Part shown: positions 1-64,000 of the stretch, in pieces
How the letters are laid out: each line of letters begins with the position of its first letter
How positions within the stretch are numbered: the stretch's first letter is position 1
Origin: Schmidtea polychroa
Lineage: Eukaryota
Length of the DNA stretch: 64,000 nucleotides
Assembly: GCA_044892525.1 (NCBI GenBank)
Contig: CM097887.1
Coordinates: forward strand, 50,592,001-50,656,000
Direction: 5' to 3'
Notes under the pieces: model-generated
Seen by the model: only the letters and a program-made list of their open reading frames with translations
Told to the model about the DNA's origin: nothing
Database searches by the model: none
Position numbers and translations under genes: made by a program

Positions 1-1159
1 AAGAGCACTGGTTTAGATGAACACTGTTTCTAACAATACTTTAAAATTCGAAAGGTTATTAACGGAAAATGACGATTCTCCCTCCTGTGAATTTAACATA
101 TATTTACCATAGTTAGAGATTTTTTTAAGACCAATTACTAAATTATCAACTCATGAATTTGAGATACTTATTAAGATTATCCACATTGTTTGATTTACAA
201 TATTACACAACCCAATATTAGGGAAAATTTACCAATTAGGATTTTTGGGATTCGATATACCTATGGACAATTATGAATATTAGTATGATTTAAGCTACTA
301 TATAAACTTTGGAATAACCATCTACATTAAATGTTAATTAATTAAAGCACTGTGATCAGTTTACGTCTGGAGCTTTACTCCGTTTACTGACCCTTATTGT
401 AGTGTGTTGAGTTGATTTTTAGTGTTGAGTTTATTATATCGATTATCCATAACAAAAGTCAATTACAGAAAGTTGCTTGCTTTCGTGGCCACACTGTGTC
501 CACTACGACAAGCCCTAGTGTTATGTATGTAGATAATATACTACATACATATAAATATTATGATAACTCAGACAGTTCGGAGGGAGTTTACTGACTTAAC
601 TCCATGGCAGATACCATGAAGTGGTGCGACCTCCGCTGACACAAAACAAAAGAAATTATAATATTGATAAATGCATGTCAGGCAGTGGCCTGCAGTTGTC
701 AAGGCTGTTGGCTCAATGACAATGATGATTTTACTTTCAAATAAGACCCAAGACTGGCTTAGTTCGTGTGTAAGAATACGAACACTACGACCTGAGGCAC
801 TCTTGTGGAAAGGAAAAGAAAAAACATTATCGCAATATTAATGTATTAGAATTATAATAATACAAACTTAATCGACAAATATCCTTACTATTGACTTAAC
901 TTGGATTCACAATCGACAAATATGGTTCAAAAACTTTTTGGCATAAAGAGAATAATTGTGACGAAAATGTGGCGATATATATACCTATTTTTGTGTGTGC
1001 GAGTACGTGTGTATGCATTGATGTAATAAAACAAACTCGAATTCTTTTTTATTCTAGAACATTCTATTTTTGATTTTCGATGATTTTAATGGCGATTTTT
1101 GTGCCATAATTTTTGTTTTTATTTTTAAAATTTTATTTTTAAACATTTTTTGTTAAATT

Positions 1160-1510
1160 TGCCTCCATGATGGAATTGGGGCACCATTACACCACATTTC
1201 ATCACTTTTGCAAGATTTGGGTCAGTTCAAGCCCAACAATATAAATCTTTACGAATACCATCAATTAAATCTCTCCCGGCTAAATTAATTCAAGAAATAA
1301 CATGAGGCAACACATAACTTTCATAAATTGTCAGTGTGAGATATAGGATCACTAGAGTCCAGAACGATACCCCAGGAGCGACCTGAAGCGCACAAAGAAA
1401 GTACTGCTTGAATTGTAAAATACATAATTGTTGCATTAAATCTCTCCAAATTAATTTGAGTCATGGATCTTCTGTCAGCTTTGGGAATATTGAAAAGAAT
1501 TTCTCGATCA
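1160..1510 (-). pseudogene. ACT: Degraded, internally deleted actin fragment
   Basis: Manual minus-strand translation gives [48 protein letters not shown] / [16 protein letters not shown] / IRKDLY. This matches actin [47 protein letters not shown] and IRKDLY. It has frameshifts, stops and no introns. Bounds approximate. Confidence 0.85.
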
Positions 1511-2775
1511 GTTATTGAAATTTCATTGCCGGATGCGATAGATTTTAAATGAATAAAAAGAGAGCTAATATCATTGTGAAAACTAATGAATTCGTATCTA
1601 TTCTTTGAATTAAATCATTTCATTATGGAAACGAAAAAAAAACTCCAGAAATCTTCAGTTTTAATATTCCGCGAACAAAAACTCGTTTAAACAAAAAATT
1701 CTGAAACTTCCAGAAAACTCCAATTAAAAATCCAAAATACAATCGATTTCAAAATCGAAAACAACATTCAAAAACGCATTGTCTCGCTTCTGTGTGCGCA
1801 GCCTAACAGGCAAATACAATTGTAGTAGAATGTTATATTTTTATTTGATTTTACGGATTAAAACAAAAACTCAATTATGTTTTTTTATAATTATCATTTT
1901 TGCCCCCGTAGTGTTTGGGAAATTAAATGTTTTAGAAAACTATATAGTGATAATTTACTATAGTAAAATCAAATAAAAAAATAAATCGAAAAAAAATCAA
2001 ACTAAAAATATAAATAACAGATTAAAAATACCCCTTCTGTGAAATTACTTTATTGGATCAAAAGTTATTATCCTTATTATCCAAGCGACAAACTACTCAA
2101 AAGTATTCAGAGAATAATCGCAGTGTCGATCTACACGACAAACTATAAGAAATTATTCATATCCGATCCATCGCCGAGAACAATAAATTAAGGTTCTATT
2201 TTTGTCTTTTTCAATAAAAATTAGAATTGTAGTTCGTTAGTTACATTTTGTTCATTTATTATTATGAACTTTTTATTGTAACTGGCACTACACACATTCA
2301 CCCCAGCTTGCACATAATAGTTATTCAGATTATAATAGTAAGAAATTAATCAATCAGATTCATATTACAACTCAAAGTTATTAATATAAATAGATGAATT
2401 TTACCAATATTATTTATAAAAAGTCTCAAACTACATTCATAGTAGATTTATTAAACGGATTAATTTCCGATAATGAAAATGATGAGATCAAGAACTTTCA
2501 GTTGATCGTGGAACATACCGAGGAGATAATTGAAGACCAGTCAATTCAATAAGTCTTTATACTGAACTTGGAAACAACAAACTAGAAAATGAGATCATTC
2601 ATGGTTGTCGAAATACAGGGCAGAATTATAATGACCTTCCTCTATAAGAAGAATATGATAATCCAATCTGACTGACTTTGAAAATTATTTTAAGTGGTCC
2701 GTAGAGGTATTTCATTTTTTAACTATTATTATTCAGATAATTTAAGCCAAAGGAAACAAAGTTATTGTTAAGTGC

Positions 2776-3000
2776 AGGCCCGCCGGGGGGGGGGGGGACC
2801 GGGGGTGCAAATACACAGGGGCCCGGGTTCGATTTGTTATGTATTTAAATACATTACTGACACTTAAGTTGACTTACCTACAATCAGTTTAAAGTTCAAG
2901 AATCTGAATTCCATCAGAATAAATTGAACGAACATCAACAAGTAGTTAGATCAACATCGGTATCAATATTCAAAAATAAACTAAAAAAAAATTTTGAGTT
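2776..3000 (-). mobile_element. 3' end remnant of a hAT transposon
   Basis: Minus-strand LNIDTDVDLLLVDV resembles a hAT transposase C-terminus and is followed by a GC-rich terminus (plus strand CAGGCCCGCCGG...GGGGCCC). Confidence 0.5.
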
Positions 3001-4129
3001 TTTCATAATTTACATAATTTCTGAATTTGTCTTTCCATTTTGCTTCCAACCATACCCGTTCCCCCGGTTCAGTATTGATATTCGATTTTTAGTAAACTTT
3101 AACTAATTTTGTACTTTTATTGATCGGAACTTTTTATTGATTTTGACAATATTTGTTATACCTTCCTATTTTTTGGTTTTCATACTAGACCTACCATATC
3201 TACTCCCTTTAATTAAGATTCGTCCTCGAATTTACTTATTCACTATTTTTTATTAAAAAAGGGTAGAGTACCCTCAATATCATAAAAGGATACATAGAAT
3301 TACACTTTTAACAAAGTTATAAATTCCATACCTAAGTATTGTTAAAATAATATCAGAAACAAACTTCAATAAAAGATTTTGACCATAATACTATTTTTTT
3401 ATTTAAAAGTGAAAGAAATTAAAAATTAAATTAAAAAAATATTAAATATATGTTAAAATTACAAATTATATGTTTAACATACATGCGGGGTTTCAATAAT
3501 TTTTAAATAAATCATTATGTGAAATCGATTGAGTCACGGGAACATGAGAAAATTAAACAATTTTATATTACACATGCAAAATTGATCGAGTCGTTGGAAC
3601 ATATGTGAAAAAATAAATACAACAGATTTGAGAACAATATTGGTAATAATAATTTATTAATTAAACACATGTGGAGTTCAAATAGATATTGGCAATAATA
3701 ATAATAATTGAATTGTACATAATAATAAATTTTGGTAATAATAACAATAATAGTAAATGCTCTCATTTTTATAAAATTTTTATAAAATTTTAAGACTTTC
3801 AATACTTTTTACCATTTTAATTAACAATAATTTTATTTTACTGCTTGACAGATTTAATAAAAGTAATGATAGAAATCAAATATCACTTATTAAATATAAT
3901 AATGTTCAAGTGAATCCTTAAGAGAAATATATGTATGTTATAAAAAGTTTAAATTTAGAGAAAAGTGAACAAAATTTAAAATTTGAATCAAGAAACATAA
4001 ATAATCATTTTGAATTTTTTAACATTTTAAGTAGTTTGATAATTATCATCTCTCTCAGAATCAACGCTTGAAGAATGTCTGAAGATTTGTCAAACAAAGA
4101 GAGAAATAGTACAATGTCTAAATTCTAAA

Positions 4130-5740
4130 TCTAACACCGAAGTTCAAGAACAATTTGACCCAATATCCTCAAACACGGCAAACACTACTATTGACAGTCA
4201 GCTACCAGATTGCTAGAATGAGAAACAATTAAGGATATTTACAGAGCAATATAAATGGTTAGTAGATGAAAAATTATGTTGTCAAGAGTGTTCACAAATA
4301 AAGAACTTGGGAATAGAAACCGAAAAACATATACATGTTTCAAATGAATGGATGTCGGGGTTGATTGTACCCAACGGATCGAAAAAAGAATCCAGACAAG
4401 CCTCTCTTCGCAAAAAAATAAAAGAACATTCCTTATCTCAAGTGCTTATTAGAATTCAGGAGATTATAAATCAACATGAAAAACAAGTTTTGCTCACTAT
4501 GGTTGACGTTTTTAATACGAAAGTAATTAATAAGACAGTAAAAATTTTCAACACTGTTTATAGTCTCGTAAAGAGCAATCAACCACTATCTGATATAGAT
4601 ACTGCTTTGGAATTGCAAGAAAAAAATGGCGTTGATATTGGAAATTGTTTACATTCCAGATATACTGCTACTAATATTGCGCAACATAATGCTACCGAAA
4701 TTAAAAGAATGGTGTTTAAAAACATTATCAAACAAAATTCAAAAATCTGTATTATAATAGATGAGGCATCAACGTTTGCTAAGTACTTTGGTATTATTTT
4801 TACAGTGTGAAATAGAATCTGCAGTTGAGCCAGTGATGGTTTTTGTGGGATTTAAAAGAATTGACATCTACCAGTGCAGAAAATATCCTCAGGATATTAC
4901 TAGACTGTTTGACAGAATATGGATTCAATAACGATTATTTACGAAAAAATATTATAGCATTCATTAAGAGCAATAGAAATGCGAAAAACTGATTTTGGAA
5001 AGCATGAAATACAAGTTCCAAGTTTAACTATTTCAGATGACTTCAAATGTGTACCGTTCGAAAACAATAATAAATTTAAATCTATTTCAAGAGAAAAATT
5101 ATTGGATGGTGTTGACCAGAATATGGAGCTTAGACTATTCATTTGATGGTCATTTGATGAAATACTTTGGCCGAAAGAGGAAGAAAAAGTTACTAAATTA
5201 TGTGAAATTCTAAAATTTAACATTGATATCAACGAATTTTGTGATTTTGTTGATGTTAACATACAGTCACAAAATATTCAGTTGCCTAAAACAATTTTGA
5301 AGGCAAAGAAAATAGCTAACACCATAACAGTTAGCAGTGCAGAAGCCGAACGAGGATTTAGTTTGCTGAATACAATTGTAACAAAATTAAGAACTAGCTT
5401 AACAATAGATAACATTGCAGATCTAATGTCCATAAATTTATTGGGAAAGCCAGTCAATAATTTCGATGCAACACCCATGGCAAAGTCGTGGATAAATGAA
5501 AATCACAGACTGGTAACGGAGACGAGTGAAAAAAAAGGCCGCGATGTTTTCCGAAAATGAAGTAGGCACGTGGAGCTTATATTAATACATTACTTCATTT
5601 CCCGTTGTAATACTGTTTATATTTATGTATTAATGTATGCTTAATGTATTATATGTATAATCTTCAATATAATTAAAATATAAAATTGTTTGGTTTTTTT
5701 AGCGAGCCGGTTGTTTAACTCTTTGGCAACACACCCCTGA
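4130..5740 (+). mobile_element. hAT transposase pseudogene (KIAA1586/ZNF862-like), internally deleted
   Basis: ORFs 4307-4810 (CIIIDEAST) and 5282-5560 (TITVSSAEAERGFSLLNTIVTKLRTSL, hAT dimerisation motif) with frameshifts between them; terminus-like ...ACACACCCCTG at about 5730-5739. Confidence 0.85.
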
Positions 5741-6619
5741 AAACTAGTATGTATATTTTATATATAAGTACCGAAAAAATTATGACCATTAATATATACA
5801 GATGACTCATTATTTTTTATAGAATTCTTTTCCATGTAATAACAATGAGACTGAGTCATTCCATGAGTCATGAAGTAGGTCAAGGTCATTGAAACAAATT
5901 TCCTATTCTATCTTGATTTTTATAGGCTATAAAATAAAGTCGTTAATTTGGCATATATGAATAAAAAATTCATTTTATATCACAATTGTACGACAATAAA
6001 GAAATAATTAATGGTAAGTTACTTGTAACCACTTTTATTCAAAATTAATTTTATATGTAGATAAGAACAATATTATTATTATTAATTTTAAATATGGATT
6101 GACACTGGTGATGCTTATGCTGCCAATAATGATTAAAATACAGATGATGCCTATGCTACAAGGAATGCCTGAAATATTATAAGGAAATGTAAAAATTATT
6201 TTATTGAGAATGTCTTTTAATTAATTTTTATATTAATTTAACCCTTTCAGACTCGGTGTATATACAGGGTCGTAAGGCAGTATTACGCCCTGTGCGATTC
6301 ATATATCTGGCTCTCCCCAGCATGCGAATTCAAAACAAGTCTGCTATAAAAAGTCTATAATATAATGTTCATGTTACGATTGTTGACTATTTAATATTTA
6401 TTCATCTCCAGCTAATTCATTTTCAAAGGCAGACGAGAACAATATGGCCAATGCGATTTGCATAATGTCAGGGTGGCGATTTTACAAAATACACACCTAA
6501 TGCAAGCTAATGGACCAGTCCAACCAATAATGTCAAAGATAAGATGACATGTGATAATTTTTTATTTATTCATATTTTTTGGTAACACTAAAACTATTTT
6601 ACATCCCAATTTTGCGCCC

Positions 6620-6827
6620 NNNNNNNNNNNNNNNNNNNNNNNNNNNNNNNNNNNNNNNNNNNNNNNNNNNNNNNNNNNNNNNNNNNNNNNNNNNNNNNNN
6701 NNNNNNNNNNNNNNNNNNNNNNNNNNNNNNNNNNNNNNNNNNNNNNNNNNNNNNNNNNNNNNNNNNNNNNNNNNNNNNNNNNNNNNNNNNNNNNNNNNNN
6801 NNNNNNNNNNNNNNNNNNNNNNNNNNN
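6620..6827. other. Assembly gap (208 N)
   Basis: Run of N. Confidence 1.
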
Positions 6828-7034
6828 TAAAATTAAATAACATTGACCTTCTTGCTTTTGAAAATTATATATATTTTTACGTAGTTGCCCCGCCGTATAT
6901 TTTTCCTAACTTATATTCAAAATTTAACAAATTTATTAAAAAAATATTTTTTACTTCAAGCAAAAAAAAATCAGGTCTAAAGGTTGAATCTTTATATTTT
7001 TGAAAGTATTGAAAATAATTTGTATGATCTAAAC

Positions 7035-7054
7035 CAGCGTTTACCAAATTGTGG
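7035..7054 (+). mobile_element. Charlie/Buster-type hAT terminal inverted repeat, orphan left end
   Basis: CAGCGTTTACCAAATTGTGG resembles the CAGNGTTTCCCAAACTGTGG-type terminus. Confidence 0.5.
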
Positions 7055-8249
7055 TACGCGAACAGGTGATAGGTGGTTCACCAAAACATTTTCAAATTCT
7101 TCAATTTAATGCTTTTTTTATTTACCAAACTAACATTTAATTAAATTTTTATCGATTGAAAAAGAGAGTCTTGTAATAAAATATAATTTTTAATTATCTA
7201 ATTTAATTCACAAATTCAGACTCTACTGTGAAGTTCATCATCAATTAAAAAATCTTCAGGACAAAAAAAATAAAAAAATGGATTAGAAAATCTATCAAAA
7301 CGTGTGTGCTGAATCAGCAGCACTTACAGAAACTGACCACTCACTGAAGCTTGTCGGCAAAACTCTGTAATGTCCAGTGTGCAGATGGACGCGTACCAGA
7401 GTTGATCCGGAGAATAGCAACCGAAGAAAGCAATCAATCGTTTAATCTTTGCAAAAATGGGCATGTCGTGAATGAAATCGTCCGCAATCAATCAAAAAAT
7501 TCAGGATCCAAAAAACAAAATCAAGAAGTCTATTCAAATTTCTCAAGGGACTAAAGCAAAACCTCGCGAAGAACCTAATTCTACTCAAAGCTTCAAGAAA
7601 TCCTACTCAACTCTACGAAGAAACAACAGAAACTGAAGCTCAAAATTCCTAAGAGGATTATCAAATAACATAAAAACAGAAATATCAGAAAAAGTGAGAA
7701 TCGAGTTAGAAAATAAAACAGCTGAACAACCAACTCGACTAAACATTTGAATTTCTGAGATAATCGAACCTGAAGTAAATATAAAAATGATTTGAATTTA
7801 TTTAATTAAATTTGATTTTGATGGTAATTTTTATGGAATAGGATTCAAATTTTTGTGACTTTAATATTTTACAATTTATTTTTTAGTGAACATGCATTCT
7901 AATATGCTTTGAATAAAAATTTTCCAATGAATCGTATTTAGTTATTGAAGATAGCTTCCGTGTTATTTATTATTTTATTAGCTACTGGCATGATTTCCTT
8001 TAAATTTTATTATTTTAGGACTATAATATATAAACAGACCTTTAATTTCTTTATAGAATGGCAATGATGACTCTCTTTCGTCCAGGTTTAAAGTTTTTGA
8101 AAAAAATGACAAAATTCAAAAACCTCATCGTTTTATTTTTTGAGCTTTTCTTTTACAATTTTAATTTTTCAATCAATGGTTTCTACCGTTTTGACAAATT
8201 CACTGTTTGAAACGTGTTACCAAATTACAAGAAAGGCGAAATACTGATG

Positions 8250-8690
8250 AAACCTTAAGAAAACGCGGAAACGACGTGAGAGTTTTTAGATTTTTTAACC
8301 GTTCAAGATGGTGAGAATATTTATTTTATAGACGAGGTTGTCTTCAATATAAATATTCGGCCAACAATAGGATGAGCACCAAGAGGTGTTCAGTAACTCG
8401 GAAATATAAGAACAAAAAATATTTCCATTTGTGCTGTAATCAGTAAAGAGGATTATTTTATAGGCAACAAACCGATGCATATAGTACTGTAGATTATACC
8501 AATTTAATTAATGATTTAATTGCCGAGTTTGCTCGAAGAGGAATTAATAATGCAATTTTAATATGTAATAATGTTGCATTTCACAGAAACCCAAATGCAA
8601 TTCTCAATATTCTCCATTTCTGAATCCGATTGAGAATATGTTTTCTCAACGGAAAGAAGATGTGAATGTATCGATAACTATTATAGTCAA
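8250..8690 (+). mobile_element. IS630/Tc1/mariner-superfamily transposase remnant
   Basis: Manual translation: FIDEVVFN..IG*APRG, ISICAVIS, ILICNNVAFH, PFLNPIENMFS, i.e. degenerate D, D and E motif regions. Confidence 0.75.
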
Positions 8691-8691
8691 A

Positions 8692-11158
8692 TGTTGGGAG
8701 TGGTGGGTTACAGATAAGCATACATTTTACCCATTCGTGCTGTTACCAGCGTAACCCAGAATACAATAACAATTTCTCCTCCGCTTGATACCCACTGAGT
8801 GTTCAACTTTGGTACTGAATCAAGTGTTGAGTGCTTGCAAAAAAAATATATGTCCTGGCCGTGTTGTCACATTTCTAAATTGACAATAATACACATGAAT
8901 TACGTGACCGTTAATGGCGACTAAGGCCTAAAATATGGTACTTCAGTTTATATCTAAACCCTGATACGGTCATCCGTCGATTCCTTTATTCATTTACGCC
9001 CGTGTTACGTTAAGGGTAAGATTGTCTTACTCATTTAAAATACCTAAACCCCAAGAAAAAATTAGTCAATTAGATTTTCTATAAATTCTTATTTTCCAAT
9101 TTATTTATTTATGTTTAACTTTGAACACAAATCTCCATAATTATCAACGATTTTAAATTTCATAATTTTTAATAATTCAAAATTTTTTTATTCTATCTTC
9201 GCTCCTCAACCCAACTACATCAGGCAAAAAGTATTGGTTCTGGGTTTTATGTTCGAGTCTCATACTTCTCCCCTGGAAGTGGTTGTAGAAAGTAGCACAA
9301 TCAACGGTGGCGTTTATTGGATGCCAACACCTACTATCTAGCTTTGTAATTCCTTAATATTTTTAGCATTTAGGTAACCTGACCTCAGATCTCTTATCCT
9401 CAGTGAATGCTATCATTTGATGATTTCGGAAAATATTTCCACACTATAACTGATCGGTCGAATGTAGTGAGAATGGTTATATAGTTATCATCATCATCAT
9501 GGTAAATTCCTTGTTTATCATTATTATTTTAACCACTGCCATTTGCTTGATCTCATGAAAATAAATCCGACTGGCTCATTATGCAAAATATTCAATACAT
9601 TACACTCGATGCGAGGACTTCGCAGGTTTTCATGTATTCTAACATCCGACAATGGTTGTAAGTAAATTCTAGCTTGGATTGGAACGATAAGACTGAAAGG
9701 ATTCTCTAGATCTCCCAAGGTTTTCAAGCAACTGGTCTATTTAACTTTTGTTGAAGGGTATGAACATATCGATACGATATCCGTTGTCAGGGTTAGTAGA
9801 TTCCATGTGTAAGGATGAAATGAAAGTTTTGTTTATCTATCTGTGAACTGCGAATGGTAACGATGAAATTTTTGACCACCGTGGCTCGCTAACGCCTCAA
9901 TCACTGCACTTTCTACAATTCAATTTTATCAGAATCTACGTTCGATTTGATGTGACATTTAAATTCTGACAATATGTGATACTCAATACATTGTTCGAAT
10001 AATTTGCTGTTCTTTACCGGCGAGGAGGCCGTGAGGAAGCCCCCACATTTCGGCCCAAATTATCAGCCGAGTGACTGAAGATACAGTGTACCCACCAGTC
10101 CGAGCATCCCGAAAGTACCCCTATGCTACCAAGTATGAACTCAAGTATGCCATTCTCAACTCCGCTATCAGGTTGTCATATTCATAAATAGATATCGTTA
10201 ATAGCATATATAATTGTAGATTATGATAAAACATATAAATGAAAAATACTACTCAAATGAAAATTTTTTGTGACCTTGTGGTCCATAAGAAAAGGAAGAG
10301 AAAATTATTCTTTAAAATTTAATTAAAGTATTACAAATTTGCTGGTACATGTATAATACGAATGTACAAAAGATTTACCGATTTGTCAAAAAGGTATTTC
10401 CGAAATAAGTTGGCAAAAATGAATTCTAAGTTTACTAGATATCGAATAGAATTATAACTGAAGTATACGAGTTGGTTTCGATGGGCGCTGAAATCTGAAT
10501 GAATTGAAAATAGTAATCCCGAAAATTTATTGAATTCGTCTGAGTGAAAACAATCGTGTTTGCTAGTTCTTTATATACTTTCTCGGGTAAGGTTTCCGAC
10601 GAATCATAGTTGGCCTGATTTATTTTAACTAATTTATTTTTTGATTTTGCGGTTTTATCGTTTCATTGGTTGGATTTAAATTCCAATTTTAATTATTTCG
10701 ATTTTACGTTTTTTTTAATTTTAGTTTTTGTGTTATTTTTCTGACTATTGATTGTTGTTTTGTTTCGTTTGTTTTTTCTTTATTTTCGCCTTTAGATCTT
10801 ATTAATTAATTATTTGTTTATTATGTTTATTTTTGTAATTTAATTTCTACGTGCCTGATTACTTTTAAATATTAAATTTTATCTTTCTCGATTGCTCTTT
10901 TTTATTATTATTCATTTTTTGTTTTGTTAATCTAATTTCCTTGTTTTATTTTGATTTTTCCTTACATTATTAAAGCATCTACACGACCCGTTCATTGCTT
11001 TTCTTATTTTTTCTCTTACGACAAGAAGCAAAAAAACATATTTGGAAGAAGTTTATTATTTTCATTCCGTTTTCAGCCCAACAGTATTCTCTAGGTGTTA
11101 TTACAAAAAGAAACAAAAAGTTTAAGGAAATCATGAAAATTGAGTTTTCAGCCCAACA
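8692..11158 (-). mobile_element. Possible third LTR-like unit, reverse orientation
   Basis: TGTTGGG at 8692 and CCCAACA at 11152-11158 (repeated at 11077-11083). On the minus strand the start TGTTGGGCTGAAAA resembles the start of the 29935 unit and is followed by an A-rich tract and TATATAAA (plus 10570-10577). No matching TSD found. Confidence 0.35.
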
Positions 11159-11505
11159 ATCTAAATTTCCTTTATTTACAATACTTTCACAAGCGAGAAT
11201 AGTAATTTTGACAAACTAAAAGAATATTTGAAAAATCATCAGTTACAATATCTAGATTTCGAATTTAGTCATTATTTTACATACGACATAAACAATAATC
11301 CTATTGGCGTATTAAGATACAGACCACATTTATTAACTAAAATTCAAAATCATTGTAACCAATATCATTGCCTTATTCATTATAAATATCGACTTCCCAA
11401 GTGACCAATCGTACCGATTGAAATGTTTATGTTTGCATATAAGTTAAAAGCCATAGTATGAACGGGCGCCATAAAAATTTAACAACGATAACTGGATAAT
11501 GCTAA

Positions 11506-13127
11506 TGTTTGGCCAGGAAAAGAAAAATTTCTTTCAACCAAGTTTTAATTATCTTTTGGTTTAAGCGTAGAATCTTGTTTCTTTTTTAAGTTAGGGATGT
11601 AAACATTTTAAAATCAACTAAAATAACAATAAATAGAAGATTAGATTAAAAATAATTAAACACAAATGATAATAAATAGAAGTTTAGATTAAAAAATGAT
11701 AATAAAACTAAAACGATAATAAATAGAGGTTAGATCAAAAATAATTAAACTAAAATGAAAATAAATGGAGGTTAGATAAAAAAGAATAATTAAACTTAAA
11801 TGACAAAAATAGAATTTTAGATTAGAAATAAGATCAGAAAAAATAAAAATACGAACAGTCAAGAATAAAGCAGATAAAATAAATTAACAAAGATATAATT
11901 AATAATTAAATTAACAAAATAAAAATTAAAAGAAAAACAATAAAATAACAAATAAAATAGAAAAATGTGCAATATGCACAATTGCTTAATCCTGATTGGA
12001 TAAGACAGTAGGAAATATATATCAATCAGTAACGTAGTTGAATTTTCTAATGTTATTTTCTAAAAACTTCTATATTACTTGTTTTATTATTACAATATGA
12101 TAATTTATGATATTTATGTATTTGAATTATAATAATTAAACTTTAATGGCAACGTTTTCTTTTTTCTCCAATTTATTAAACGATTATCCTTTACAGTAAA
12201 TAATCACAATTAATTCGAATTTTATGAGATCACAATTTTTATGATTTTGTTTTTATGAATGTGGCCGGATTGAACGATGTTCGTGAGGTGTTGGCGTGCT
12301 GATGCTACAGCGGATATTCGACAGTTCGGAGCATTGTTTTTATGAATAGAATTATTTTAGACTGTTTAGAAAGTAATAGATAAGAAGTATGGTAATCCGT
12401 GGAAGGGTAGATCTTTTGACTGATTGTAGAATATAACACGGTTAGCATCAGGTTGAGTAGAGAGAGGTTTTGTTTTGAAATGAAATTCAGTTGGAGATAT
12501 CGAAAATATTCCATTTTGGTGAGCACGAATCAATTCGTTAGCATAAGCCTATGGTTGGAAGACACAGCTCGAGATAGATATCTATCATCTGCTGCGAGAA
12601 CCAGAAGGGAGCGAGTTTTGGGTAGTCACAGGAAGAATGCTCAAGTTATCAAAGATTCTCATAGGTATCGTCACTGATCTCCAGTGTATCAACTAGTTGG
12701 CGAATGCTCTTTATCATTAACTTTTAATACAAAATATAATTTGATGTTTTCTTTTACTTGTCTTCTATGATGAAATGTATTTGGTCAAGCGGTTGATTAG
12801 ATTGATGTACGAGAGAAAGTTAGAAAAACCTTGATCGGACCAGAGGTTTAGCGTGGATATTATTGTCAACAATTTATGGGGATACAAGACCTTCTGTCGG
12901 CCAACCGGAACTCGAAAATGAAGATATCACGAGGAATAGTTTTAGCAATGGAGTGCACCTGCTCATGAATTTTCAGCCATTGTGTGCAGCACCAACATCG
13001 TCGTCGCCATGGGTACGCAGATGGTTTAAAGATAACAGTCATGGAAGTGTTTAGGAAGGAGTCGCTTCGAGAATCTATAAATACCGATACTACATTTAAA
13101 TATGACACAACCCTAAGCGGCCCAACA
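11506..13127 (+). mobile_element. 1622-bp solo-LTR-like unit with 4-bp TSD
   Basis: Termini TGTTTGGCC / GGCCCAACA (9-bp inverted repeat, 1 mismatch), flanked by CTAA on both sides (11502-11505, 13128-13131). Contains an A-rich tract, CTGATTGG (11992-11999) and a TATA-like element (12016-12022). Its 3' block is homologous to 33100-33405. Confidence 0.7.
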
Positions 13128-13559
13128 CTAAGATAGTTTATCTTTAATTAGTAAACAGTCAAACTTGAAATCGTCGCATCAAGGCACACCTCTTTATGCA
13201 TCCCGTCAAAATGTGTCGCGTATCTAATTAACCTGCCGAACAATAATATGTTTGTTAAATTTATTTCAAGTCAACGAGATAGATAATAATGGAAATAATT
13301 AATCTTTGTCTAATCCAATTAAATAGACAAAATATTTGATAAAGGAAAAGAGTAATCCTCGTTTAATCTAATCAAATCAGAAAAATACACAATAGTGGAA
13401 GTAAGGGAAATATAATGGAAATAATAGATCTTTGTATAGTCGAATAAAGTCAGCGAAATATAGAAATAAGGAAAATCATTAATCTTCGTCAAATTTAATT
13501 AACACAGCTTCTCAGCGCTTCGATACCAGCAATCTCTTGATCTTCTATTGAAATTTCAT

Positions 13560-14072
13560 TGGAATTGTGCTAGCCTAGCAAAATTTTCCAATAAATATCC
13601 AATTATCTTGTTGAAATCTAATGCGGCATCGAAGTATTCTTCCAAGGAACTACAACTAATCGAGCTGCGCAAATTACGAGAACAATTTAGCCGAAGGCAG
13701 ACGCGGTTGAATTAAACCGAGGCCAATTATCTTTCTCCCAAGAAGGCCCTTGCGCTGCATCAGCAGATTTTTAGGCTCGATAAAGTCCGAGAGGAGATCA
13801 TTACCGAGAGTCGGTCGCAGCGGCACGTAGTTCGGAGTCAATATGAATTTTTGTCAAGAATGTACACTGAGAATGAACTCGATTCGCCAGTCCCACAATA
13901 CACGGCGCTAATGGTACTGAACATCATCCCCGGTCATAACCTAGCCGAAGCACCAAGCTCCGTGGAAGCCCGTGATACTTCACAGATCTCTCGCGGGCGA
14001 TCAGCACCTGCTACCAAAATAATATTTGTCGTAGCACCCCTTCAACACCTAATCTTCAAACCATCTTCCTAA
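13560..14072 (+). pseudogene. Decayed homologue of the 278-aa ORF at 32028-32864
   Basis: RLN*TEANYLSPKKALALHQQIFRLDKVREEIITESRSQRHVVRSQYEFLSRMYTENELDSPV aligns by eye without gaps to RIDLYEGTWFSPPQMKEERSKVLRLEHCRDSLLEESRCQRLTIKAQSEALHKVYTEAELAKRV. Confidence 0.8.
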
Positions 14073-14663
14073 CAGCCGCAGTGTCACACCCATTGGTCAA
14101 CGTAGATCTAGATGACCCCGATTTTAGACTCAATGGAATGTTCTAGCAGTCTCGACTGTATCCAAGTCATACTTGTGTGTTTTAAAATTTAAGTAAATGT
14201 TTTATGTTTAAGTTTTGATTTTTCTTGTGGTTGTCTTAATTATGAAAATGTCTTGAAAGGGTTGAAAATAGGTAAAAAGGTTAAAACAGAAATCATTAAT
14301 TAATTAATTAATTGGCTAATGGAAAACCCGGGCTAATGGGAAGTCCGAGCCAATGGAGAACCCGAGAGATGAAGAAACCTCGAGCACGGTTATTAGGGAA
14401 AATAAACAAACTGAACGTTGGAGAACGATTATCAAAACAAACAAAACGACTTTTGGAGAGACATTATCTTAACAACCGAGCGCGGCAATCGAGAAAATTA
14501 AACAGTTTAACTTTTAGAGAACTATTATGGAATCAACAGGATAAGTGAGGGTAAATAAAAAAAGATCGGAAATAACATGAAGGAACGGTAGAAGTGATTA
14601 ATTACAGTTATTTTATCATAAATCGAAAGACAAAACAGGTTAGGTTTACCCGGAAATTATGTA

Positions 14664-15068
14664 TTGATGACGTTAGCAAAAATTGGCAAACAACCACGAA
14701 TATTAATCCAACTAAATAAAAAGAGAGTGGAGGCTGTTGTGGATTCAGGATCAAGTCATACAATTATATCAGAAGAGATATTGTCGGCAAAGGAGAAAAG
14801 ACAAATAAAACCATCAAATAGCATAATCAGATCACTGTCTAAAAACGTATTGAGAATAATTGGAGAAATAGAAGTGGTACTTCTAATTGGTGACAGAAAG
14901 ATTACACATAACGTACAGATTATGGAAAAAAGCCCTGTATTGTGTTTGATTGGAATGGATGTACTGGAGCAGTTAGACGGAATCTCACTGGATTTTAAAA
15001 CTGGAAATTTGATCGTGGGAAAAAGTGGCGAAGTCATTCATAATTTAGGAGAAGTATTTCTCGAATAG
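14664..15068 (+). mobile_element. Ty3/Gypsy retropepsin (aspartic protease) remnant
   Basis: VEAVVDSGSSHTIIS active-site motif and CLIGMDVL motif. No RT or integrase found downstream; the sequence is interrupted by the array. Confidence 0.85.
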
Positions 15069-15228
15069 ATAAAAAGTTTGATTATTAAACTATTGTTGTG
15101 AAATTTGTTGTGATTGAGAATTTGTAAAGTGTAATAACAAATATACGTTTGGAAATCGGAGTTTATTGATTTGTCTAAACACGAGGAGTCAGAGTAACCA
15201 ACGATCAATCTTTTGTTATTATAAAACC

Positions 15229-15273
<45 letters not shown>

Positions 15274-16720
15274 GCAGCTTCTTGGGACTTTTCACTTTTC
15301 AATTATTTGTTTTATTTTTTAACTGTTTTGAATTTAATTATTTGTATATTTGGTGTATTTTTTATGATTTTTGCATTTTATATTTTCTGTTGCTGACTTG
15401 ACAGGTAAAAATACAAATATTTTTTTTTATTTACTAAATTTATTAATTATCGACCTTCTGGCACTACACGAGATTACAAACTCAAAATATTGTCATTTTT
15501 TAATAATAATCCAATGTTTTTCTACTTTATTAAAAGATTTGTAATTGTTTATCTATGTTCCAGTTCGGCGTGGTAAAAATCTGACAGCGTCAGCCACCGG
15601 CTACCATTTTCCACCCAGAAAAATATTGATTTTTACATTTTTCGAATTTTAATTAATTTTAACAATTTGTAATTTTCTATTTTAGAAATGTTTGTATAAC
15701 CCCAATTGTGTGCAGCTAATTCATATGTATTTTCCACCCTTTCGTGATTTGCAGTGCAAGAAAGATGGTTGCATGCTGACTCGAGTTTTGTTTATTAACA
15801 AACTCAGAAACCAAAATATATCTTGAGTAAAAATATTGTGTTGGGCAGCCAATAGCAAGCCGACATTTCCACGCTTGCTTCGTGTTCGTGTGGCAGGAAG
15901 AAAGAGATTTAGAGTCCCTTTTTAAATTGATTTATCTCGACTGAAAGGGGAATTAAATTAGAAATGAAAAAAAAATAAATTAAATTACTTGTAAGTCTCT
16001 CTGAGACATCAGCAAATAATAACAAAAGAAATTTGAGATAGTCGAAAAAAAAAATTAATTAAATTACGTGCAAGTCAGACATCGTCAGATAATTTTGAAA
16101 ATGAGATTTTGAAATATTTGGGGGAAAATTCTTTTAAAATAAAATGAATAAATAAACATCATTTTGTTATTGGAATTATTATTATTATTAAGATTAATAT
16201 TATTATTATTTCATATATTTATATCAGTAATGCCTTCGTATTTGTATCAGTCAAATAAAAATATTTTGTAAGTAGTTTATTTAGTATGTTGACGATAAAT
16301 TTTGTTAGTTGTCAATTAAATCGACTTATTTCTATATATCCTTGGAATTAGGAGATATTACTGGAACTAATTTAGAATAATGAATCAATTGTGCCTGTTC
16401 AGAATAAAAGTTGTGTACAATCGAATAAAAAAATTCTATCATCATATTAAAGCTTAGCTTTAGTTCATCACTCTATTGATTGCTTGGACTGTAAAATCGT
16501 CTGAAATTAATGTTATCAGTCTATTAATCGTTTAATGTAACAAAATTCCTTTAGTTATTTCAATTCTTGGTTTTGGGTATTGCATCTATATAAAAGAAAA
16601 AAAGAAAATTTTTTAAATTCCTGAGTTTCAAAATGTTTCCCTTGTTTTGACTAAAATGGCAACTCTTTAAACATAATTCAAACTTAATAATTATTATTAT
16701 CGTATGATAAATTGGAATTA

Positions 16721-17623
16721 TTAGGAACATGCAGATTCGAGGACGAATCTAAAGAAAAGGGGAGATATGTTGAAGTTCAACAGGAGAGGTACAGAAATGA
16801 GGTGAAAAATGAATAAAAACACCGAGTGAAGGTTTTATCCATCCACAAAGTTTTAAGCTCTTGCTCCAGGCTTTTATATTTTCCAACAGAAACATTGAAT
16901 TTGAAGGAGTTAAAAATTCTCGCCCGCTCAGGACCATGATTTTCAGTTTCTGCATTGAGTGCCAATCGAACAGAAGATCTGTCAGGAGATACACTATTGT
17001 GCTCAGATACATCACGTCCCCGTTTCTTGTGTTTACGGTGAACGTGCTTAATAGATCGCTGCTTTGAAGATACACGATCAATCTTGTCAGGAGTTCGCAC
17101 AGTGGGCACAGGTGAGCGAGACAGTACGGGAGATAAACTGTTTGAATCGCTGTGGTCGCTACGAGATATTTTAGGCATACTGGGAGATCGTCCCTCAGGA
17201 GTGTTATTATGTCGTCTAGAAGATCTCGCCACTCGGTGCCTTTAAGTAGATCATACATCATCGGTGATATCGGAATATCTTCCATTTTCGTTGTTTTCGA
17301 CACATTGACTTCCTGCCATAGATAATCGCAATTGTTTTGAAATTGTATATTTAAAAATGAATTACATATTACTTATTACCTCCAAATGCTTCAAGAACCA
17401 ATCCTAATCGAGAAGCGTGAGTTCCAATCAATAATGGATGACGTGTGTTATAGAATCGTTTATAACACTTAAACACGTCACTATCGATTTTAATATAAGC
17501 AGTATTCACTCCTTCTTTATTGCAAAAATAACTTGGCAATTGATAGGTTGGAAATCTTGTATTTGGATTTATAAAGTAATTATTAATATCAATTAAAAAT
17601 TTTTTTATAACTTCTTCAGACAT
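16721..17623 (-). pseudogene. Predicted 3-exon gene (~253 codons) with a basic S/R-rich central region, two in-frame stops; copy 1
   Basis: Exons 17623-17380, 17312-16823 and 16748-16721, joined in phase by GT-AG introns of 67 and 74 nt (the second has a strong pyrimidine tract). Stops at TGA 17253-17251 and TAA 17244-17242. Product includes RSSRRH..SRSP..HRKHKKRGR. Confidence 0.6.
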
Positions 17624-17640
17624 TACAATTCTAAACTAAA

Positions 17641-19609
17641 ATGGCTCGTATTTATAAGGGTGAGTATCACATGCCTGGTTACAATTTTTTGTGGCCCAGG
17701 CACAAATACTGACATATGATTGGATAAAACACAAGAAAAAAATCCTGTGCCTGGCTGCGAACCAGTTGATGAAATTGATTTACTGTGCCTACAACATGAC
17801 AAAGACTACAAGAGCAAGTCCACACGTGTGCGGCATGAATCAGATAAAAGATTAGTTGCTGACTTGCAGTTAATCACAGATGATTCACTATGAACTAGAC
17901 AGGTCTTTGCCAAACACGTAATTTTATTTACATTTCATTTGAAAATTTTTATAGAAAAATTAATGTTAACCAAAAATATGATGGATGAATTTATTAAAGA
18001 AAATCGTCCTGAAAAAACTACATTAGACGTTATGAAAAGATTTGCAAAAAATTTACAAACAACAGAAGCTATTAATGATTTAGTTAAATATAACTTTCGT
18101 ATGCAGCATAACACTGATATTTTAAAAAATAGTTTAAAAGGCAGAACAAAGCTTTATGTTAATGCAGGTGAAAGAATATTTGCATTGTACAGTGAACATA
18201 TACATCCACGAGTTATGTCATATTTGAGTAAATTAAAAGGTGATTTAGCAGTACCCGATGGCTTTAGGGCTTTATATCATTCCAATTCAATTAAATCTTT
18301 AACGAGCGATTTATTTCACCCTTTAAATCTAGGTCAAAAGTTCAAAAATACTACAGGTAATTATATTAACAGATCTGTCATTACTCCTCAGGTCACAAAG
18401 ATTTTAACCATGTTTAGACAAAGATCTTTTTATAAAGGTATTGTTTTCAGATATGGTGGAACAGCATCAGATTTAATTGCTCAGGCTGGTATAACGGGGA
18501 GTCATTTAGCAGCAGAGCATGTATGGGAAACTTTCGACCCACATAGTATAAATCCCGATCCCCGAGAACATATTTATGAAAGATATTCTGAAGAAGAAAT
18601 GAATAATTTAAAACCTTTAAGTGAACATGAAGGGTATTTTGACTATAGTGAATATTTATATCCAGATAGAGATTTTTTTTATAGTTTTCATAGAGATTAT
18701 GACTATGTTAATCCATTAGAAAACACTGTTCCAAATTATTTCGGCAAACAATATCAATATTTTTTAACAAAAGCTCAACATTTTGTTAAAGAATTAAGAA
18801 AAGAAAATTATAGTGTTAATTATCCCTGGAAGATACAAGATATAAAAGACTTAATGAGTGGTAATTATGTATTAAATAAATTATTTACAGATAATCCTGG
18901 TATGTTAGAACAGTTTCATATTACTTCTAAAGGTAATATAACAAAGTTTTTAACATCGGCTATGTTTCAAGCACATAAAACAATGGAATTACCAGATTAC
19001 GACTCTAAAGACCCTCAGAAAGAACTATATGAATATGTACGTTTGAGATCTGTAGAAGAACAATGAAAAATTAATCCTTATGACACATATAATCCTGGTG
19101 AACCTAATTCGTGGTATGCATGGGCATCTGATGGTAAACAATATAAATGGACTGTCACTTCTTTTAGACATTATTGGAACCCCAGTACCAGACGTTTTCC
19201 TAGGAAATTACCCATTTCAGCGCTTTCAAAACAACAAGTCAATGATAAATTTACACAGTACCTTCATAGTTTTAATAATAATAAATTAAAATATAATTGG
19301 TTACATGGTCGTGGCGAAGGCAAGAATAAAGATATTCGCCTCCTCAACCGGGGAGAGTTAGAGATATTAAGATATCATTATCAATTAAACCATCATCAAT
19401 CGATTGAACACACTAACTGGAAGGAAGCAACAAAAGAACAACTAACGCAATACATACGCAAAATGCCTAGAAACATACCTGTTAAGATAATAAATGAAAT
19501 ACATCATAAAGATTTAACCAATCATATATTAAATAGTCACAAAGAACATGTCGAGAGCACTAGGGGTTCTGTATATACTGAACAAGCTATAAAATCATTA
19601 GGGCACTAG
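17641..19609 (+). pseudogene. Disrupted ~655-aa protein with N-terminal parvovirus VP1/adintovirus-type phospholipase A2 domain; copy 1
   Basis: MARIYKGEYHMPGYNF-(+1 T in T6 run 17685-17690)-CGPGTNTDI*LD..PVDEIDLLCLQHDKDY..RHESDKRL. The same frame runs through TGA 17717, TGA 17891, the 375-aa ORF and TGA 19064 to TAG 19607-19609. Confidence 0.85.
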
Positions 19610-19738
19610 CAATTTCAGGAGGAATAGCCGGATATCTGTCGTAAGGTAGCGGTATAGTAGCATAGAACCGAGTAGCCAGAGTGAATAATTTTGTATATAA
19701 TAAATCTGTAAATATCGGTGTATATACACAATAATATT

Positions 19739-19876
19739 AAACAGTTAAAAAATAAAACAAATAATTGAAAAGTGAAAAGTCCCAAGAAGCTGCAGATATA
19801 TATATATATATATATATATCTGCAGCTTCTTGGGACTTTTCACTTTTCAATTATTTGTTTTATTTTTTAACTGTTT
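19739..19876. repeat. Perfect 138-bp palindrome: right TIR + (AT)12 + left TIR (junction 1/2)
   Basis: 57 + 24 + 57 nt, fully self-complementary. Confidence 0.97.
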
Positions 19877-21268
19877 TGAATTTAATTATTTGTATATTTG
19901 GTGTATTTTTTATGATTTTTGCATTTTATATTTTCTGTTGCTGACTTGACAGGTAAAAATACAAATATTTTTTTTTATTTACTAAATTTATTAATTATCG
20001 ACCTTCTGGCACTACACGAGATTACAAACTCAAAATATTGTCATTTTTTAATAATAATCCAATGTTTTTCTACTTTATTAAAAGATTTGTAATTGTTTAT
20101 CTATGTTCCAGTTCGGCGTGGTAAAAATCTGACAGCGTCAGCCACCGGCTACCATTTTCCACCCAGAAAAATATTGATTTTTACATTTTTCGAATTTTAA
20201 TTAATTTTAACAATTTGTAATTTTCTATTTTAGAAATGTTTGTATAACCCCAATTGTGTGCAGCTAATTCATATGTATTTTCCACCCTTTCGTGATTTGC
20301 AGTGCAAGAAAGATGGTTGCATGCTGACTCGAGTTTTGTTTATTAACAAACTCAGAAACCAAAATATATCTTGAGTAAAAATATTGTGTTGGGCAGCCAA
20401 TAGCAAGCCGACATTTCCACGCTTGCTTCGTGTTCGTGTGGCAGGGAGAAAGAGATTTAGAGTCCCTTTTTAAATTGATTTATCTCGACTGAAAGGGGAA
20501 TTAAATTAGAAATGAAAAAAAAATAAATTAAATTACTTGTAAGTCTCTCTGAGACATCAGCAAATAATAACAAAAGAAATTTGAGATAGTCGAAAAAAAA
20601 AATTAATTAAATTACGTGCAAGTCAGACATCGTCAGATAATTTTGAAAATGAGATTTTGAAATATTTGGGGGAAAATTCTTTTAAAATAAAATGAATAAA
20701 TAAACATCATTTTGTTATTGGGATTATTATTATTATTAAGATTAATATTATTATTATTTCATATATTTATATCAGTAATGCCTTCGTATTTGTATCAGTC
20801 AAATAAAAATATTTTGTAAGTAGTTTATTTAGTATGTTGACGATAAATTTTGTTAGTTGTCAATTAAATCGACTTATTTCTATATATCCTTGGAATTAGG
20901 AGATATTACTGGAACTAATTTAGAATAATGAATCAATTGTGCCTGTTCAGAATAAAAGTTGTGTACAATCGAATAAAAAAATTCTATCATCATATTAAAG
21001 CTTAGCTTTAGTTCATCACTCTATTGATTGCTTGGACTGTAAAATCGTCTGAAATTAATGTTATCAGTCTATTAATCGTTTAATGTAACAAAATTCCTTT
21101 AGTTATTTCAATTCTTGGTTTTGGGTATTGCATCTATATAAAAGAAAAAAAGAAAATTTTTTAAATTCCTGAGTTTCAAAATGTTTCCCTTGTTTTGACT
21201 AAAATGGCAACTCTTTAAACATAATTCAAACTTAATAATTATTATTATCGTATGATAAATTGGAATTA

Positions 21269-22171
21269 TTAGGAACATGCAGATTCGAGGACGAATCTAA
21301 AGAAAAGGGGAGATATGTTGAAGTTCAACAGGAGAGGTACAGAAATGAGGTGAAAAATGAATAAAAACACCGAGTGAAGGTTTTATCCATCCACAAAGTT
21401 TTAAGCTCTTGCTCCAGGCTTTTATATTTTCCAACAGAAACATTGAATTTGAAGGAGTTAAAAATTCTCGCCCGCTCAGGACCATGATTTTCAGTTTCTG
21501 CATTGAGTGCCAATCGAACAGAAGATCTGTCAGGAGATACACTATTGTGCTCAGATACATCACGTCCCCGTTTCTTGTGTTTACGGTGAACGTGCTTAAT
21601 AGATCGCTGCTTTGAAGATACACGATCAATCTTGTCAGGAGTTCGCACAGTGGGCACAGGTGAGCGAGACAGTACGGGAGATAAACTGTTTGAATCGCTG
21701 TGGTCGCTACGAGATATTTTAGGCATACTGGGAGATCGTCCCTCAGGAGTGTTATTATGTCGTCTAGAAGATCTCGCCACTCGGTGCCTTTAAGTAGATC
21801 ATACATCATCGGTGATATCGGAATATCTTCCATTTTCGTTGTTTTCGACACATTGACTTCCTGCCATAGATAATCGCAATTGTTTTGAAATTGTATATTT
21901 AAAAATGAATTACATATTACTTATTACCTCCAAATGCTTCAAGAACCAATCCTAATCGAGAAGCGTGAGTTCCAATCAATAATGGATGACGTGTGTTATA
22001 GAATCGTTTATAACACTTAAACACGTCACTATCGATTTTAATATAAGCAGTATTCACTCCTTCTTTATTGCAAAAATAACTTGGCAATTGATAGGTTGGA
22101 AATCTTGTATTTGGATTTATAAAGTAATTATTAATATCAATTAAAAATTTTTTTATAACTTCTTCAGACAT
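21269..22171 (-). pseudogene. Predicted spliced basic S/R-rich gene, copy 2
   Basis: Matches copy 1 at +4548. Confidence 0.6.
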
Positions 22172-22188
22172 TACAATTCTAAACTAAA

Positions 22189-24157
22189 ATGGCTCGTATT
22201 TATAAGGGTGAGTATCACATGCCTGGTTACAATTTTTTGTGGCCCAGGCACAAATACTGACATATGATTGGATAAAACACAAGAAAAAAATCCTGTGCCT
22301 GGCTGCGAACCAGTTGATGAAATTGATTTACTGTGCCTACAACATGACAAAGACTACAAGAGCAAGTCCACACGTGTGCGGCATGAATCAGATAAAAGAT
22401 TAGTTGCTGACTTGCAGTTAATCACAGATGATTCACTATGAACTAGACAGGTCTTTGCCAAACACGTAATTTTATTTACATTTCATTTGAAAATTTTTAT
22501 AGAAAAATTAATGTTAACCAAAAATATGATGGATGAATTTATTAAAGAAAATCGTCCTGAAAAAACTACATTAGACGTTATGAAAAGATTTGCAAAAAAT
22601 TTACAAACAACAGAAGCTATTAATGATTTAGTTAAATATAACTTTCGTATGCAGCATAACACTGATATTTTAAAAAATAGTTTAAAAGGCAGAACAAAGC
22701 TTTATGTTAATGCAGGTGAAAGAATATTTGCATTGTACAGTGAACATATACATCCACGAGTTATGTCATATTTGAGTAAATTAAAAGGTGATTTAGCAGT
22801 ACCCGATGGCTTTAGGGCTTTATATCATTCCAATTCAATTAAATCTTTAACGAGCGATTTATTTCACCCTTTAAATCTAGGTCAAAAGTTCAAAAATACT
22901 ACAGGTAATTATATTAACAGATCTGTCATTACTCCTCAGGTCACAAAGATTTTAACCATGTTTAGACAAAGATCTTTTTATAAAGGTATTGTTTTCAGAT
23001 ATGGTGGAACAGCATCAGATTTAATTGCTCAGGCTGGTATAACGGGGAGTCATTTAGCAGCAGAGCATGTATGGGAAACTTTCGACCCACATAGTATAAA
23101 TCCCGATCCCCGAGAACATATTTATGAAAGATATTCTGAAGAAGAAATGAATAATTTAAAACCTTTAAGTGAACATGAAGGGTATTTTGACTATAGTGAA
23201 TATTTATATCCAGATAGAGATTTTTTTTATAGTTTTCATAGAGATTATGACTATGTTAATCCATTAGAAAACACTGTTCCAAATTATTTCGGCAAACAAT
23301 ATCAATATTTTTTAACAAAAGCTCAACATTTTGTTAAAGAATTAAGAAAAGAAAATTATAGTGTTAATTATCCCTGGAAGATACAAGATATAAAAGACTT
23401 AATGAGTGGTAATTATGTATTAAATAAATTATTTACAGATAATCCTGGTATGTTAGAACAGTTTCATATTACTTCTAAAGGTAATATAACAAAGTTTTTA
23501 ACATCGGCTATGTTTCAAGCACATAAAACAATGGAATTACCAGATTACGACTCTAAAGACCCTCAGAAAGAACTATATGAATATGTACGTTTGAGATCTG
23601 TAGAAGAACAATGAAAAATTAATCCTTATGACACATATAATCCTGGTGAACCTAATTCGTGGTATGCATGGGCATCTGATGGTAAACAATATAAATGGAC
23701 TGTCACTTCTTTTAGACATTATTGGAACCCCAGTACCAGACGTTTTCCTAGGAAATTACCCATTTCAGCGCTTTCAAAACAACAAGTCAATGATAAATTT
23801 ACACAGTACCTTCATAGTTTTAATAATAATAAATTAAAATATAATTGGTTACATGGTCGTGGCGAAGGCAAGAATAAAGATATTCGCCTCCTCAACCGGG
23901 GAGAGTTAGAGATATTAAGATATCATTATCAATTAAACCATCATCAATCGATTGAACACACTAACTGGAAGGAAGCAACAAAAGAACAACTAACGCAATA
24001 CATACGCAAAATGCCTAGAAACATACCTGTTAAGATAATAAATGAAATACATCATAAAGATTTAACCAATCATATATTAAATAGTCACAAAGAACATGTC
24101 GAGAGCACTAGGGGTTCTGTATATACTGAACAAGCTATAAAATCATTAGGGCACTAG
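22189..24157 (+). pseudogene. Disrupted PLA2-led ~655-aa ORF, copy 2
   Basis: Same frameshift and three TGA codons as copy 1. Confidence 0.85.
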
Positions 24158-24286
24158 CAATTTCAGGAGGAATAGCCGGATATCTGTCGTAAGGTAGCGG
24201 TATAGTAGCATAGAACCGAGTAGCCAGAGTGAATAATTTTGTATATAATAAATCTGTAAATATCGGTGTATATACACAATAATATT

Positions 24287-24424
24287 AAACAGTTAAAAAA
24301 TAAAACAAATAATTGAAAAGTGAAAAGTCCCAAGAAGCTGCAGATATATATATATATATATATATATCTGCAGCTTCTTGGGACTTTTCACTTTTCAATT
24401 ATTTGTTTTATTTTTTAACTGTTT
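24287..24424. repeat. Perfect 138-bp palindrome (junction 2/3)
   Basis: Same structure as 19739-19876. Confidence 0.97.
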
Positions 24425-25816
24425 TGAATTTAATTATTTGTATATTTGGTGTATTTTTTATGATTTTTGCATTTTATATTTTCTGTTGCTGACTTGACAG
24501 GTAAAAATACAAATATTTTTTTTTATTTACTAAATTTATTAATTATCGACCTTCTGGCACTACACGAGATTACAAACTCAAAATATTGTCATTTTTTAAT
24601 AATAATCCAATGTTTTTCTACTTTATTAAAAGATTTGTAATTGTTTATCTATGTTCCAGTTCGGCGTGGTAAAAATCTGACAGCGTCAGCCACCGGCTAC
24701 CATTTTCCACCCAGAAAAATATTGATTTTTACATTTTTCGAATTTTAATTAATTTTAACAATTTGTAATTTTCTATTTTAGAAATGTTTGTATAACCCCA
24801 ATTGTGTGCAGCTAATTCATATGTATTTTCCACCCTTTCGTGATTTGCAGTGCAAGAAAGATGGTTGCATGCTGACTCGAGTTTTGTTTATTAACAAACT
24901 CAGAAACCAAAATATATCTTGAGTAAAAATATTGTGTTGGGCAGCCAATAGCAAGCCGACATTTCCACGCTTGCTTCGTGTTCGTGTGGCAGGGAGAAAG
25001 AGATTTAGAGTCCCTTTTTAAATTGATTTATCTCGACTGAAAGGGGAATTAAATTAGAAATGAAAAAAAAATAAATTAAATTACTTGTAAGTCTCTCTGA
25101 GACATCAGCAAATAATAACAAAAGAAATTTGAGATAGTCGAAAAAAAAAATTAATTAAATTACGTGCAAGTCAGACATCGTCAGATAATTTTGAAAATGA
25201 GATTTTGAAATATTTGGGGGAAAATTCTTTTAAAATAAAATGAATAAATAAACATCATTTTGTTATTGGGATTATTATTATTATTAAGATTAATATTATT
25301 ATTATTTCATATATTTATATCAGTAATGCCTTCGTATTTGTATCAGTCAAATAAAAATATTTTGTAAGTAGTTTATTTAGTATGTTGACGATAAATTTTG
25401 TTAGTTGTCAATTAAATCGACTTATTTCTATATATCCTTGGAATTAGGAGATATTACTGGAACTAATTTAGAATAATGAATCAATTGTGCCTGTTCAGAA
25501 TAAAAGTTGTGTACAATCGAATAAAAAAATTCTATCATCATATTAAAGCTTAGCTTTAGTTCATCACTCTATTGATTGCTTGGACTGTAAAATCGTCTGA
25601 AATTAATGTTATCAGTCTATTAATCGTTTAATGTAACAAAATTCCTTTAGTTATTTCAATTCTTGGTTTTGGGTATTGCATCTATATAAAAGAAAAAAAG
25701 AAAATTTTTTAAATTCCTGAGTTTCAAAATGTTTCCCTTGTTTTGACTAAAATGGCAACTCTTTAAACATAATTCAAACTTAATAATTATTATTATCGTA
25801 TGATAAATTGGAATTA

Positions 25817-26719
25817 TTAGGAACATGCAGATTCGAGGACGAATCTAAAGAAAAGGGGAGATATGTTGAAGTTCAACAGGAGAGGTACAGAAATGAGGTG
25901 AAAAATGAATAAAAACACCGAGTGAAGGTTTTATCCATCCACAAAGTTTTAAGCTCTTGCTCCAGGCTTTTATATTTTCCAACAGAAACATTGAATTTGA
26001 AGGAGTTAAAAATTCTCGCCCGCTCAGGACCATGATTTTCAGTTTCTGCATTGAGTGCCAATCGAACAGAAGATCTGTCAGGAGATACACTATTGTGCTC
26101 AGATACATCACGTCCCCGTTTCTTGTGTTTACGGTGAACGTGCTTAATAGATCGCTGCTTTGAAGATACACGATCAATCTTGTCAGGAGTTCGCACAGTG
26201 GGCACAGGTGAGCGAGACAGTACGGGAGATAAACTGTTTGAATCGCTGTGGTCGCTACGAGATATTTTAGGCATACTGGGAGATCGTCCCTCAGGAGTGT
26301 TATTATGTCGTCTAGAAGATCTCGCCACTCGGTGCCTTTAAGTAGATCATACATCATCGGTGATATCGGAATATCTTCCATTTTCGTTGTTTTCGACACA
26401 TTGACTTCCTGCCATAGATAATCGCAATTGTTTTGAAATTGTATATTTAAAAATGAATTACATATTACTTATTACCTCCAAATGCTTCAAGAACCAATCC
26501 TAATCGAGAAGCGTGAGTTCCAATCAATAATGGATGACGTGTGTTATAGAATCGTTTATAACACTTAAACACGTCACTATCGATTTTAATATAAGCAGTA
26601 TTCACTCCTTCTTTATTGCAAAAATAACTTGGCAATTGATAGGTTGGAAATCTTGTATTTGGATTTATAAAGTAATTATTAATATCAATTAAAAATTTTT
26701 TTATAACTTCTTCAGACAT
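25817..26719 (-). pseudogene. Predicted spliced basic S/R-rich gene, copy 3
   Basis: Matches copy 1 at +9096. Confidence 0.6.
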
Positions 26720-26736
26720 TACAATTCTAAACTAAA

Positions 26737-28705
26737 ATGGCTCGTATTTATAAGGGTGAGTATCACATGCCTGGTTACAATTTTTTGTGGCCCAGGCACA
26801 AATACTGACATATGATTGGATAAAACACAAGAAAAAAATCCTGTGCCTGGCTGCGAACCAGTTGATGAAATTGATTTACTGTGCCTACAACATGACAAAG
26901 ACTACAAGAGCAAGTCCACACGTGTGCGGCATGAATCAGATAAAAGATTAGTTGCTGACTTGCAGTTAATCACAGATGATTCACTATGAACTAGACAGGT
27001 CTTTGCCAAACACGTAATTTTATTTACATTTCATTTGAAAATTTTTATAGAAAAATTAATGTTAACCAAAAATATGATGGATGAATTTATTAAAGAAAAT
27101 CGTCCTGAAAAAACTACATTAGACGTTATGAAAAGATTTGCAAAAAATTTACAAACAACAGAAGCTATTAATGATTTAGTTAAATATAACTTTCGTATGC
27201 AGCATAACACTGATATTTTAAAAAATAGTTTAAAAGGCAGAACAAAGCTTTATGTTAATGCAGGTGAAAGAATATTTGCATTGTACAGTGAACATATACA
27301 TCCACGAGTTATGTCATATTTGAGTAAATTAAAAGGTGATTTAGCAGTACCCGATGGCTTTAGGGCTTTATATCATTCCAATTCAATTAAATCTTTAACG
27401 AGCGATTTATTTCACCCTTTAAATCTAGGTCAAAAGTTCAAAAATACTACAGGTAATTATATTAACAGATCTGTCATTACTCCTCAGGTCACAAAGATTT
27501 TAACCATGTTTAGACAAAGATCTTTTTATAAAGGTATTGTTTTCAGATATGGTGGAACAGCATCAGATTTAATTGCTCAGGCTGGTATAACGGGGGGTCA
27601 TTTAGCAGCAGAGCATGTATGGGAAACTTTCGACCCACATAGTATAAATCCCGATCCCCGAGAACATATTTATGAAAGATATTCTGAAGAAGAAATGAAT
27701 AATTTAAAACCTTTAAGTGAACATGAAGGGTATTTTGACTATAGTGAATATTTATATCCAGATAGAGATTTTTTTTATAGTTTTCATAGAGATTATGACT
27801 ATGTTAATCCATTAGAAAACACTGTTCCAAATTATTTCGGCAAACAATATCAATATTTTTTAACAAAAGCTCAACATTTTGTTAAAGAATTAAGAAAAGA
27901 AAATTATAGTGTTAATTATCCCTGGAAGATACAAGATATAAAAGACTTAATGAGTGGTAATTATGTATTAAATAAATTATTTACAGATAATCCTGGTATG
28001 TTAGAACAGTTTCATATTACTTCTAAAGGTAATATAACAAAGTTTTTAACATCGGCTATGTTTCAAGCACATAAAACAATGGAATTACCAGATTACGACT
28101 CTAAAGACCCTCAGAAAGAACTATATGAATATGTACGTTTGAGATCTGTAGAAGAACAATGAAAAATTAATCCTTATGACACATATAATCCTGGTGAACC
28201 TAATTCGTGGTATGCATGGGCATCTGATGGTAAACAATATAAATGGACTGTCACTTCTTTTAGACATTATTGGAACCCCAGTACCAGACGTTTTCCTAGG
28301 AAATTACCCATTTCAGCGCTTTCAAAACAACAAGTCAATGATAAATTTACACAGTACCTTCATAGTTTTAATAATAATAAATTAAAATATAATTGGTTAC
28401 ATGGTCGTGGCGAAGGCAAGAATAAAGATATTCGCCTCCTCAACCGGGGAGAGTTAGAGATATTAAGATATCATTATCAATTAAACCATCATCAATCGAT
28501 TGAACACACTAGCTGGAAGGAAGCAACAAAAGAACAACTAACGCAATACATACGCAAAATGCCTAGAAACATACCTGTTAAGATAATAAATGAAATACAT
28601 CATAAAGATTTAACCAATCATATATTAAATAGTCACAAAGAACATGTCGAGAGCACTAGGGGTTCTGTATATACTGAACAAGCTATAAAATCATTAGGGC
28701 ACTAG
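26737..28705 (+). pseudogene. Disrupted PLA2-led ~655-aa ORF, copy 3
   Basis: Same lesions, plus two A>G changes (27596 S>G, 28512 N>S). Confidence 0.85.
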
Positions 28706-28981
28706 CAATTTCAGGAGGAATAGCCGGATATCTGTCGTAAGGTAGCGGTATAGTAGCATAGAACCGAGTAGCCAGAGTGAATAATTTTGTATATAATAAA
28801 TCTGTAAATATCGGTGTATATACACAATAATATTACATATAATACCCGTATGGAAACCATAAATGTCATAACAATAAAATTAAGCGAAAAATGAAAAATA
28901 ATAACTAAATAACGAACGAACGTAGAATATAAACACCAACTTGATAATATTATTATTTAGAAAAAGACACAAGAAAGAACA

Positions 28982-29281
28982 GTGACCCCAAACAATACAC
29001 CAACAGTACGAGTCGACAAAGGTTGTAAAGAAATATGGAGTAAAGTAATGTGCCAATTAGCAAATCGAACGAGAAATTACATAGAAGAGGCGAGGGAATG
29101 GGAATTCCATCAATCCCAGTGGTTAATTCAAAAATTGAGGGCAGAGTCGGAAGCCTGCAAAAGAGCCGCAAAATGGTCGGCATTAGAGAATACCCGGCAA
29201 GAAGCACACTGCCACTATTTAAAGCAGTTGGTAAGATATTTTATGGAGAACTCTTTAATATTAACTTACTTGATAGTTTAA
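28982..29281 (+). CDS. Hypothetical small helical protein of unknown family
   Basis: GC-richer 99-codon ORF with protein-like composition; non-ATG start in the ORF track; no motif recognised. Confidence 0.3.
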   Translation: MTPNNTPTVRVDKGCKEIWSKVMCQLANRTRNYIEEAREWEFHQSQWLIQKLRAESEACKRAAKWSALENTRQEAHCHYLKQLVRYFMENSLILTYLIV

Positions 29282-30425
29282 AGTAAATTTAATATAATTG
29301 TTCTTGTGTGAGATTTAGTTTTCGTATTTGACGATTAATTAAATTGAAAGTCAGAGAACGATATTCCTTATTTTGTTACAGTTCGTTTGTTTACTATTAT
29401 ATAATAAATTTAAACAAACATTTTAGTGATTTTAAAATTTACTTGCTTGATAAAAAATGAATAAATAATATTCTAATAAATTTCAGTGAAATTTAAAAAG
29501 GCAGCAACATAGAAATTTCACACCCTCAAAACTTGTAGCGCTAGCCCTGGTAATAGGTACATTAGTCGAAAGATCTGCAAATCTTGCGCATATCACCGCT
29601 CAATTTGACTTGCCGTCCATCGTTCTTCTCCGATGTTCTAAGAGAATGGCAATATCAAAACAGACATTCTTTCAAAAAGAAGAAATAAATAGTGAAACGG
29701 AGTTTCAAACAGCAATGAAAAAAATGGTAAATCAGCAGTGGTTTTTGATGAGTGATGATTAAAATTAGTCTTGTGAAATCATAATAAGCTCTCTATTGGA
29801 TCCATTTTGAATTTCTTAGTGTTGAATTTGTTAGTTGTTTTTAATTAAAATTTGAAATTAACTTGGTTTTCATTTATATATCCACGTGTAACGGAATTTT
29901 TTTATATAAAACTTTGAATGTACATATTAACTTGTGTTGGGCTAAACTTCGAGAGTGTCGAAAATCGGGCTAAGAACGAATAAATAGGATAAAACAAATT
30001 TTCAATAAAATCACGAGAAATATAAGAATAACTAAAGCAGATAACAATAAAAGAAATAAGAATATAAAAGAAATAAAAATAACTAATAAAACAATAGAAT
30101 GCATAAGGCGAAATAAGGTGAAATTACCCAACACACATGGTAGGAAAAGGAAAAAACATAAAATAACAAAAAACGTAAGAAATAAACGAGAAATTTAAGA
30201 AAATAAAATAGAAATCCTCAAATAAATGTATAGGCGAATTAAAACAAAAATTGTATTACGATAAAATGACAATAAACGCGCAGGAAAAACGGGAGGAAAA
30301 TAATAAAAAAATACTAAAATAAATAAAATATTAATACAAATAGGAAAAAGTTATTAAAACCCAACACATTTCAATAAAAACACCTAAATAATAATAAATA
30401 AAAAATATCACAAACAAGGCGCGTC

Positions 30426-30451
30426 CTGATTGGACGAAGAATAGTATATAA
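30426..30451 (+). promoter_or_regulatory. Inverted CCAAT (CTGATTGG) + TATA element
   Basis: CTGATTGG 30426-30433 and TATATAA 30445-30451. The same arrangement occurs at 11992-12022, both after long A-rich tracts. Confidence 0.55.
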
Positions 30452-30519
30452 CGGAAGGGAAAAATCTGTAGAGTACCACTTTTAATCGCTACTCTACAGG
30501 TAAAAATTTTTGTTTTATT

Positions 30520-30753
30520 ATGACCACCACTTTTAATCGCTACTCTACAGCAATCTTGAACACCATTTTCGACTACGATTCAACGAAAAATACAATCGAC
30601 TACCAGTACCTAGCGGAACCAAAAGAAAACGATTTATTGAACATTTACCAATTTTTGACTCTCGAGGGATATTATTTAGTAAGTATGGTGATTGATTTAA
30701 ATGCCTTTTATGATGATGATATTAAATATTTCTATGAATTCGATATTGAATAA
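30520..30753 (+). CDS. Small acidic hypothetical protein inside the LTR-like unit
   Basis: ATG-initiated 77-aa ORF about 70 nt downstream of the TATA element; D/E/Y-rich. Confidence 0.45.
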   Translation: MTTTFNRYSTAILNTIFDYDSTKNTIDYQYLAEPKENDLLNIYQFLTLEGYYLVSMVIDLNAFYDDDIKYFYEFDIE

Positions 30754-30759
30754 ATTCTT

Positions 30760-30981
30760 TTAGTATAATAAATGTTTTAATTTTCGAAAGATGTTCCTCT
30801 CTCTCTCTATGGTGCTGACGACGATGTCGTCTGGGACTCCAATATGATGCGGGAAATCAAATAAATCCGTGGAAGAAGCCACGAGGATGGCGGCTAGAAA
30901 TGACATTAAAAATCGGGACGAAGTTAGATTTATAGCAATAGAGATAATTGAACGATCGTGATGATTGTGGGGCGGCATCAT
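30760..30981 (-). CDS. Small hypothetical protein, convergent with the 30520 ORF
   Basis: ATG-initiated 73-aa GC-richer ORF with a hydrophobic stretch. Confidence 0.3.
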   Translation of the reverse strand: MMPPHNHHDRSIISIAINLTSSRFLMSFLAAILVASSTDLFDFPHHIGVPDDIVVSTIERERNIFRKLKHLLY

Positions 30982-32048
30982 ATTCGAGACTCAGACGGCG
31001 TGGTCGCCAGACAAGTGAATTTTATTATAACGATTTATTTTATAACACCATACCATGTATTTAATCATATTTATTACAAAAGCCTTTTTGTTCTTTTTAA
31101 TTGACGAAGTGAGGAGATCGAATCGTCCTTCCTGGCGGTCTAGGGATGGTGGCAGCGATGATTGCCGTCCTTAGGTGGGTCAGGAGGGGTGAGGACATCC
31201 GGCGGACGATATTACTACTGCACGGGAAATTCTGTCACTGAGTGATGTCTGCGTCCGAATCAGGCACCCACGTACGTAAGGCATGTACTCATGAAAACTC
31301 TAATGGAACTTCCCATCGGTAACGTCACAGGAACATATGCACGCACACCCGGTAGCAAAATTCGTTCCAGCAAAGATGACATCAAATCCAATCGGGAGAG
31401 TTCTATATGACGTCATAGTTACATAATGAAATAGGCCTTACCTGAGATAGTAGAGTGTGTGTAGAAACCAATGAGCAGGCCGAATTTTCATATAGTGATA
31501 TAACATCTTCACACGGCAGTCGTGATGTAAGCAGATAAACATATTATGGTACACACATTCACTAGTCTACGTCGTCATGACAACCATTATCGCAGTGATT
31601 TAAAAACAAACACTCGAAAATAATAATGGGTGAAATCAGTAATTACGAATTAAATGTTTAATCGATTGATTTTATATACGGTCAGGAACCTAAATCGGAT
31701 TTTCTTGTTCTATTAATTCAATAATGCCTAATTCTTGATAACGAGAGAGACATAATACAGAGAAAGATAATTAGGTAGTTTAATAAACCAGATTAATACT
31801 ATTAAAATAACAATCGCGAGACGGCAATAATATATTTAACCAAAACCGACAAGATTGACATAGACGAGTAAATTTAAGGTGACTATTCTCATTTTCTTTC
31901 AAATAAGTTAGAGAGATTTGTGCGAATTATCATGAATGATCTGTGGCATGCATGAGTTTATGGACGAATGTTGAACGTATGTGTGAGATAATTTTTTTTA
32001 AGTTCGTTTTATGAGGGAGGTGGGTGATTGAACCCGCGCTGCACAAAT

Positions 32049-32864
32049 ATGATCGTCGATCAACTAAATGCGAAAAACAAATTTGATATCTTTGATCTTC
32101 AGATGACTACCCCAATCAATACCGAGAAAATTCTTCGTCCTTGTTTTTCCTGCGCGGACAAAAATGCTGACATCGCGCAGCTTCACCTCTACATCGGGGC
32201 TCTCAAGAAAAGAATCGACCTTTACGAAGGCACGTGGTTCTCCCCGCCACAAATGAAGGAGGAGAGAAGTAAAGTATTGCGGCTAGAACATTGTAGAGAT
32301 AGCTTGCTGGAGGAAAGCCGATGTCAACGGCTTACAATCAAAGCCCAATCAGAAGCCCTCCACAAGGTATACACGGAGGCAGAGCTAGCCAAGCGGGTAC
32401 GGGAATTTCCCGTCATAGAAAAAATGAACGTTTTTCCTCTCCATCACCAAGTATCCAAACCAACTACTACGAGCTGCCAAGGGCATGGACCGTGCCTACC
32501 GCCCATCCCAGCTCCAATTTTATCGGGTTCTCAACCTGTGGTAGGTGGACCTACCGACCCCATCTTGGATCCAATTCTGGTGGCACCCGTCGTCACCCCG
32601 CACACTGAAAACCACCCGTCGTCCCGCAAACGGAAACGGCCGACCCGAGCCGAGAAAAATCAGAAACGCCGAGACGCGATGGCTGCTCTCGAGGCGTCCC
32701 TATCGGTGGCTCAATCTACCATAAAAGAAATATCCTCCAGCCATTCCATTCCAACTAAGGAAATCTTTCGCAGAATTCCAGCAGAAGGTATTAAGTATAT
32801 GTCCGACCACCGATTGCCCGTCGACATCGACGAGATGATCGCGGAAGGCGAGGGGTTTCCGTAA
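32049..32864 (+). CDS. Hypothetical coiled-coil/Pro-rich protein with NLS-like RKRKRP, inside the LTR-like unit
   Basis: Long intact ORF (first ATG 32049) in an AT-rich genome. A diverged homologue at 13560-14072 conserves amino acids, indicating real coding history. Confidence 0.75.
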   Translation: MIVDQLNAKNKFDIFDLQMTTPINTEKILRPCFSCADKNADIAQLHLYIGALKKRIDLYEGTWFSPPQMKEERSKVLRLEHCRDSLLEESRCQRLTIKAQSEALHKVYTEAELAKRVREFPVIEKMNVFPLHHQVSKPTTTSCQGHGPCLPPIPAPILSGSQPVVGGPTDPILDPILVAPVVTPHTENHPSSRKRKRPTRAEKNQKRRDAMAALEASLSVAQSTIKEISSSHSIPTKEIFRRIPAEGIKYMSDHRLPVDIDEMIAEGEGFP

Positions 32865-34392
32865 TGACCCCTTCCATTGGCCAAATATTTTCGTGCAGCA
32901 TAAAGAAACTCGAAGAAGTGACGTTATCCTATATATGCCCGTTGATGTTTTGTGCTTATTTATTTAATGATAAATGTATTTCTTTGTGGTTTTGTTGTTC
33001 AATATAACTGTTCACATCCTTTGATTTTGTCCCTAGTATGCATGGATTGCTGTGATTGATTTAAGTGAAAGGTACTTCTGAAGATATGATACGAACTTAA
33101 ATGTCGACCCTTCGGACCAGGGTCAGACTGGATTTCGTGTGAAGCAATGGGTAAGACCTTCTAAGGCACCGTAGAACCCGTACCGAGAAAGGGTTAGGAG
33201 TAGTCTTAAGGCAGAGGCTCACCTGCTAACCTTTTCCAACCCGTGTGGGCAGCACCAACGTGGAACATAACCACGGGCTCATGCGTGGGAATATGTACAT
33301 GATCATTTGGTGTATGTATGGGGAGTATCTGAGCGGAGTAATGATGCAGGGTGTGTGAGACGATAGTGCGTGCAATAATTTCCTTTTCCCCCACATATGC
33401 CAACACTTGATTTATAATACTTCAAAGTTTCGTAGATCAGTTTCGATATAACACAGTAAGAATGACACCTACAGTTAGAATTATTATATATAACAAGTTC
33501 TCATTGAAAATATTCCGTGATAAACAAAATTTATATATTCATCAAATAGCAAATAAAATTACACGTTTAAAAGTGAAAAATCCAAATATGATACAAAACA
33601 AAAAATTATCGATGAAAATAATGACAGGTTCATAAAACATTAAATGATGAATAATTATTTATAAATTGCAAAAATTTTAAAATTAATTATCAATCAAAAA
33701 TTACATATACGCCTACGTGAAATCTGAGTCTTGGAAATAATTAATTTTTTCACTTTCGTGTTTAACCAATATTATAACCGTAAATTATAATCCCATCAAA
33801 TTTTGAACTCAGCCGAGATATAAAACTTAAATATTCTGATTTTCATTAACTTTTTGAACTAAAACCAATTTTCCATCAATTGATTTTATTAGAAATGAAC
33901 TATTACCTCATTGATAAATAGTGAATAAAGCATTAATACTTTTTCTAAAAGCTTAAAACTATTTCTGTTGCTGGGATTTGAAGTAATTTAAAAAACCGAA
34001 AATATAGAGAAAAAACAATTCTGTTTTATTAAATACACAAAGAACAAAATTAAACCAGTGAATATTTAAACAAACGTCGAAATAATTAAAAATCCACTTT
34101 TACTTATAAATTTTAAAAATAAATTAATGAAATTTTTATAAATATTTATTTATTAATAATATTTAAATTAAATTATTCAATATTTAATTTTTAGGAAAAA
34201 ATGTTTCTTAAACAAAGATGAATTAATTCGAAAATGGTGCAACCAATAGAAATTAAGGAAACTGGTGAGTAAAAGAGATTTCAATAATTGTGACAAATTA
34301 TAAACAAAGTTATTGATTAAAGTTTTGTTTATGTCTGAAGTAAGTTTGATAAAGCACAATTATGAAGACTTATTGATGATTAAATACTCTAG

Positions 34393-37300
34393 ACCCAGAA
34401 AAAGCTTCTGATCAAATGTGGAACTGTAATAAATCACGATTGTACATATGATGCTGATGTATTAATTGAAAATGGCAAAATTGTGAATATTGCAAATAAT
34501 CTTGAAGATCCATCAGCTGAGTGCATAGATGCTACTGGTTGTTTTGTGATTCCAGGTAACTTAATAATAAAGTTATTGATTTGATTCTGTTACGTAATCT
34601 TAATTACAATTTATATATAAAAAATATTTTAATTTGAACCCATAGAAAATTTTTTTATTTTAATAGATTGCACATATCTGAGTTGATATAATGAAATCGT
34701 GCAGGGATAGTTAATTTGACCTATGTTGATTTAATGTATTTATTTATGTATACATTTAGAAAATATTCAAATTAAATTACACGGCTGATAGACTTTTGAT
34801 AGTGAAAATAGTTGCAGGAATTGTAACTCTTAGTGTGATTCACAAGCAGCACTAATGGCATTTATTGAAAATCAGTAGTCACATAAATTTTATGTGTAGA
34901 GAAATTTTTAAAGTAACCGTTTCTATTTTAAGATCATTAAAAATTTTGCGATTTGTTTAATTTATATTATTGACAGTCTATGGCTTACACTTTCCATAAT
35001 ATCTAAGTGAATATGTTTGATTTCTGTTAAGATGCTGAAGTAAAACATTTCTATAGATAGTGATATTAAATTTATTTCTTCAAGGGAAATGTTGATAATT
35101 TTATTTTTTCCCGTGAGCCATGCTTTTATTCTGCCAATCAGAAGCCACAATGCTAGATGGCTCACTTCTTCCCATTGTGGCTTCAAAACATTTATTTAGT
35201 TATTTGTATATTGTAAAATAATGCATTTCATTTTAAAATTAGGAGGAGTAGACGCAGAAACATATTTCGCCGCCAAAAGAGGTGGTATTGTAAGTCCAGA
35301 AAATTATTTCTCCGGTACAAAGGCTGCGATATATGGTGGAACTACCACTGTCGGTAATTATTTATCTCAATACTAATATTTATTTTTAATATAATGTAAT
35401 TATTTAGTTAACTGTCTTGAAATAATCAAGGATGAATCTTTGAAAGAGAAATATGAAATTGAGAAGGAAATAATTTCTAAGGAAATTGTGTGCAATCTGG
35501 CTGTACAGCTCTGTTTGCCGGAAGTTAATGATACTATTAAATCACAATTTTATGAATTACTGCAATCTAAATCCGTTGTCCCGTTGGTCAGATTATCAAC
35601 TGTGGATAAAGGTTGTCATTGTGTGAGAATCGATGATCAAGAACTGTATGATGCATTGTGCTGGTGTAGAGATAATTCTGTGCTACCAACCGTGCATGCT
35701 GAAAATGATAAGATGGTTGCAATTCTTGAGAAAGAATTACTAGCTATTGGGATAACTGGTCCTGAAGGTCATTATTTATCTAGACCCGAAAAGGTAAGTT
35801 GCTTTAATATGAGCTTTGATTTTATGTAGCTCTTTTTTTATTTTTTTAAATACACTTTGAAAAGGCATTGCCGAAAATTTGTGAATATCAAAAACATCGA
35901 TATATTTACTGGTTCATAGTCAAGCTTTTTAATAAATACAATATTTATGATGCCGATAATAAGGTCATTAATAATAATTTATTATGATAATAATTAATAA
36001 TGATAATGTTAATGAAAAAATTAAGTGATAATTTAAGTCTTTTGATGTGAATAATGTATATAATGAAAACATTTTCAACTATAAGATAGTCCTTGTCAAT
36101 CTCCTGGAATCTAGTATTCCTCTTCCCAAAAATACATCTCGATTTTTCTTTTTTGTCATTTTTCCTACTTTTCATTGGTTAAAAATATAATATAATGATA
36201 TACTTTCTTTTTCTGAAGAATCTTTAAAAATTTTATTTAAAATTAAAATCAAATATCCTCTAAAATTCAAAATGAAACACCAACCAAAATTTTTAAAGCT
36301 TCTATAATTCGGCCATAGAAGCATATTTTAGTGAAAAAATATTTATAAAATAAAGCTTACAATAACTATTTCTATACGCGATTTAAATATTTTAATATAT
36401 GTCAATTTTGATCTTTATTCCTATCTTTTAAAAGCATATTTCCTAAAATTTTTATATTATTTTAATTATTGTTTTATAATTTTTTTTAATATCAGTTATT
36501 TTCAAGGTCAATGACAACAGATCAAATTGATGATTTCTTTAGTATTGATTGTTGGCCGTCTATGTCTAATGAGAATTGCTTCTTTGAATCTGACCTTTTT
36601 TTGGATGTTTCCATTGGCTACGATTTCGATTGAAATATTTTTTCGTTCCTTCCTTGGTTGACATTGTTGGAGATGTCTGTATAACGACAATTTCCACCAA
36701 GATATAGATGTTCTTTAACTATTTGGTACAAGGTCCTGAGTGTACTTCCAATGTATATTTCCTTGCATACACTGCACGTGATGCAGAAGACAATGTTTTT
36801 TCTAAAGCACATATCTTTCGGTCTCTGTCAATTTTCCATTATGCAATTATTTTCTTTATTTGTGTTGTTGGCCAGGGCTTTTCTCAATATCCAAGATTTA
36901 TGTGCTATCGGAATTGGAAGACCGGTGCGTTTAAGTTCTTTCAGGATCTTGGAGTCAAGTATGTTGATGAATGGAACATTCAGATAGAAATATTTCTTTT
37001 TTGTGTAATCTCCCTAGATCTTTTTGGTTTTGGATTCATTTTTTCACTGTCCTTACTATGATATCCGTTTCTGTGTAGGATTTTATTAAAATTTGATTGC
37101 TGTTTAAAGTTCTCGTTTTCTTCAGTGCATCGATTGGCTATCCTTTGTTTCTCGTTTTTTATGACATGTACTTTCTGTAAATATGGAAGCGCTGATCTTT
37201 CGTGCATAAATATTTATTTGTGAGCTGCTTTTCTGTAGAACCCGTATGTTGGAGTATTTGTTTCTATTTTAATTCTTTAATCCAATAAATTGAGGGATCC

Positions 37301-39927
37301 ATTTTCTTTTGGACATTCGATTTCAAACTTAATATCTCAGTGAGCTGCATTGAATGTATGAAATATATTTTAACAAATTTAATTAGAAGTATGTATGGAG
37401 AAACTCATCGGGAACAAAATAATCAAGAAAAAATTTTGAAAGCGTATTTGAATAACCACCCAAAAGAACTAATCTACGAAGTACAAAGACATGTTTTCAT
37501 GACAGCAGGAGCACACTATTCTCTATGATTTTTTCATTAAATACATTCGCAGCAAAAGGCTTAAATTATCACTTAATTTTTTTAAATAATAAATGCTGCT
37601 ACCAAGAAATCATCACTTAATAATTATAATAATAATAATTAGATTAATAACAATAAGTTTTCTATTGATTAACATCCTTCGCAATGATGATTACAGTAAT
37701 GAGATCAAGCATGCAAATGACATGATAAGGGACCAGGATAGTGATTATTCTCGCTGTGATAATACTATTAATGATATTAGCAAAATAATAATAATAATAA
37801 AAATCGCCATTCGTACATCTTTTTCACTATATATTTCGATGACATCACTATCATCATCAGGTTACCTACAATCACGACGGATGAATAACTATTCTATATT
37901 GATAATATATAAACAAATAAATTTTTAAATTATAAATAACAATTTTAAACAATTATTTTTAAAAATAATTTCCAACACTTAATTATTTTAAACTTTTAAA
38001 ATTATTTAAAAATATTAATTTAATTATTTTTTATATATTTAACATAACTATTATTAATATACATCAACATACAAAAACTTAATTAAAAACATTCAATACA
38101 TACGTATTCACTGTATTCTGCACATTGATTTTAGGATTAAAATTTCTTTCTAATAATGCTTCACATATCACACGCTCTAAACAATTATCAAAATTTTTTG
38201 ATAAGATTTTAAAATCCGACATTCCTAATTCTCTCATACTGACTTTATTATGATCCTTAATATTGGACACTCCCTTCGGTCGACAGTGTTTTTGAACTCG
38301 AGTACAGAGATAACGGGAAGTCTCTCCAAAGTCTCCATTATGTGAATTGATAAACGAGATCCGAACACAAACCAGTTTTTAATTTAATTAATTAATTTTT
38401 TGTTATCAAAAAAAATGATTATATGATAAAAGTAGGTCCTTGTCGAAATGTTCTATCTAATTTTACTTCAACCTTTGAAAGAAATGACAATATTATCTCA
38501 TATTCCACGAAGCTTCAATAATCATTACATCAATTTGATGAATTAGTTTTGCAACCTGTGAGATGTTAAATATTTGTATATTCTAATTTTAATTTATTCA
38601 TTTTTTAAGCATGAATGTAAAATCAGTTCACACTTCAATAAAATTACAGTGATCTTCTTTTACCATAGCACTCAAATGGAAATTATTCGAAGATTAAAAA
38701 AATTAGTGAAATGTTATTTCTTTTATGTTTCTTCGCTAGTTGTCTTTTACATATTATTACAATTTTCTTAGTTCATTTTTGATATATGTCACAGAATTAA
38801 TTTAATTCAGGTTGAGGACGAAGCAGTTTTTCGTGTTTTGACTATAGCGGAAATGGTGAAATGCCCAATACATTTTGGTAAAGTCTATGCAAAATCGTCT
38901 CTTAATAAAATAATGGACTGGCAGAGGAAGAGTTCAAATACAATTGTTTGTGGAACAAGTCTTGTGGCTGTCGTTCACAACGCCGAGAAATATCGAGATC
39001 CAAATTGGAAGGTAGCAGCATCATTCGTCACCATGCCAGCATTAAAAATGAATAAAACTACTGAATCTCAATGTACAGAATTACTTGAAGCAGTTGCGAG
39101 TAAAAAAATAAATCATGTTGCTTCCTCGCATTTAGTTTTTGATATGAAGCATAAAGCTAGTGGCAGAAATGATTTCCGCTGCATAATTCCTGGTACTAAT
39201 GGAGTTCAATATCGAATGAAAATTCTATGGGACAAAGCTGTGGTACTTTTCATTTTTACATTTTTCTAATAATTTTAATGTGACTAAGAAATCTGGTAGA
39301 ATGGAACCGACATCATTCGTCAATTGTGTAAGCACAACACCAGCAAAATTGGCGAATATTTATCCTCAAAAGGGCACGGTATCTATTGGATCTGATGCTG
39401 ATATAATTGTTTGGAGGGGTGATGGTATGTCAAATAACCATTTTGAGGCCGGCGATATCAACGTATTCGAAGACATGATTTGCCATAGTGGTCCCAAATA
39501 TGTAATTGTTAATGGAATAGTCGTTCTAAATCATGAAGGGAATTTCACTGCCTCTAAAGGCTCTGGTCAAATTGTTTCACCTTCGTCTGAAACAATGAAT
39601 TCTTATTTCCAGAAACAACTTATAAATTACAAACTGTCACATGAAATCGAAAAGAAAATTGCACGGGAACCCTATGACGGTCCTGTCATAGATCCTAACA
39701 GCGATAACAAAGAAGAAAAGCATGTTCTCTATTCTCACATGGTCAATAATGATGTTTATAAACGAGGTGGACCGGCAGAAGATAAAAAAGGTTGTTTAAA
39801 ATTATTTTCATTTTTTATTATAGTAACCATTCTAGAAGCATTACCTCCTGGTCAAAGAGTAATTAGAACTTCAGTGAAAACGGCTCAGCCTCCAGGTGGT
39901 TCAGCGCAAGCAAGTTGGTGGGGATAA
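34393..39927 (+). CDS. unc-33: CRMP/UNC-33-like (dihydropyrimidinase family, non-catalytic); exons 34393-34555, 35243-35353, 35408-35793, 38811-39242, 39289-39790, 39836-39927; start exon not resolved
   Basis: LLIKCGTVINHD..IDATGCFVIPGGVD, GTKAAIYGGTTTV, VHAEN, HYLSRPE, TTPAKLANIYPQKGTVSIGSDADIIVW and C-terminal QPPGG; GT-AG introns in phase. Confidence 0.9.
36150..37330 (-). mobile_element. Penelope-like element fragment (RT C-terminus + GIY-YIG endonuclease), decayed, in CRMP intron
   Basis: CITCSVCKEIYIGSTLRTLYQIVKEHL; inverted copy of 52720-54010. Confidence 0.85.
37820..37870 (-). ncRNA. Candidate Penelope-type minimal hammerhead ribozyme
   Basis: Minus strand reads CCTGATGA-TGATAGTGATGTCATC-GAAA-TATATA-G: CUGAUGA and GAAA core, short stem II and palindromic stem III. 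It lies downstream of a GIY-YIG C-terminal fragment. Stem I is imperfect. Confidence 0.5.
38060..38330 (-). mobile_element. Penelope-like GIY-YIG C-terminal fragment (second family)
   Basis: DFKILSKNFDNCLERVICEALL..FNPKINVQ; inverted homologue at 57690-57870. Confidence 0.7.
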
Positions 39928-40937
39928 TTTGCTAACCTGACAATTTATTATGAATTCAGTTCAAATGTTTACTTTTTATGTTTAATTTATTTTATTTATA
40001 CCATAGGATTTCAGACTATTCTCCTAGGAATATATGTGTATTGTTCTGACAATAAAATTTTCATTTCTCTTTCATGTCTGTTTCACGCTCATTTAATATC
40101 CCTGGATGACTGTCATCATTTTGTTTATTAAAACAATTAATTTGACACTTGATTTTACTATGATTTGGTAATGTACATTAAAAAAAATTCGAAATATAAT
40201 AATAAAGATTGAGGAAATGAGAAACAGGTCTACTATATGGGATTTGCGCTACGGATTCAGATCGTGTTTTTTTGTCCGTATCGTTTTTTTAAATAGGAAA
40301 ATTTTAAACATATTTTGAATACTAAGTAAAAATAATACAATTCTATTTATTGTAATTAAATAAATAAAAATCTTAATTTATGTAATTCTAATTCATAAGT
40401 AATGCTTTCATTCGGGAAATTTTAATCTCAATTCAAATTTACTGATTTAATCCCTAATTTGACAATATAAACTTATACTTTGATAATGTAAAATATATTA
40501 ATGACAGAATAAATACAATATTTGAAAAAAATATAACAACCTATTTAATCAACTTTGTTCTTCATATGCAGCGATTACTCGTTCACGATCAGTATTCTAT
40601 GTAGTTTGATTCCTTCGCTTTTGTATTGGAACTTTACGTCGGTGGTCGGATGTAGGAGTTGTTCGCTTTCATTATTTTCGACATTTGTGTTATTTAAAGA
40701 ATTCTTGAATTCATTATTTTGATTCATTTTTACAAATTTGTCAAAAAAATATTTTAATTGTTAAAATTGAATTTAATATTATCAATAAAACACTATATTG
40801 TCAATTTAATGTATATTATTATACGAAGACCAATCTTGTCAAGAATGTTAAATGGTAAAAATGTAATGTAATAGTAAAAAAATATTTTTAAAAATTGCAT
40901 TTGTTTAAATTTATTAAAACATTGAAGTATAATAAAA

Positions 40938-42010
40938 TGGTTGCGACATCTCATTAACTTTGTGACAAAACTTTACTAATATAATACATAGATAATTAAT
41001 ATTTAGAATGCATTCCACAATTTTTTAATAATGCCATTTAGTCTATTTGGAATTGATCTGTATAGATCAAATATCATTTGATCCAGTATTATGTTCCATT
41101 CTGTTAAAATAATGCCCCATAATTCGATAGATGTTTTTTGAGTTCTTTTATACACTTTGTCCTTCAAGATCGACCATAAATTTTCTATTATGTCTATGTC
41201 AGGTGATTTTGGGGGCCAATCGCTTGTGACGCAAATACCTTTCCTAACCAGAAATTCTGTAGTAGACTTCGAATGATAGCATGAAGCACCTTCTTGCATA
41301 AAAATAATTTCCGGAGAATAAAGGTCTTGAAGGCCTATTTCAAAAACAGTTTCATAAGCAGTAGAATCTAATCTTCTTGGACATTTTATCAACATTCGTT
41401 TTCCATTCCCTAAAATAGCTCCTCACACTAATACTGAAATACATCCTTGTCGCACTGTTTTACACGTATATTTGTTCTTAAAACGACTATTTATAGGTCT
41501 TCGAACATAACGACGCCGAGTGGTATATAAGTCAAACCGTACCTCATCAGTAAACATTACATTATTCCAAAATTCTTGAATTTATGATTTATAGGATTTG
41601 CGCCAAGCTATTTGTTTTCGAATTTGAACCTTATTTAAAAGCGGTTTTAGCTCCTAATCTTCCCTATAAGCCACTTTTTCTTAAAATTCTTCGAACTGTC
41701 CAAATTGACAGTTTCTCGTTCGTTTTTATCCCTCGAGATATTTCTCTAGCAATATCAAAGGGATTTATTTTTGAATGAATTAAAATTGAACTTCTCTCTC
41801 GTTCCGTAGATTTCAATGGGCGTCCACTCTGCTGTTGATTTTTAACTGATCCACAGCGTAAATACTTTCGCCGTATGTAGCTCATAGTTGCTTGCTTTAC
41901 ATAAAGCATTTTAGACACCTCCATTTGTGTTTTGCCTTTCAATAACTTGTCTATTATTAATTCCTTAATTTCTTCAGAAATCTTTGGCATTTCTAAAAGA
42001 TATATTAAAG
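40938..42010 (-). mobile_element. Tc1-type (DD34E-like) transposon, decayed
   Basis: HTH ORF 41664-41990 (SGRPLKST), FWNNVMFTDE, VLV*G, FMQEGASCYH, WPPKSPDIDIIENLW. Confidence 0.9.
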
Positions 42011-44559
42011 GGTTATAAAATAAATATAAAAAGTTAATGTGTATAGAGAAGCTCGGGCGGGCTATTAACTATTAATATTGTTTGAACTATTTTGGGTGAT
42101 ATCCGAGGCAGAGATGTGGAGCTGAATGTCAGGAGAGAGATTGACTCGGCAATAACTGTTTGTCATCCAGCTTTGAAAGAGTTTAGAAGGAATGGGAAAA
42201 TCAGAACAAACCGGCATTAGCCCCAGATAGGGATGTTAAGAAGAAATTTGAGAAAAGGCAAAAGGAAACTTATTGGGAGGATTAAGGATAATGACTAGGT
42301 GAATATTAATAAAGATTTTGACAAAGCATCTACATCGATGGGAGGATCGGTCAAATTCATAAAACCTTGGTCATTGATGATTTTGTGTTGAAAAAGATAT
42401 TTTGTGATTAAATATACATTTGGTAGTTTGTTATTTCGTTATTTTCAATTAAAGGGAATTATGATTCTTGAATTGAATAAAAATAAACAAAATATATTTC
42501 AAACTATTTTAACTTAATTGACACGTTATCAAACTACAATGAAAATTGAAATTGGAAATAAGAAATTTCAGTCAAAAATTTCGCCTACTATTTTTAATGA
42601 ATAGTATACATTAAAAATTAGAAGCTTTTATGCTCTAATTAACCACTTGAGTGCTGGTCGTTTTTTCTAAATATTATTTAAATTTGTTTAATAAAAATCG
42701 GTAAAAAGACGTGGTTTTTTAAATATTTAATATCTTTCATAATTTTTAACATATTTTAATAAAATTTTCACAAATAAATACAATTTTAATGTAGTAGTTA
42801 AAATGTAGTAGTTAATATTAGGATTCTCATCCGTTAGAACATTAATATCTGTTTTCAAATCACTAAATAATTCCATAAATTTTATTTAATAAATTATACA
42901 CTCAAAAACTTATCTCTTCTTATTTTTTGTTATTTAAATAAATTTCAGTTTTCTTTTTAAAATATTTTTCAATAAAAATATTTTTTAAATTTAACAAAAT
43001 TTCTAATTAATCTTTAAGAATCTTTCAACTTCCTCATAATAAAAATTTATAAGATATTTTTGCAAATAAATAAAAAAATTTATGTGTCAAAGTTTGCCCG
43101 ATCACATATGAGATGGCATGGGGCTCGGAGTGCCTTTGGCTCAAACAATAAGTAGCGCCATCAAATCAGACAATTTCCAATAACAATTTATTATTTGCTC
43201 GCACTAAGATAAGTCTCTCGAAGGAAGATCTCTCATTCTGTTACACTAGGAATATAATATTATAATTTCGCAATAAAGTTTCTTTTTCTATGTCAAATCT
43301 TCGAGAATTCTGCTTTCCTTAGACTAACTGGCAAAACGCCTATCTTGTAATTGAATTTTTTTTCTCTTTCGGACTTAATTTACTGATAGGAGTCCTTTTG
43401 AATTTATTTTAGTAATTATCAATTTGGGAGCTTAGGAATTTTCGCACTACCTATGACACAACAAAAATAATGACCTCCGACTTACACCTCGCACAAAAAA
43501 TACAACCAGATAAAACATTCATCCACTCTAGTTTAATATTCCCCTTTAGAAACTGCACAATTCATCACATGATTCTTGACAGCAATAGGAACAAAGTCGT
43601 ACAAAACAGACCCAAACAATTAGGATATGACCAGAAAATCAAAAAAATATTAAAAGATACACCAAAACATCAACAACAATTATATATATGCTCACTTCAA
43701 ATTAGTAGGTTTAGGAATAGGACCGAGCATTGACGAATACATGATACACGGCATCACACACCTCATTAAGAAAAAAAAACCCTCACGAGACATATGAATG
43801 AAGGAATTTGTAGTTAAACAAATGACAGCAGTATCTAATATAAGGTTCAAACACACAACAATAGATATAGACCACACACTTCGATGGCTAAATGCAGACA
43901 TCAAAGATGAATCGGGTCCATCAACAATATTCGGCAAATTCAGATCAGCAATTAAAAGGATAAACAAAACGTTTGGCATCAAAATCACACTTGCATAGAA
44001 AACAATAAGTTCATCTTACACATTAAAACAAAAAGTTTAATGAAACATTAATGAAACAAGATGTCAATTAATTCCAAATATTTATCGAGTATGTGAAAAT
44101 CCAGGATCAATTAATGCACCGATCCGTCGAATTACGCGGTACCGATTTTATGCGGTCATTAAAATAATATTTTTTTAATGAAATCAAAAATTTTTAGTGG
44201 CAAGTGTCACTAAAATAAATTTACGTGTAAAGACATTTCTGAAATTTTACAATTGGCCAGTAACTTAGAAAATAAGGTTTTGGTCACTGATCCTGATATT
44301 GACGGTGCTGTTAAATTTCAGTGAGACAATAAAGGCATTTGCGCACAATACAGTGAAATTTAAAAAGATATAACAAAACTCATTGCTCAGGGAAAATATT
44401 AAGCTAAAATTTATTTTTAACTTTTATTATTATGTACGTCACCATGGCAACCGACAAAATGGTTACAAAATTTTATATCTACTGAACATATCAAATCCAA
44501 ATGAAGTCTGAATCAAGGTTTTATTGACATCAACAATCATTTGCTTGACTCCAAGTGTA

Positions 44560-44945
44560 TAAACCAACAAATCATGCTCTCAAATTTGACCGTGTTTTGA
44601 AATACCAGCTTCAGATTCACCAATAATCTCACAGATCCTTTTCCTTTCGATAAAGGTCTTTTGCATTCACCGGCTGCTTAGGAAGCACTGTATTGAAACT
44701 TTTTATTGCAGATGTTCCCCGGTTTAATTTCAAATTACAATGAGCCATATTCAAATATAATTTCAAAACATGACATCGAGTTTTCTCATCGTCATCAGTC
44801 TCTAACGGCATAGAATATAATATATCCAGTACTCGTAAATATTCATTGAGCGCAATTCCATAACTTTTGTTTTAAACAGCAGCATTGGCATCATTACGAC
44901 ATTGAACAACTAATTTAATAACTTCATAGGAAGTCAATTCGAATC
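44560..44945 (-). pseudogene. Intronless immunophilin-type TPR fragment (FKBP6/shutdown-like by recall)
   Basis: CRNDANAAV*NKSYGIALNEYLRVLDIL..DDDEK..LKLYLNMAHCNLKLNR..AIKSFNTVL..PVNAKDLYRK follows the FKBP TPR pattern. Confidence 0.65.
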
Positions 44946-44949
44946 TTCT

Positions 44950-45340
44950 ATAGCTGCCAAACATTCATTTTCTTAGCGATTAACATTGCGACAGAGTAGC
45001 TTGCTTTAACAATATTAGAATGTAGTTGTAATGAAGAACTAAACATTTTCTGCTGAGATTTTAAATTCGGATTTTAGCTCGGCTAACTTAATTTTTCTCA
45101 ATTCTTTATTAGATTTCACATACACATCATGCTTCGTTTCATGATGTCTTTTAACATTGTATTCCTTGAAAACAGCTATTGTATCTCGGCAAATCAAACA
45201 TGTTAATTTTCTTCCCAATGATCGCTGTATTTTTTGTTTTTGGAATTCATTCTAGAGGCCAAATATAATTAAGGTTATGCATAATTATTCAAAGTGTATT
45301 CATTTGAAGTGTATTATCTTATAATTTTATAGATATATAA
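44950..45340 (-). mobile_element. hAT (Buster/SPIN/GTF2IRD2-like) transposase N-terminus
   Basis: LTCLICRDTIAVFKEYNVKRHHETKH (BED-type zinc finger) and KASYSVAMLIAKK. Confidence 0.8.
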
Positions 45341-45834
45341 CACTTAAAGAAACCTGATTTTGACTATTAAATGCCGTGACCTCATGGATTTTTAGGCCAT
45401 TGAGCATTCCACCCGCAAGTTCAATTTTTCTGACAATCACTTAATTTACATAGTACCACCGTGGCTTACCAACAGGAGAAATATGGTTACCGTTTTTGAC
45501 AAACAGATTTCGTGGTAAGCTGTTGCTGAGATTGGCAGGTAATACAATTAACATCGAACGTTTAAAAATTTTATTTACTCGTTTTTTACTTATCCTGAAA
45601 ATGCTATCTCTTTTACTTTGTGTTTTTGCGAATTTAAAATGAACTTTGAATTGGTTTGATTGCATATTTTGTCGACACCTTAAAATAAATAGAAAACTTA
45701 AAAGTCTTGCAATTATTTTTTAAAATAAGTTTGATTTTATTGTAATTTTTTGATACTTTAGTGAATTTAAACTCATCTTGGTTCGTTTTCATGTATTTGG
45801 GTTATCAACATTTTCTCTTTATTATAATATTTAA

Positions 45835-46411
45835 GGGTCTACGACAAAAGGCCGACAGAGACAAAAGACCGACGAGGACAAATAGCTTACAGGCTTAAAA
45901 GTCGACAGAGATAAAAGCCGACTAAGTAATTTTATAATTTTATAGGATAAATAAACAATTAAAATAACATCATTTATTTAAAGAAAAAGATGCAGAAAAA
46001 TATTTCTACAATAAAAATCTTAAAACTTAAATTATACGATATTCCCCGTAAAAAAATTATGTAGAATATTTCAGGATGATTTTTTCCAACCAATATTTGC
46101 CATATTTTGTGCGAATTCTCTACTTTGTTTTGAGTTCTTAGTATGGCGTTTATTTCGTTGTCATATACAGACTAAATTTATAATAATAAATAAGTATTAT
46201 TGAAACAATTTAAAATTATGTTTATTGTTTAGAATAAAATCTTTTAAATTATAATTTATGAATTAAATTATCTTTTTGTTTGCTTTTGTTCATGTCGGCT
46301 TTTTGTCCACGTCGGTCTTTTGTCTGTCGACTTTTTGTCCATGTCGGCCTTTTGTCTGTCGGCCTTTTGTCTGTCGGCCTTTTGTCTATGTCGGCCTTTT
46401 GTCCGGATTCC
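45835..46411. mobile_element. MULE-type MITE, 577 bp, with tandem subterminal repeats and 9-bp TSD
   Basis: Inverted arrays of GACAAAAGGCCGAC at both ends; AATATTTAA on both flanks (45826-45834, 46412-46420). Confidence 0.85.
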
Positions 46412-46747
46412 AATATTTAATTATAATATTTAATTTTCAAGAACAAAATATATTTTCAATTCCTGAAAATTACTTTCAATTTTAAGCTAACGATTTCGTA
46501 ATAAATGTAATTAATATAAGATAAAAATTCATTTGCTAAAATTATTTTGAACATAGAACGTTATCATAAGAATTATACTCTATTTTCTTATTTGAAATGC
46601 CATTTATTAATTCTTTGTTTTAAAATTTCATATCTAATGACGCTAAAGTTTATTAAAAACTAAATATTCAATTTTTTAAAAATTAAATAACACTATCATA
46701 AAATTTTAATATCCATTTCAAAATTTAGATCAAAAATCAAATAATTC

Positions 46748-47490
46748 ATGTCATTAGAAAATTTTAAAAATCGTCTTCTTAACATATGTAAACAAGAAAA
46801 ATTAACTCCGTCAGATTTTATTATTCAATCTATACAGAGTGCTTATCATGGGACTAATTCGAAACTTTATTGTCTAACATTATCGGACGAAAGTATAAGT
46901 AGTGATATGTGTCAAGTTTTATCTGAATGTTTTCGCCATGACACAACGTTTGAGGAAATATCTTTTAAAGATTGCAGGCTTTCACCAGATTGTAAGTTAT
47001 TATTTTGTTGATAAATTTAGACCTCAATTCATAAAATTTCTTAATTTCTTAATTAATTTTGAGAATTTATAATAAATATAAACGTTGATTTCTTAAATAC
47101 ATAATTAATTATATATTCGTTATCATGAAGTGACTTTATAGTAAAATTTAATTGAATTTTAACATTTTATAGTTTATTTCTACAATGACTAAAAGAAGTT
47201 AATACTTGTATAAATCACCGTACTCAAGAAATGAAGGGAGATTCTTCAATAAGGAATCAGTTAATATAATAAAAAACTCATCAAAAGCTTTTATATTTCA
47301 ATAAAATTTTCTAAAGTTTTACTGATAACTTATACTAATAATTGAACCAATAGTGTACAAAAATTATGTAAAGATAGATATCAGAATTTATTGAGGTGGG
47401 GTTGGGAGTAATCCACCTTGTTGGATAATTTTTCGCCAATAAAAATGAAAATAATTCTAGGATTGGTTGTAAATATAAATAAATTATTAG

Positions 47491-47556
<66 letters not shown>

Positions 47557-50500
47557 AAACTGAAGATTATTATAAATTGTGTAAGGTCATTCAGCGGGGA
47601 GGAGGGTTACTAACATTCTTTTGTTTACAAATATACTTTTTAAATCTTTCCTGGAACTTCTTAATGAAAAACCTTTATTATATGTTTGGTTGTCAGCTAT
47701 TCGGATTTTAGCGGGAAATTCTTTACTTAATCGACGTAATTCCCGATCATAATATAAAATTATTAAAACGAGACTAAAATATTTTCTATAATTTTTAAAA
47801 TGTAATATCATGCTTTGTTTTATCCTTTTTGTTGTTGGATCTTGTGGGAAATCAAATATTTTGGTTGCAACTTCAAACAGTGTTCTTTTCCGGCTATCAA
47901 TTTCATTTATGAAGATTTATTTTTTTCTATCAAAATGAACTTCATAATCTTTATTTATTTGAAGAATCTTCTTCAGCTCTCCAGGAAATTCAGCCTTAAA
48001 TATCCCGTCTAATTCGGACCATTTTGATTTTACATTTTGGAAAGAAACATTGATTATTACTTCTTTCTCTTAAATTAACTTTTGAAAAAGATTTAATCTT
48101 TTATCAGCCAATATTTTAGCCAAGATTTAGCCAATCCAAATCACAGTGCGAATTGCATTGAAAACCTAGAATGTTTCGTGGGCCGAAAGCAAAAAAATAA
48201 ATAATGTGTGAAATGTAGATAACAATATAAATTTTAATTTAAATACAGATTATAACAATCAGGATTTTCTTTAGTCATAAAGTTCATTGTAGGAAAATTA
48301 TTCTTTCTATTAAACTGACAAACCAATCGAAAATATGTTATTTTCAATTGTTAATAAGTAAATAAACAATTTAATTTCCATCGATTTGTAAATGCAAGTT
48401 GGCCTCCTCTATTTTAGGTTTTTACTTTATGATAAACTTGTCAATTGGTGTATTTCGTTATTCTTAATCAGGGCCGTAACAAGGGTGGTGCGAGCGGTGC
48501 AATCGCACAGGGCGCACATCTGAAAGGGCCGCAAAATTGGAATGTAACATTTTACCAAAAAATAACAAAATATAAATAAAAGAAATTATCAAATGGCCTG
48601 CAAAACGACGCCCTAGCTAGCCTATCTAGCCTATTTTCGATTCAGAAATAATAAACATTTTCCAGAATATTTCGTACAGCTGCATTTTTCAAATCTGGAG
48701 ACTGATTATAAACATTGTTTTAAACAAAAGATTTAAAATGAAATAAATTAATGTTAAAATACTTTTTGACTGCGGCCCCATTTGGAGGCGACAAATTTCA
48801 ATGCGGCCTATGGAAATAAAAAGGTTCCCATCCATGGTTTAGACTTTACATATTTTGAGACGAGATTAAAATATTTTAAGTTTTATTAAAATAAAATTCT
48901 ATTTATGCACATAAATGAATCTAGTATCAAAATGCATTTAAAACACCACTATAATAATGTCAAAGATATAATAATAATAATCACAATTCTTATTTATGGA
49001 CGGGGAATCAGCCAATCAGCGTATGTTATAGTACAAAAATGAGGATGAATTTAATTTTTTGGTACTTATTACATATAAGTCATCAAAGCTGCAGCCAGCT
49101 TAAAATATCCCACTATGATGCTGAATTATTTCTATGTAGGACGTAATAATTTTAAGATAAAATATAGAAGACTGATGAAAATGAAAATGAAATTCCTTTA
49201 TTGAAAATACGAATAAGGATATCAAAATATTTATAACAATAAATCTAAAATTTTCACTAATTGAACGGCTATAAATAATCCTCGCGCACTTTATATTAGA
49301 CTTTAGATATAAAGTTAAAATCTCAAAAATTCGAGTTCAAAATAATCAAAATTCGAAAACAAATTTAAGTGCAAAAATTAAAATTAAATTCAAAATGATT
49401 AAAGTCCATGTAGGTAATGAAAAGTTAAAGACGAATATAATAATTTCAAATCGAACATGAGTCCTTAGATAACTTAATTACATAAATACAATTAAATAAA
49501 TAAAATATTTATTCATGATATTAACCATCTTAGAATGAAAACCAAATTACCCAGTTTGACAAGACTGTTAACCCTTTCCAGCCCAGTGATTCCAAATGGA
49601 ATCATTAGTTAAAAACTCAGTTTTTTTCTCTCCACTACCAAAACGGTTGACAGTAACTAGTGAGAACTATAGTAAGATATGTTTTTAACAGTTGGCACAG
49701 GGGGCAACAAAAAAAACGAAGTAAAATATTTTTATGATAAAATAAGTAGTTTTGGTACCTACTTACTGCATATATTTTTTTTTGTTTTGAAAAAATTTGG
49801 GCTGGAAAGGGTTAACAGTCTTCTGTTAAATTCTGGTCTAATAATTCAATTGACAATTCTCAATTTATGGATATAAATTGGCAGGCTTACGATTTAATTC
49901 TGATTAATGTTAAACACAGCATACCAGCACACTGTATAAGACGAAAAATAACTCAACTAAATTTGTCATTGTGGTTGAAAACAAAGTTCATCAATGAAAT
50001 TACGAAATAATTGAAAATTAAGCCAGATATAACTTTTCAGATGTCCATCTGACCTCAAACACATAATTTTTATAAGTAGTAGATAGATGTGAGACCTCAG
50101 AAACATCCGACCCCCATTCTCTGTTGAAGAAAGCGTCTCCACTTGTTTTTAAATTTCTCGGCATTTTAAAATTGAATAAATAACTTTCTGGATAGAGTAT
50201 GACTTACCAGATTTTATTGATTTTAATTGCGTTGGATGCGTAATGGAATTCTGTTGAAGATGGATATCAAGGAAAATGTTATGTTAAAATTTAAAATTTA
50301 ATATTTAAAATATTTGTGTGTGTTGAATATTGTTGATATTGTTAAAAATATATTTGTAACATTCAACTCAGAAAAATTTTCTTTTTCAGATAGCACTTTT
50401 AAAATTTCAAATGTCTTATCCAGTTCTTTTGTAACCCAAACGAGCACAAGGGAATTCTGCTCCCCTTCCTAGCAATAAGAAATATTGGTTTTATGCAAAG

Positions 50501-51271
50501 AGAAATAACATATTTGTAATCAGAAAAATACTCTTTTTTGTCATTATTTAAAATCTTGATCAGATAGATGTTCCTTGTTGTTGGCAATAACATCCTATAC
50601 AAGAATAAAAAAGTCCCTAACAATAATATTAATACTAGACTATTACAAACGACATAATTTAAAATACATTTTCTTTCAGGTTTACAGCTAATTCTGGAAG
50701 GTCTTAGTGATAATTCTTGTTGTATTAAACTGTGCTTAAAGGTTGGAAAAAGATATTATCCAATTTTAATTCATTTTTAGGGAAATTACATTAAAAATCA
50801 AGGCTGCGAATTGTTAGCGAGACTGATTTGTCGTAACAGTACAATAAAAGAGTATCAATCACTCTTCGTTTTAATCTATCTTTTACATCTATCTATTAAG
50901 TTTGTCTCTTGAATGGAACCAAGTCGGAATCAACGGGAATGGATTCGACCAGTTTTGTAACAGCTTAATTGATAATAAAACTCTCCAGGCTTTGGATTTG
51001 CGAAACAATCAAATTGGATTCGATAATTGTCAAATGCTCACAGAAGCTTTAAAGAAAAATACAAGTCTGAAAGAACTTGGTAATAATTACGTTGATAATC
51101 ATTCAAATATGCGTTCGGATGTGGAAATTTTAAATTGATTTAGATAGTCTTTGATGATTGGGTGATACTCACAAACAGACATCAATATATTACTGATTTA
51201 AAGTCTTCAAACTCTCTTTTTAATAAATTCAATGGAAAAATAGTCAGTGGTGAAATTGGAAGAAATAAAAG

Positions 51272-51314
<43 letters not shown>

Positions 51315-54151
51315 AAAGGTGAACCAATTTTGATACCAATAAATATAGCAGAAACTTTAGTGAATACGGTGAAGACGACATCGATGAAGTGTGATATGAG
51401 AGGTTCTTTTAGTGATTTAACCATTGCCTCGTTAAACGAAAATAATATCAATCGGAATTCAATGAGAAAGAGAAAATATCCTAGTAAATCTATGAAATGT
51501 CTGGCAATTCCCTTTGCAGTTATAATCAACAGGAACACATAGTATATAAGATATGAGAATGATTTCTCTGTCACTGAGATGTTTGTAAGCAGCTTTGAAG
51601 AATTATATATTGTTAGCGCAGGCGATGTTCTAAATGCCTTTTTAAGATTTGCGATCAAACTCATTTAATTATTTGACAAATCTCTACAATAAACAGAGAT
51701 CCATACTAACAATATGGTAGAAAGGTTCTGGCGAATACCAAACCACATGAGTGAAATTGTGTGGATATTATAAAATATTTCCCCACATTTTTTATTATTT
51801 AACACAATTTACAAATTATATATCCTTACAAACATTAAGATTTACGACACAATTCGATTGGTGTCAGTGGAGGGAAAGAAATACTTAACATATTCGAAAA
51901 GAATCGAACATTGTCAAAGATACAAATTCTCGGAAATAATATCCCAATGGATATAATCAAAAATATTGGTAAAATATATTCTGGTAAATCAGCAACCTTG
52001 ATTATTCGGGCTCAGATAATCTTGCCAGTAGAAATGCAGAAATCTCTCAAGCCAATGAAAGATTGAATTCCCGGTCTGATAGAAATGGGAAGTTGATTAA
52101 TTATGAAAATACGAGAAAATTACAAACCTTGGATTTGCTCGATAGAATAGATCAACAAAACAACGGATTGAGAATGAGCGATAAGAAAAGCTTTTCGAAA
52201 ATTATTCAATTGGAGAAATTGTTAGATGAAAGAAAACAGAAATGCCAACAATTGAATGCCAAGTTTGTTTAATTATTTTATTCTAATAAATTTAGCCGTT
52301 GAATTAATTTTGGCTTTCAGTATCAATTTAACGGTCTGATATCCTCATCAAATTGTCTCTTTTTTGTGAATATTTTACGGATTTTTTATGCTGTTACAAT
52401 CCTTTACATCGCATTCTTCTTCATTAACTTCAATAATAATAATAATAATAATAATAATAAACAACTTGTTTGATTGAATAATAATATTTATTCAATAACA
52501 TTTATATATTGAATATTCATAGATGATAATTATTAAATCAATAATAATTCAAATTTGAATTTTACTATTAATAATCAATAATTATTATTATTAATTATGT
52601 TTTTTTTATTTTTTAAATATGATATTTATATAAATCAAGGTATGAAAACAAAATATGAATATAATAAAAATAATAATAATAAATGATAATAAAAATAAAT
52701 AAATAATAATTGACCCAAAAGATGCTATTAAATGTTTTTAAAAAAATTAAGCGAAACCAACTTGTTAATAAATGAAATTAATACCGAGAATATCACCAAA
52801 CTTCTTACTGTTATCCTTGAAAACACCTATTTTACCTTTGAAATAATAATATATAAACAAGTTAAATATCTGCCAATTCGTTTTAACATCTCAGGATTAT
52901 CAGCAATTAACCTTATGGATAACCTCGAATGGCCGCCTATGAAGACCATATAATACATCGGGTTCTACGCAAGATATGTAGATAATATCTTTATTACGAC
53001 CAAGAGTTTAAAAAAGCAAAGAAATATATCATTTATTCAATGCAGCTCACCGAAATATTAAGTTTAAAATCGAATATCCGGAAAAATGGAACGCTCAATC
53101 TACCGAGCTTAAAAATTAAAATAGAAGTAGATACTCTAACCTACGGATTCTACAAAACCCAGCTCACAATGTTTATGACCAAAGATCAGCACTTCTATAC
53201 TTACAGTAAATGTCATAAAAAGCTAGAAACAAAGGATATCCAATCGATTCACTGAGGAAAATCAGAACTATAAACAGCAAATCAACTTCAATAAAGTCCT
53301 ACACAGAAACAAATATCACAGTAAGGACATTGAAAAAATGAATTCAACCCCCAAAAAGATCTAGGGATAAAACACAAAATAAGAAGAAATATTTTATCTG
53401 AATATTCCATTCATCAGCGACATACTCGATTTCAAGATCCTGAAAAAACTTAAACGCACTGGCCTTTCGATTCACATAGCACATAAATTTTGGACATTGG
53501 GAAAAGCTCTGGCAAACAGCACAAAAATAGAAAACAACTGCATAATGAAAAACTGCTTTCGAAAAAATGTATACAAAGAAATATACATTGGAAGTACGCT
53601 CAGGACCTTGCATCAAAGAGTTAAAGAACACCTAGATCCCGGTGGAAAATCCTCGGTATACATACATCTCGAAAAAGAGAAAAGAAAGAAAAAATATTTT
53701 AATTGAAATCTTAGTCAATAAAAACACCCAAAAGAAAAATGTCAGATTTAATGAAGCAATTCTCATCATAAACAACCGGCCAACAATCAACAATTGCGTA
53801 TATAAATAGTTATTGGAAACTATATTTTTATAAATATTTTATGATATTATTTATTAAAACAAGTTACTATAAGCTAATTATAGAAGCTTTAATAACTTGA
53901 AATTTTTTTATTGCTTTGTTTTGAATTTTAGAGGATATTTGATAAAATTAATTTCTAAACTCTTCTAAAAAGTTTATTTTTAACCAATGAAAAGTAAGAA
54001 AAAGGAAATAAAATTGAAGATCAAAAGCATTTGAAAATAGAAAAAACTAAATTCCAGGAAATTTCCAGAAAATCGCAGCAAAAGGTTTAAATTATCATTT
54101 AGTTGTTTAACAATTAATTAATGTTGCTACCAAGAAATCATCACTTTATAC

Positions 54152-54182
<31 letters not shown>

Positions 54183-57100
54183 AAATATTGATTTGTCCTA
54201 AATTGTTTCCATTTTAAAATTCTTTACATTCTTCCCCATCAACTACCATGCTAAAATACTCCATTGATTAAGAAAGATATAGTCCAAGCTCTACTAACCA
54301 ATAATTCAGCGAATATTAAATAAAATAAGTTACAAATTGCCCATTTCATTCTTGTCATAGTACTTTGTGATAAAGTTCATGCTGTTTTCTCTACCTGACA
54401 TATTTTCATCTCCTCAAGTAATATAGACTTGTCATTTCAGCCTGAATTTGGCCGAATCAAAACTGGAATTGTACGAAATACAATTCAAAGAAAATGACGC
54501 CAATTTCCAGAAATCATTAAAAGAAAGAGAATATCTGGAACGGCAATATAATTTACAGCTTGATAAAGAAAAAGATGTAAGTTTTTAAACAAGTGTAAAT
54601 TAATATTTTCAATATTGTTTATGAGAATTAATAATTTCCTAATAGAGTAAAGGGATACTTAGATATTTATGCAGCATATTATATGACAAAGAGAAAGGTG
54701 ACTAGATTTGAGGTTATTCCTCATCCACCATTAAGCCCGAAATAGTCCCTTCTAATTATTGTCCGTTTAGTGAATTGAAACTGAGACCCAGAGGACAACA
54801 TTTCATGGATACTGACTGTTTACAAGATGACACGGGAACGTTTTTGAAGGGCTTCCACCTTCATTTTACTATGGTGCATTTGAGAATTAGTGGTGTTATA
54901 CTAAGAGAACTATTTATTCGCTATGTATTTTTTACTAAACGCTATGTATTTTATAAACACTTTCTATGTAGATAAATACACAGTATCAGTAGAGTAAAAC
55001 ACTTCTATGTTAATTAATTAATTCTAGATATTTAATACATTCGCTAGGTAATTAATTAAAAACGATGTAAAATAAATAAATGCCAAGTCAAGAAAACAAG
55101 TTATAAGTAAAATAAAAAAAAACGAAATGTCAATTAATAAAATCCATCAATAAATCTTAATTTTTTCTAAGATGTTCTTAGATCTTATTTTTTTTCGACA
55201 ATTATTACAAACTTTCATTAAAGCGGTATGTTTATTTATTATCCAAGTTTCTGAATATTTATAAGCCCAAATATTTATTTATTATAAACAAAATTAAAAC
55301 AAATACTGAACTTATAATGGCTAATAATTTTGCAGAAGTTGAAGATTATCAGTCTGATCTTGAGTCTGATATTGAAGTTACAAGTTTAAAGAAACCACGA
55401 GCCAAAAAAGTGTCCAAAGTTTGGACTCATGAAAAAGTATTTAAAAGTGCTGAAGAAGCAAAAAATGCAATTAAAGAAGAGAAGATATGGAGTTACTCTT
55501 ATTCCAACAAAACTGAAGATGGTAAAAAAGTTTACTATCGATGCAATCAAGTTAAATTTAAAGGTAAGCAATGTGATTCTGCATTAAATTTACCTTACGA
55601 CTCAAGATCAGACGAAGTTATTCTTTTTAGGGCAGAAGCTGAGCATAAGCATGAAGAAAACATGTCTAAATCTGCAATATCTAACGAAGCTAAAGAACTA
55701 ATTAAAGAGTTGTTTAAGCTTAAAATAAAACCTAAGAGAATGTTAGAAATCTTTCATGAACGAGGTATAAAGCCTGTTCCTACTACTATACAATTAAGAA
55801 ATCAATTAAACAAGATTAGAAATGAAGTTTACGGGCCACCAGTAATAAGTTTAGGTGAGCTTGAAAATTGGCTTCAATCATCATCTTCTGTACCAGAGTT
55901 AGAAGATGAAGCCTTTGTAGTCAATTATAAAATTACTTATGCCTATGAATATGAGTGTGAAGAGAGTAATGAAGAAAGCGATGAAGATGAAGGAAACCAC
56001 GGCTCTAAATTTAGATTTTTTATAAGTACAATAAGATTACTTAAGCTAGCCTCAGCATCAACAATTGTAAAAGCTGATGCAACTTATAAACTGGTTTGGC
56101 AGGGCTATCAAATTTTAATCATTGGTACAACCGATTTAGATAGGCATTTTCATTCGTTTGGCCTAGGTATATGTACCAATGAAAAAACTGCTGATTTTAT
56201 TAATTAATTTAATATACCAAACGATAAAGCCAATTGGGCCGACGGTAGTGCAATTGTCCAGCATTTAAAAAAAAATTTATTTGCAAGCATGTTGTCGGCA
56301 TTTCAATCAGACTTAAATATTGCAAAGTACCGGCAGTAGCTAAGAATATTTCTATTGGAAGTAAACTACCAAGAGGAAGACCAACTAAAGCTAAAAAGGC
56401 CTTATTAAAACAATAATTTCAAATATTTTTATAATAGTCTTTGTGAAATAGTCTTTGTATTTTTATGGATTTTTTTATTGTGTCACTTTTTGTTTATTCT
56501 TATGAATTTTTCATTGTTTTACTTAGTTTTTGTATTTTTTTACTTATAAAAATTAAAAATATTACCTATAATAAAATAATTAAATACCTAATGAATTCTA
56601 TTTTTTTACTTATATAATTAATATAATACTTAGCATTTTATAAATATTTACTTAGAAAAAAAAGATAAAGGCACTAATAAAATACATAACGTTTAGTAAA
56701 AAATACATAGCGAATAAATAGGAGCCTTTTACTAATAAAGAAATTTATCTTAATATTTAAAATAATAATAAATAGAAACTATTATGTTGTGCTGAATTAA
56801 TGAATATATGGGCCGGCAAAAAAAAATTTAGTTTTTCTACATCTATGAAAACTTTCAAAATCTGAAAAATATACAATTCATAACATATATTTGTGAAAAT
56901 CGCATGTGGAAGTATACTAAAGGTGTAAACTATATCAGAGCCTAGACATAGTCTCAATCAGATTCAATGACACTCTGGAGGTGACGTGTAAAACTTTGAA
57001 ATTCGCTTGTAAGCTTGGCCTCCGATGTTGACTCCAAATATTGGCGAAAATTGTTGCTCACCACTCCTGAATTACTGAAGATTTTTCCAGGCGTTAGGAC

Positions 57101-58415
57101 TCGTAATTCCTGAAGATAAAGCAATCCATGAGGTTTGTGTCGTATGAGTTCTTGTTTCAACGAACAATCGTTTCTTCAATGTCTGTGACTCTTGAAATGG
57201 CTGGAGAGCTTAAGTGGTAATCTTCTTCAATCATTTCACACACAATTATGATATTTCTTTCTGCAATGCTCGTTCTTGGTCTTCCTGAAACTTCTTTTCG
57301 CTCAAAAAGTGTTCGCTGTTCTGCAAACTCTTTGGTAATATATTATACTCTCCGAAGCCTAACGACGTTCTCGGCACCTCAACTTCCGACAAGAATGCAG
57401 TGGATTTTGGTAGCCGAAAAATGATTTCGTGTTAAAGTTAAAACGAATTTATGCCGCATTGCTTTGCCTTCATCATTCAGGCTAAATCATATAACCAAGT
57501 CTAATCGATTTATTAAAACTTATATCTTTTATGCTAAATCATTTAACCAACTCTAAGTTTTAATTTAAATCTTAAACTTTCCAGTCTTGTTAATGATCTG
57601 TCTTAGAAGATTTATTTTAAAATTTTTAACCTTGATCTTCAGATTTTTCCTGTCCGATAAAAACGAAGTTTTTTTGCCGGCCCCTATTAGGAATGTCGGA
57701 TTTTAAAATCTTATCAAAATATTTTGATAATTGTTTAGAGCGTGTGATATGTGAAGCATTTTTGATAAGAACTTTTATTTCTAAAATCAACGTGCAGAAT
57801 GCAATTAATACGCGTGTGTTGAATGTTTTTAATTAAGTTTTTGTATTTTGATGTATATTAATAATAGTTGTGTTAAATAATTAAAAAATAATTAAAATAA
57901 TATTTTTAAATAATTTTAAAAGTTTAAAATAAATGATTGTTGAAATTATATATATATATATATATAAAAAAAATAAAAATAAAATAAAAAATAAAAAAAT
58001 AAAAATAAAAATTTATTCAAATTTCTCAATAATTAAGAAATATTTAAGCACAATGAGTTCAGAAAGAAACGGTAACTCTAATACACCTATCGGACTTGAA
58101 CAGGATATTCATGTCATACCACTAACGTATTTATTTAACCCCCAGATTGCTCCATCAGTCCGCAATAATTTAATCTTAGCATTGAATAATCATATTATTC
58201 CTTTCCTTTTACTGAAGTTGACATTTTTAAAATTAAGTATCGAATTGAAATAGAAAAGCGATTTTTAAAAGAGCAATCCAATTTACAAGAGAGAATAGTA
58301 CAACTTCAGAATAAAGTGGGAGAATTGGAAATGAATGTCAACCAACAAAACAAAAATGTTTTCGAATTGAAAGACAAAATTAATTCGACAAATTCGGAAA
58401 TTCTGGATTATAAAG
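46748..58415 (+). CDS. LRRC45: LRRC45-like LRR + coiled-coil protein; exons 46748-46991, 50680-50741, 50781-50851, 50901-51079, 51840-51968, 52040-52262, 54441-54576, 58238-58415; 3' end not located
   Basis: In-phase GT-AG exons giving RI-like LRRs (LSLEWNQVG, LQALDLRNNQIG, DLRHNSIGVSGGKEIL, ILGNNIP) followed by coiled-coil. Confidence 0.75.
47492..47553. repeat. (TA)n microsatellite
   Basis: About 31 TA units. Confidence 0.98.
48469..48837. mobile_element. hAT-derived non-autonomous remnants
   Basis: CAGGGCCGTAAC..AGGGCGC-type end at 48469 and TGCGGCC..AAAAAGGTTCCCATCCATG-type end at about 48770-48837. Confidence 0.4.
49572..49811. mobile_element. piggyBac-type MITE (240 bp) with TTAA TSD
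   Basis: TTAA-CCCTTTCCAGCCCA ... TGGGCTGGAAAGGG-TTAA. Confidence 0.8.
51275..51309. repeat. (AT)n microsatellite
   Basis: About 17 units. Confidence 0.95.
52720..54010 (+). mobile_element. Penelope-like element fragment (RT + GIY-YIG), decayed, in LRRC45 intron
   Basis: ENTYFTF..YKQ, FYARYVDNIF, KEIYIGSTLRTLHQRVKEHL. Confidence 0.85.
54905..56726 (+). mobile_element. Internally deleted MULE/Mutator transposon with 9-bp TSD
   Basis: Inverted termini (CTATTTATTCGCTATGTATTTTTTACTAAACG); TSD TTATACTAA / TTTTACTAA. ORF 55317-56207 has YYRCN..C and ADATYKL..ILIIGTTDLDRHFH (MULE domain) and is truncated. Confidence 0.9.
56807..57686 (-). mobile_element. Internally deleted mariner-like element
   Basis: GGGCCGGCAAAAAAA inverted termini with TA flanks; minus-strand SGRPRTS..ERNI..VCEMIEED HTH-like remnant. 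Confidence 0.7.
57690..57870 (+). mobile_element. Penelope-like GIY-YIG C-terminal fragment
   Basis: Nucleotide homologue (inverted) of 38060-38230. Confidence 0.7.
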
Positions 58416-59057
58416 GTAAGGATATAAATAACAAAATTAATATTTATTTTAAATGAATAAAATCTTTTCTTATCTTTTTCTTTGATTAACTGTCACTCTT
58501 TACCAGCTCTAATCCACCATTGTCTCTTGGAGTTGTACTTGGATAATGAAGTTTAGTTGACCATAGTTATTAGATCGGTATAAAGCAGTATAAAACTCAA
58601 AGACCATTTCAAAAACCACCACTGGACACCCACTTGTGATTAGGTGATCTGTGGACGTAGCGATTTTTTTTGTATTGGAGGCTCCATATAGGATAGGTTT
58701 TGGGTTGTCCAGGAAGTATATCGGAGACAAATTCACAAGCATTTGGAATTAAATTTTCAAATTTGAGAAAGAAATAAAATTTATCTACAAAATTTTGTTT
58801 CGTATAAAACGTATATTATCTGAGAAATTTAAATTTAATGCAAATCTTTATTGTAGTTTTTTTACATTTATATTTGCAATAAAAATTTATTTTTTAATAG
58901 TTTTAAATTTGGGTTACTTTGACATTTTAAAATTATTAAAACTAAAATTTTAAACGATTTCTGTTCCTAAATAGAAGATTTATTGAAAAAATATATTAAA
59001 AAACAAAAAACACACAATTCTAGCACCATGTTCATGGATCACCTAACTGGTCGTCAC

Positions 59058-59080
59058 GGACCACAGTTTGAGAACCTCTG
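59058..59080 (-). mobile_element. Charlie/Buster-type hAT TIR, orphan end
   Basis: Reverse complement CAGAGGTTCTCAAACTGTGGTCC. Confidence 0.55.
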
Positions 59081-59420
59081 GTATAAAGGACCACGATAGA
59101 CGGATAACAACCAAAAACTAATCATATTAAAATAAGTTTCCTCAAATCAATAGAATGTGTAAGTTACCGTATAAATTCTAAACAGAAAAATTTAGTTCAG
59201 ATGTGACAATCCAATACAGAAACTTTTCGCCATAAAAATTTGATTATTTTTATTCAATATGAATGGCTGAAATCTTTGCATAAAATTTTGATAATTATTG
59301 GAAAGAATTTGATGTGAGGCATTTATAATTAAATTACAGTATATTTTAATTAATATTAAATCAGCAATTAATTTATTGATTATAATTATATGATTTATTG
59401 AGTCATAATACTGTTGTATA

Positions 59421-60227
59421 CACCCGTTTGCAGTGAACAAACGCATGTATAATATAAAAATAAAATCAATACCTTTATATAAACATACAAACTTACCTGT
59501 GTGTTGATTTTTAGCGTAGCAATGAATAAGCGCATTTAATATAGAAAGTGAGAAATTGGTAGAAAAAAATAAACTGACACACAAAAACACAACACATACT
59601 AAAAATGCATGCAAATTTTCGATATGTCGAATCGTTGTAATGAATAAACGCACTAAAATAAATCATTTAAAGACATTTTTAGAAATTAGACCGAAAAAAT
59701 TTTGACGAAAATTCCGAAAACTCAACTTTGAGTTGTATAGATAATAGACATTATTTCTTAAGATTTATCTTCAATTTTTAATAAATTTAATATTAGTTTT
59801 TTTTAATAGAACATAAGAAAATTCGACTAAATTACTTTATTTATTTATAATTAAAAATATATCTGACTTACATTATATCGAAATAATTCCAAATAACTTC
59901 ATAAAATTACATAAAAATCCTAAAAAACTTTTAAATTTAATTATAATTTATAACAAAATTATTGATAAAAAGTAATATTTAAGAGCTCAAATAATGATCT
60001 CATATCTATATGGATAAAAATTCAACTCTTAAAATTTACTTTAAATAAAAAAGAATTACTTGAAAGTCATTTCTAAAATGGCTAAAATAGTTAAACATAA
60101 ATTACATTATTTCATTAAAGTAACTATGAATTACTCATGAATTACCTTATGAATTACTGCAGTGACGCATAATTGGTTGTGCACACCAACCTGTATTATA
60201 GATGCGGTTATTCACTGCAAACGGGTG
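59421..60227. mobile_element. TA-flanked MITE (807 bp) with 17-bp TIRs
   Basis: TA-CACCCGTTTGCAGTGAA ... TTCACTGCAAACGGGTG-TA. Confidence 0.8.
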
Positions 60228-60962
60228 TAATTATCAATTGCTTATATAAATTTAAGGATCTTTTAAAATCAATTGTTTAGTTAATTTTTTTGATATTTTT
60301 TATTAAATATTTATATTACATTTGATGCTTTTACCGTAGCTTTTATTTGTTTTGCTGTTTTCATATCATTCTTTGTCTCAATCTACCGCAGTGAGTAGGG
60401 ACATGTGAGATATCTAGCACCGTCTCTTCTGATTGGGTGAATAAAATCATGACACTACTGAGCGATAACTCATTCGATGGTCGTCGGTCATTTTTGAATG
60501 AGTCATGCGTGTGTGTGATGAATCACATTGGAGATATAGCAAATACAGTGAGTCATTGCACATTTTTTTGCTTGCGCTTTCAAAAAATTTCCCGGTCAAA
60601 AGATGTTTTTTAATGATCGCAATCGTCTAATTTTTATTTTGGCTCTTTATAACAAAACCGATATTTTTCTAAAACTTTCTAAGAAATCCAATAAAAGACC
60701 CTATCTCTTCTAAGTATTTTTAAACAGCTGAATTCTTGAAAAAATTACAAAAAATTTTACAATAGAATTTTCTCGAAATTTTCAGACACACATTTTAATA
60801 GTTATTTTAATATTCAAATGTCCTTCTTCATCATGCACTTTTATTGTACATGTTAATCATACATTATTATTATTATTATATCCACATTATCAGCGAAAGA
60901 ATAATATTCATCAAGTCTGAAATTCATTTTTGAACTAGAGCATTATGTATGATTAATGTTAT

Positions 60963-61556
60963 TTAGTGTTCATGTTTAAATTCAAGATCACGAATAATAA
61001 TTTTATTTTTGTATAATAACAATTTGTCCATGTCAATACCATAAGATAATGCCATCATTGAACAACCTAATGGTCGCATCTCAGTTGATTGGGAATAAAG
61101 CTGATTAATATCCGCAATAGAACGACATATTATGTCACAAAGCATTTCATATCCATGTTTATATCTACATCGAGCTGCTTCCATTTGTGCACGACATACT
61201 TGATATCGATAATCAGGGATCATACCAGTCATGACACCTCCAGTACTTTCAGTAATATTAAACAATCTTGTAGCTGAACTCTTCTCAATCATTTTATCTG
61301 GAACCTTTCTTTGTGTAGCTACTACATCACAATTATTGCATCGAATACCCACGGAAATCCGTCCACCAAATAAATTTAATATTAATTGGCCAAAAACACC
61401 ATTAAAGTTATCAGGATCTCTTGGGATCATAAAAAAGGAACCATCAGTTTCGTTGGTAGTATTTCCAATTTCCATTGAGTTATCAGATTCATAAATTTCT
61501 TCATTAAAAGCAGCCATCATTAACAATTTCCTTAAATCGAAACATAACTCATCCAA
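60963..61556 (-). pseudogene. PSMA6: Chimeric ORF: unrelated acidic N-terminus fused in frame to an intronless proteasome alpha-6 fragment
   Basis: Codons ~64-183 (RISVGIRCNNCDVVATQRKVPDKM..GVMTGM..RAQMEAA..YKHGYEM..RSIADINQLYSQSTEMRPLGCSM) match PSMA6. Both PSMA6 ends are missing. Confidence 0.85.
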
Positions 61557-61949
61557 TACAATCGATCGATAAAAATCAAAATCTAAAAATTAGAACAACT
61601 TACAACCAAACTAATTAATAAAATTGTCCTACCTCTTGCTCGCGTCTGTGTGCGCACACAAGCCAAAAACAAAGAAAAGAAAAGCGCACACAGACGCGAG
61701 ATAAACTAACAACCCAACACAAAAATGACATTGCTCGCGTCTGTGTGAGCACACAAACCCATCACACAATACAACGCGCATTGAGCTCACAATTTTCCAT
61801 TTAGAATTAATATACAACTCGTTATCGAGTTGTCAGCGATTTTTTGAATTCGAAATATATATCTTTCTTAAATCTGCATATATATTGCAATGACTTTGTT
61901 AAACATGTATTTATTACTACACAATTCTTTGTTAATACATATATAATAA

Positions 61950-64000
61950 GTTTGAGCGCCCTGGGCTAAATAAAATTTTGCACCCCTACATACAGTTATT
62001 ATAAAAATTCAATTTTATTTTCAAGAATTCAAAACTTAAATATGTATTTACGCAAAACAAAATTCAAAAAATTTATATAAATACGTTAATTAAATATTAA
62101 TTTTTAATTTAAATATGTCTTTTGCGGCATTTATTTTTAGCAAATATATCTATAATTTTCTTGTGGTCCAGTTTCTCAAGGACATCCGATTCTATTGACA
62201 AAATACTTAAATTATTTAATTTGTATTGTCCTAAAGATGATCTTAGACGACCTTTCTCCGCTTCAATTTGTACAGGCGATACTTAAATATATTCGTAGAG
62301 CTGTTGTTATATTCGGAAAAGTGCATTCAATTTGCGATTCAATTATTGTTCTTAAAATTTGCTCAGATTTAGATAATGCTGTTAAGTTATCCGATATTAA
62401 ATTTACATGTTTAAAATGTAAACATTCCTCGATTAGACCATTTTCAAGATCATCTGGGTATTCTTTATATAAAATAGTTGCTTTTTCTCGTATCATATTT
62501 TCGTCGAAATGTTTTAAATTCATTAAAATTCCAAATTTAGTGGCAATGCGATCATATGCAGATTTCCGTTTTTTTATTTCTGCCAAAAGTTTATCAATAA
62601 TTACATAAAAATATTTATACGGAAATTACTATTTTTATCAAATTGTGTGTCGGCTGATGTCCCTTCATCGAACTGCTTTTTTCTTTTAACAGTTCCTGCA
62701 GTTTTAAATTCAAAACAACCCGATAGATTTTCTCATTTCTTTTTGTAATAATTAAATGAATCTTTATTTCGACGTTCTTCAATATATGTTTCCAATGAAG
62801 TGTATAATTTAACCACTGTTTCAATTTCAATTTCAACTTTCTGGAGGCTAACATTAATTTTATTCATGGTTTCCAGAATATCATTTCAAAATGAAAGCAT
62901 AAAACCAGTTTCGAGAGAATTGAACTGCTTTTTCAAACCTTCTGCTTCAATTCTAGTGGAACATTTCTCTGTTAAATCTGTAAATATATCATTAAGAGCA
63001 TGCTTAAAATATTCATATCCGAGAACTAAAGCATGAACGGATTCGGCACGTGCTGACCATCGAGTGCTGCTCAGTGATTTTGGCATCTTATATTTCACAG
63101 ATAAGCGACGTTTCAATATTTCCCAACGGACAGTTGAAGCAGCGAAAAAATTATATATACTCTGAACGAAAAAAAATAACTTCGTGGCTTCCAAACAACT
63201 TTCTGCAGCACACTCACCTATTAAATTCAGAGAATGGGATGCACATGGTACATAAATAGCCAAATTATTTTTTAACTTTATTCGTACCTGAAGTCCGCTA
63301 TAAATTCCTGGCATATTAGAGGCATTATCATAAGATTGCCCCCTACAATCTTCTAAATCAATTCTGTATTTTTCTAAGAGTCCTATTACGCATTTTTCCA
63401 TTTCTTCACTTTTATGACCGACATTTTCAATAAAATTTAAAAATCTCTCTACAGGAGTTCCCGCAGTGTTCACATATCTAACAACAATTGTGAGCTGATC
63501 TAAGTGTGAAATATCGGGTGTTGAGTCAATTATGATAGAAAAATATTTGGCTTCCTTTAATTCTGCAATAATAGAGCTTCGAACATTGTTACCTAGAATT
63601 TCAAAAAATTCATCACAAATTATTGATGACAAATATGATACTGTCCCTTTTCCTTTATTTGAAAAATCCAGTAAATGTTGCTGTAACGGTGGATCGAATT
63701 TTGCTAGTAACTCTATACATCCCAAATAATTTCCATTACTTTTATTGCCAATAATTTCATTGCTGCCCTGAAAAGCCAATCCTCTCGAAGACAAAAAAAT
63801 AATTACTTCAACAATTCGCTCTAAAATACTTTTCCAATAATTTATATTTTTGGTCGTCTCTATTATGGAAATATTTTTAAAATTGTCTCGTTGACCATTT
63901 ACTCGATTTATATATATTCGCGTATTTTTTTGATGTTGAGCAGAGTTTTCATGTTGTGTAATCATTTCGACATGTTTCCAATCATTAAATCCATTAATCA
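61950..64000 (-). mobile_element. hAT transposon (ZMYM1-like transposase) pseudogene, continues beyond window
   Basis: FSIIIDSTPDISH.DQL, CRGQSYDNASNM, YVPCASHSLNL, LSSTRWSAR and C-terminal ALRIYLSIACTN; stops at 62886-62888 and further 3'. Confidence 0.92.

Follow-up and report, generated by a model that had tools for sequence, protein, structure and literature searches.

A tandemly repeated 4.5-kb stretch in Schmidtea polychroa probably carries a truncated parvovirus-like fragment among host repeats

Introduction

A locus on contig CM097887.1 of the Schmidtea polychroa assembly GCA_044892525.1 holds tandem units in which a phospholipase A2 (PLA2)-led frame appears to lie between perfect terminal inverted repeats (TIRs), and the question it raises is whether these units are copies of an undescribed virus segment or mobile element, as was originally predicted. 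We addressed this question in a window of 64,000 nucleotides (positions 50,592,001 to 50,656,000 of the forward strand), the whole stretch of DNA that was analysed, and in related loci of the same genome; coordinates below are those of the window. Our preferred reading, to which we give a probability of about 0.8, is that the locus is a 2.8-kb truncated and inactivated parvovirus-like fragment with a CRESS-type Rep lying among host repeats, and that the 4.5-kb stretch containing it was likely amplified in tandem in place through fold-back at an (AT)n run. No description of the locus was found in the literature covered, Repbase reports and subscription papers being outside that coverage.

Results

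The three near-identical head-to-tail units that had been noticed in the sequence are real, with a period of 4548 bp and starts at 15272, 19820 and 24368. The array is laid out as follows.

15234-15271, no strand: (AT)19 microsatellite, the putative fold-back site
15272-15328, plus strand: the "57-bp left TIR", in fact the opening 57 bp of old dispersed host-repeat sequence, a piece of which (~197 bp) lies here
15272-16823, plus strand: 1.55-kb non-viral mosaic of degenerate host repeats (dispersed matches 71-98%)
19739-19876, no strand: seam 1, a perfect 138-bp palindrome made of the inverted 57 bp, (AT)12 and the 57 bp
19820-24287, plus strand: copy 2 of the unit
24287-24424, no strand: seam 2, a 138-bp palindrome identical to seam 1
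24368-28835, plus strand: copy 3 of the unit, whose right end has no inverted repeat

Each unit is made up of 1.55 kb of host repeats (within which a match to repeat L040 reaches 16823), 2.78 kb of virus and 0.14 kb of host sequence; the host repeat share of the unit is 37%. Over 4467 shared bases, copies 1 and 2 differ at two sites, copies 2 and 3 at two, and copies 1 and 3 at four. The four variable sites read AAAA in copy 1, GGAA in copy 2 and GGGG in copy 3, which is the pattern that a recombinant middle copy would leave. All four differences are A/G and three of the four stand in GG[A/G] contexts; they may be long-read consensus errors, in which case the crossover signature is void.

The TIRs had been assigned to every unit. 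Copies 1 and 2 do carry a perfect 57-bp inverted repeat, but the right-hand one is present in only two of the three units, as copy 3 stops at 28835 inside a host repeat. The 138-bp seam palindromes are centred on AT, have an overlap of 1 nt at the seam, and fold as a perfect hairpin (z = -23.8). Four features of the flanks and unit edges bear on what these repeats are.

14667-15068, plus strand: aspartyl protease ORF of retroviral type (Pfam RVP), an LTR retrotransposon remnant in the left flank, outside the unit
15061-15236, plus strand: 3' part of a young LTR-like repeat in the left flank, ending at the (AT)n run
19663-19739, plus strand: dispersed host repeat (~475 bp when whole), interrupted by the seam after its first 77 bp (100% to 28759-28835)
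28759-29234, plus strand: the ~475-bp host repeat, whole, straddling the end of copy 3

On the left, the protease ORF matches Pfam RVP with E=3.4e-8 and has many genome copies at 98-99%, while dispersed copies of the LTR-like repeat are 96-98% identical, and five others that we inspected likewise end at AT/TA; a 5' partner of this LTR was found neither in the window nor in the 10 kb upstream. On the right, the edge of the unit cuts a host repeat that is intact after copy 3. Position 28835 is crossed uninterrupted by 27 of the 41 outside-window matches of this repeat, with colinear sequence across it in five of six loci examined, and the whole repeat probably marks the unbroken original chromosome sequence. 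No target-site duplication was found at the outer ends, which have an AT run on the left and a host repeat lacking one on the right.

The 57-bp sequence itself is old host material. Homologs of the repeat that bears it (L078, 74% over query 1-197; L080, 75%; L079, 83%) were inspected, and none of the three starts at an AT run; in them the 57-bp end sequence is an internal part of another repeat. The original prediction had proposed a genome search with the TIR for other segments, and in 781 Mb the first 29 bp of the 57-bp end, at 2 mismatches, gave five matches, as did a 20-mer from it at 1 mismatch; all of them are within the array, so that no TIR-sharing segment or partner element was found in the assembly. 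What look like terminal repeats are the seam between copies; they do not bound a new virus or transposon. We rejected the non-autonomous TIR element with viral cargo that had been put forward: the inverted repeat is confined to two seams inside the array, comes from host-repeat sequence and is present nowhere else in the assembly.

The remainder of each unit holds these viral features, given for copy 1.

17641-19600, plus strand: broken VP1-unique region, a PLA2 domain followed by ~550 residues, stopping just before the capsid jelly-roll
16822-17313, minus strand: truncated N-terminus of a CRESS-type Rep (predicted exon 1), a basic S/R-rich extension with motif I
16821-17372, minus strand: overlapping Alt frame of ~185 viral codons, the ORF continuing into host DNA to 16752
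17369-17623, minus strand: small 84-aa viral ORF upstream of Rep

Judged by these genes, the 2.8 kb in each unit is a truncated endogenous parvovirus-like virus. At the related locus L021 the counterpart of the PLA2-led frame has 1130 codons, and the match (57%) covers residues 19-660 of these; it goes no further than residue 660, and the capsid jelly-roll is absent from the unit. Rather than the open ~655-codon reading frame initially described, the PLA2-led frame of the unit contains a frameshift near 17690, in the calcium-loop region of the PLA2, and in-frame stops at 17717, 17891 and 19064 before closing at 19607. The PLA2-like domain (17720-17890) matches Pfam PF08398 with E=0.0035, below the curated cut-off, and that of a relative does so with E=1e-9, in agreement with the viral type ascribed to it. 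PF08398 was the sole family matched at E up to 0.1; cellular PLA2 families gave no match, and the likeness to a cellular secreted PLA2 that the original prediction had named as evidence against itself was thus not seen. An Atlas search with the window's 390-aa piece gave a best score of 0.77 and no family.

The unit had also been described as lacking an HUH Rep. The S/R-rich frame, however, is the N-terminus of one: it matches residues 1-164 of the Rep frame at L032 (91%; 43% to L026), and alignment with Viral_Rep proteins places a predicted Rep motif I, FNSFKF, within it, the frame being cut before motif II. Direct Pfam matches of Rep exon 1 are weak (E=0.08-0.18). Among 16 related loci tested by tblastn, the Alt frame has matches in 11 (38-92%), as does the 84-aa ORF (35-89%). 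The description was correct in that sequence searches found no helicase, PolB, integrase or transposase in the unit; an NS1-type helicase, present in relatives, is deleted from the window copy. We predict that this copy encodes no working PLA2, Rep or capsid and has no mobility of its own.

Relatives elsewhere in the genome give the layout of the parent virus. Genes of the same virus are present in 19 of 20 related loci, Rep exon 2 in 11 and the NS1-type helicase in seven, with Rep (including exon 2), helicase and capsid together in five (L021, L022, L026, L028 and L031) and 29 capsid residues only in L036; these counts out of 20 are not independent, since L021/L022, and likewise L023-L025, appear to be one locus assembled more than once. 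In relatives, capsid, Rep and a short NS1-type helicase lie between one pair of GC-rich Y-shaped flip/flop hairpins (z = -8 to -15), with the arm order opposite at the two ends of L026. The viral hairpin motif has 23 matches, none of them in the window, and the viral hairpins share no sequence with the seam or the 57-bp repeat.

Rep exon 2 of a relative matches four proteins, all Pfam Viral_Rep (best E=2.4e-17), and an intron is predicted in the Rep of this family. Taking residues 1-164 from the window and exon 2 from the relative, the family encodes a CRESS-type Rep with HUH and SF3 domains. The NS1-type helicase of relatives (Pfam Parvo_NS1, E about 1e-12; 52 genome matches) is an ORF of 233-237 aa that starts about 200-300 bp from the hairpin, leaving no room for an HUH domain. 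VP is one PLA2-led frame of ~1128 aa (about 1130 codons), whose capsid domain gives PDB profile matches to 60-mer capsids (best E=1.9e-4). By sequence as well as by fold, the top matches of this domain are parvovirus capsids, those of Foldseek coming from a low-confidence model (mean pLDDT 42, TM about 0.3); a single-sequence fold reached pLDDT 29, a single-sequence PDB search gave nothing useful, and Atlas scored 0.96 to VP1_2, with a recognition value of 1706 that is below threshold. These matches support a parvovirus-like single jelly-roll VP, in relatives only. Word-index protein searches gave no match for the 1128-aa VP or the short helicase, and a scan of viral contigs with Rep exon 2 gave three pattern matches, none confirmed.

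Discussion

We propose that a virus genome integrated and was then cut down to the divergent Rep/VP1 start region, losing both hairpin ends, the catalytic and helicase part of Rep, the NS1-type helicase and the capsid domain. At the (AT)n run, which is self-complementary, a nascent strand or a break at a cruciform would then have folded back and copied its own 57 nt, before a 1-nt microhomology allowed it to rejoin 4.5 kb further downstream. The product would be a tandem duplicate whose seam is a palindrome. As both seams are identical, the third copy would derive from this duplicate, whether through unequal crossing-over or through re-replication.

The seam or the copy number could instead be an assembly artefact, from reads folding back at AT runs or from an extra loop through a two-copy repeat, an explanation that we regard as unlikely. 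It would suit identical seams centred on a self-complementary AT run and copies that are 99.9% alike, and the reads support the seam only indirectly, since no strand-switch joint at 28835 is listed among the read contigs. Contig depth in X2 also suits an artefact, being 20-53 inside the unit and 23 just outside, an inside/outside ratio of 0.9-2.3 and never 3, which does not establish three copies; no allele predating the duplication was seen. Against it, exact-match short-read contigs start at 24395 (runs X1 and X2, perhaps generated in the same study as the assembly) and at 28806 (X2). Both starts lie exactly 30 nt ahead of a seam position, where forks in a 31-mer graph should fall if the reads contain seam and continuation alike. 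At the variable sites the read contigs have G,G,A,A in both runs, which would go unexplained in a pure two-copy AAAA/GGGG array and which fits three real copies or identical ones. Runs X5 and X6, from a second study, hold 0.04 of the words and leave parts of the VP region uncovered, which we do not read as absence; no RNA run is listed among the sequencing runs that hold the sequence.

A Pack-type DNA transposon, non-autonomous and bounded by TIRs of 57 bp, that targets TA repeats, captured viral and host DNA and inserted in tandem, would account for the AT-flanked perfect repeats of copies 1 and 2 and for the mosaic cargo, but it is already largely refuted and very improbable: the host repeat runs on unbroken where copy 3 should have its right inverted repeat, and the end sequence has no other genome copy and homologs only inside another repeat. 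Circle excision with rolling-circle amplification, possibly served in trans by a viral Rep/helicase using the 138-bp palindrome as origin, followed by reinsertion through homology, would suit a head-to-tail array with identical, hairpin-forming seams in a genome where Rep and helicase genes are abundant. We give it little credence, as seam and viral hairpins have no sequence in common, there are only three copies at one locus, and template switching gives the same product without a helper. The least promising is the original prediction of a multipartite linear DNA virus, of which the unit would be a satellite or an endogenised structural segment. The viral-type PLA2 would fit, a "PEVE small segment" is named by Liu et al. 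(PMC3198968), and segmented bidna-class viruses exist, according to PMC11071296. It is scarcely tenable that the unit is a structural segment, because the jelly-roll is missing, a piece of Rep is present and in relatives Rep, helicase and capsid are all enclosed by one pair of hairpins, which are unrelated to the 57-bp repeat; over a third of the unit is host repeat, and no termini shared with other segments were found, the 57-bp end being unique to the array.

On the fold-back reading the locus is ordinary, a dead viral fragment in a local duplication, and it cautions that a fold-back seam formed at an (AT)n run can pass for perfect TIRs with TA target sites. The interesting part is the parent virus, to whose endogenous family the locus points: CRESS-type Rep, nuclease-less NS1-type helicase, PLA2-led capsid and flip/flop hairpins, a layout found in a little-studied virus group. 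Possibly, though we put this forward tentatively and at somewhat less than even odds, the parent was a working CRESS/parvovirus hybrid, in which a spliced circovirus-type Rep nicked the Y-hairpin telomeres, yielding flip/flop ends, and a separate nuclease-less NS1-type helicase unwound the genome or packaged it into a capsid with an unusually long PLA2-led VP1. If so, the many endogenous copies would be the record of a living intermediate on the way to rolling-hairpin replication, and if a CRESS Rep resolves hairpins, the step from rolling-circle to rolling-hairpin becomes testable; the window would still be a dead fragment.

Comparison with known systems

Tandem duplications of the FoSTeS/MMBIR type show fold-back (templated inversion) junctions. 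The locus resembles them in the short inverted nearby copy at the seam, the 1-nt microhomology and the self-complementary repeat at the fold; it differs in that the amplified stretch holds an endogenous viral fragment, and here the mechanism is deduced from one locus.

Parvoviridae have a VP1 with PLA2, hairpin telomeres and an NS1 that joins an N-terminal HUH to a C-terminal SF3 domain. The relatives resemble them in a PLA2-led VP1, a parvovirus-like capsid, a Parvo_NS1 SF3 helicase and a linear layout with Y-shaped flip/flop hairpin termini, which the window lacks. They differ in that the HUH motifs belong to a CRESS-type Rep encoded apart from the NS1-type ORF, which has none; the single HUH and SF3 NS1 of strict Parvoviridae was not found in them.

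Among planarian virus-like elements, PEVE has inverted repeats that enclose genes for a circovirus-type Rep and for a further helicase. In Liu et al. 2011 (PMC3198968), PEVE of Girardia tigrina and PIVE of Schmidtea mediterranea (Repbase), the latter integrated and numerous, are described as having parvovirus NS1-like sequences, a likeness to our relatives that we draw from description only. Buck et al. (PMC11071296) describe CressRep-bearing parvoviruses, typified by Parvo3071, and Parvovirus dugesia6041 (BK066653), linear, 5710 nt and from a planarian source, whose listed proteins include VP, a CressRep that is much extended at its N-terminus, an Alt frame and a short NS1. By eye, Rep motifs (Walker A GIGKTNFAL, DGVVxDDL, IKRR) and VP motifs (GTxxxxEW, YYPH) of dugesia6041 line up with those of the relatives. 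Word-index searches gave no named match linking VP, Rep exon 2 or helicase to dugesia6041, PEVE or PIVE. The listed VP of dugesia6041 is short, with a separate Cah ORF, and we saw no PLA2 motif in its listed proteins, whereas the relatives have their single PLA2-led VP; the window copy, unlike dugesia6041, is dead and truncated. Taken together, planarian extrachromosomal virus-like elements were the right comparison to propose, and the gene set of the relatives matches, by eye, that of dugesia6041 and, by description, that of PEVE and PIVE.

Three copies joined by palindromic seams

The window (C3:50,592,001-50,656,000, in a 781-Mb genome) contains, as the original prediction had it, three head-to-tail units; they recur every 4548 bp, from starts at 15272, 19820 and 24368. 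Over 4467 shared bases the copies differ at four sites (AAAA, GGAA and GGGG in copies 1, 2 and 3). At the ends of copies 1 and 2 their own first 57 bp recur as a perfect inverse with (AT)12 after it; each seam, the junction between copies, is therefore a perfect 138-bp palindrome. Copy 3 lacks the inverse 57-bp end; the 57-bp TIRs predicted for every unit are thus found on two of them.

These TIRs are not the ends of an element, as had been supposed. The 'right TIR' is immediately preceded by the first 77 bp of a ~475-bp dispersed repeat, which can be seen whole at 28759-29234; 27 of its 41 matches outside the window cross position 28835 without a break, and those homologs that were inspected are colinear across it. 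The 57 bp themselves belong to a different old repeat, being the beginning of a ~197-bp piece of it. Three homologs of this piece (74-83%) have no AT run before them, and a 29-mer and a 20-mer from the 'TIR' each have five matches in the genome, all within the array. A mosaic of host repeats makes up the first 1.55 kb of the unit, to about 16823, and the (AT)19 run has an LTR-like end and a retroviral-type protease ORF on its left side.

Other features of the window are as follows.
14667-15236: protease ORF fused, at a common TCGA-containing stretch, to the 3′ portion of the LTR-like repeat, apparently a young LTR element with an internal deletion; AT/TA is also where further copies of the repeat end
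36545-38229 and 53008-57945: a host repeat probably present in two opposed copies, seen as long inverted repeats with 77-91% complementarity and a spacing of 16-19 kb
38772-39924 (+): open frames similar, on inspection by eye, to exons of a host gene, presumably of the dihydropyrimidinase/CRMP type

The unit retains part of a viral genome

Viral sequence in the window copy is confined to the divergent start region of a virus whose relatives lie elsewhere in the genome, the nearest at the DNA level being 95% identical across 1.3 kb.

Viral features of the unit
16821-19600: viral sequence, with both the Alt frame (overlapping Rep) and an 84-aa ORF retained
Rep remnant: residues 1-164, 91% to Rep of locus L032, stopping after motif I
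17641-19609: PLA2-led frame, interrupted by stops at 17717, 17891 and 19064 and, near 17690, by a frameshift
VP remnant: residues 19-660, 57% to locus L021, terminating directly before the capsid domain

Given these limits, what had been read as a separate, divergent S/R-rich gene is the remnant of Rep, and the 'structural gene' reaches VP residue 660 without a structural domain. The ~550 residues of the VP1-unique region after PLA2 (17894-19600) gave no Pfam match and none in Atlas, a feature-based protein search; they are 51-57% conserved with respect to relatives, and 2 of the 150 matches listed reach beyond residue 190.

A parvovirus-like family is dispersed in the genome

Searching the genome with the unit gave 71 matches, and among the 20 loci of 9.9 kb that we examined (counts that include the apparent duplicates L021/L022 and L023-L025) one virus family accounts for genes in 19, with the second Rep exon in 11 and the short helicase in 7; none has a complete set of whole genes. 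The family map reads hairpin, NS1-type helicase, Rep (opposite strand), VP, hairpin; the Alt frame overlaps Rep, which also has a small ORF upstream of it. PEVE, a planarian virus-like element, reportedly also has a two-helicase layout. The NS1-type helicase ORF (233-237 aa; Pfam Parvo_NS1 at about 1e-12) has 52 matches across the genome. All four protein matches of Rep exon 2 are Viral_Rep, and the alignment with them includes HUH motifs II and III and the SF3 Walker motifs. At all seven loci inspected (L026, L028, L032, L033, L035, L036 and L038) a GT..AG stretch of ~55-60 nt occupies the same place between the Rep exons, a predicted intron between motifs II and III. The VP frame of L021 (1130 codons) starts with PF08398 (E=1e-9), and its C-terminal 467 residues have parvovirus capsids as top matches in the profile search, in Atlas features and, from a low-confidence model, in Foldseek, three individually modest lines that agree.

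The family's termini are GC-rich Y-shaped hairpins, whose arm order is opposite at the two ends of L026; the hairpin motif has 23 matches in the genome and none in the window. Nine are on C3, alongside clustered, rearranged viral copies in inverted orientation (L084/L026/L085 at 28.088-28.117 Mb, with more hairpins near 28.15 Mb; also L021) that resemble integrated replication intermediates followed by large duplications.

Genes of other virus types adjoin several copies, a proximity that, for Polinton-type genes, may be due to chance. At L028:112-9392 (C1:8573.1-8582.4 kb) a hairpin-to-hairpin copy is flanked by two parts of a Polinton-type polymerase region (Pfam Endonuclease_7 left, DNA_pol_B_2 right); neighbours of L027 include genes for TBP and A32 ATPase, and those of L023-L025 a double jelly-roll capsid as well as a PLA2 gene. 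In the latter three a 500-codon open frame (L023:2040-3539, L024:5872-7371, L025:2216-3715) matches the N-terminus of a bunyavirus-type L protein (Pfam L_protein_N, E=1e-10) and has both Polinton genes and the fragment of the ssDNA virus as neighbours, giving three virus types in a single 10-kb stretch.

Origin of the array

Starting from the observed unit composition, seam structure, unique ends and kinship to a genome-wide virus family, we propose that a viral genome integrated and was then truncated. Before duplication the locus would most simply have read LTR, (AT)n, host repeats, viral fragment, host repeat. A fold-back at the (AT)n run, combined with a template switch, would have produced a tandem duplicate, the seam being new sequence in which 57 nt beside the AT run were copied backwards and rejoined at a 1-nt overlap, the overlap seen at the rejoining point; a third copy could have arisen by unequal crossing-over or re-replication. 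We give this whole account a probability of roughly 0.82.

That the seam or copy number is an assembly artefact seems improbable. Four runs of one study contain 94-95% of the sequence words, and the runs listed as matching include no RNA run. When copy 3 was compared with 4 of the 15 listed runs, exact read contigs started at 24395 (runs X1 and X2) and 28806 (X2), each 30 nt ahead of a seam position, as we would expect from forks in a 31-mer graph if the seam and normal continuation both exist; no strand-switch joint was listed in this comparison. At the four variable sites, three of which lie in GG[A/G] contexts, read contigs have G, G, A and A, the majority state across the copies, as expected either of three real copies or of copies that are identical apart from errors in the consensus. 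Read depth in X2 is 20-53 inside the unit and 23 just outside it, a ratio of 0.9-2.3 that stays below three. The assembly may itself have been built from the runs compared. A Pack-type TIR element would have the perfect 57-bp repeats of copies 1 and 2 as its ends, and, with a host repeat running through 28835, is very unlikely; rolling-circle amplification, which could be invoked for head-to-tail copies, we rate no higher. Least credible is a viral segment, suggested by the PLA2-led frame, which stops short of the capsid. On balance we read the locus as belonging to a known kind of virus, represented by an endogenous fragment that was amplified locally.

Comparison with known planarian parvovirus-like elements

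In the parent virus a CRESS-type Rep might resolve parvovirus-type hairpin telomeres while the nuclease-less helicase acts separately, an idea we hold tentatively and rate somewhat below even odds. Our literature search found no statement of such resolution; the PEVE paper and Repbase entry, outside that search, may contain one. According to Liu et al. (2011, PMC3198968), Schmidtea mediterranea has numerous parvovirus NS-like sequences; Repbase lists these under the name PIVE, and they are related to PEVE, an extrachromosomal element of Girardia tigrina. In one group of parvoviruses described by Buck et al. (PMC11071296) NS1 is accompanied by an auxiliary CressRep, and among their listed sequences are endogenised, unsubmitted parvo-like contigs of Schmidtea and Girardia. 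Relatives such as these suggest a planarian host. The gene list that Buck et al. give for Parvovirus dugesia6041 is VP, CressRep, Alt and short NS1, and its motifs match by eye those of the virus family in this genome.

Follow-up and report, generated by a model that had tools for sequence, protein, structure and literature searches.

Do the perfect palindromes in a tandem array of the flatworm Schmidtea polychroa represent the joined ends of a mobile element, or do they record a rearrangement at an AT microsatellite? The array lies in a stretch of 64,000 nucleotides (contig CM097887.1 of assembly GCA_044892525.1, forward strand), which we call the window and which has a GC content of ~30%. 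The first-pass annotation of this DNA had read the arms of the palindromes as left and right TIRs and had suggested that the AT repeat may form their tips. We therefore asked whether the layout of the array, its outer edges, the genes that it carries, and the history of its copies agree with that reading or with another one.

Three direct units are joined by two identical palindromes

The array consists of three units in direct orientation, confirming the first-pass description, and has no gap inside and unique flanks on both sides (Table 1). Neither a further copy nor a protein-level relative of the unit was found elsewhere in the 64-kb window. The unit copies are 99.91–99.96% identical and differ at four sites, all of them A/G differences (unit-1 positions 15898, 16174, 18500, and 19416; the others lie at +4548 and +9096). 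The differences are nested: on the + strand, unit 1 reads AAAA, unit 2 GGAA, and unit 3 GGGG, with two sites private to unit 1 and two private to unit 3. This pattern may record serial copying with a strand-biased mutation process.

At the two junctions we re-found the perfect 138-bp palindromes with the coordinates (19739–19876 and 24287–24424), arms, and 24-nt AT core given in the first-pass annotation. The palindromes are identical, each being composed of a 57-bp arm, (AT)12, and a second 57-bp arm, and they are the sole perfect palindromes of at least 24 bp in the window other than pure AT runs. The inverted arm together with its AT repeat is the exact reverse complement of 15248–15328 at the left edge of the array. 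Folding of the 138-bp palindrome as DNA gave −72.1 kcal/mol (z −23.8), and because none of 200 shuffles folded equally stably, the palindromes are not chance products. This prediction of a very stable hairpin agrees with the earlier remark that such palindromes can extrude cruciforms. The first 24-mer of the arm occurs five times in the window (the maximum over 100 shuffles was 0), and it had no match in prokaryotic genomes.

It had also been pointed out that exactly 24 nt of AT repeat separate the arms at both junctions. The length is correct, but the junctions are not independent: because the triplicated copies differ at four sites only, the second junction is a copy of the first or the reverse, and the constancy of (AT)12 counts as one observation.

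Table 1. Positions of the array, its junctions, its open reading frames, and the neighbouring protease remnant in the 64-kb window.
Feature	Position	Strand	Observation
Retroviral-type aspartic protease frame, LTR-retrotransposon-like remnant, left flank, outside the unit	14622–15068	+	PF00077, E 4.7e-8
(AT)19 tract, left edge of array	15234–15271		Without inverted arm to its left
Array, three direct units, period 4,548 bp	15248–28835	+	4 single-base differences
Forward arm copy 1, 57 bp (segment a)	15272–15328	+	Inner edge inside local 43-bp tandem repeat (15304–15385)
Left third of unit, non-coding, low complexity	15329–16680		GC ~0.27; (ATT)n at 16175–16210; stops in six frames
207-codon open frame	16749–17372	−	No family, no homologue found
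154-codon Arg/Ser-rich frame, overlapping the 207-codon frame	16777–17241	−	Open frame
Open frame of 88 codons (ATG at 17623), diverging from the PLA2-like one	17369–17635	−	No family
Long frame, 670 codons	17597–19609	+	3 internal stops (TGA at 17717, 17891, 19064)
Broken parvovirus-VP1-type PLA2-like domain (PF08398)	17671–17944	+	E 9e-5; 23.1 bits against a cut-off of 23.9
Inverted 57-bp arm (a'), junction 1	19739–19795	−	Exact reverse complement of the left-edge arm
(AT)12 core, palindrome 1	19796–19819		24 nt of AT repeat
Forward arm copy 2, 57 bp	19820–19876	+	One of three forward copies
Palindrome 2, identical to palindrome 1	24287–24424		Inverted arm 24287–24343, (AT)12 24344–24367, forward arm 24368–24424
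Unit 3 end	28707–28835	+	Ends at the inner arm boundary (1-nt overlap); arm, AT tract, stable hairpin, and TSD all absent

The inverted arm is confined to the junctions

With a standing for the AT repeat plus arm, b for the body of the unit, and a' for the inverted form of a, the array reads a b a' a b a' a b. In this layout, directly duplicated units meet at a short inverted piece. The forward arm is present three times and the inverted arm twice, with none at the right edge of the array. Unit 3 stops at 28835, the exact point at which an inverted arm would have started, with one shared base and no inserted bases; under uniform truncation, an array end within 2 nt of the inner arm boundary has a probability of ~0.001. 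No arm-like sequence was found in the 2.1 kb past 28835, nor does the right edge carry an AT tract. The right end of unit 3 folded no better than shuffles (z −0.6 to 0.5). A search for a target-site duplication between the array flanks found none, the best flank match being 5 nt long and reached by 1,152 of 5,000 nulls. Beyond the arm we noticed an imperfect inverted match of ~17–21 nt, which is marginal (reached by 58 of 1,991 and 44 of 1,000 nulls) and could fit a priming site or the remnant of an older, longer TIR equally well.

These edges speak against the reading of the arms as left and right TIRs with AT tips, since the right arm never stands at an outer edge and the array ends at most 1 nt from the inner boundary. 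Being found solely inside junctions, the inverted arm is not demonstrated as a right terminus.

AT tracts recur in the window outside the array

As had been noted before, the left edge of the array begins with (AT)n. Three more (AT)n tracts of 20–62 nt are present in the window outside the array, none with a flanking arm longer than 2 bp. (AT)n tracts are thus an ordinary host repeat in this window.

The left-edge tract had been described as directly abutting Gypsy pol-like sequence. A frame for a retroviral-type protease is indeed present, but it ends 165 bp before the AT tract. The description is also loose because the left flank holds the protease only: scans of short ORFs (42 on the left, 43 on the right) and of three read-through frames on the right detected no RT, RNase H, or integrase domain in the flanks. 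We considered the right flank as a continuation of a Gypsy-like pol and rejected this, as no RT domain was found. Upstream of the protease remnant there are degenerate tandem repeats of 42–47 bp and 53/73 bp (11616–11831 and 13286–13502).

The window contains further repeats and remnants. There are hAT-like remnants (Dimer_Tnp_hAT; DUF4371, E 1e-17) and a Tc1/mariner remnant (DDE_3, HTH) at 4217–5560, 62156–63998, and 41003–42068. At 54910–56721, 45-bp inverted repeats (98% matched) surround a 341-codon frame with weak FLYWCH/RYYR-CCHC zinc-finger matches; this is probably a MULE-like TIR element, for which inspection by eye revealed no clear TSD. Two dispersed repeats each occur twice in opposite orientation at 36098–38229 and 53024–57960 (77% over 835 bp; 90% over 276 bp). 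A frame at 53383–53706, which by eye we take to resemble the GIY-YIG endonuclease of Penelope-like elements, had no Pfam match. GC-richer 15/17-bp tandem repeats at 46283–46404 with an inverted partner at 45843–45922 may mark the two ends of a foldback or MITE-like element of small size (45843–46404). Host genes include a dihydropyrimidinase/CRMP-like gene (38772–39927, + strand) and a divergent proteasome alpha-6 gene (60963–61589, − strand), for which the best of 174 matches, leading the next by 21 bits, was a protein of the flatworm Paragonimus (E 5e-40; 61% identity). A 278-codon proline-rich orphan frame in a 48% GC island (32028–32864, + strand) had no Pfam match and was absent from the protein collection.

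The unit carries a broken virus-like gene cluster

The left part of the unit, ~1.4 kb, is non-coding, and the rest is compact with diverging genes. A host-trained Markov model scored the first of 11 unit windows above all 71 host windows and placed three of the four long-ORF windows below the host 10th percentile, a test that mostly measures low complexity and in which viral non-coding ends can look alike. In make-up the unit looks composite, with a non-coding left third and a virus-like ORF region.

The long frame stands out by its three internal stops, compared with 41–87 in each of the other five frames over the same region, and its longest open piece (17894–19066) encodes 390 aa. All three in-frame stops are TGA and none is TAA or TAG (P ~0.013 under random substitution). 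The PF08398 match in this region is just below the cut-off, and a weak PHROG match covers the same piece. A frameshift near 17686–17690 splits the opening motif of the PLA2-like domain from the remainder, which is further interrupted by the stops at 17717–17719 and 17891–17893. Within the piece we see what we take to be the GPG loop and the HD pair.

Searches for relatives of the unit were negative. Pfam scans of 20 short ORFs, 4 long ORFs, and 6 read-through frames found no transposase, Rep/NS1, helicase, PolB or other polymerase, or integrase domain in the unit. For 105 of the 112 short ORFs of the unit and flanks (the seven others were scanned separately), Pfam returned three matches with E 0.004–0.007, all in the right flank and below the cut-off; we treated these and a RelE match (E 0.08) as chance. 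The 390-aa piece had no match among 1.84 billion protein representatives, the long frame (670 codons) matched none of 5,156 candidates from a 5.8-billion protein set, and the PLA2 region matched none of 45 shorter proteins. No match was obtained for the PLA2 piece among PDB sequences or for the unit in DNA and protein searches of phage records, an exact protein look-up found none of 10, and the best scores of the unit proteins in a protein atlas search (0.77 and 0.80) were below lead level. Rfam and tRNA scans returned nothing. Single-sequence structure models were too poor to use, with a pLDDT of 32.9 in one and below 50 for the PLA2 part, and no sequence match to a capsid jelly-roll was found after the PLA2 domain.

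According to PMC5013282 and PMC8502044, such a PLA2 typifies VP1 of parvoviruses and PLA2X of adintoviruses. Because of this, and as no homologue was found for the other proteins of the unit, we regard the gene cluster as virus-like but unclassified; a viral origin of the passenger genes appears plausible. A PLA2-bearing virus-like gene cluster without detectable relatives in a flatworm points to an unsampled lineage of invertebrate DNA viruses.

The amplification probably followed the decay of the genes

Every lesion of the gene cluster, that is, the three stops and the frameshift, is common to all three copies. Because the copies carry identical lesions and differ at four sites only, we place the amplification after gene decay. 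Provided that the stops are random decay, as the age estimate assumes, three stops correspond to ~50–70 substitutions (2.6–3.7%). Separately decayed copies would then be expected to differ at ~230–330 sites, whereas four were observed, and two separate 57-bp TIRs would have stayed identical at that age with P ~0.015–0.05. The inverted arm, too, was probably formed long after the genes had decayed.

Since every one of the stops is a TGA, both the clock and the argument from TIR identity could be undone by recoding or a bias in mutation; the restriction of the copy differences to A/G likewise bears on a possible bias or recoding that would weaken the clock. We considered TGA recoding across the window and rejected it: skipping TGA greatly lengthens the long frame only, and three other frames gain 11, 12, and 95 codons.

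A fold-back at the AT microsatellite is the favoured origin of the junction

Weighing these results, we favour, with somewhat better than even confidence, the reading of the palindrome as a fold-back junction at a host (AT)n microsatellite, made once and followed by expansion of the array. Most likely, a 4.5-kb piece of host DNA with a decayed virus-like gene was tandemly copied by one replication or repair slip at the AT microsatellite. Directly observed are the arrangement of the array, its precise edges with the 1-nt overlap, the lesions common to all copies, and the near identity of the copies; from these we infer a single-copy ancestor, the strand switches, and the order of events.

The ancestral locus would have been single-copy, consisting of left flank, (AT)n, arm, body, and right flank, and its body would already have contained the decayed virus-like genes. 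During replication or break repair, a strand at 28835 would have crossed over to the opposite strand at a point 57 bp in from the unit's left end, and these 57 bp would then have been copied backwards into the AT tract. Copying would have turned round at (AT)n, which is possible because (AT)n is its own complement, and the unit would have been copied forward again. An equivalent route would start from a break at (AT)n capped by a hairpin: a nick 57 bp down the stem would open it, and end joining would connect it with a break at 28835. The expected product, a b a' a b, is a directly duplicated unit in which a short piece is present three times, once inverted. A third unit would have been added to it by unequal crossover or rolling-circle copying. 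The first-pass annotation had argued that direct orientation favours amplification by recombination or via a circle over head-to-head hairpin copying, and the units, being direct repeats, support this part of its reasoning.

A single event of this kind explains why the palindrome is perfect, why the right edge is exact and lacks an arm, why no inverted arm precedes the left edge, and why neither a TSD nor mobility genes are seen. In yeast, (AT)n hairpins and cruciforms are described as fragile sites processed by structure-selective nucleases (PMC12972899). The microhomology available differs between the two switches: the first switch has 1 nt, plus the marginal imperfect match nearby, and the second has a perfect, self-complementary AT tract. 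The 1 nt at the first switch is shorter than the 3–30 bp given for switch microhomology in PMC3161906, which counts against template switching. The right break was perhaps not arbitrary, because it lies ~130 nt past the stop of the long frame and just after an AATAAA, where a natural element end might be.

If the fold-back reading is true, the locus provides a clean natural case in which copying turned round at an (AT)n microsatellite and so gave rise to a perfect palindrome and a tandem amplification. Such junctions mimic TIR–TIR joins and can mislead repeat annotation in AT-rich genomes.

Alternative origins of the palindromes

An alternative that we consider unlikely, yet that fares best among the rivals, takes the 138-bp palindrome as a native terminal hairpin. 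It would be the left end, in unfolded form, of a parvovirus-like element of 4,548 nt, and the true unit would run from 19739 to 24286. The array would be a head-to-tail concatemer with its first hairpin cut at the AT tip, and 28835 would be the natural right end, so that the exact right edge is explained without coincidence and its place shortly after the long-frame stop and AATAAA is accounted for. The size of ~4.5 kb and the PF08398 domain fit parvovirus-like elements, of which PMC3198968 describes an acorn-worm repeat with a PF08398 ORF and a 5' palindromic hairpin as well as planarian PIVE/PEVE. The unit and flanks contain no NS1/Rep/SF3 domain, however, and the right end lacks a hairpin (z ~0). 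The divergence of the genes from the middle and the 1.4 kb of non-coding DNA with an (ATT)n tract also disagree with such an element, and the lesions common to all copies would demand a defective template. In addition, rolling-hairpin replication produces inverted concatemers, whereas the concatemers here are direct.

Spelled out, this alternative would make unit 19739–24286 the genome, or a genome segment, of a DNA virus or virus-like element of flatworms that is new to science, with one perfect 138-nt terminal hairpin around an (AT)12 core, divergent genes, and no recognisable Rep, a proposal to which we assign a low probability. Its PLA2-headed protein of ~640 aa would resemble none of the 1.84 billion representatives, and the three in-frame TGA codons might be read through instead of being lesions. 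The element would have integrated in the form of head-to-tail concatemers, with a cut at the tip of the hairpin on the left and its natural end on the right. The earlier suggestion that the AT tract may be part of an element end survives here, in that the tract may belong to a single left terminal hairpin. Were this alternative true, it would reveal a new end structure for such an element.

Still less probable in our view is the model of the first-pass annotation, according to which the element measures 4,524 bp, carries true TIRs of 57 bp tipped with AT, as a bidna- or Vesanto-like segment might, and was end-joined into a circle and integrated as a concatemer. According to PMC8363768, Vesanto segments measure 3.3–5.8 kb, bear inverted terminal repeats, and can do without a replicase gene of their own. 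The perfect match between the arms, with its marginal imperfect extension, also speaks for this model, and the direct orientation of the units fits a circle. As the right arm is found at no outer edge, the model needs an extra event that removed the last right TIR to within 1 nt, possibly cleavage at the base of a cruciform. Moreover, the shared lesions place the amplification after decay, and perfect identity of the arms is unlikely at the estimated age.

We give similarly little credence to a technical artefact, in which a fold-back chimera from whole-genome amplification, a rolling-circle read of a small circle, or a mis-assembled collapsed repeat created the junction or inflated the number of copies. 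Amplification chimeras are frequently inverted, AT tracts self-prime, the copies are nearly identical, and the assembly is scaffolded, with a gap of 208 N at 6620–6827. On the other hand, units 1 and 3 each have two private differences, the two junctions are base-identical, and the array is gap-free between unique flanks.

A DNA transposon of the MuTAnT type, inserted three times into one (TA)n tract, would account for the AT tracts between the units and at the left edge, and families that target TA microsatellites are described in PMC4486113, but we consider this origin very improbable, as it is already largely refuted by the right edge without arm or AT, the unit contains no transposase, independent insertions should leave variable TA numbers rather than two identical spacers, the three other AT tracts all lack arms, and the window holds no other copy. 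The first-pass annotation had likewise listed repeated insertion into an (AT)n target as an alternative only, and the one-sided ends, identical spacers, and missing transposase agree with that ranking. We also considered and rejected a Helitron: these elements have a TC start, a CTRR end, and a 3' hairpin, and although TC follows the AT tract here, there is no CTRR end, stable 3' hairpin, or RepHel domain.

Comparison with known elements and rearrangements

Among known elements, the unit recalls the parvovirus-like repeats of invertebrates (the acorn-worm element and planarian PIVE/PEVE), with which it shares a PF08398-type domain, scoring just below the cut-off here, a size of ~4.5 kb, and degraded ORFs according to the descriptions in PMC3198968 and PMC5013282, as well as a flatworm host and a palindrome at one unit end (PMC3198968). 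Judged by these descriptions, it differs in that no NS1/SF3 helicase or Rep was found, in its divergent gene layout, and in that the long frame had no homologue in our searches. Parvoviridae have hairpins at both genome ends, whereas the unit has the left palindrome only and its right end folds like shuffled sequence. PLA2X genes of adintoviruses and Polintons and the Vesanto segments, as presented in PMC8502044 and PMC8363768, offer parallels in a PLA2-like domain outside a parvovirus capsid and in 3–6 kb segments with inverted ends. Unlike in these, no PolB, integrase, ATPase, or capsid domain was found in the unit and its flanks, although a non-replicase segment could lack them, and at its outer right end the array has no inverted arm. 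The MuTAnT Mutator-like elements of PMC4486113 are similar in that element-like sequence lies next to TA repeats; compared with the features given there, the locus has no transposase, is one-sided, has a constant spacer, and is tandem rather than dispersed. In the literature searched, neither the element nor a comparable flatworm junction was described; the supplements of PMC3198968 and PMC5013282 list parvovirus-like loci of invertebrates that could bear on this.

Parallels also exist among rearrangements. In ODIRA (PMC11790251; PMC4689423), as in the fold-back reading, a switch to the opposite strand at short inverted repeats is described, with an inverted middle copy. ODIRA as set out in PMC11790251 triplicates the whole segment with the middle copy inverted, whereas here the bodies are direct and only 57 bp are inverted. 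The embedded inverted duplication or DUP-TRP/INV-DUP class (FoSTeS/MMBIR; PMC3161906, named as cited in PMC3714349) likewise has direct repeats joined via an inverted triplicated piece. The account in PMC3161906 also contains two inverted template switches, two novel junctions, and expansion by unequal crossover, all with counterparts in our scheme; its E. coli cases have inverted pieces of 5–43 kb, compared with 57 bp plus AT here. On the fold-back reading, the junction is a variant of a known rearrangement class, and the passenger genes are orphans. Because its second switch would have occurred at a self-complementary (AT)n, it is a perfect palindrome without a spacer, which sets it apart from the known DUP-TRP/INV-DUP junctions.

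Follow-up and report, generated by a model that had tools for sequence, protein, structure and literature searches.

An LTR-like unit with an intact, conserved coiled-coil ORF as a candidate solo LTR carrying an accessory gene

The window, a 64-kb stretch of DNA analyzed over its whole length, contains a 3471-bp LTR-like unit (unit A) that has defined ends, a flanking 4-bp target-site duplication, arms shared with a second unit, and an intact ORF conserved at the protein level. With modest confidence, we interpret unit A as the solo LTR of a Gypsy-like element, in which the LTR carries one spliced accessory gene, probably encoding an RNA-binding regulator.

Ends and layout of unit A

Unit A and its features are located as follows.

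29935–33405, plus strand: unit A, LTR-like, 3471 bp, TGTTGG...CCAACA
29931–29934: target-site duplication CTTG, left copy, exact
33406–33409: target-site duplication CTTG, right copy, exact
29975–30420, plus strand: A-rich tract of the left arm, with many AATAAA on the plus strand and T-rich on the minus strand; also in units B and C
30425–30451, plus strand: reverse CCAAT (CCTGATTGG, ATTGG) and TATATAA (at 30445), putative promoter
30475–30499 and 30526–30550, plus strand: 25-bp direct repeat, within a feature at 30475–30550
30520–30753, plus strand: putative small ORF, 77 aa, acidic/aromatic
30981–30760, minus strand: putative small convergent ORF, 73 aa
31388–31472: putative second promoter-like cluster, with what we take to be two CCAAT boxes, TGACGTCA at 31408–31415, and a minus-strand donor at 31442
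32049–32864, plus strand: 271-aa ORF, intact
33001–33278, plus strand: right-arm block, conserved with 12733–13014 of unit B

Both junctions are exact, reading CTTG/TGTTGG at 29931–29940 and CCAACA/CTTG at 33400–33409, in agreement with the termini and perfect duplication of the original prediction. The terminal inverted repeat spans only 6 bp. No direct repeat connects the two ends (end-to-end scores of 15.5–29, inside the shuffle range), and neither a PBS-like TGG beside the ends nor a PPT was found. TRIM and LARD elements are defined by direct repeats at both ends, with a PBS and a PPT; the assignment of unit A to such two-LTR non-autonomous elements was rejected on its lack of terminal direct repeats. 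A six-frame motif scan of the 64-kb window detected neither an RT nor a zinc-knuckle motif, consistent with the earlier claim that unit A has no gag or pol attached to it. The scan found one protease motif, at 14739, outside unit A. No integrase or two-LTR parent was found within the window, and an Rfam scan gave no match in unit A.

Taken alone, the ends and the duplication are weak evidence. Among the 52 TGTTGG/CCAACA pairs lying 0.2–10 kb apart in the window, one has a 4-bp duplication, compared with 0.12 expected per simulated window, and 11.5% of 200 simulated windows contained at least one duplication-flanked pair. With relaxed ends, 3 of 246 pairs have a duplication, versus 1.9 expected. 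The ends of unit A, as first proposed, are instead fixed by its relative, unit B, which shares landmarks at matching distances.

The A-rich 5′ tract and the CCAAT/TATA promoter elements that had been predicted are present. Taken in steps of 100 nt, the A fraction of the first 500 nt is 0.46–0.60, and the first 460 nt contain 13 copies of AATAAA. The CCAAT box is reversed (ATTGG) and lies upstream of the TATATAA. The first copy of the 25-bp repeat ends at a candidate splice donor (CAG/GTAAAA), while TTGTTTTATTAT, common to units A and B, sits between the two copies and contains AATAAA on the minus strand. On the plus strand of unit A, no canonical AATAAA occurs 3′ of the 271-aa ORF. As for the U3-R-U5 order, the TATA lies at a conserved offset and the poly(A) signals are compatible with either strand. 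No ribozyme or conserved RNA fold was found in the right-arm block (z from −1.4 to +2.9). A structured-RNA scan gave z<−2.5 in 1 of 45 windows of A and 1 of 20 of B, and the latter was lost upon refolding with 200 shuffles.

Related units in the window

Two further LTR-like units were identified.

11506–13127, plus strand: unit B, a relative of unit A, 1622 bp, TGTTTGG...CCCAACA, flanked by CTAA/CTAA; same arms as A, no ORF homolog
8692–11083, minus strand: unit C, more distant, TGTTGGGC...CCCAACA, with an A-rich arm

Units A and B share three landmarks in each arm. In the left arm, the offsets from the 5′ end (A/B) are 491/486 for CCTGATTGG, 511/511 for TATA, and 576/574 for TTGTTTTATTAT; in the right arm, the distances from the 3′ end are 253/242 for AAGACCTTCT, 186/172 for CACCTGCT, and 157/142 for GCAGCACCAAC. 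The right-arm alignment scores 70, against a shuffle maximum of 42 (n=300). The middle between these fixed arms measures 0.65 kb in B and 2.5 kb in A, making A about 1.85 kb longer. Alignments of the A and B middles, of the A and C right arms, and of the 5′ ends were not significant, and one of several tests showed a weak similarity between the middle of A and the DNA flanking B on the left (9 of 300 shuffles did as well). The CTAA match around unit B has a chance probability of about 0.8% per pair. Unit C carries its TATA at offset 507 and has a second start motif at 11158, with neither a target-site duplication nor an ORF homolog.

Unit A is thus the only one of the three LTR-like units with a member of the 271-aa ORF family, and a profile of this family built without the window sequences finds just two copies in the window. 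These results do not bear out the original proposal that every solo LTR leaves genes behind.

The 271-aa ORF and its predicted protein

The intact coiled-coil/basic ORF of about 270 aa that had been predicted is 271 aa long and conserved in homologs. ORFs of at least 250 aa did not occur in 500 local shuffles, in which the longest was 184 aa. The true start is probably Met19 (32103), as judged from the sequence: a candidate acceptor (...TTCAG) directly precedes this codon, and Met19 aligns with the positions at which the homologs seem to start naturally.

Structural models suggest a coiled-coil core (residues 32–135), a Pro-rich linker, and an Arg/Lys-rich helix (residues 193–208). The AlphaFold model of the monomer has a mean pLDDT of 66 and a pTM of 0.31. 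For residues 30–140, the models give a parallel coiled-coil dimer, with a homodimer score of 0.62 (best of three controls, 0.06), 100% contact agreement between runs, and pLDDT of at least 81; long helices readily pair in such models. For microbes, 21 of 30 solved pairs and 0 of 23 single chains attained the score mark for homodimers; for eukaryotes, 17 of 29 solved pairs and 0 of 30 single chains did. Of the cases without an older solved relative, only 1 of 7 attained it.

The ORF has no Pfam family, and its AlphaFold model has no Foldseek match at E≤0.001 in the viral or PDB libraries. A VIA fold search returned generic long helices (best Z 5.5), which is not proof of a new fold. PHROGs gave one match (E 0.021, function not assigned). 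The best E value against PDB sequences was 0.19, and the basic stretch resembled viral coat proteins at E of about 3. A phage tblastn search gave no match, and none of 564 candidates passed a single-sequence word search. In the ESM Atlas, the best value was 0.85 for the ORF of unit A, with nothing usable for the homolog P0003.

A dispersed ORF family

The family comprises 16 database homologs and a decayed copy in the window, with 29–40% identity in the helical core. The first search yielded 12 matches at E≤0.001 among 1.84 billion representatives, of which 11 were retained; the other, P0011, was discarded as a repeat artefact and has no tblastn match to the window. Profile searches added five. 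The nine homologs with a source shown have a single source label, with one member each. In 14 of the 16, the ORF is joined to an unrelated domain, different in each case (SNF, subtilase, CRAL-TRIO, ABC, GDC-P, actin, L21, PTP, hAT, sybindin, LSM14, MCM, peptidase M1, and ankyrin), and none of the 16 is fused to a gag or pol domain. Such gene models, fused to unrelated genes, fit a mobile ORF dispersed over many loci.

The second copy in the window and its neighbor are located as follows.

13662–14072, plus strand: decayed homolog of the 271-aa ORF, with one in-frame stop (13713–13715), outside unit B and not enclosed by recognizable arms
14667–15068, plus strand: retropepsin ORF, 133 aa, DSG motif, ending right after the protease domain

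The retropepsin ORF follows the decayed homolog on the same strand, at a distance of about 600 bp. With the profile built without window sequences, E is 7e-28 for the ORF of unit A and 3e-19 for the decayed copy, while at the DNA level the two are no more alike than expected by chance (41 of 300 shuffles did as well), indicating that conservation acts on the protein. Upstream of the two copies, the DNA shows no likeness (74 of 300 shuffles did as well), and no right-arm block follows the decayed copy (224 of 300). In the protein tree, both copies lie on long branches and only 1 of 13 inner branches is well supported; we therefore claim no order of events for them.

A basic region with at least nine R/K in 17 residues follows the core in unit A and in 9 of the 16 homologs. 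Pfam REV is hit by one homolog, P0002, with an E of 0.0013 that falls below the cut-off; the ORF of unit A gives no such match. A class-1a export-signal pattern occurs in 2 of the 16 homologs, with a weaker pattern in A, these being counts without a shuffle control.

Small ORFs of unit A

The two convergent small ORFs that were predicted exist as open frames of 77 aa (plus strand) and 73 aa (minus strand), the latter overlapping a 36-bp imperfect inverted repeat (30815–30850/30975–31010). Two ORFs of at least 70 aa arise in 48% of element-wide shuffles and in 0.3% of shuffles of a 640-bp window picked after the fact. Comparisons with B, C, and the flanks revealed no convincing homolog (1 of 35 with z>3), and Pfam gave no match above the cut-off for either ORF. 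A resemblance of the 77-aa ORF to Flp_N (E 0.0014, below the cut-off) falls over the duplicated 25-bp repeat and was rejected as chance. Since the two small ORFs lack homologs, the multi-gene cargo originally ascribed to the unit is unproven.

Proposed origin of unit A and alternatives

We propose that a retroviral-type integrase inserted a two-LTR Gypsy-like retrotransposon to which unit A belonged, and that LTR–LTR recombination would then have left a single LTR at the site. The LTR family would have conserved arms and a variable middle, which in A holds one accessory gene. RNA from the TATA promoter at 30445 may be spliced from 30499 to 32103, yielding a 253-aa protein that would dimerize through a long parallel coiled coil and present two Arg-rich helices. 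With the putative promoter and the ORF both placed within the LTR, expression of the protein could continue from a solo copy. If the plus strand is the genomic sense, the ORF would lie in a long R/U5; the 13 AATAAA in the first 460 nt appear awkward for a plus-sense U3. If the minus strand is the sense, where the conserved AATAAA at an offset of about 580 precedes a T-rich tract, the ORF would be antisense in U3 and driven by a promoter in U5. The solo-LTR reading is supported by the ends of the integrase type and the 4-bp duplications seen in both A and B, which are related; the presence of the ORF inside arms in only one of its two window copies argues against this reading. In an alternative order, B could be a 5′ LTR followed by an extra ORF and gag-pro, with the CTAA match coincidental.

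A rather unlikely alternative is that unit A is a complete non-autonomous arm-cargo-arm unit, which an integrase acting in trans would move as a single-copy substrate, or an internal-deletion product, made up of the start of a 5′ LTR, internal sequence, and the end of a 3′ LTR. Three units of such architecture occur in 64 kb with no RT or integrase, the arms are fixed and enclose a middle of variable length (0.65 kb in B, 2.5 kb in A), none of the 16 homologs is joined to gag or pol, and the decayed ORF lies outside arms, beside a protease. However, inverted repeats longer than 6 bp, terminal direct repeats, a PBS, and a PPT for independent replication are all lacking, and solo LTRs are commonly more numerous than full-length copies. 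In rotifers, solo LTRs outnumber full-length copies (PMC5408684).

We regard as improbable a reading of unit A as an ordinary B-type solo LTR that gained a separate ORF cassette once, with the ORF family originating from another mobile element or an internal region, such as an Ogre-like extra ORF before gag. It would account for the absence of the ORF from B and C, for the second ORF copy outside arms in the order B, ORF, protease, and for the unlike upstream DNA of the two copies. However, the ORF segment is not flanked by a pair of repeats within A, the ORF is intact in A with a fitting candidate donor and acceptor, and the middle of A weakly resembles the left flank of B. Furthermore, the perfect 4-bp duplication of B makes it read as an insertion into ORF-bearing sequence.

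The Ginger-like alternative offered originally is largely refuted. Ginger elements share TGT ends and a 4-bp duplication with unit A, but have terminal inverted repeats of 40–270 bp (Ginger1) or 50–180 bp (Ginger2) and targets of CCGG/CCGT or RTATAY (PMC2836005), whereas unit A has a 6-bp repeat and CTTG, and unit B has CTAA. A host gene with a chance TG...CA and CTTG around it deserves hardly any credence, despite the duplication-flanked pairs in 11.5% of simulated windows, given the six landmarks that A and B share at equivalent distances from either end and the homologs fused to 14 unrelated genes.

Function and comparison with known systems

Within the solo-LTR model, the likeliest role of the protein, tentatively assigned, would be Rev/Rem-type binding to the element's own RNA, in export or packaging of the unspliced form. 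A role in binding DNA, as transactivator or anti-silencing factor, is nearly as likely. The domain order of Rev differs from that of the unit A protein. Rev, Rex, Rem, and Rej are small accessory proteins made from a spliced RNA, with an arginine-rich motif and multimerization, to which the candidate splice sites, basic region, and predicted dimer of the unit A protein would correspond; in contrast, unit A encodes a long N-terminal coiled coil in an invertebrate retrotransposon, not a retrovirus, and the homology is limited to a sub-threshold basic-motif match (PMC3856414). A fuller scenario, in our view doubtful, is that a Rev-like accessory gene moved into the LTR of an invertebrate lineage, where solo LTRs would supply the factor in trans, or an arm-cargo-arm unit would spread without a two-LTR parent.

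LTR–LTR recombination is usually taken to strip a retrotransposon of its coding capacity. A gene located within the LTR would escape this loss, and solo LTRs would form a family of dispersed, expressed genes that is also targeted by PIWI. There are precedents for accessory ORFs and for genes borne by LTRs, among them sag in the U3 of MMTV. This ORF family, with neither a Pfam model nor a distinctive fold match, already contaminates gene annotations, as seen in the 14 of 16 fused homologs. If the protein binds element RNA, it would offer a testable answer to how unspliced RNA of an invertebrate LTR retrotransposon is exported or packaged, and a parallel to the plant additional ORFs.

The additional ORFs of plant Gypsy elements (Grande, RIRE2, and Retand) are conserved accessory ORFs of open function, encoding a nuclear protein from their own or an antisense promoter and proposed to act like retroviral accessory factors (PMC7264820). 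The extra ORFs of Ogre are likewise conserved accessory ORFs, as in unit A (PMC6431247). Both lie in the internal region (PMC7264820, PMC6431247), so that solo LTRs would lose them, whereas the ORF of unit A lies inside the LTR-like unit; the likeness drawn here concerns features other than sequence. Flatworm Saci2-like elements have TGT...ACA LTR ends and 4-bp duplications without consensus; Saci2-like and Ty3/Gypsy solo LTRs share these ends, the 4-bp duplication, and the lack of gag/pol with unit A, but the Saci2-like ones measure about 0.45 kb, unlike the 3.5-kb unit A with its intact conserved ORF (PMC12471100). The planarian giant Gypsy Burro/GYPSM1 has an internal region of up to 25 kb, a total length above 30 kb, long LTRs, and a giant gag-env-pol polyprotein with BIR, BCL2, MATH, and ankyrin domains (PMC6431247). 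Unit A resembles it in an AT-rich invertebrate setting, a long LTR, and accessory coding capacity; on this comparison by description only, the extra domains of Burro/GYPSM1 lie in the internal polyprotein or an upstream ORF, and the part seen mentions no LTR-borne ORF (PMC6431247).

Our literature search, conducted outside Repbase Reports, the 2018 planarian genome paper, and bioRxiv supplements, found no description of the ORF family, nor of any invertebrate Gypsy element with an ORF inside its LTR; those other sources may hold one. GLT2 of Schmidtea mediterranea is PIWI-silenced in planarians, and the visible part of its probe encodes a coiled coil with T-W-x-x-P-E...L...I..L in ungapped register with the ORF-family motif, by eye and hand translation (PMC8532177). 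In this visible part, an acceptor-like site precedes the motif, and the family core has no counterpart to its second half (PMC8532177). This resemblance by eye suggests that a relative of the family may already be catalogued. As a separate observation, the window has about 30% GC and encodes an animal-type proteasome alpha-6.

Termini and arms of unit A

The LTR-like unit A (29935–33405, 3471 bp) begins with TGTTGG, ends with CCAACA and is flanked by a CTTG duplication, exactly where the original prediction had placed these features. By itself, the duplication is weak evidence, because a duplication-flanked end pair of this kind is present in 11.5% of 200 simulated windows. Sequence comparison with a relative that the prediction had not mentioned, unit B (11506–13127), provides what we regard as decisive support for the ends. 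Unit B has TGTTTGG...CCCAACA ends, a CTAA duplication and an A-rich arm. Six motifs are common to units A and B at offsets matching from both ends, with the TATA box at offset 511 in each, and their right arms align with a score of 70, whereas none of 300 shuffles scored above 42. In a more distant third unit, C (on the minus strand, from 11083 to 8692), an A-rich arm and a TATA box at 507 are present; this unit is without a target-site duplication, and its right-arm match to unit A is not significant. Its start motif TGTTGGGCTGAAAA occurs twice, 75 bp apart (11083 and 11158; 8692–11158 of the window, minus strand), and the TATA offset favours a start at 11083 rather than 11158. The middle of unit A is approximately 1.85 kb longer than that of unit B. 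Comparison of the three units therefore points to a lineage with fixed arms and a variable middle.

A conserved gene within unit A

The 271-aa ORF of unit A (32049–32864, plus strand) is longer than expected by chance, 250 aa being reached in none of 500 local shuffles. A search of 1.84 billion representatives yielded 12 matches at E ≤ 0.001, and profile searches, each scoring about 8000 candidates, contributed five further homologs; the resulting set of 16 proteins leaves out P0011, a repeat artefact. A core corresponding to residues ~57–135 is common to all, with 29–40% identity to the unit A ORF, and is usually followed C-terminally by a Pro-rich linker and then a basic motif. The latter, scored by script as at least 9 Arg/Lys in 17 residues, is present in the unit A ORF and in 9 of the 16 homologs, several of the others being truncated. 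Fourteen homologs are fused to unrelated domains, each different, and the remaining two are a fragment and a protein whose N-terminus is unannotated; gag, protease, RT and integrase domains are carried by none of the 16. We infer that these homologs are gene models that have absorbed a mobile ORF located within or next to many genes.

A decayed copy within the window (13662–14072, plus strand) matches the ORF by tblastx at E 1e-11 (25% over 104 aa) and is scored by an independent profile at E 3e-19. At the DNA level, its similarity to unit A does not exceed that of shuffled sequence. A protein match without DNA similarity beyond chance points to selection on the protein. Judged from these sequence comparisons, the intact coiled-coil ORF of the original prediction is a conserved gene, with 16 homologs and an above-chance length. 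Its true start is probably Met19 at 32103, directly 3′ of a candidate splice acceptor, and the starts of the homologs are in register with this residue. The TATA box is followed, about 50 nt on, by a candidate donor at 30499.

The two small ORFs (30520–30753, plus strand, 77 aa; 30981–30760, minus strand, 73 aa) are present and convergent. No counterpart was found in unit B, unit C or the flanks, and no Pfam match above the cut-off was obtained. Their chance level is 0.48 unit-wide and 0.003 in a window chosen post hoc, and they are candidate genes only. The data support one conserved gene, not a demonstrated multi-gene cargo.

Predicted structure of the 271-aa protein

Family, sequence and fold searches matched the protein to no family or distinctive fold. 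Its AlphaFold model contains long helices at residues 35–60, 66–107 and 200–231, and the linker is disordered. In the two-copy model, residues 30–140 form an in-register parallel coiled coil with a score of 0.62 (best control, 0.06), with 100% contact agreement between runs and pLDDT of at least 81. In calibration on microbial proteins, 21 of 30 solved pairs and none of 23 single chains attained the score mark; for eukaryotes the figures were 17 of 29 and 0 of 30, and of seven cases lacking an older relative only one attained it. The model supports dimerisation via the coiled coil, and the oligomer could be larger than a dimer.

Identity of unit A

Unit A has, in our assessment, slightly better than an even chance of being a solo LTR with an accessory gene. 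Neither terminal direct repeats nor a PBS was found in it; this feature, together with the short inverted ends, varied 4-bp duplications and internal promoter, fits a solo LTR. Three observations count against a simple form of this interpretation: no two-LTR parent is seen within the window, the 271-aa ORF is held by only one of the three LTR-like units (A, not B or C), and the decayed copy sits outside recognisable arms. The earlier interpretation is supported in part, for an LTR-like unit with a conserved gene that only some of the LTR-like relatives carry.

The only link to retroviral enzymes is a retropepsin ORF approximately 600 bp downstream of the decayed copy. The serial order of unit B, decayed ORF and protease would fit a 5′ LTR, an extra ORF and gag-pro, which these three could represent; however, the perfect duplication of unit B speaks against its being a 5′ LTR and argues that B inserted into an ORF-bearing relative. 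The sense of unit A may be read in two ways. In the minus sense, the ORF may be antisense, and an AATAAA at offset ~580, common to A and B and followed by a T-rich tract, would be used. In the plus sense, the ORF may lie in a long R/U5, but 13 AATAAA would then be left within U3. The Ginger-like alternative of the original prediction is excluded, since the terminal repeat length and target sequence of unit A do not fit those given for Ginger in the available part of PMC2836005. We retain the solo LTR as the preferred interpretation.

Comparison with known elements

Excerpts of the respective reports place the additional ORFs of plant Gypsy elements (PMC7264820), the rotifer ORF3s, which come from spliced RNA (PMC5408684), and the extra ORFs of Ogre and Burro (PMC6431247) in the internal region, whereas the unit A ORF lies inside LTR-like arms. 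The visible part of the probe used for GLT2, a planarian transposon (PMC8532177, Table S1), translated by hand and compared by eye, contains a coiled coil and T-W-x-x-P-E...L...I..L in register with the ORF family, the second half of whose core is not matched. This likeness is a lead that would lower the novelty of the family. According to excerpts, GLT2 is de-repressed upon SMEDWI-2 loss and annotation relied on Repbase consensus sequences (PMC8532177); a further passage on GLT2 occurs in PMC10954484, and general background in parts of PMC11410931 and PMC12471100. The literature search found no description of GLT2 structure. MMTV sag is an LTR-encoded gene; a passage describing it as such was not found in PMC2811009.

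Proposed mechanism

Unit A combines an insertion signature, shared arms and an intact conserved ORF. In the proposed mechanism, a two-LTR Gypsy-like element would have integrated and recombined to leave unit A as a solo LTR, the ORF would be expressed by splicing from the TATA promoter, and the dimeric protein would bind nucleic acids through its basic helices. Within the solo-LTR interpretation, RNA binding for export or packaging, for which Rev serves as a model (PMC3856414, in part), appears slightly more likely than DNA binding or anti-silencing. Rev family membership is not claimed, because the Pfam REV match, seen in one homolog, is below the cut-off, export-signal patterns, counted without a control, are sparse in the homologs, and RNA fold scans of units A and B found no response element. 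A bolder possibility, in which solo LTRs serve as scattered genes supplying a Rev-like factor or spread with no parent element, seems rather unlikely.

Genomic surroundings

The window has a GC content of approximately 30% and is rich in remnants of transposons (hAT, Tc1-type DDE and HTH pieces, retropepsin). Its proteasome subunit matches animal alpha-6 (E 2e-35; next group, 3e-24), which assigns the DNA to an animal, plausibly a planarian. Other features are as follows.

34393–39927, plus strand: dihydropyrimidinase/CRMP-like host gene of several exons, early coding exon 34393–34557
28961–29281, plus strand: 106-aa open frame, in A-rich sequence separating the tandem array from unit A
4217–5560, 41003–42068, 55182–56207, 62118–63995: hAT, Tc1/mariner-type and FLYWCH/MULE-like transposase remnants
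36098–38229 versus 53024–57960: long dispersed stretches alike in inverted orientation (77% over 835 bp and 90% over 276 bp), probably two decayed repeat copies
45843–46404: short-period tandem repeats, 15–17 bp units in inverted arrangement
~6620–6827: assembly gap, 208 N

Unit A and the early exon of the dihydropyrimidinase-like gene share a strand, the exon being about 1 kb downstream, and read-through from the unit A promoter is possible. The 106-aa frame has no credible Pfam match and no similarity to the right arm of unit A. Three 17-bp repeats with CCAAT-like cores (14314–14364) precede the retropepsin ORF (14667–15068, plus strand), which ends right after the protease domain.

In the tandem array (15248–28835), a 4548-bp unit is present three times head to tail, with 2–4 differences between copies; the copy number may be an assembly artefact. 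The copies are joined by a perfect 138-nt palindrome with (AT)n at its centre, and ORFs occur on both strands, the long plus-strand frame being interrupted by stops. Phospholipase A2-like domains are linked to parvovirus capsids. A 57-aa stretch (17720–17890) resembles such a domain (PF08398) at E 0.0035, below the cut-off, and no helicase was found among the ORFs scanned. The array may represent an endogenous, densovirus-like concatemer bearing hairpin ends. A CCCAACA at 15227–15233 adjoins its (AT)n start.
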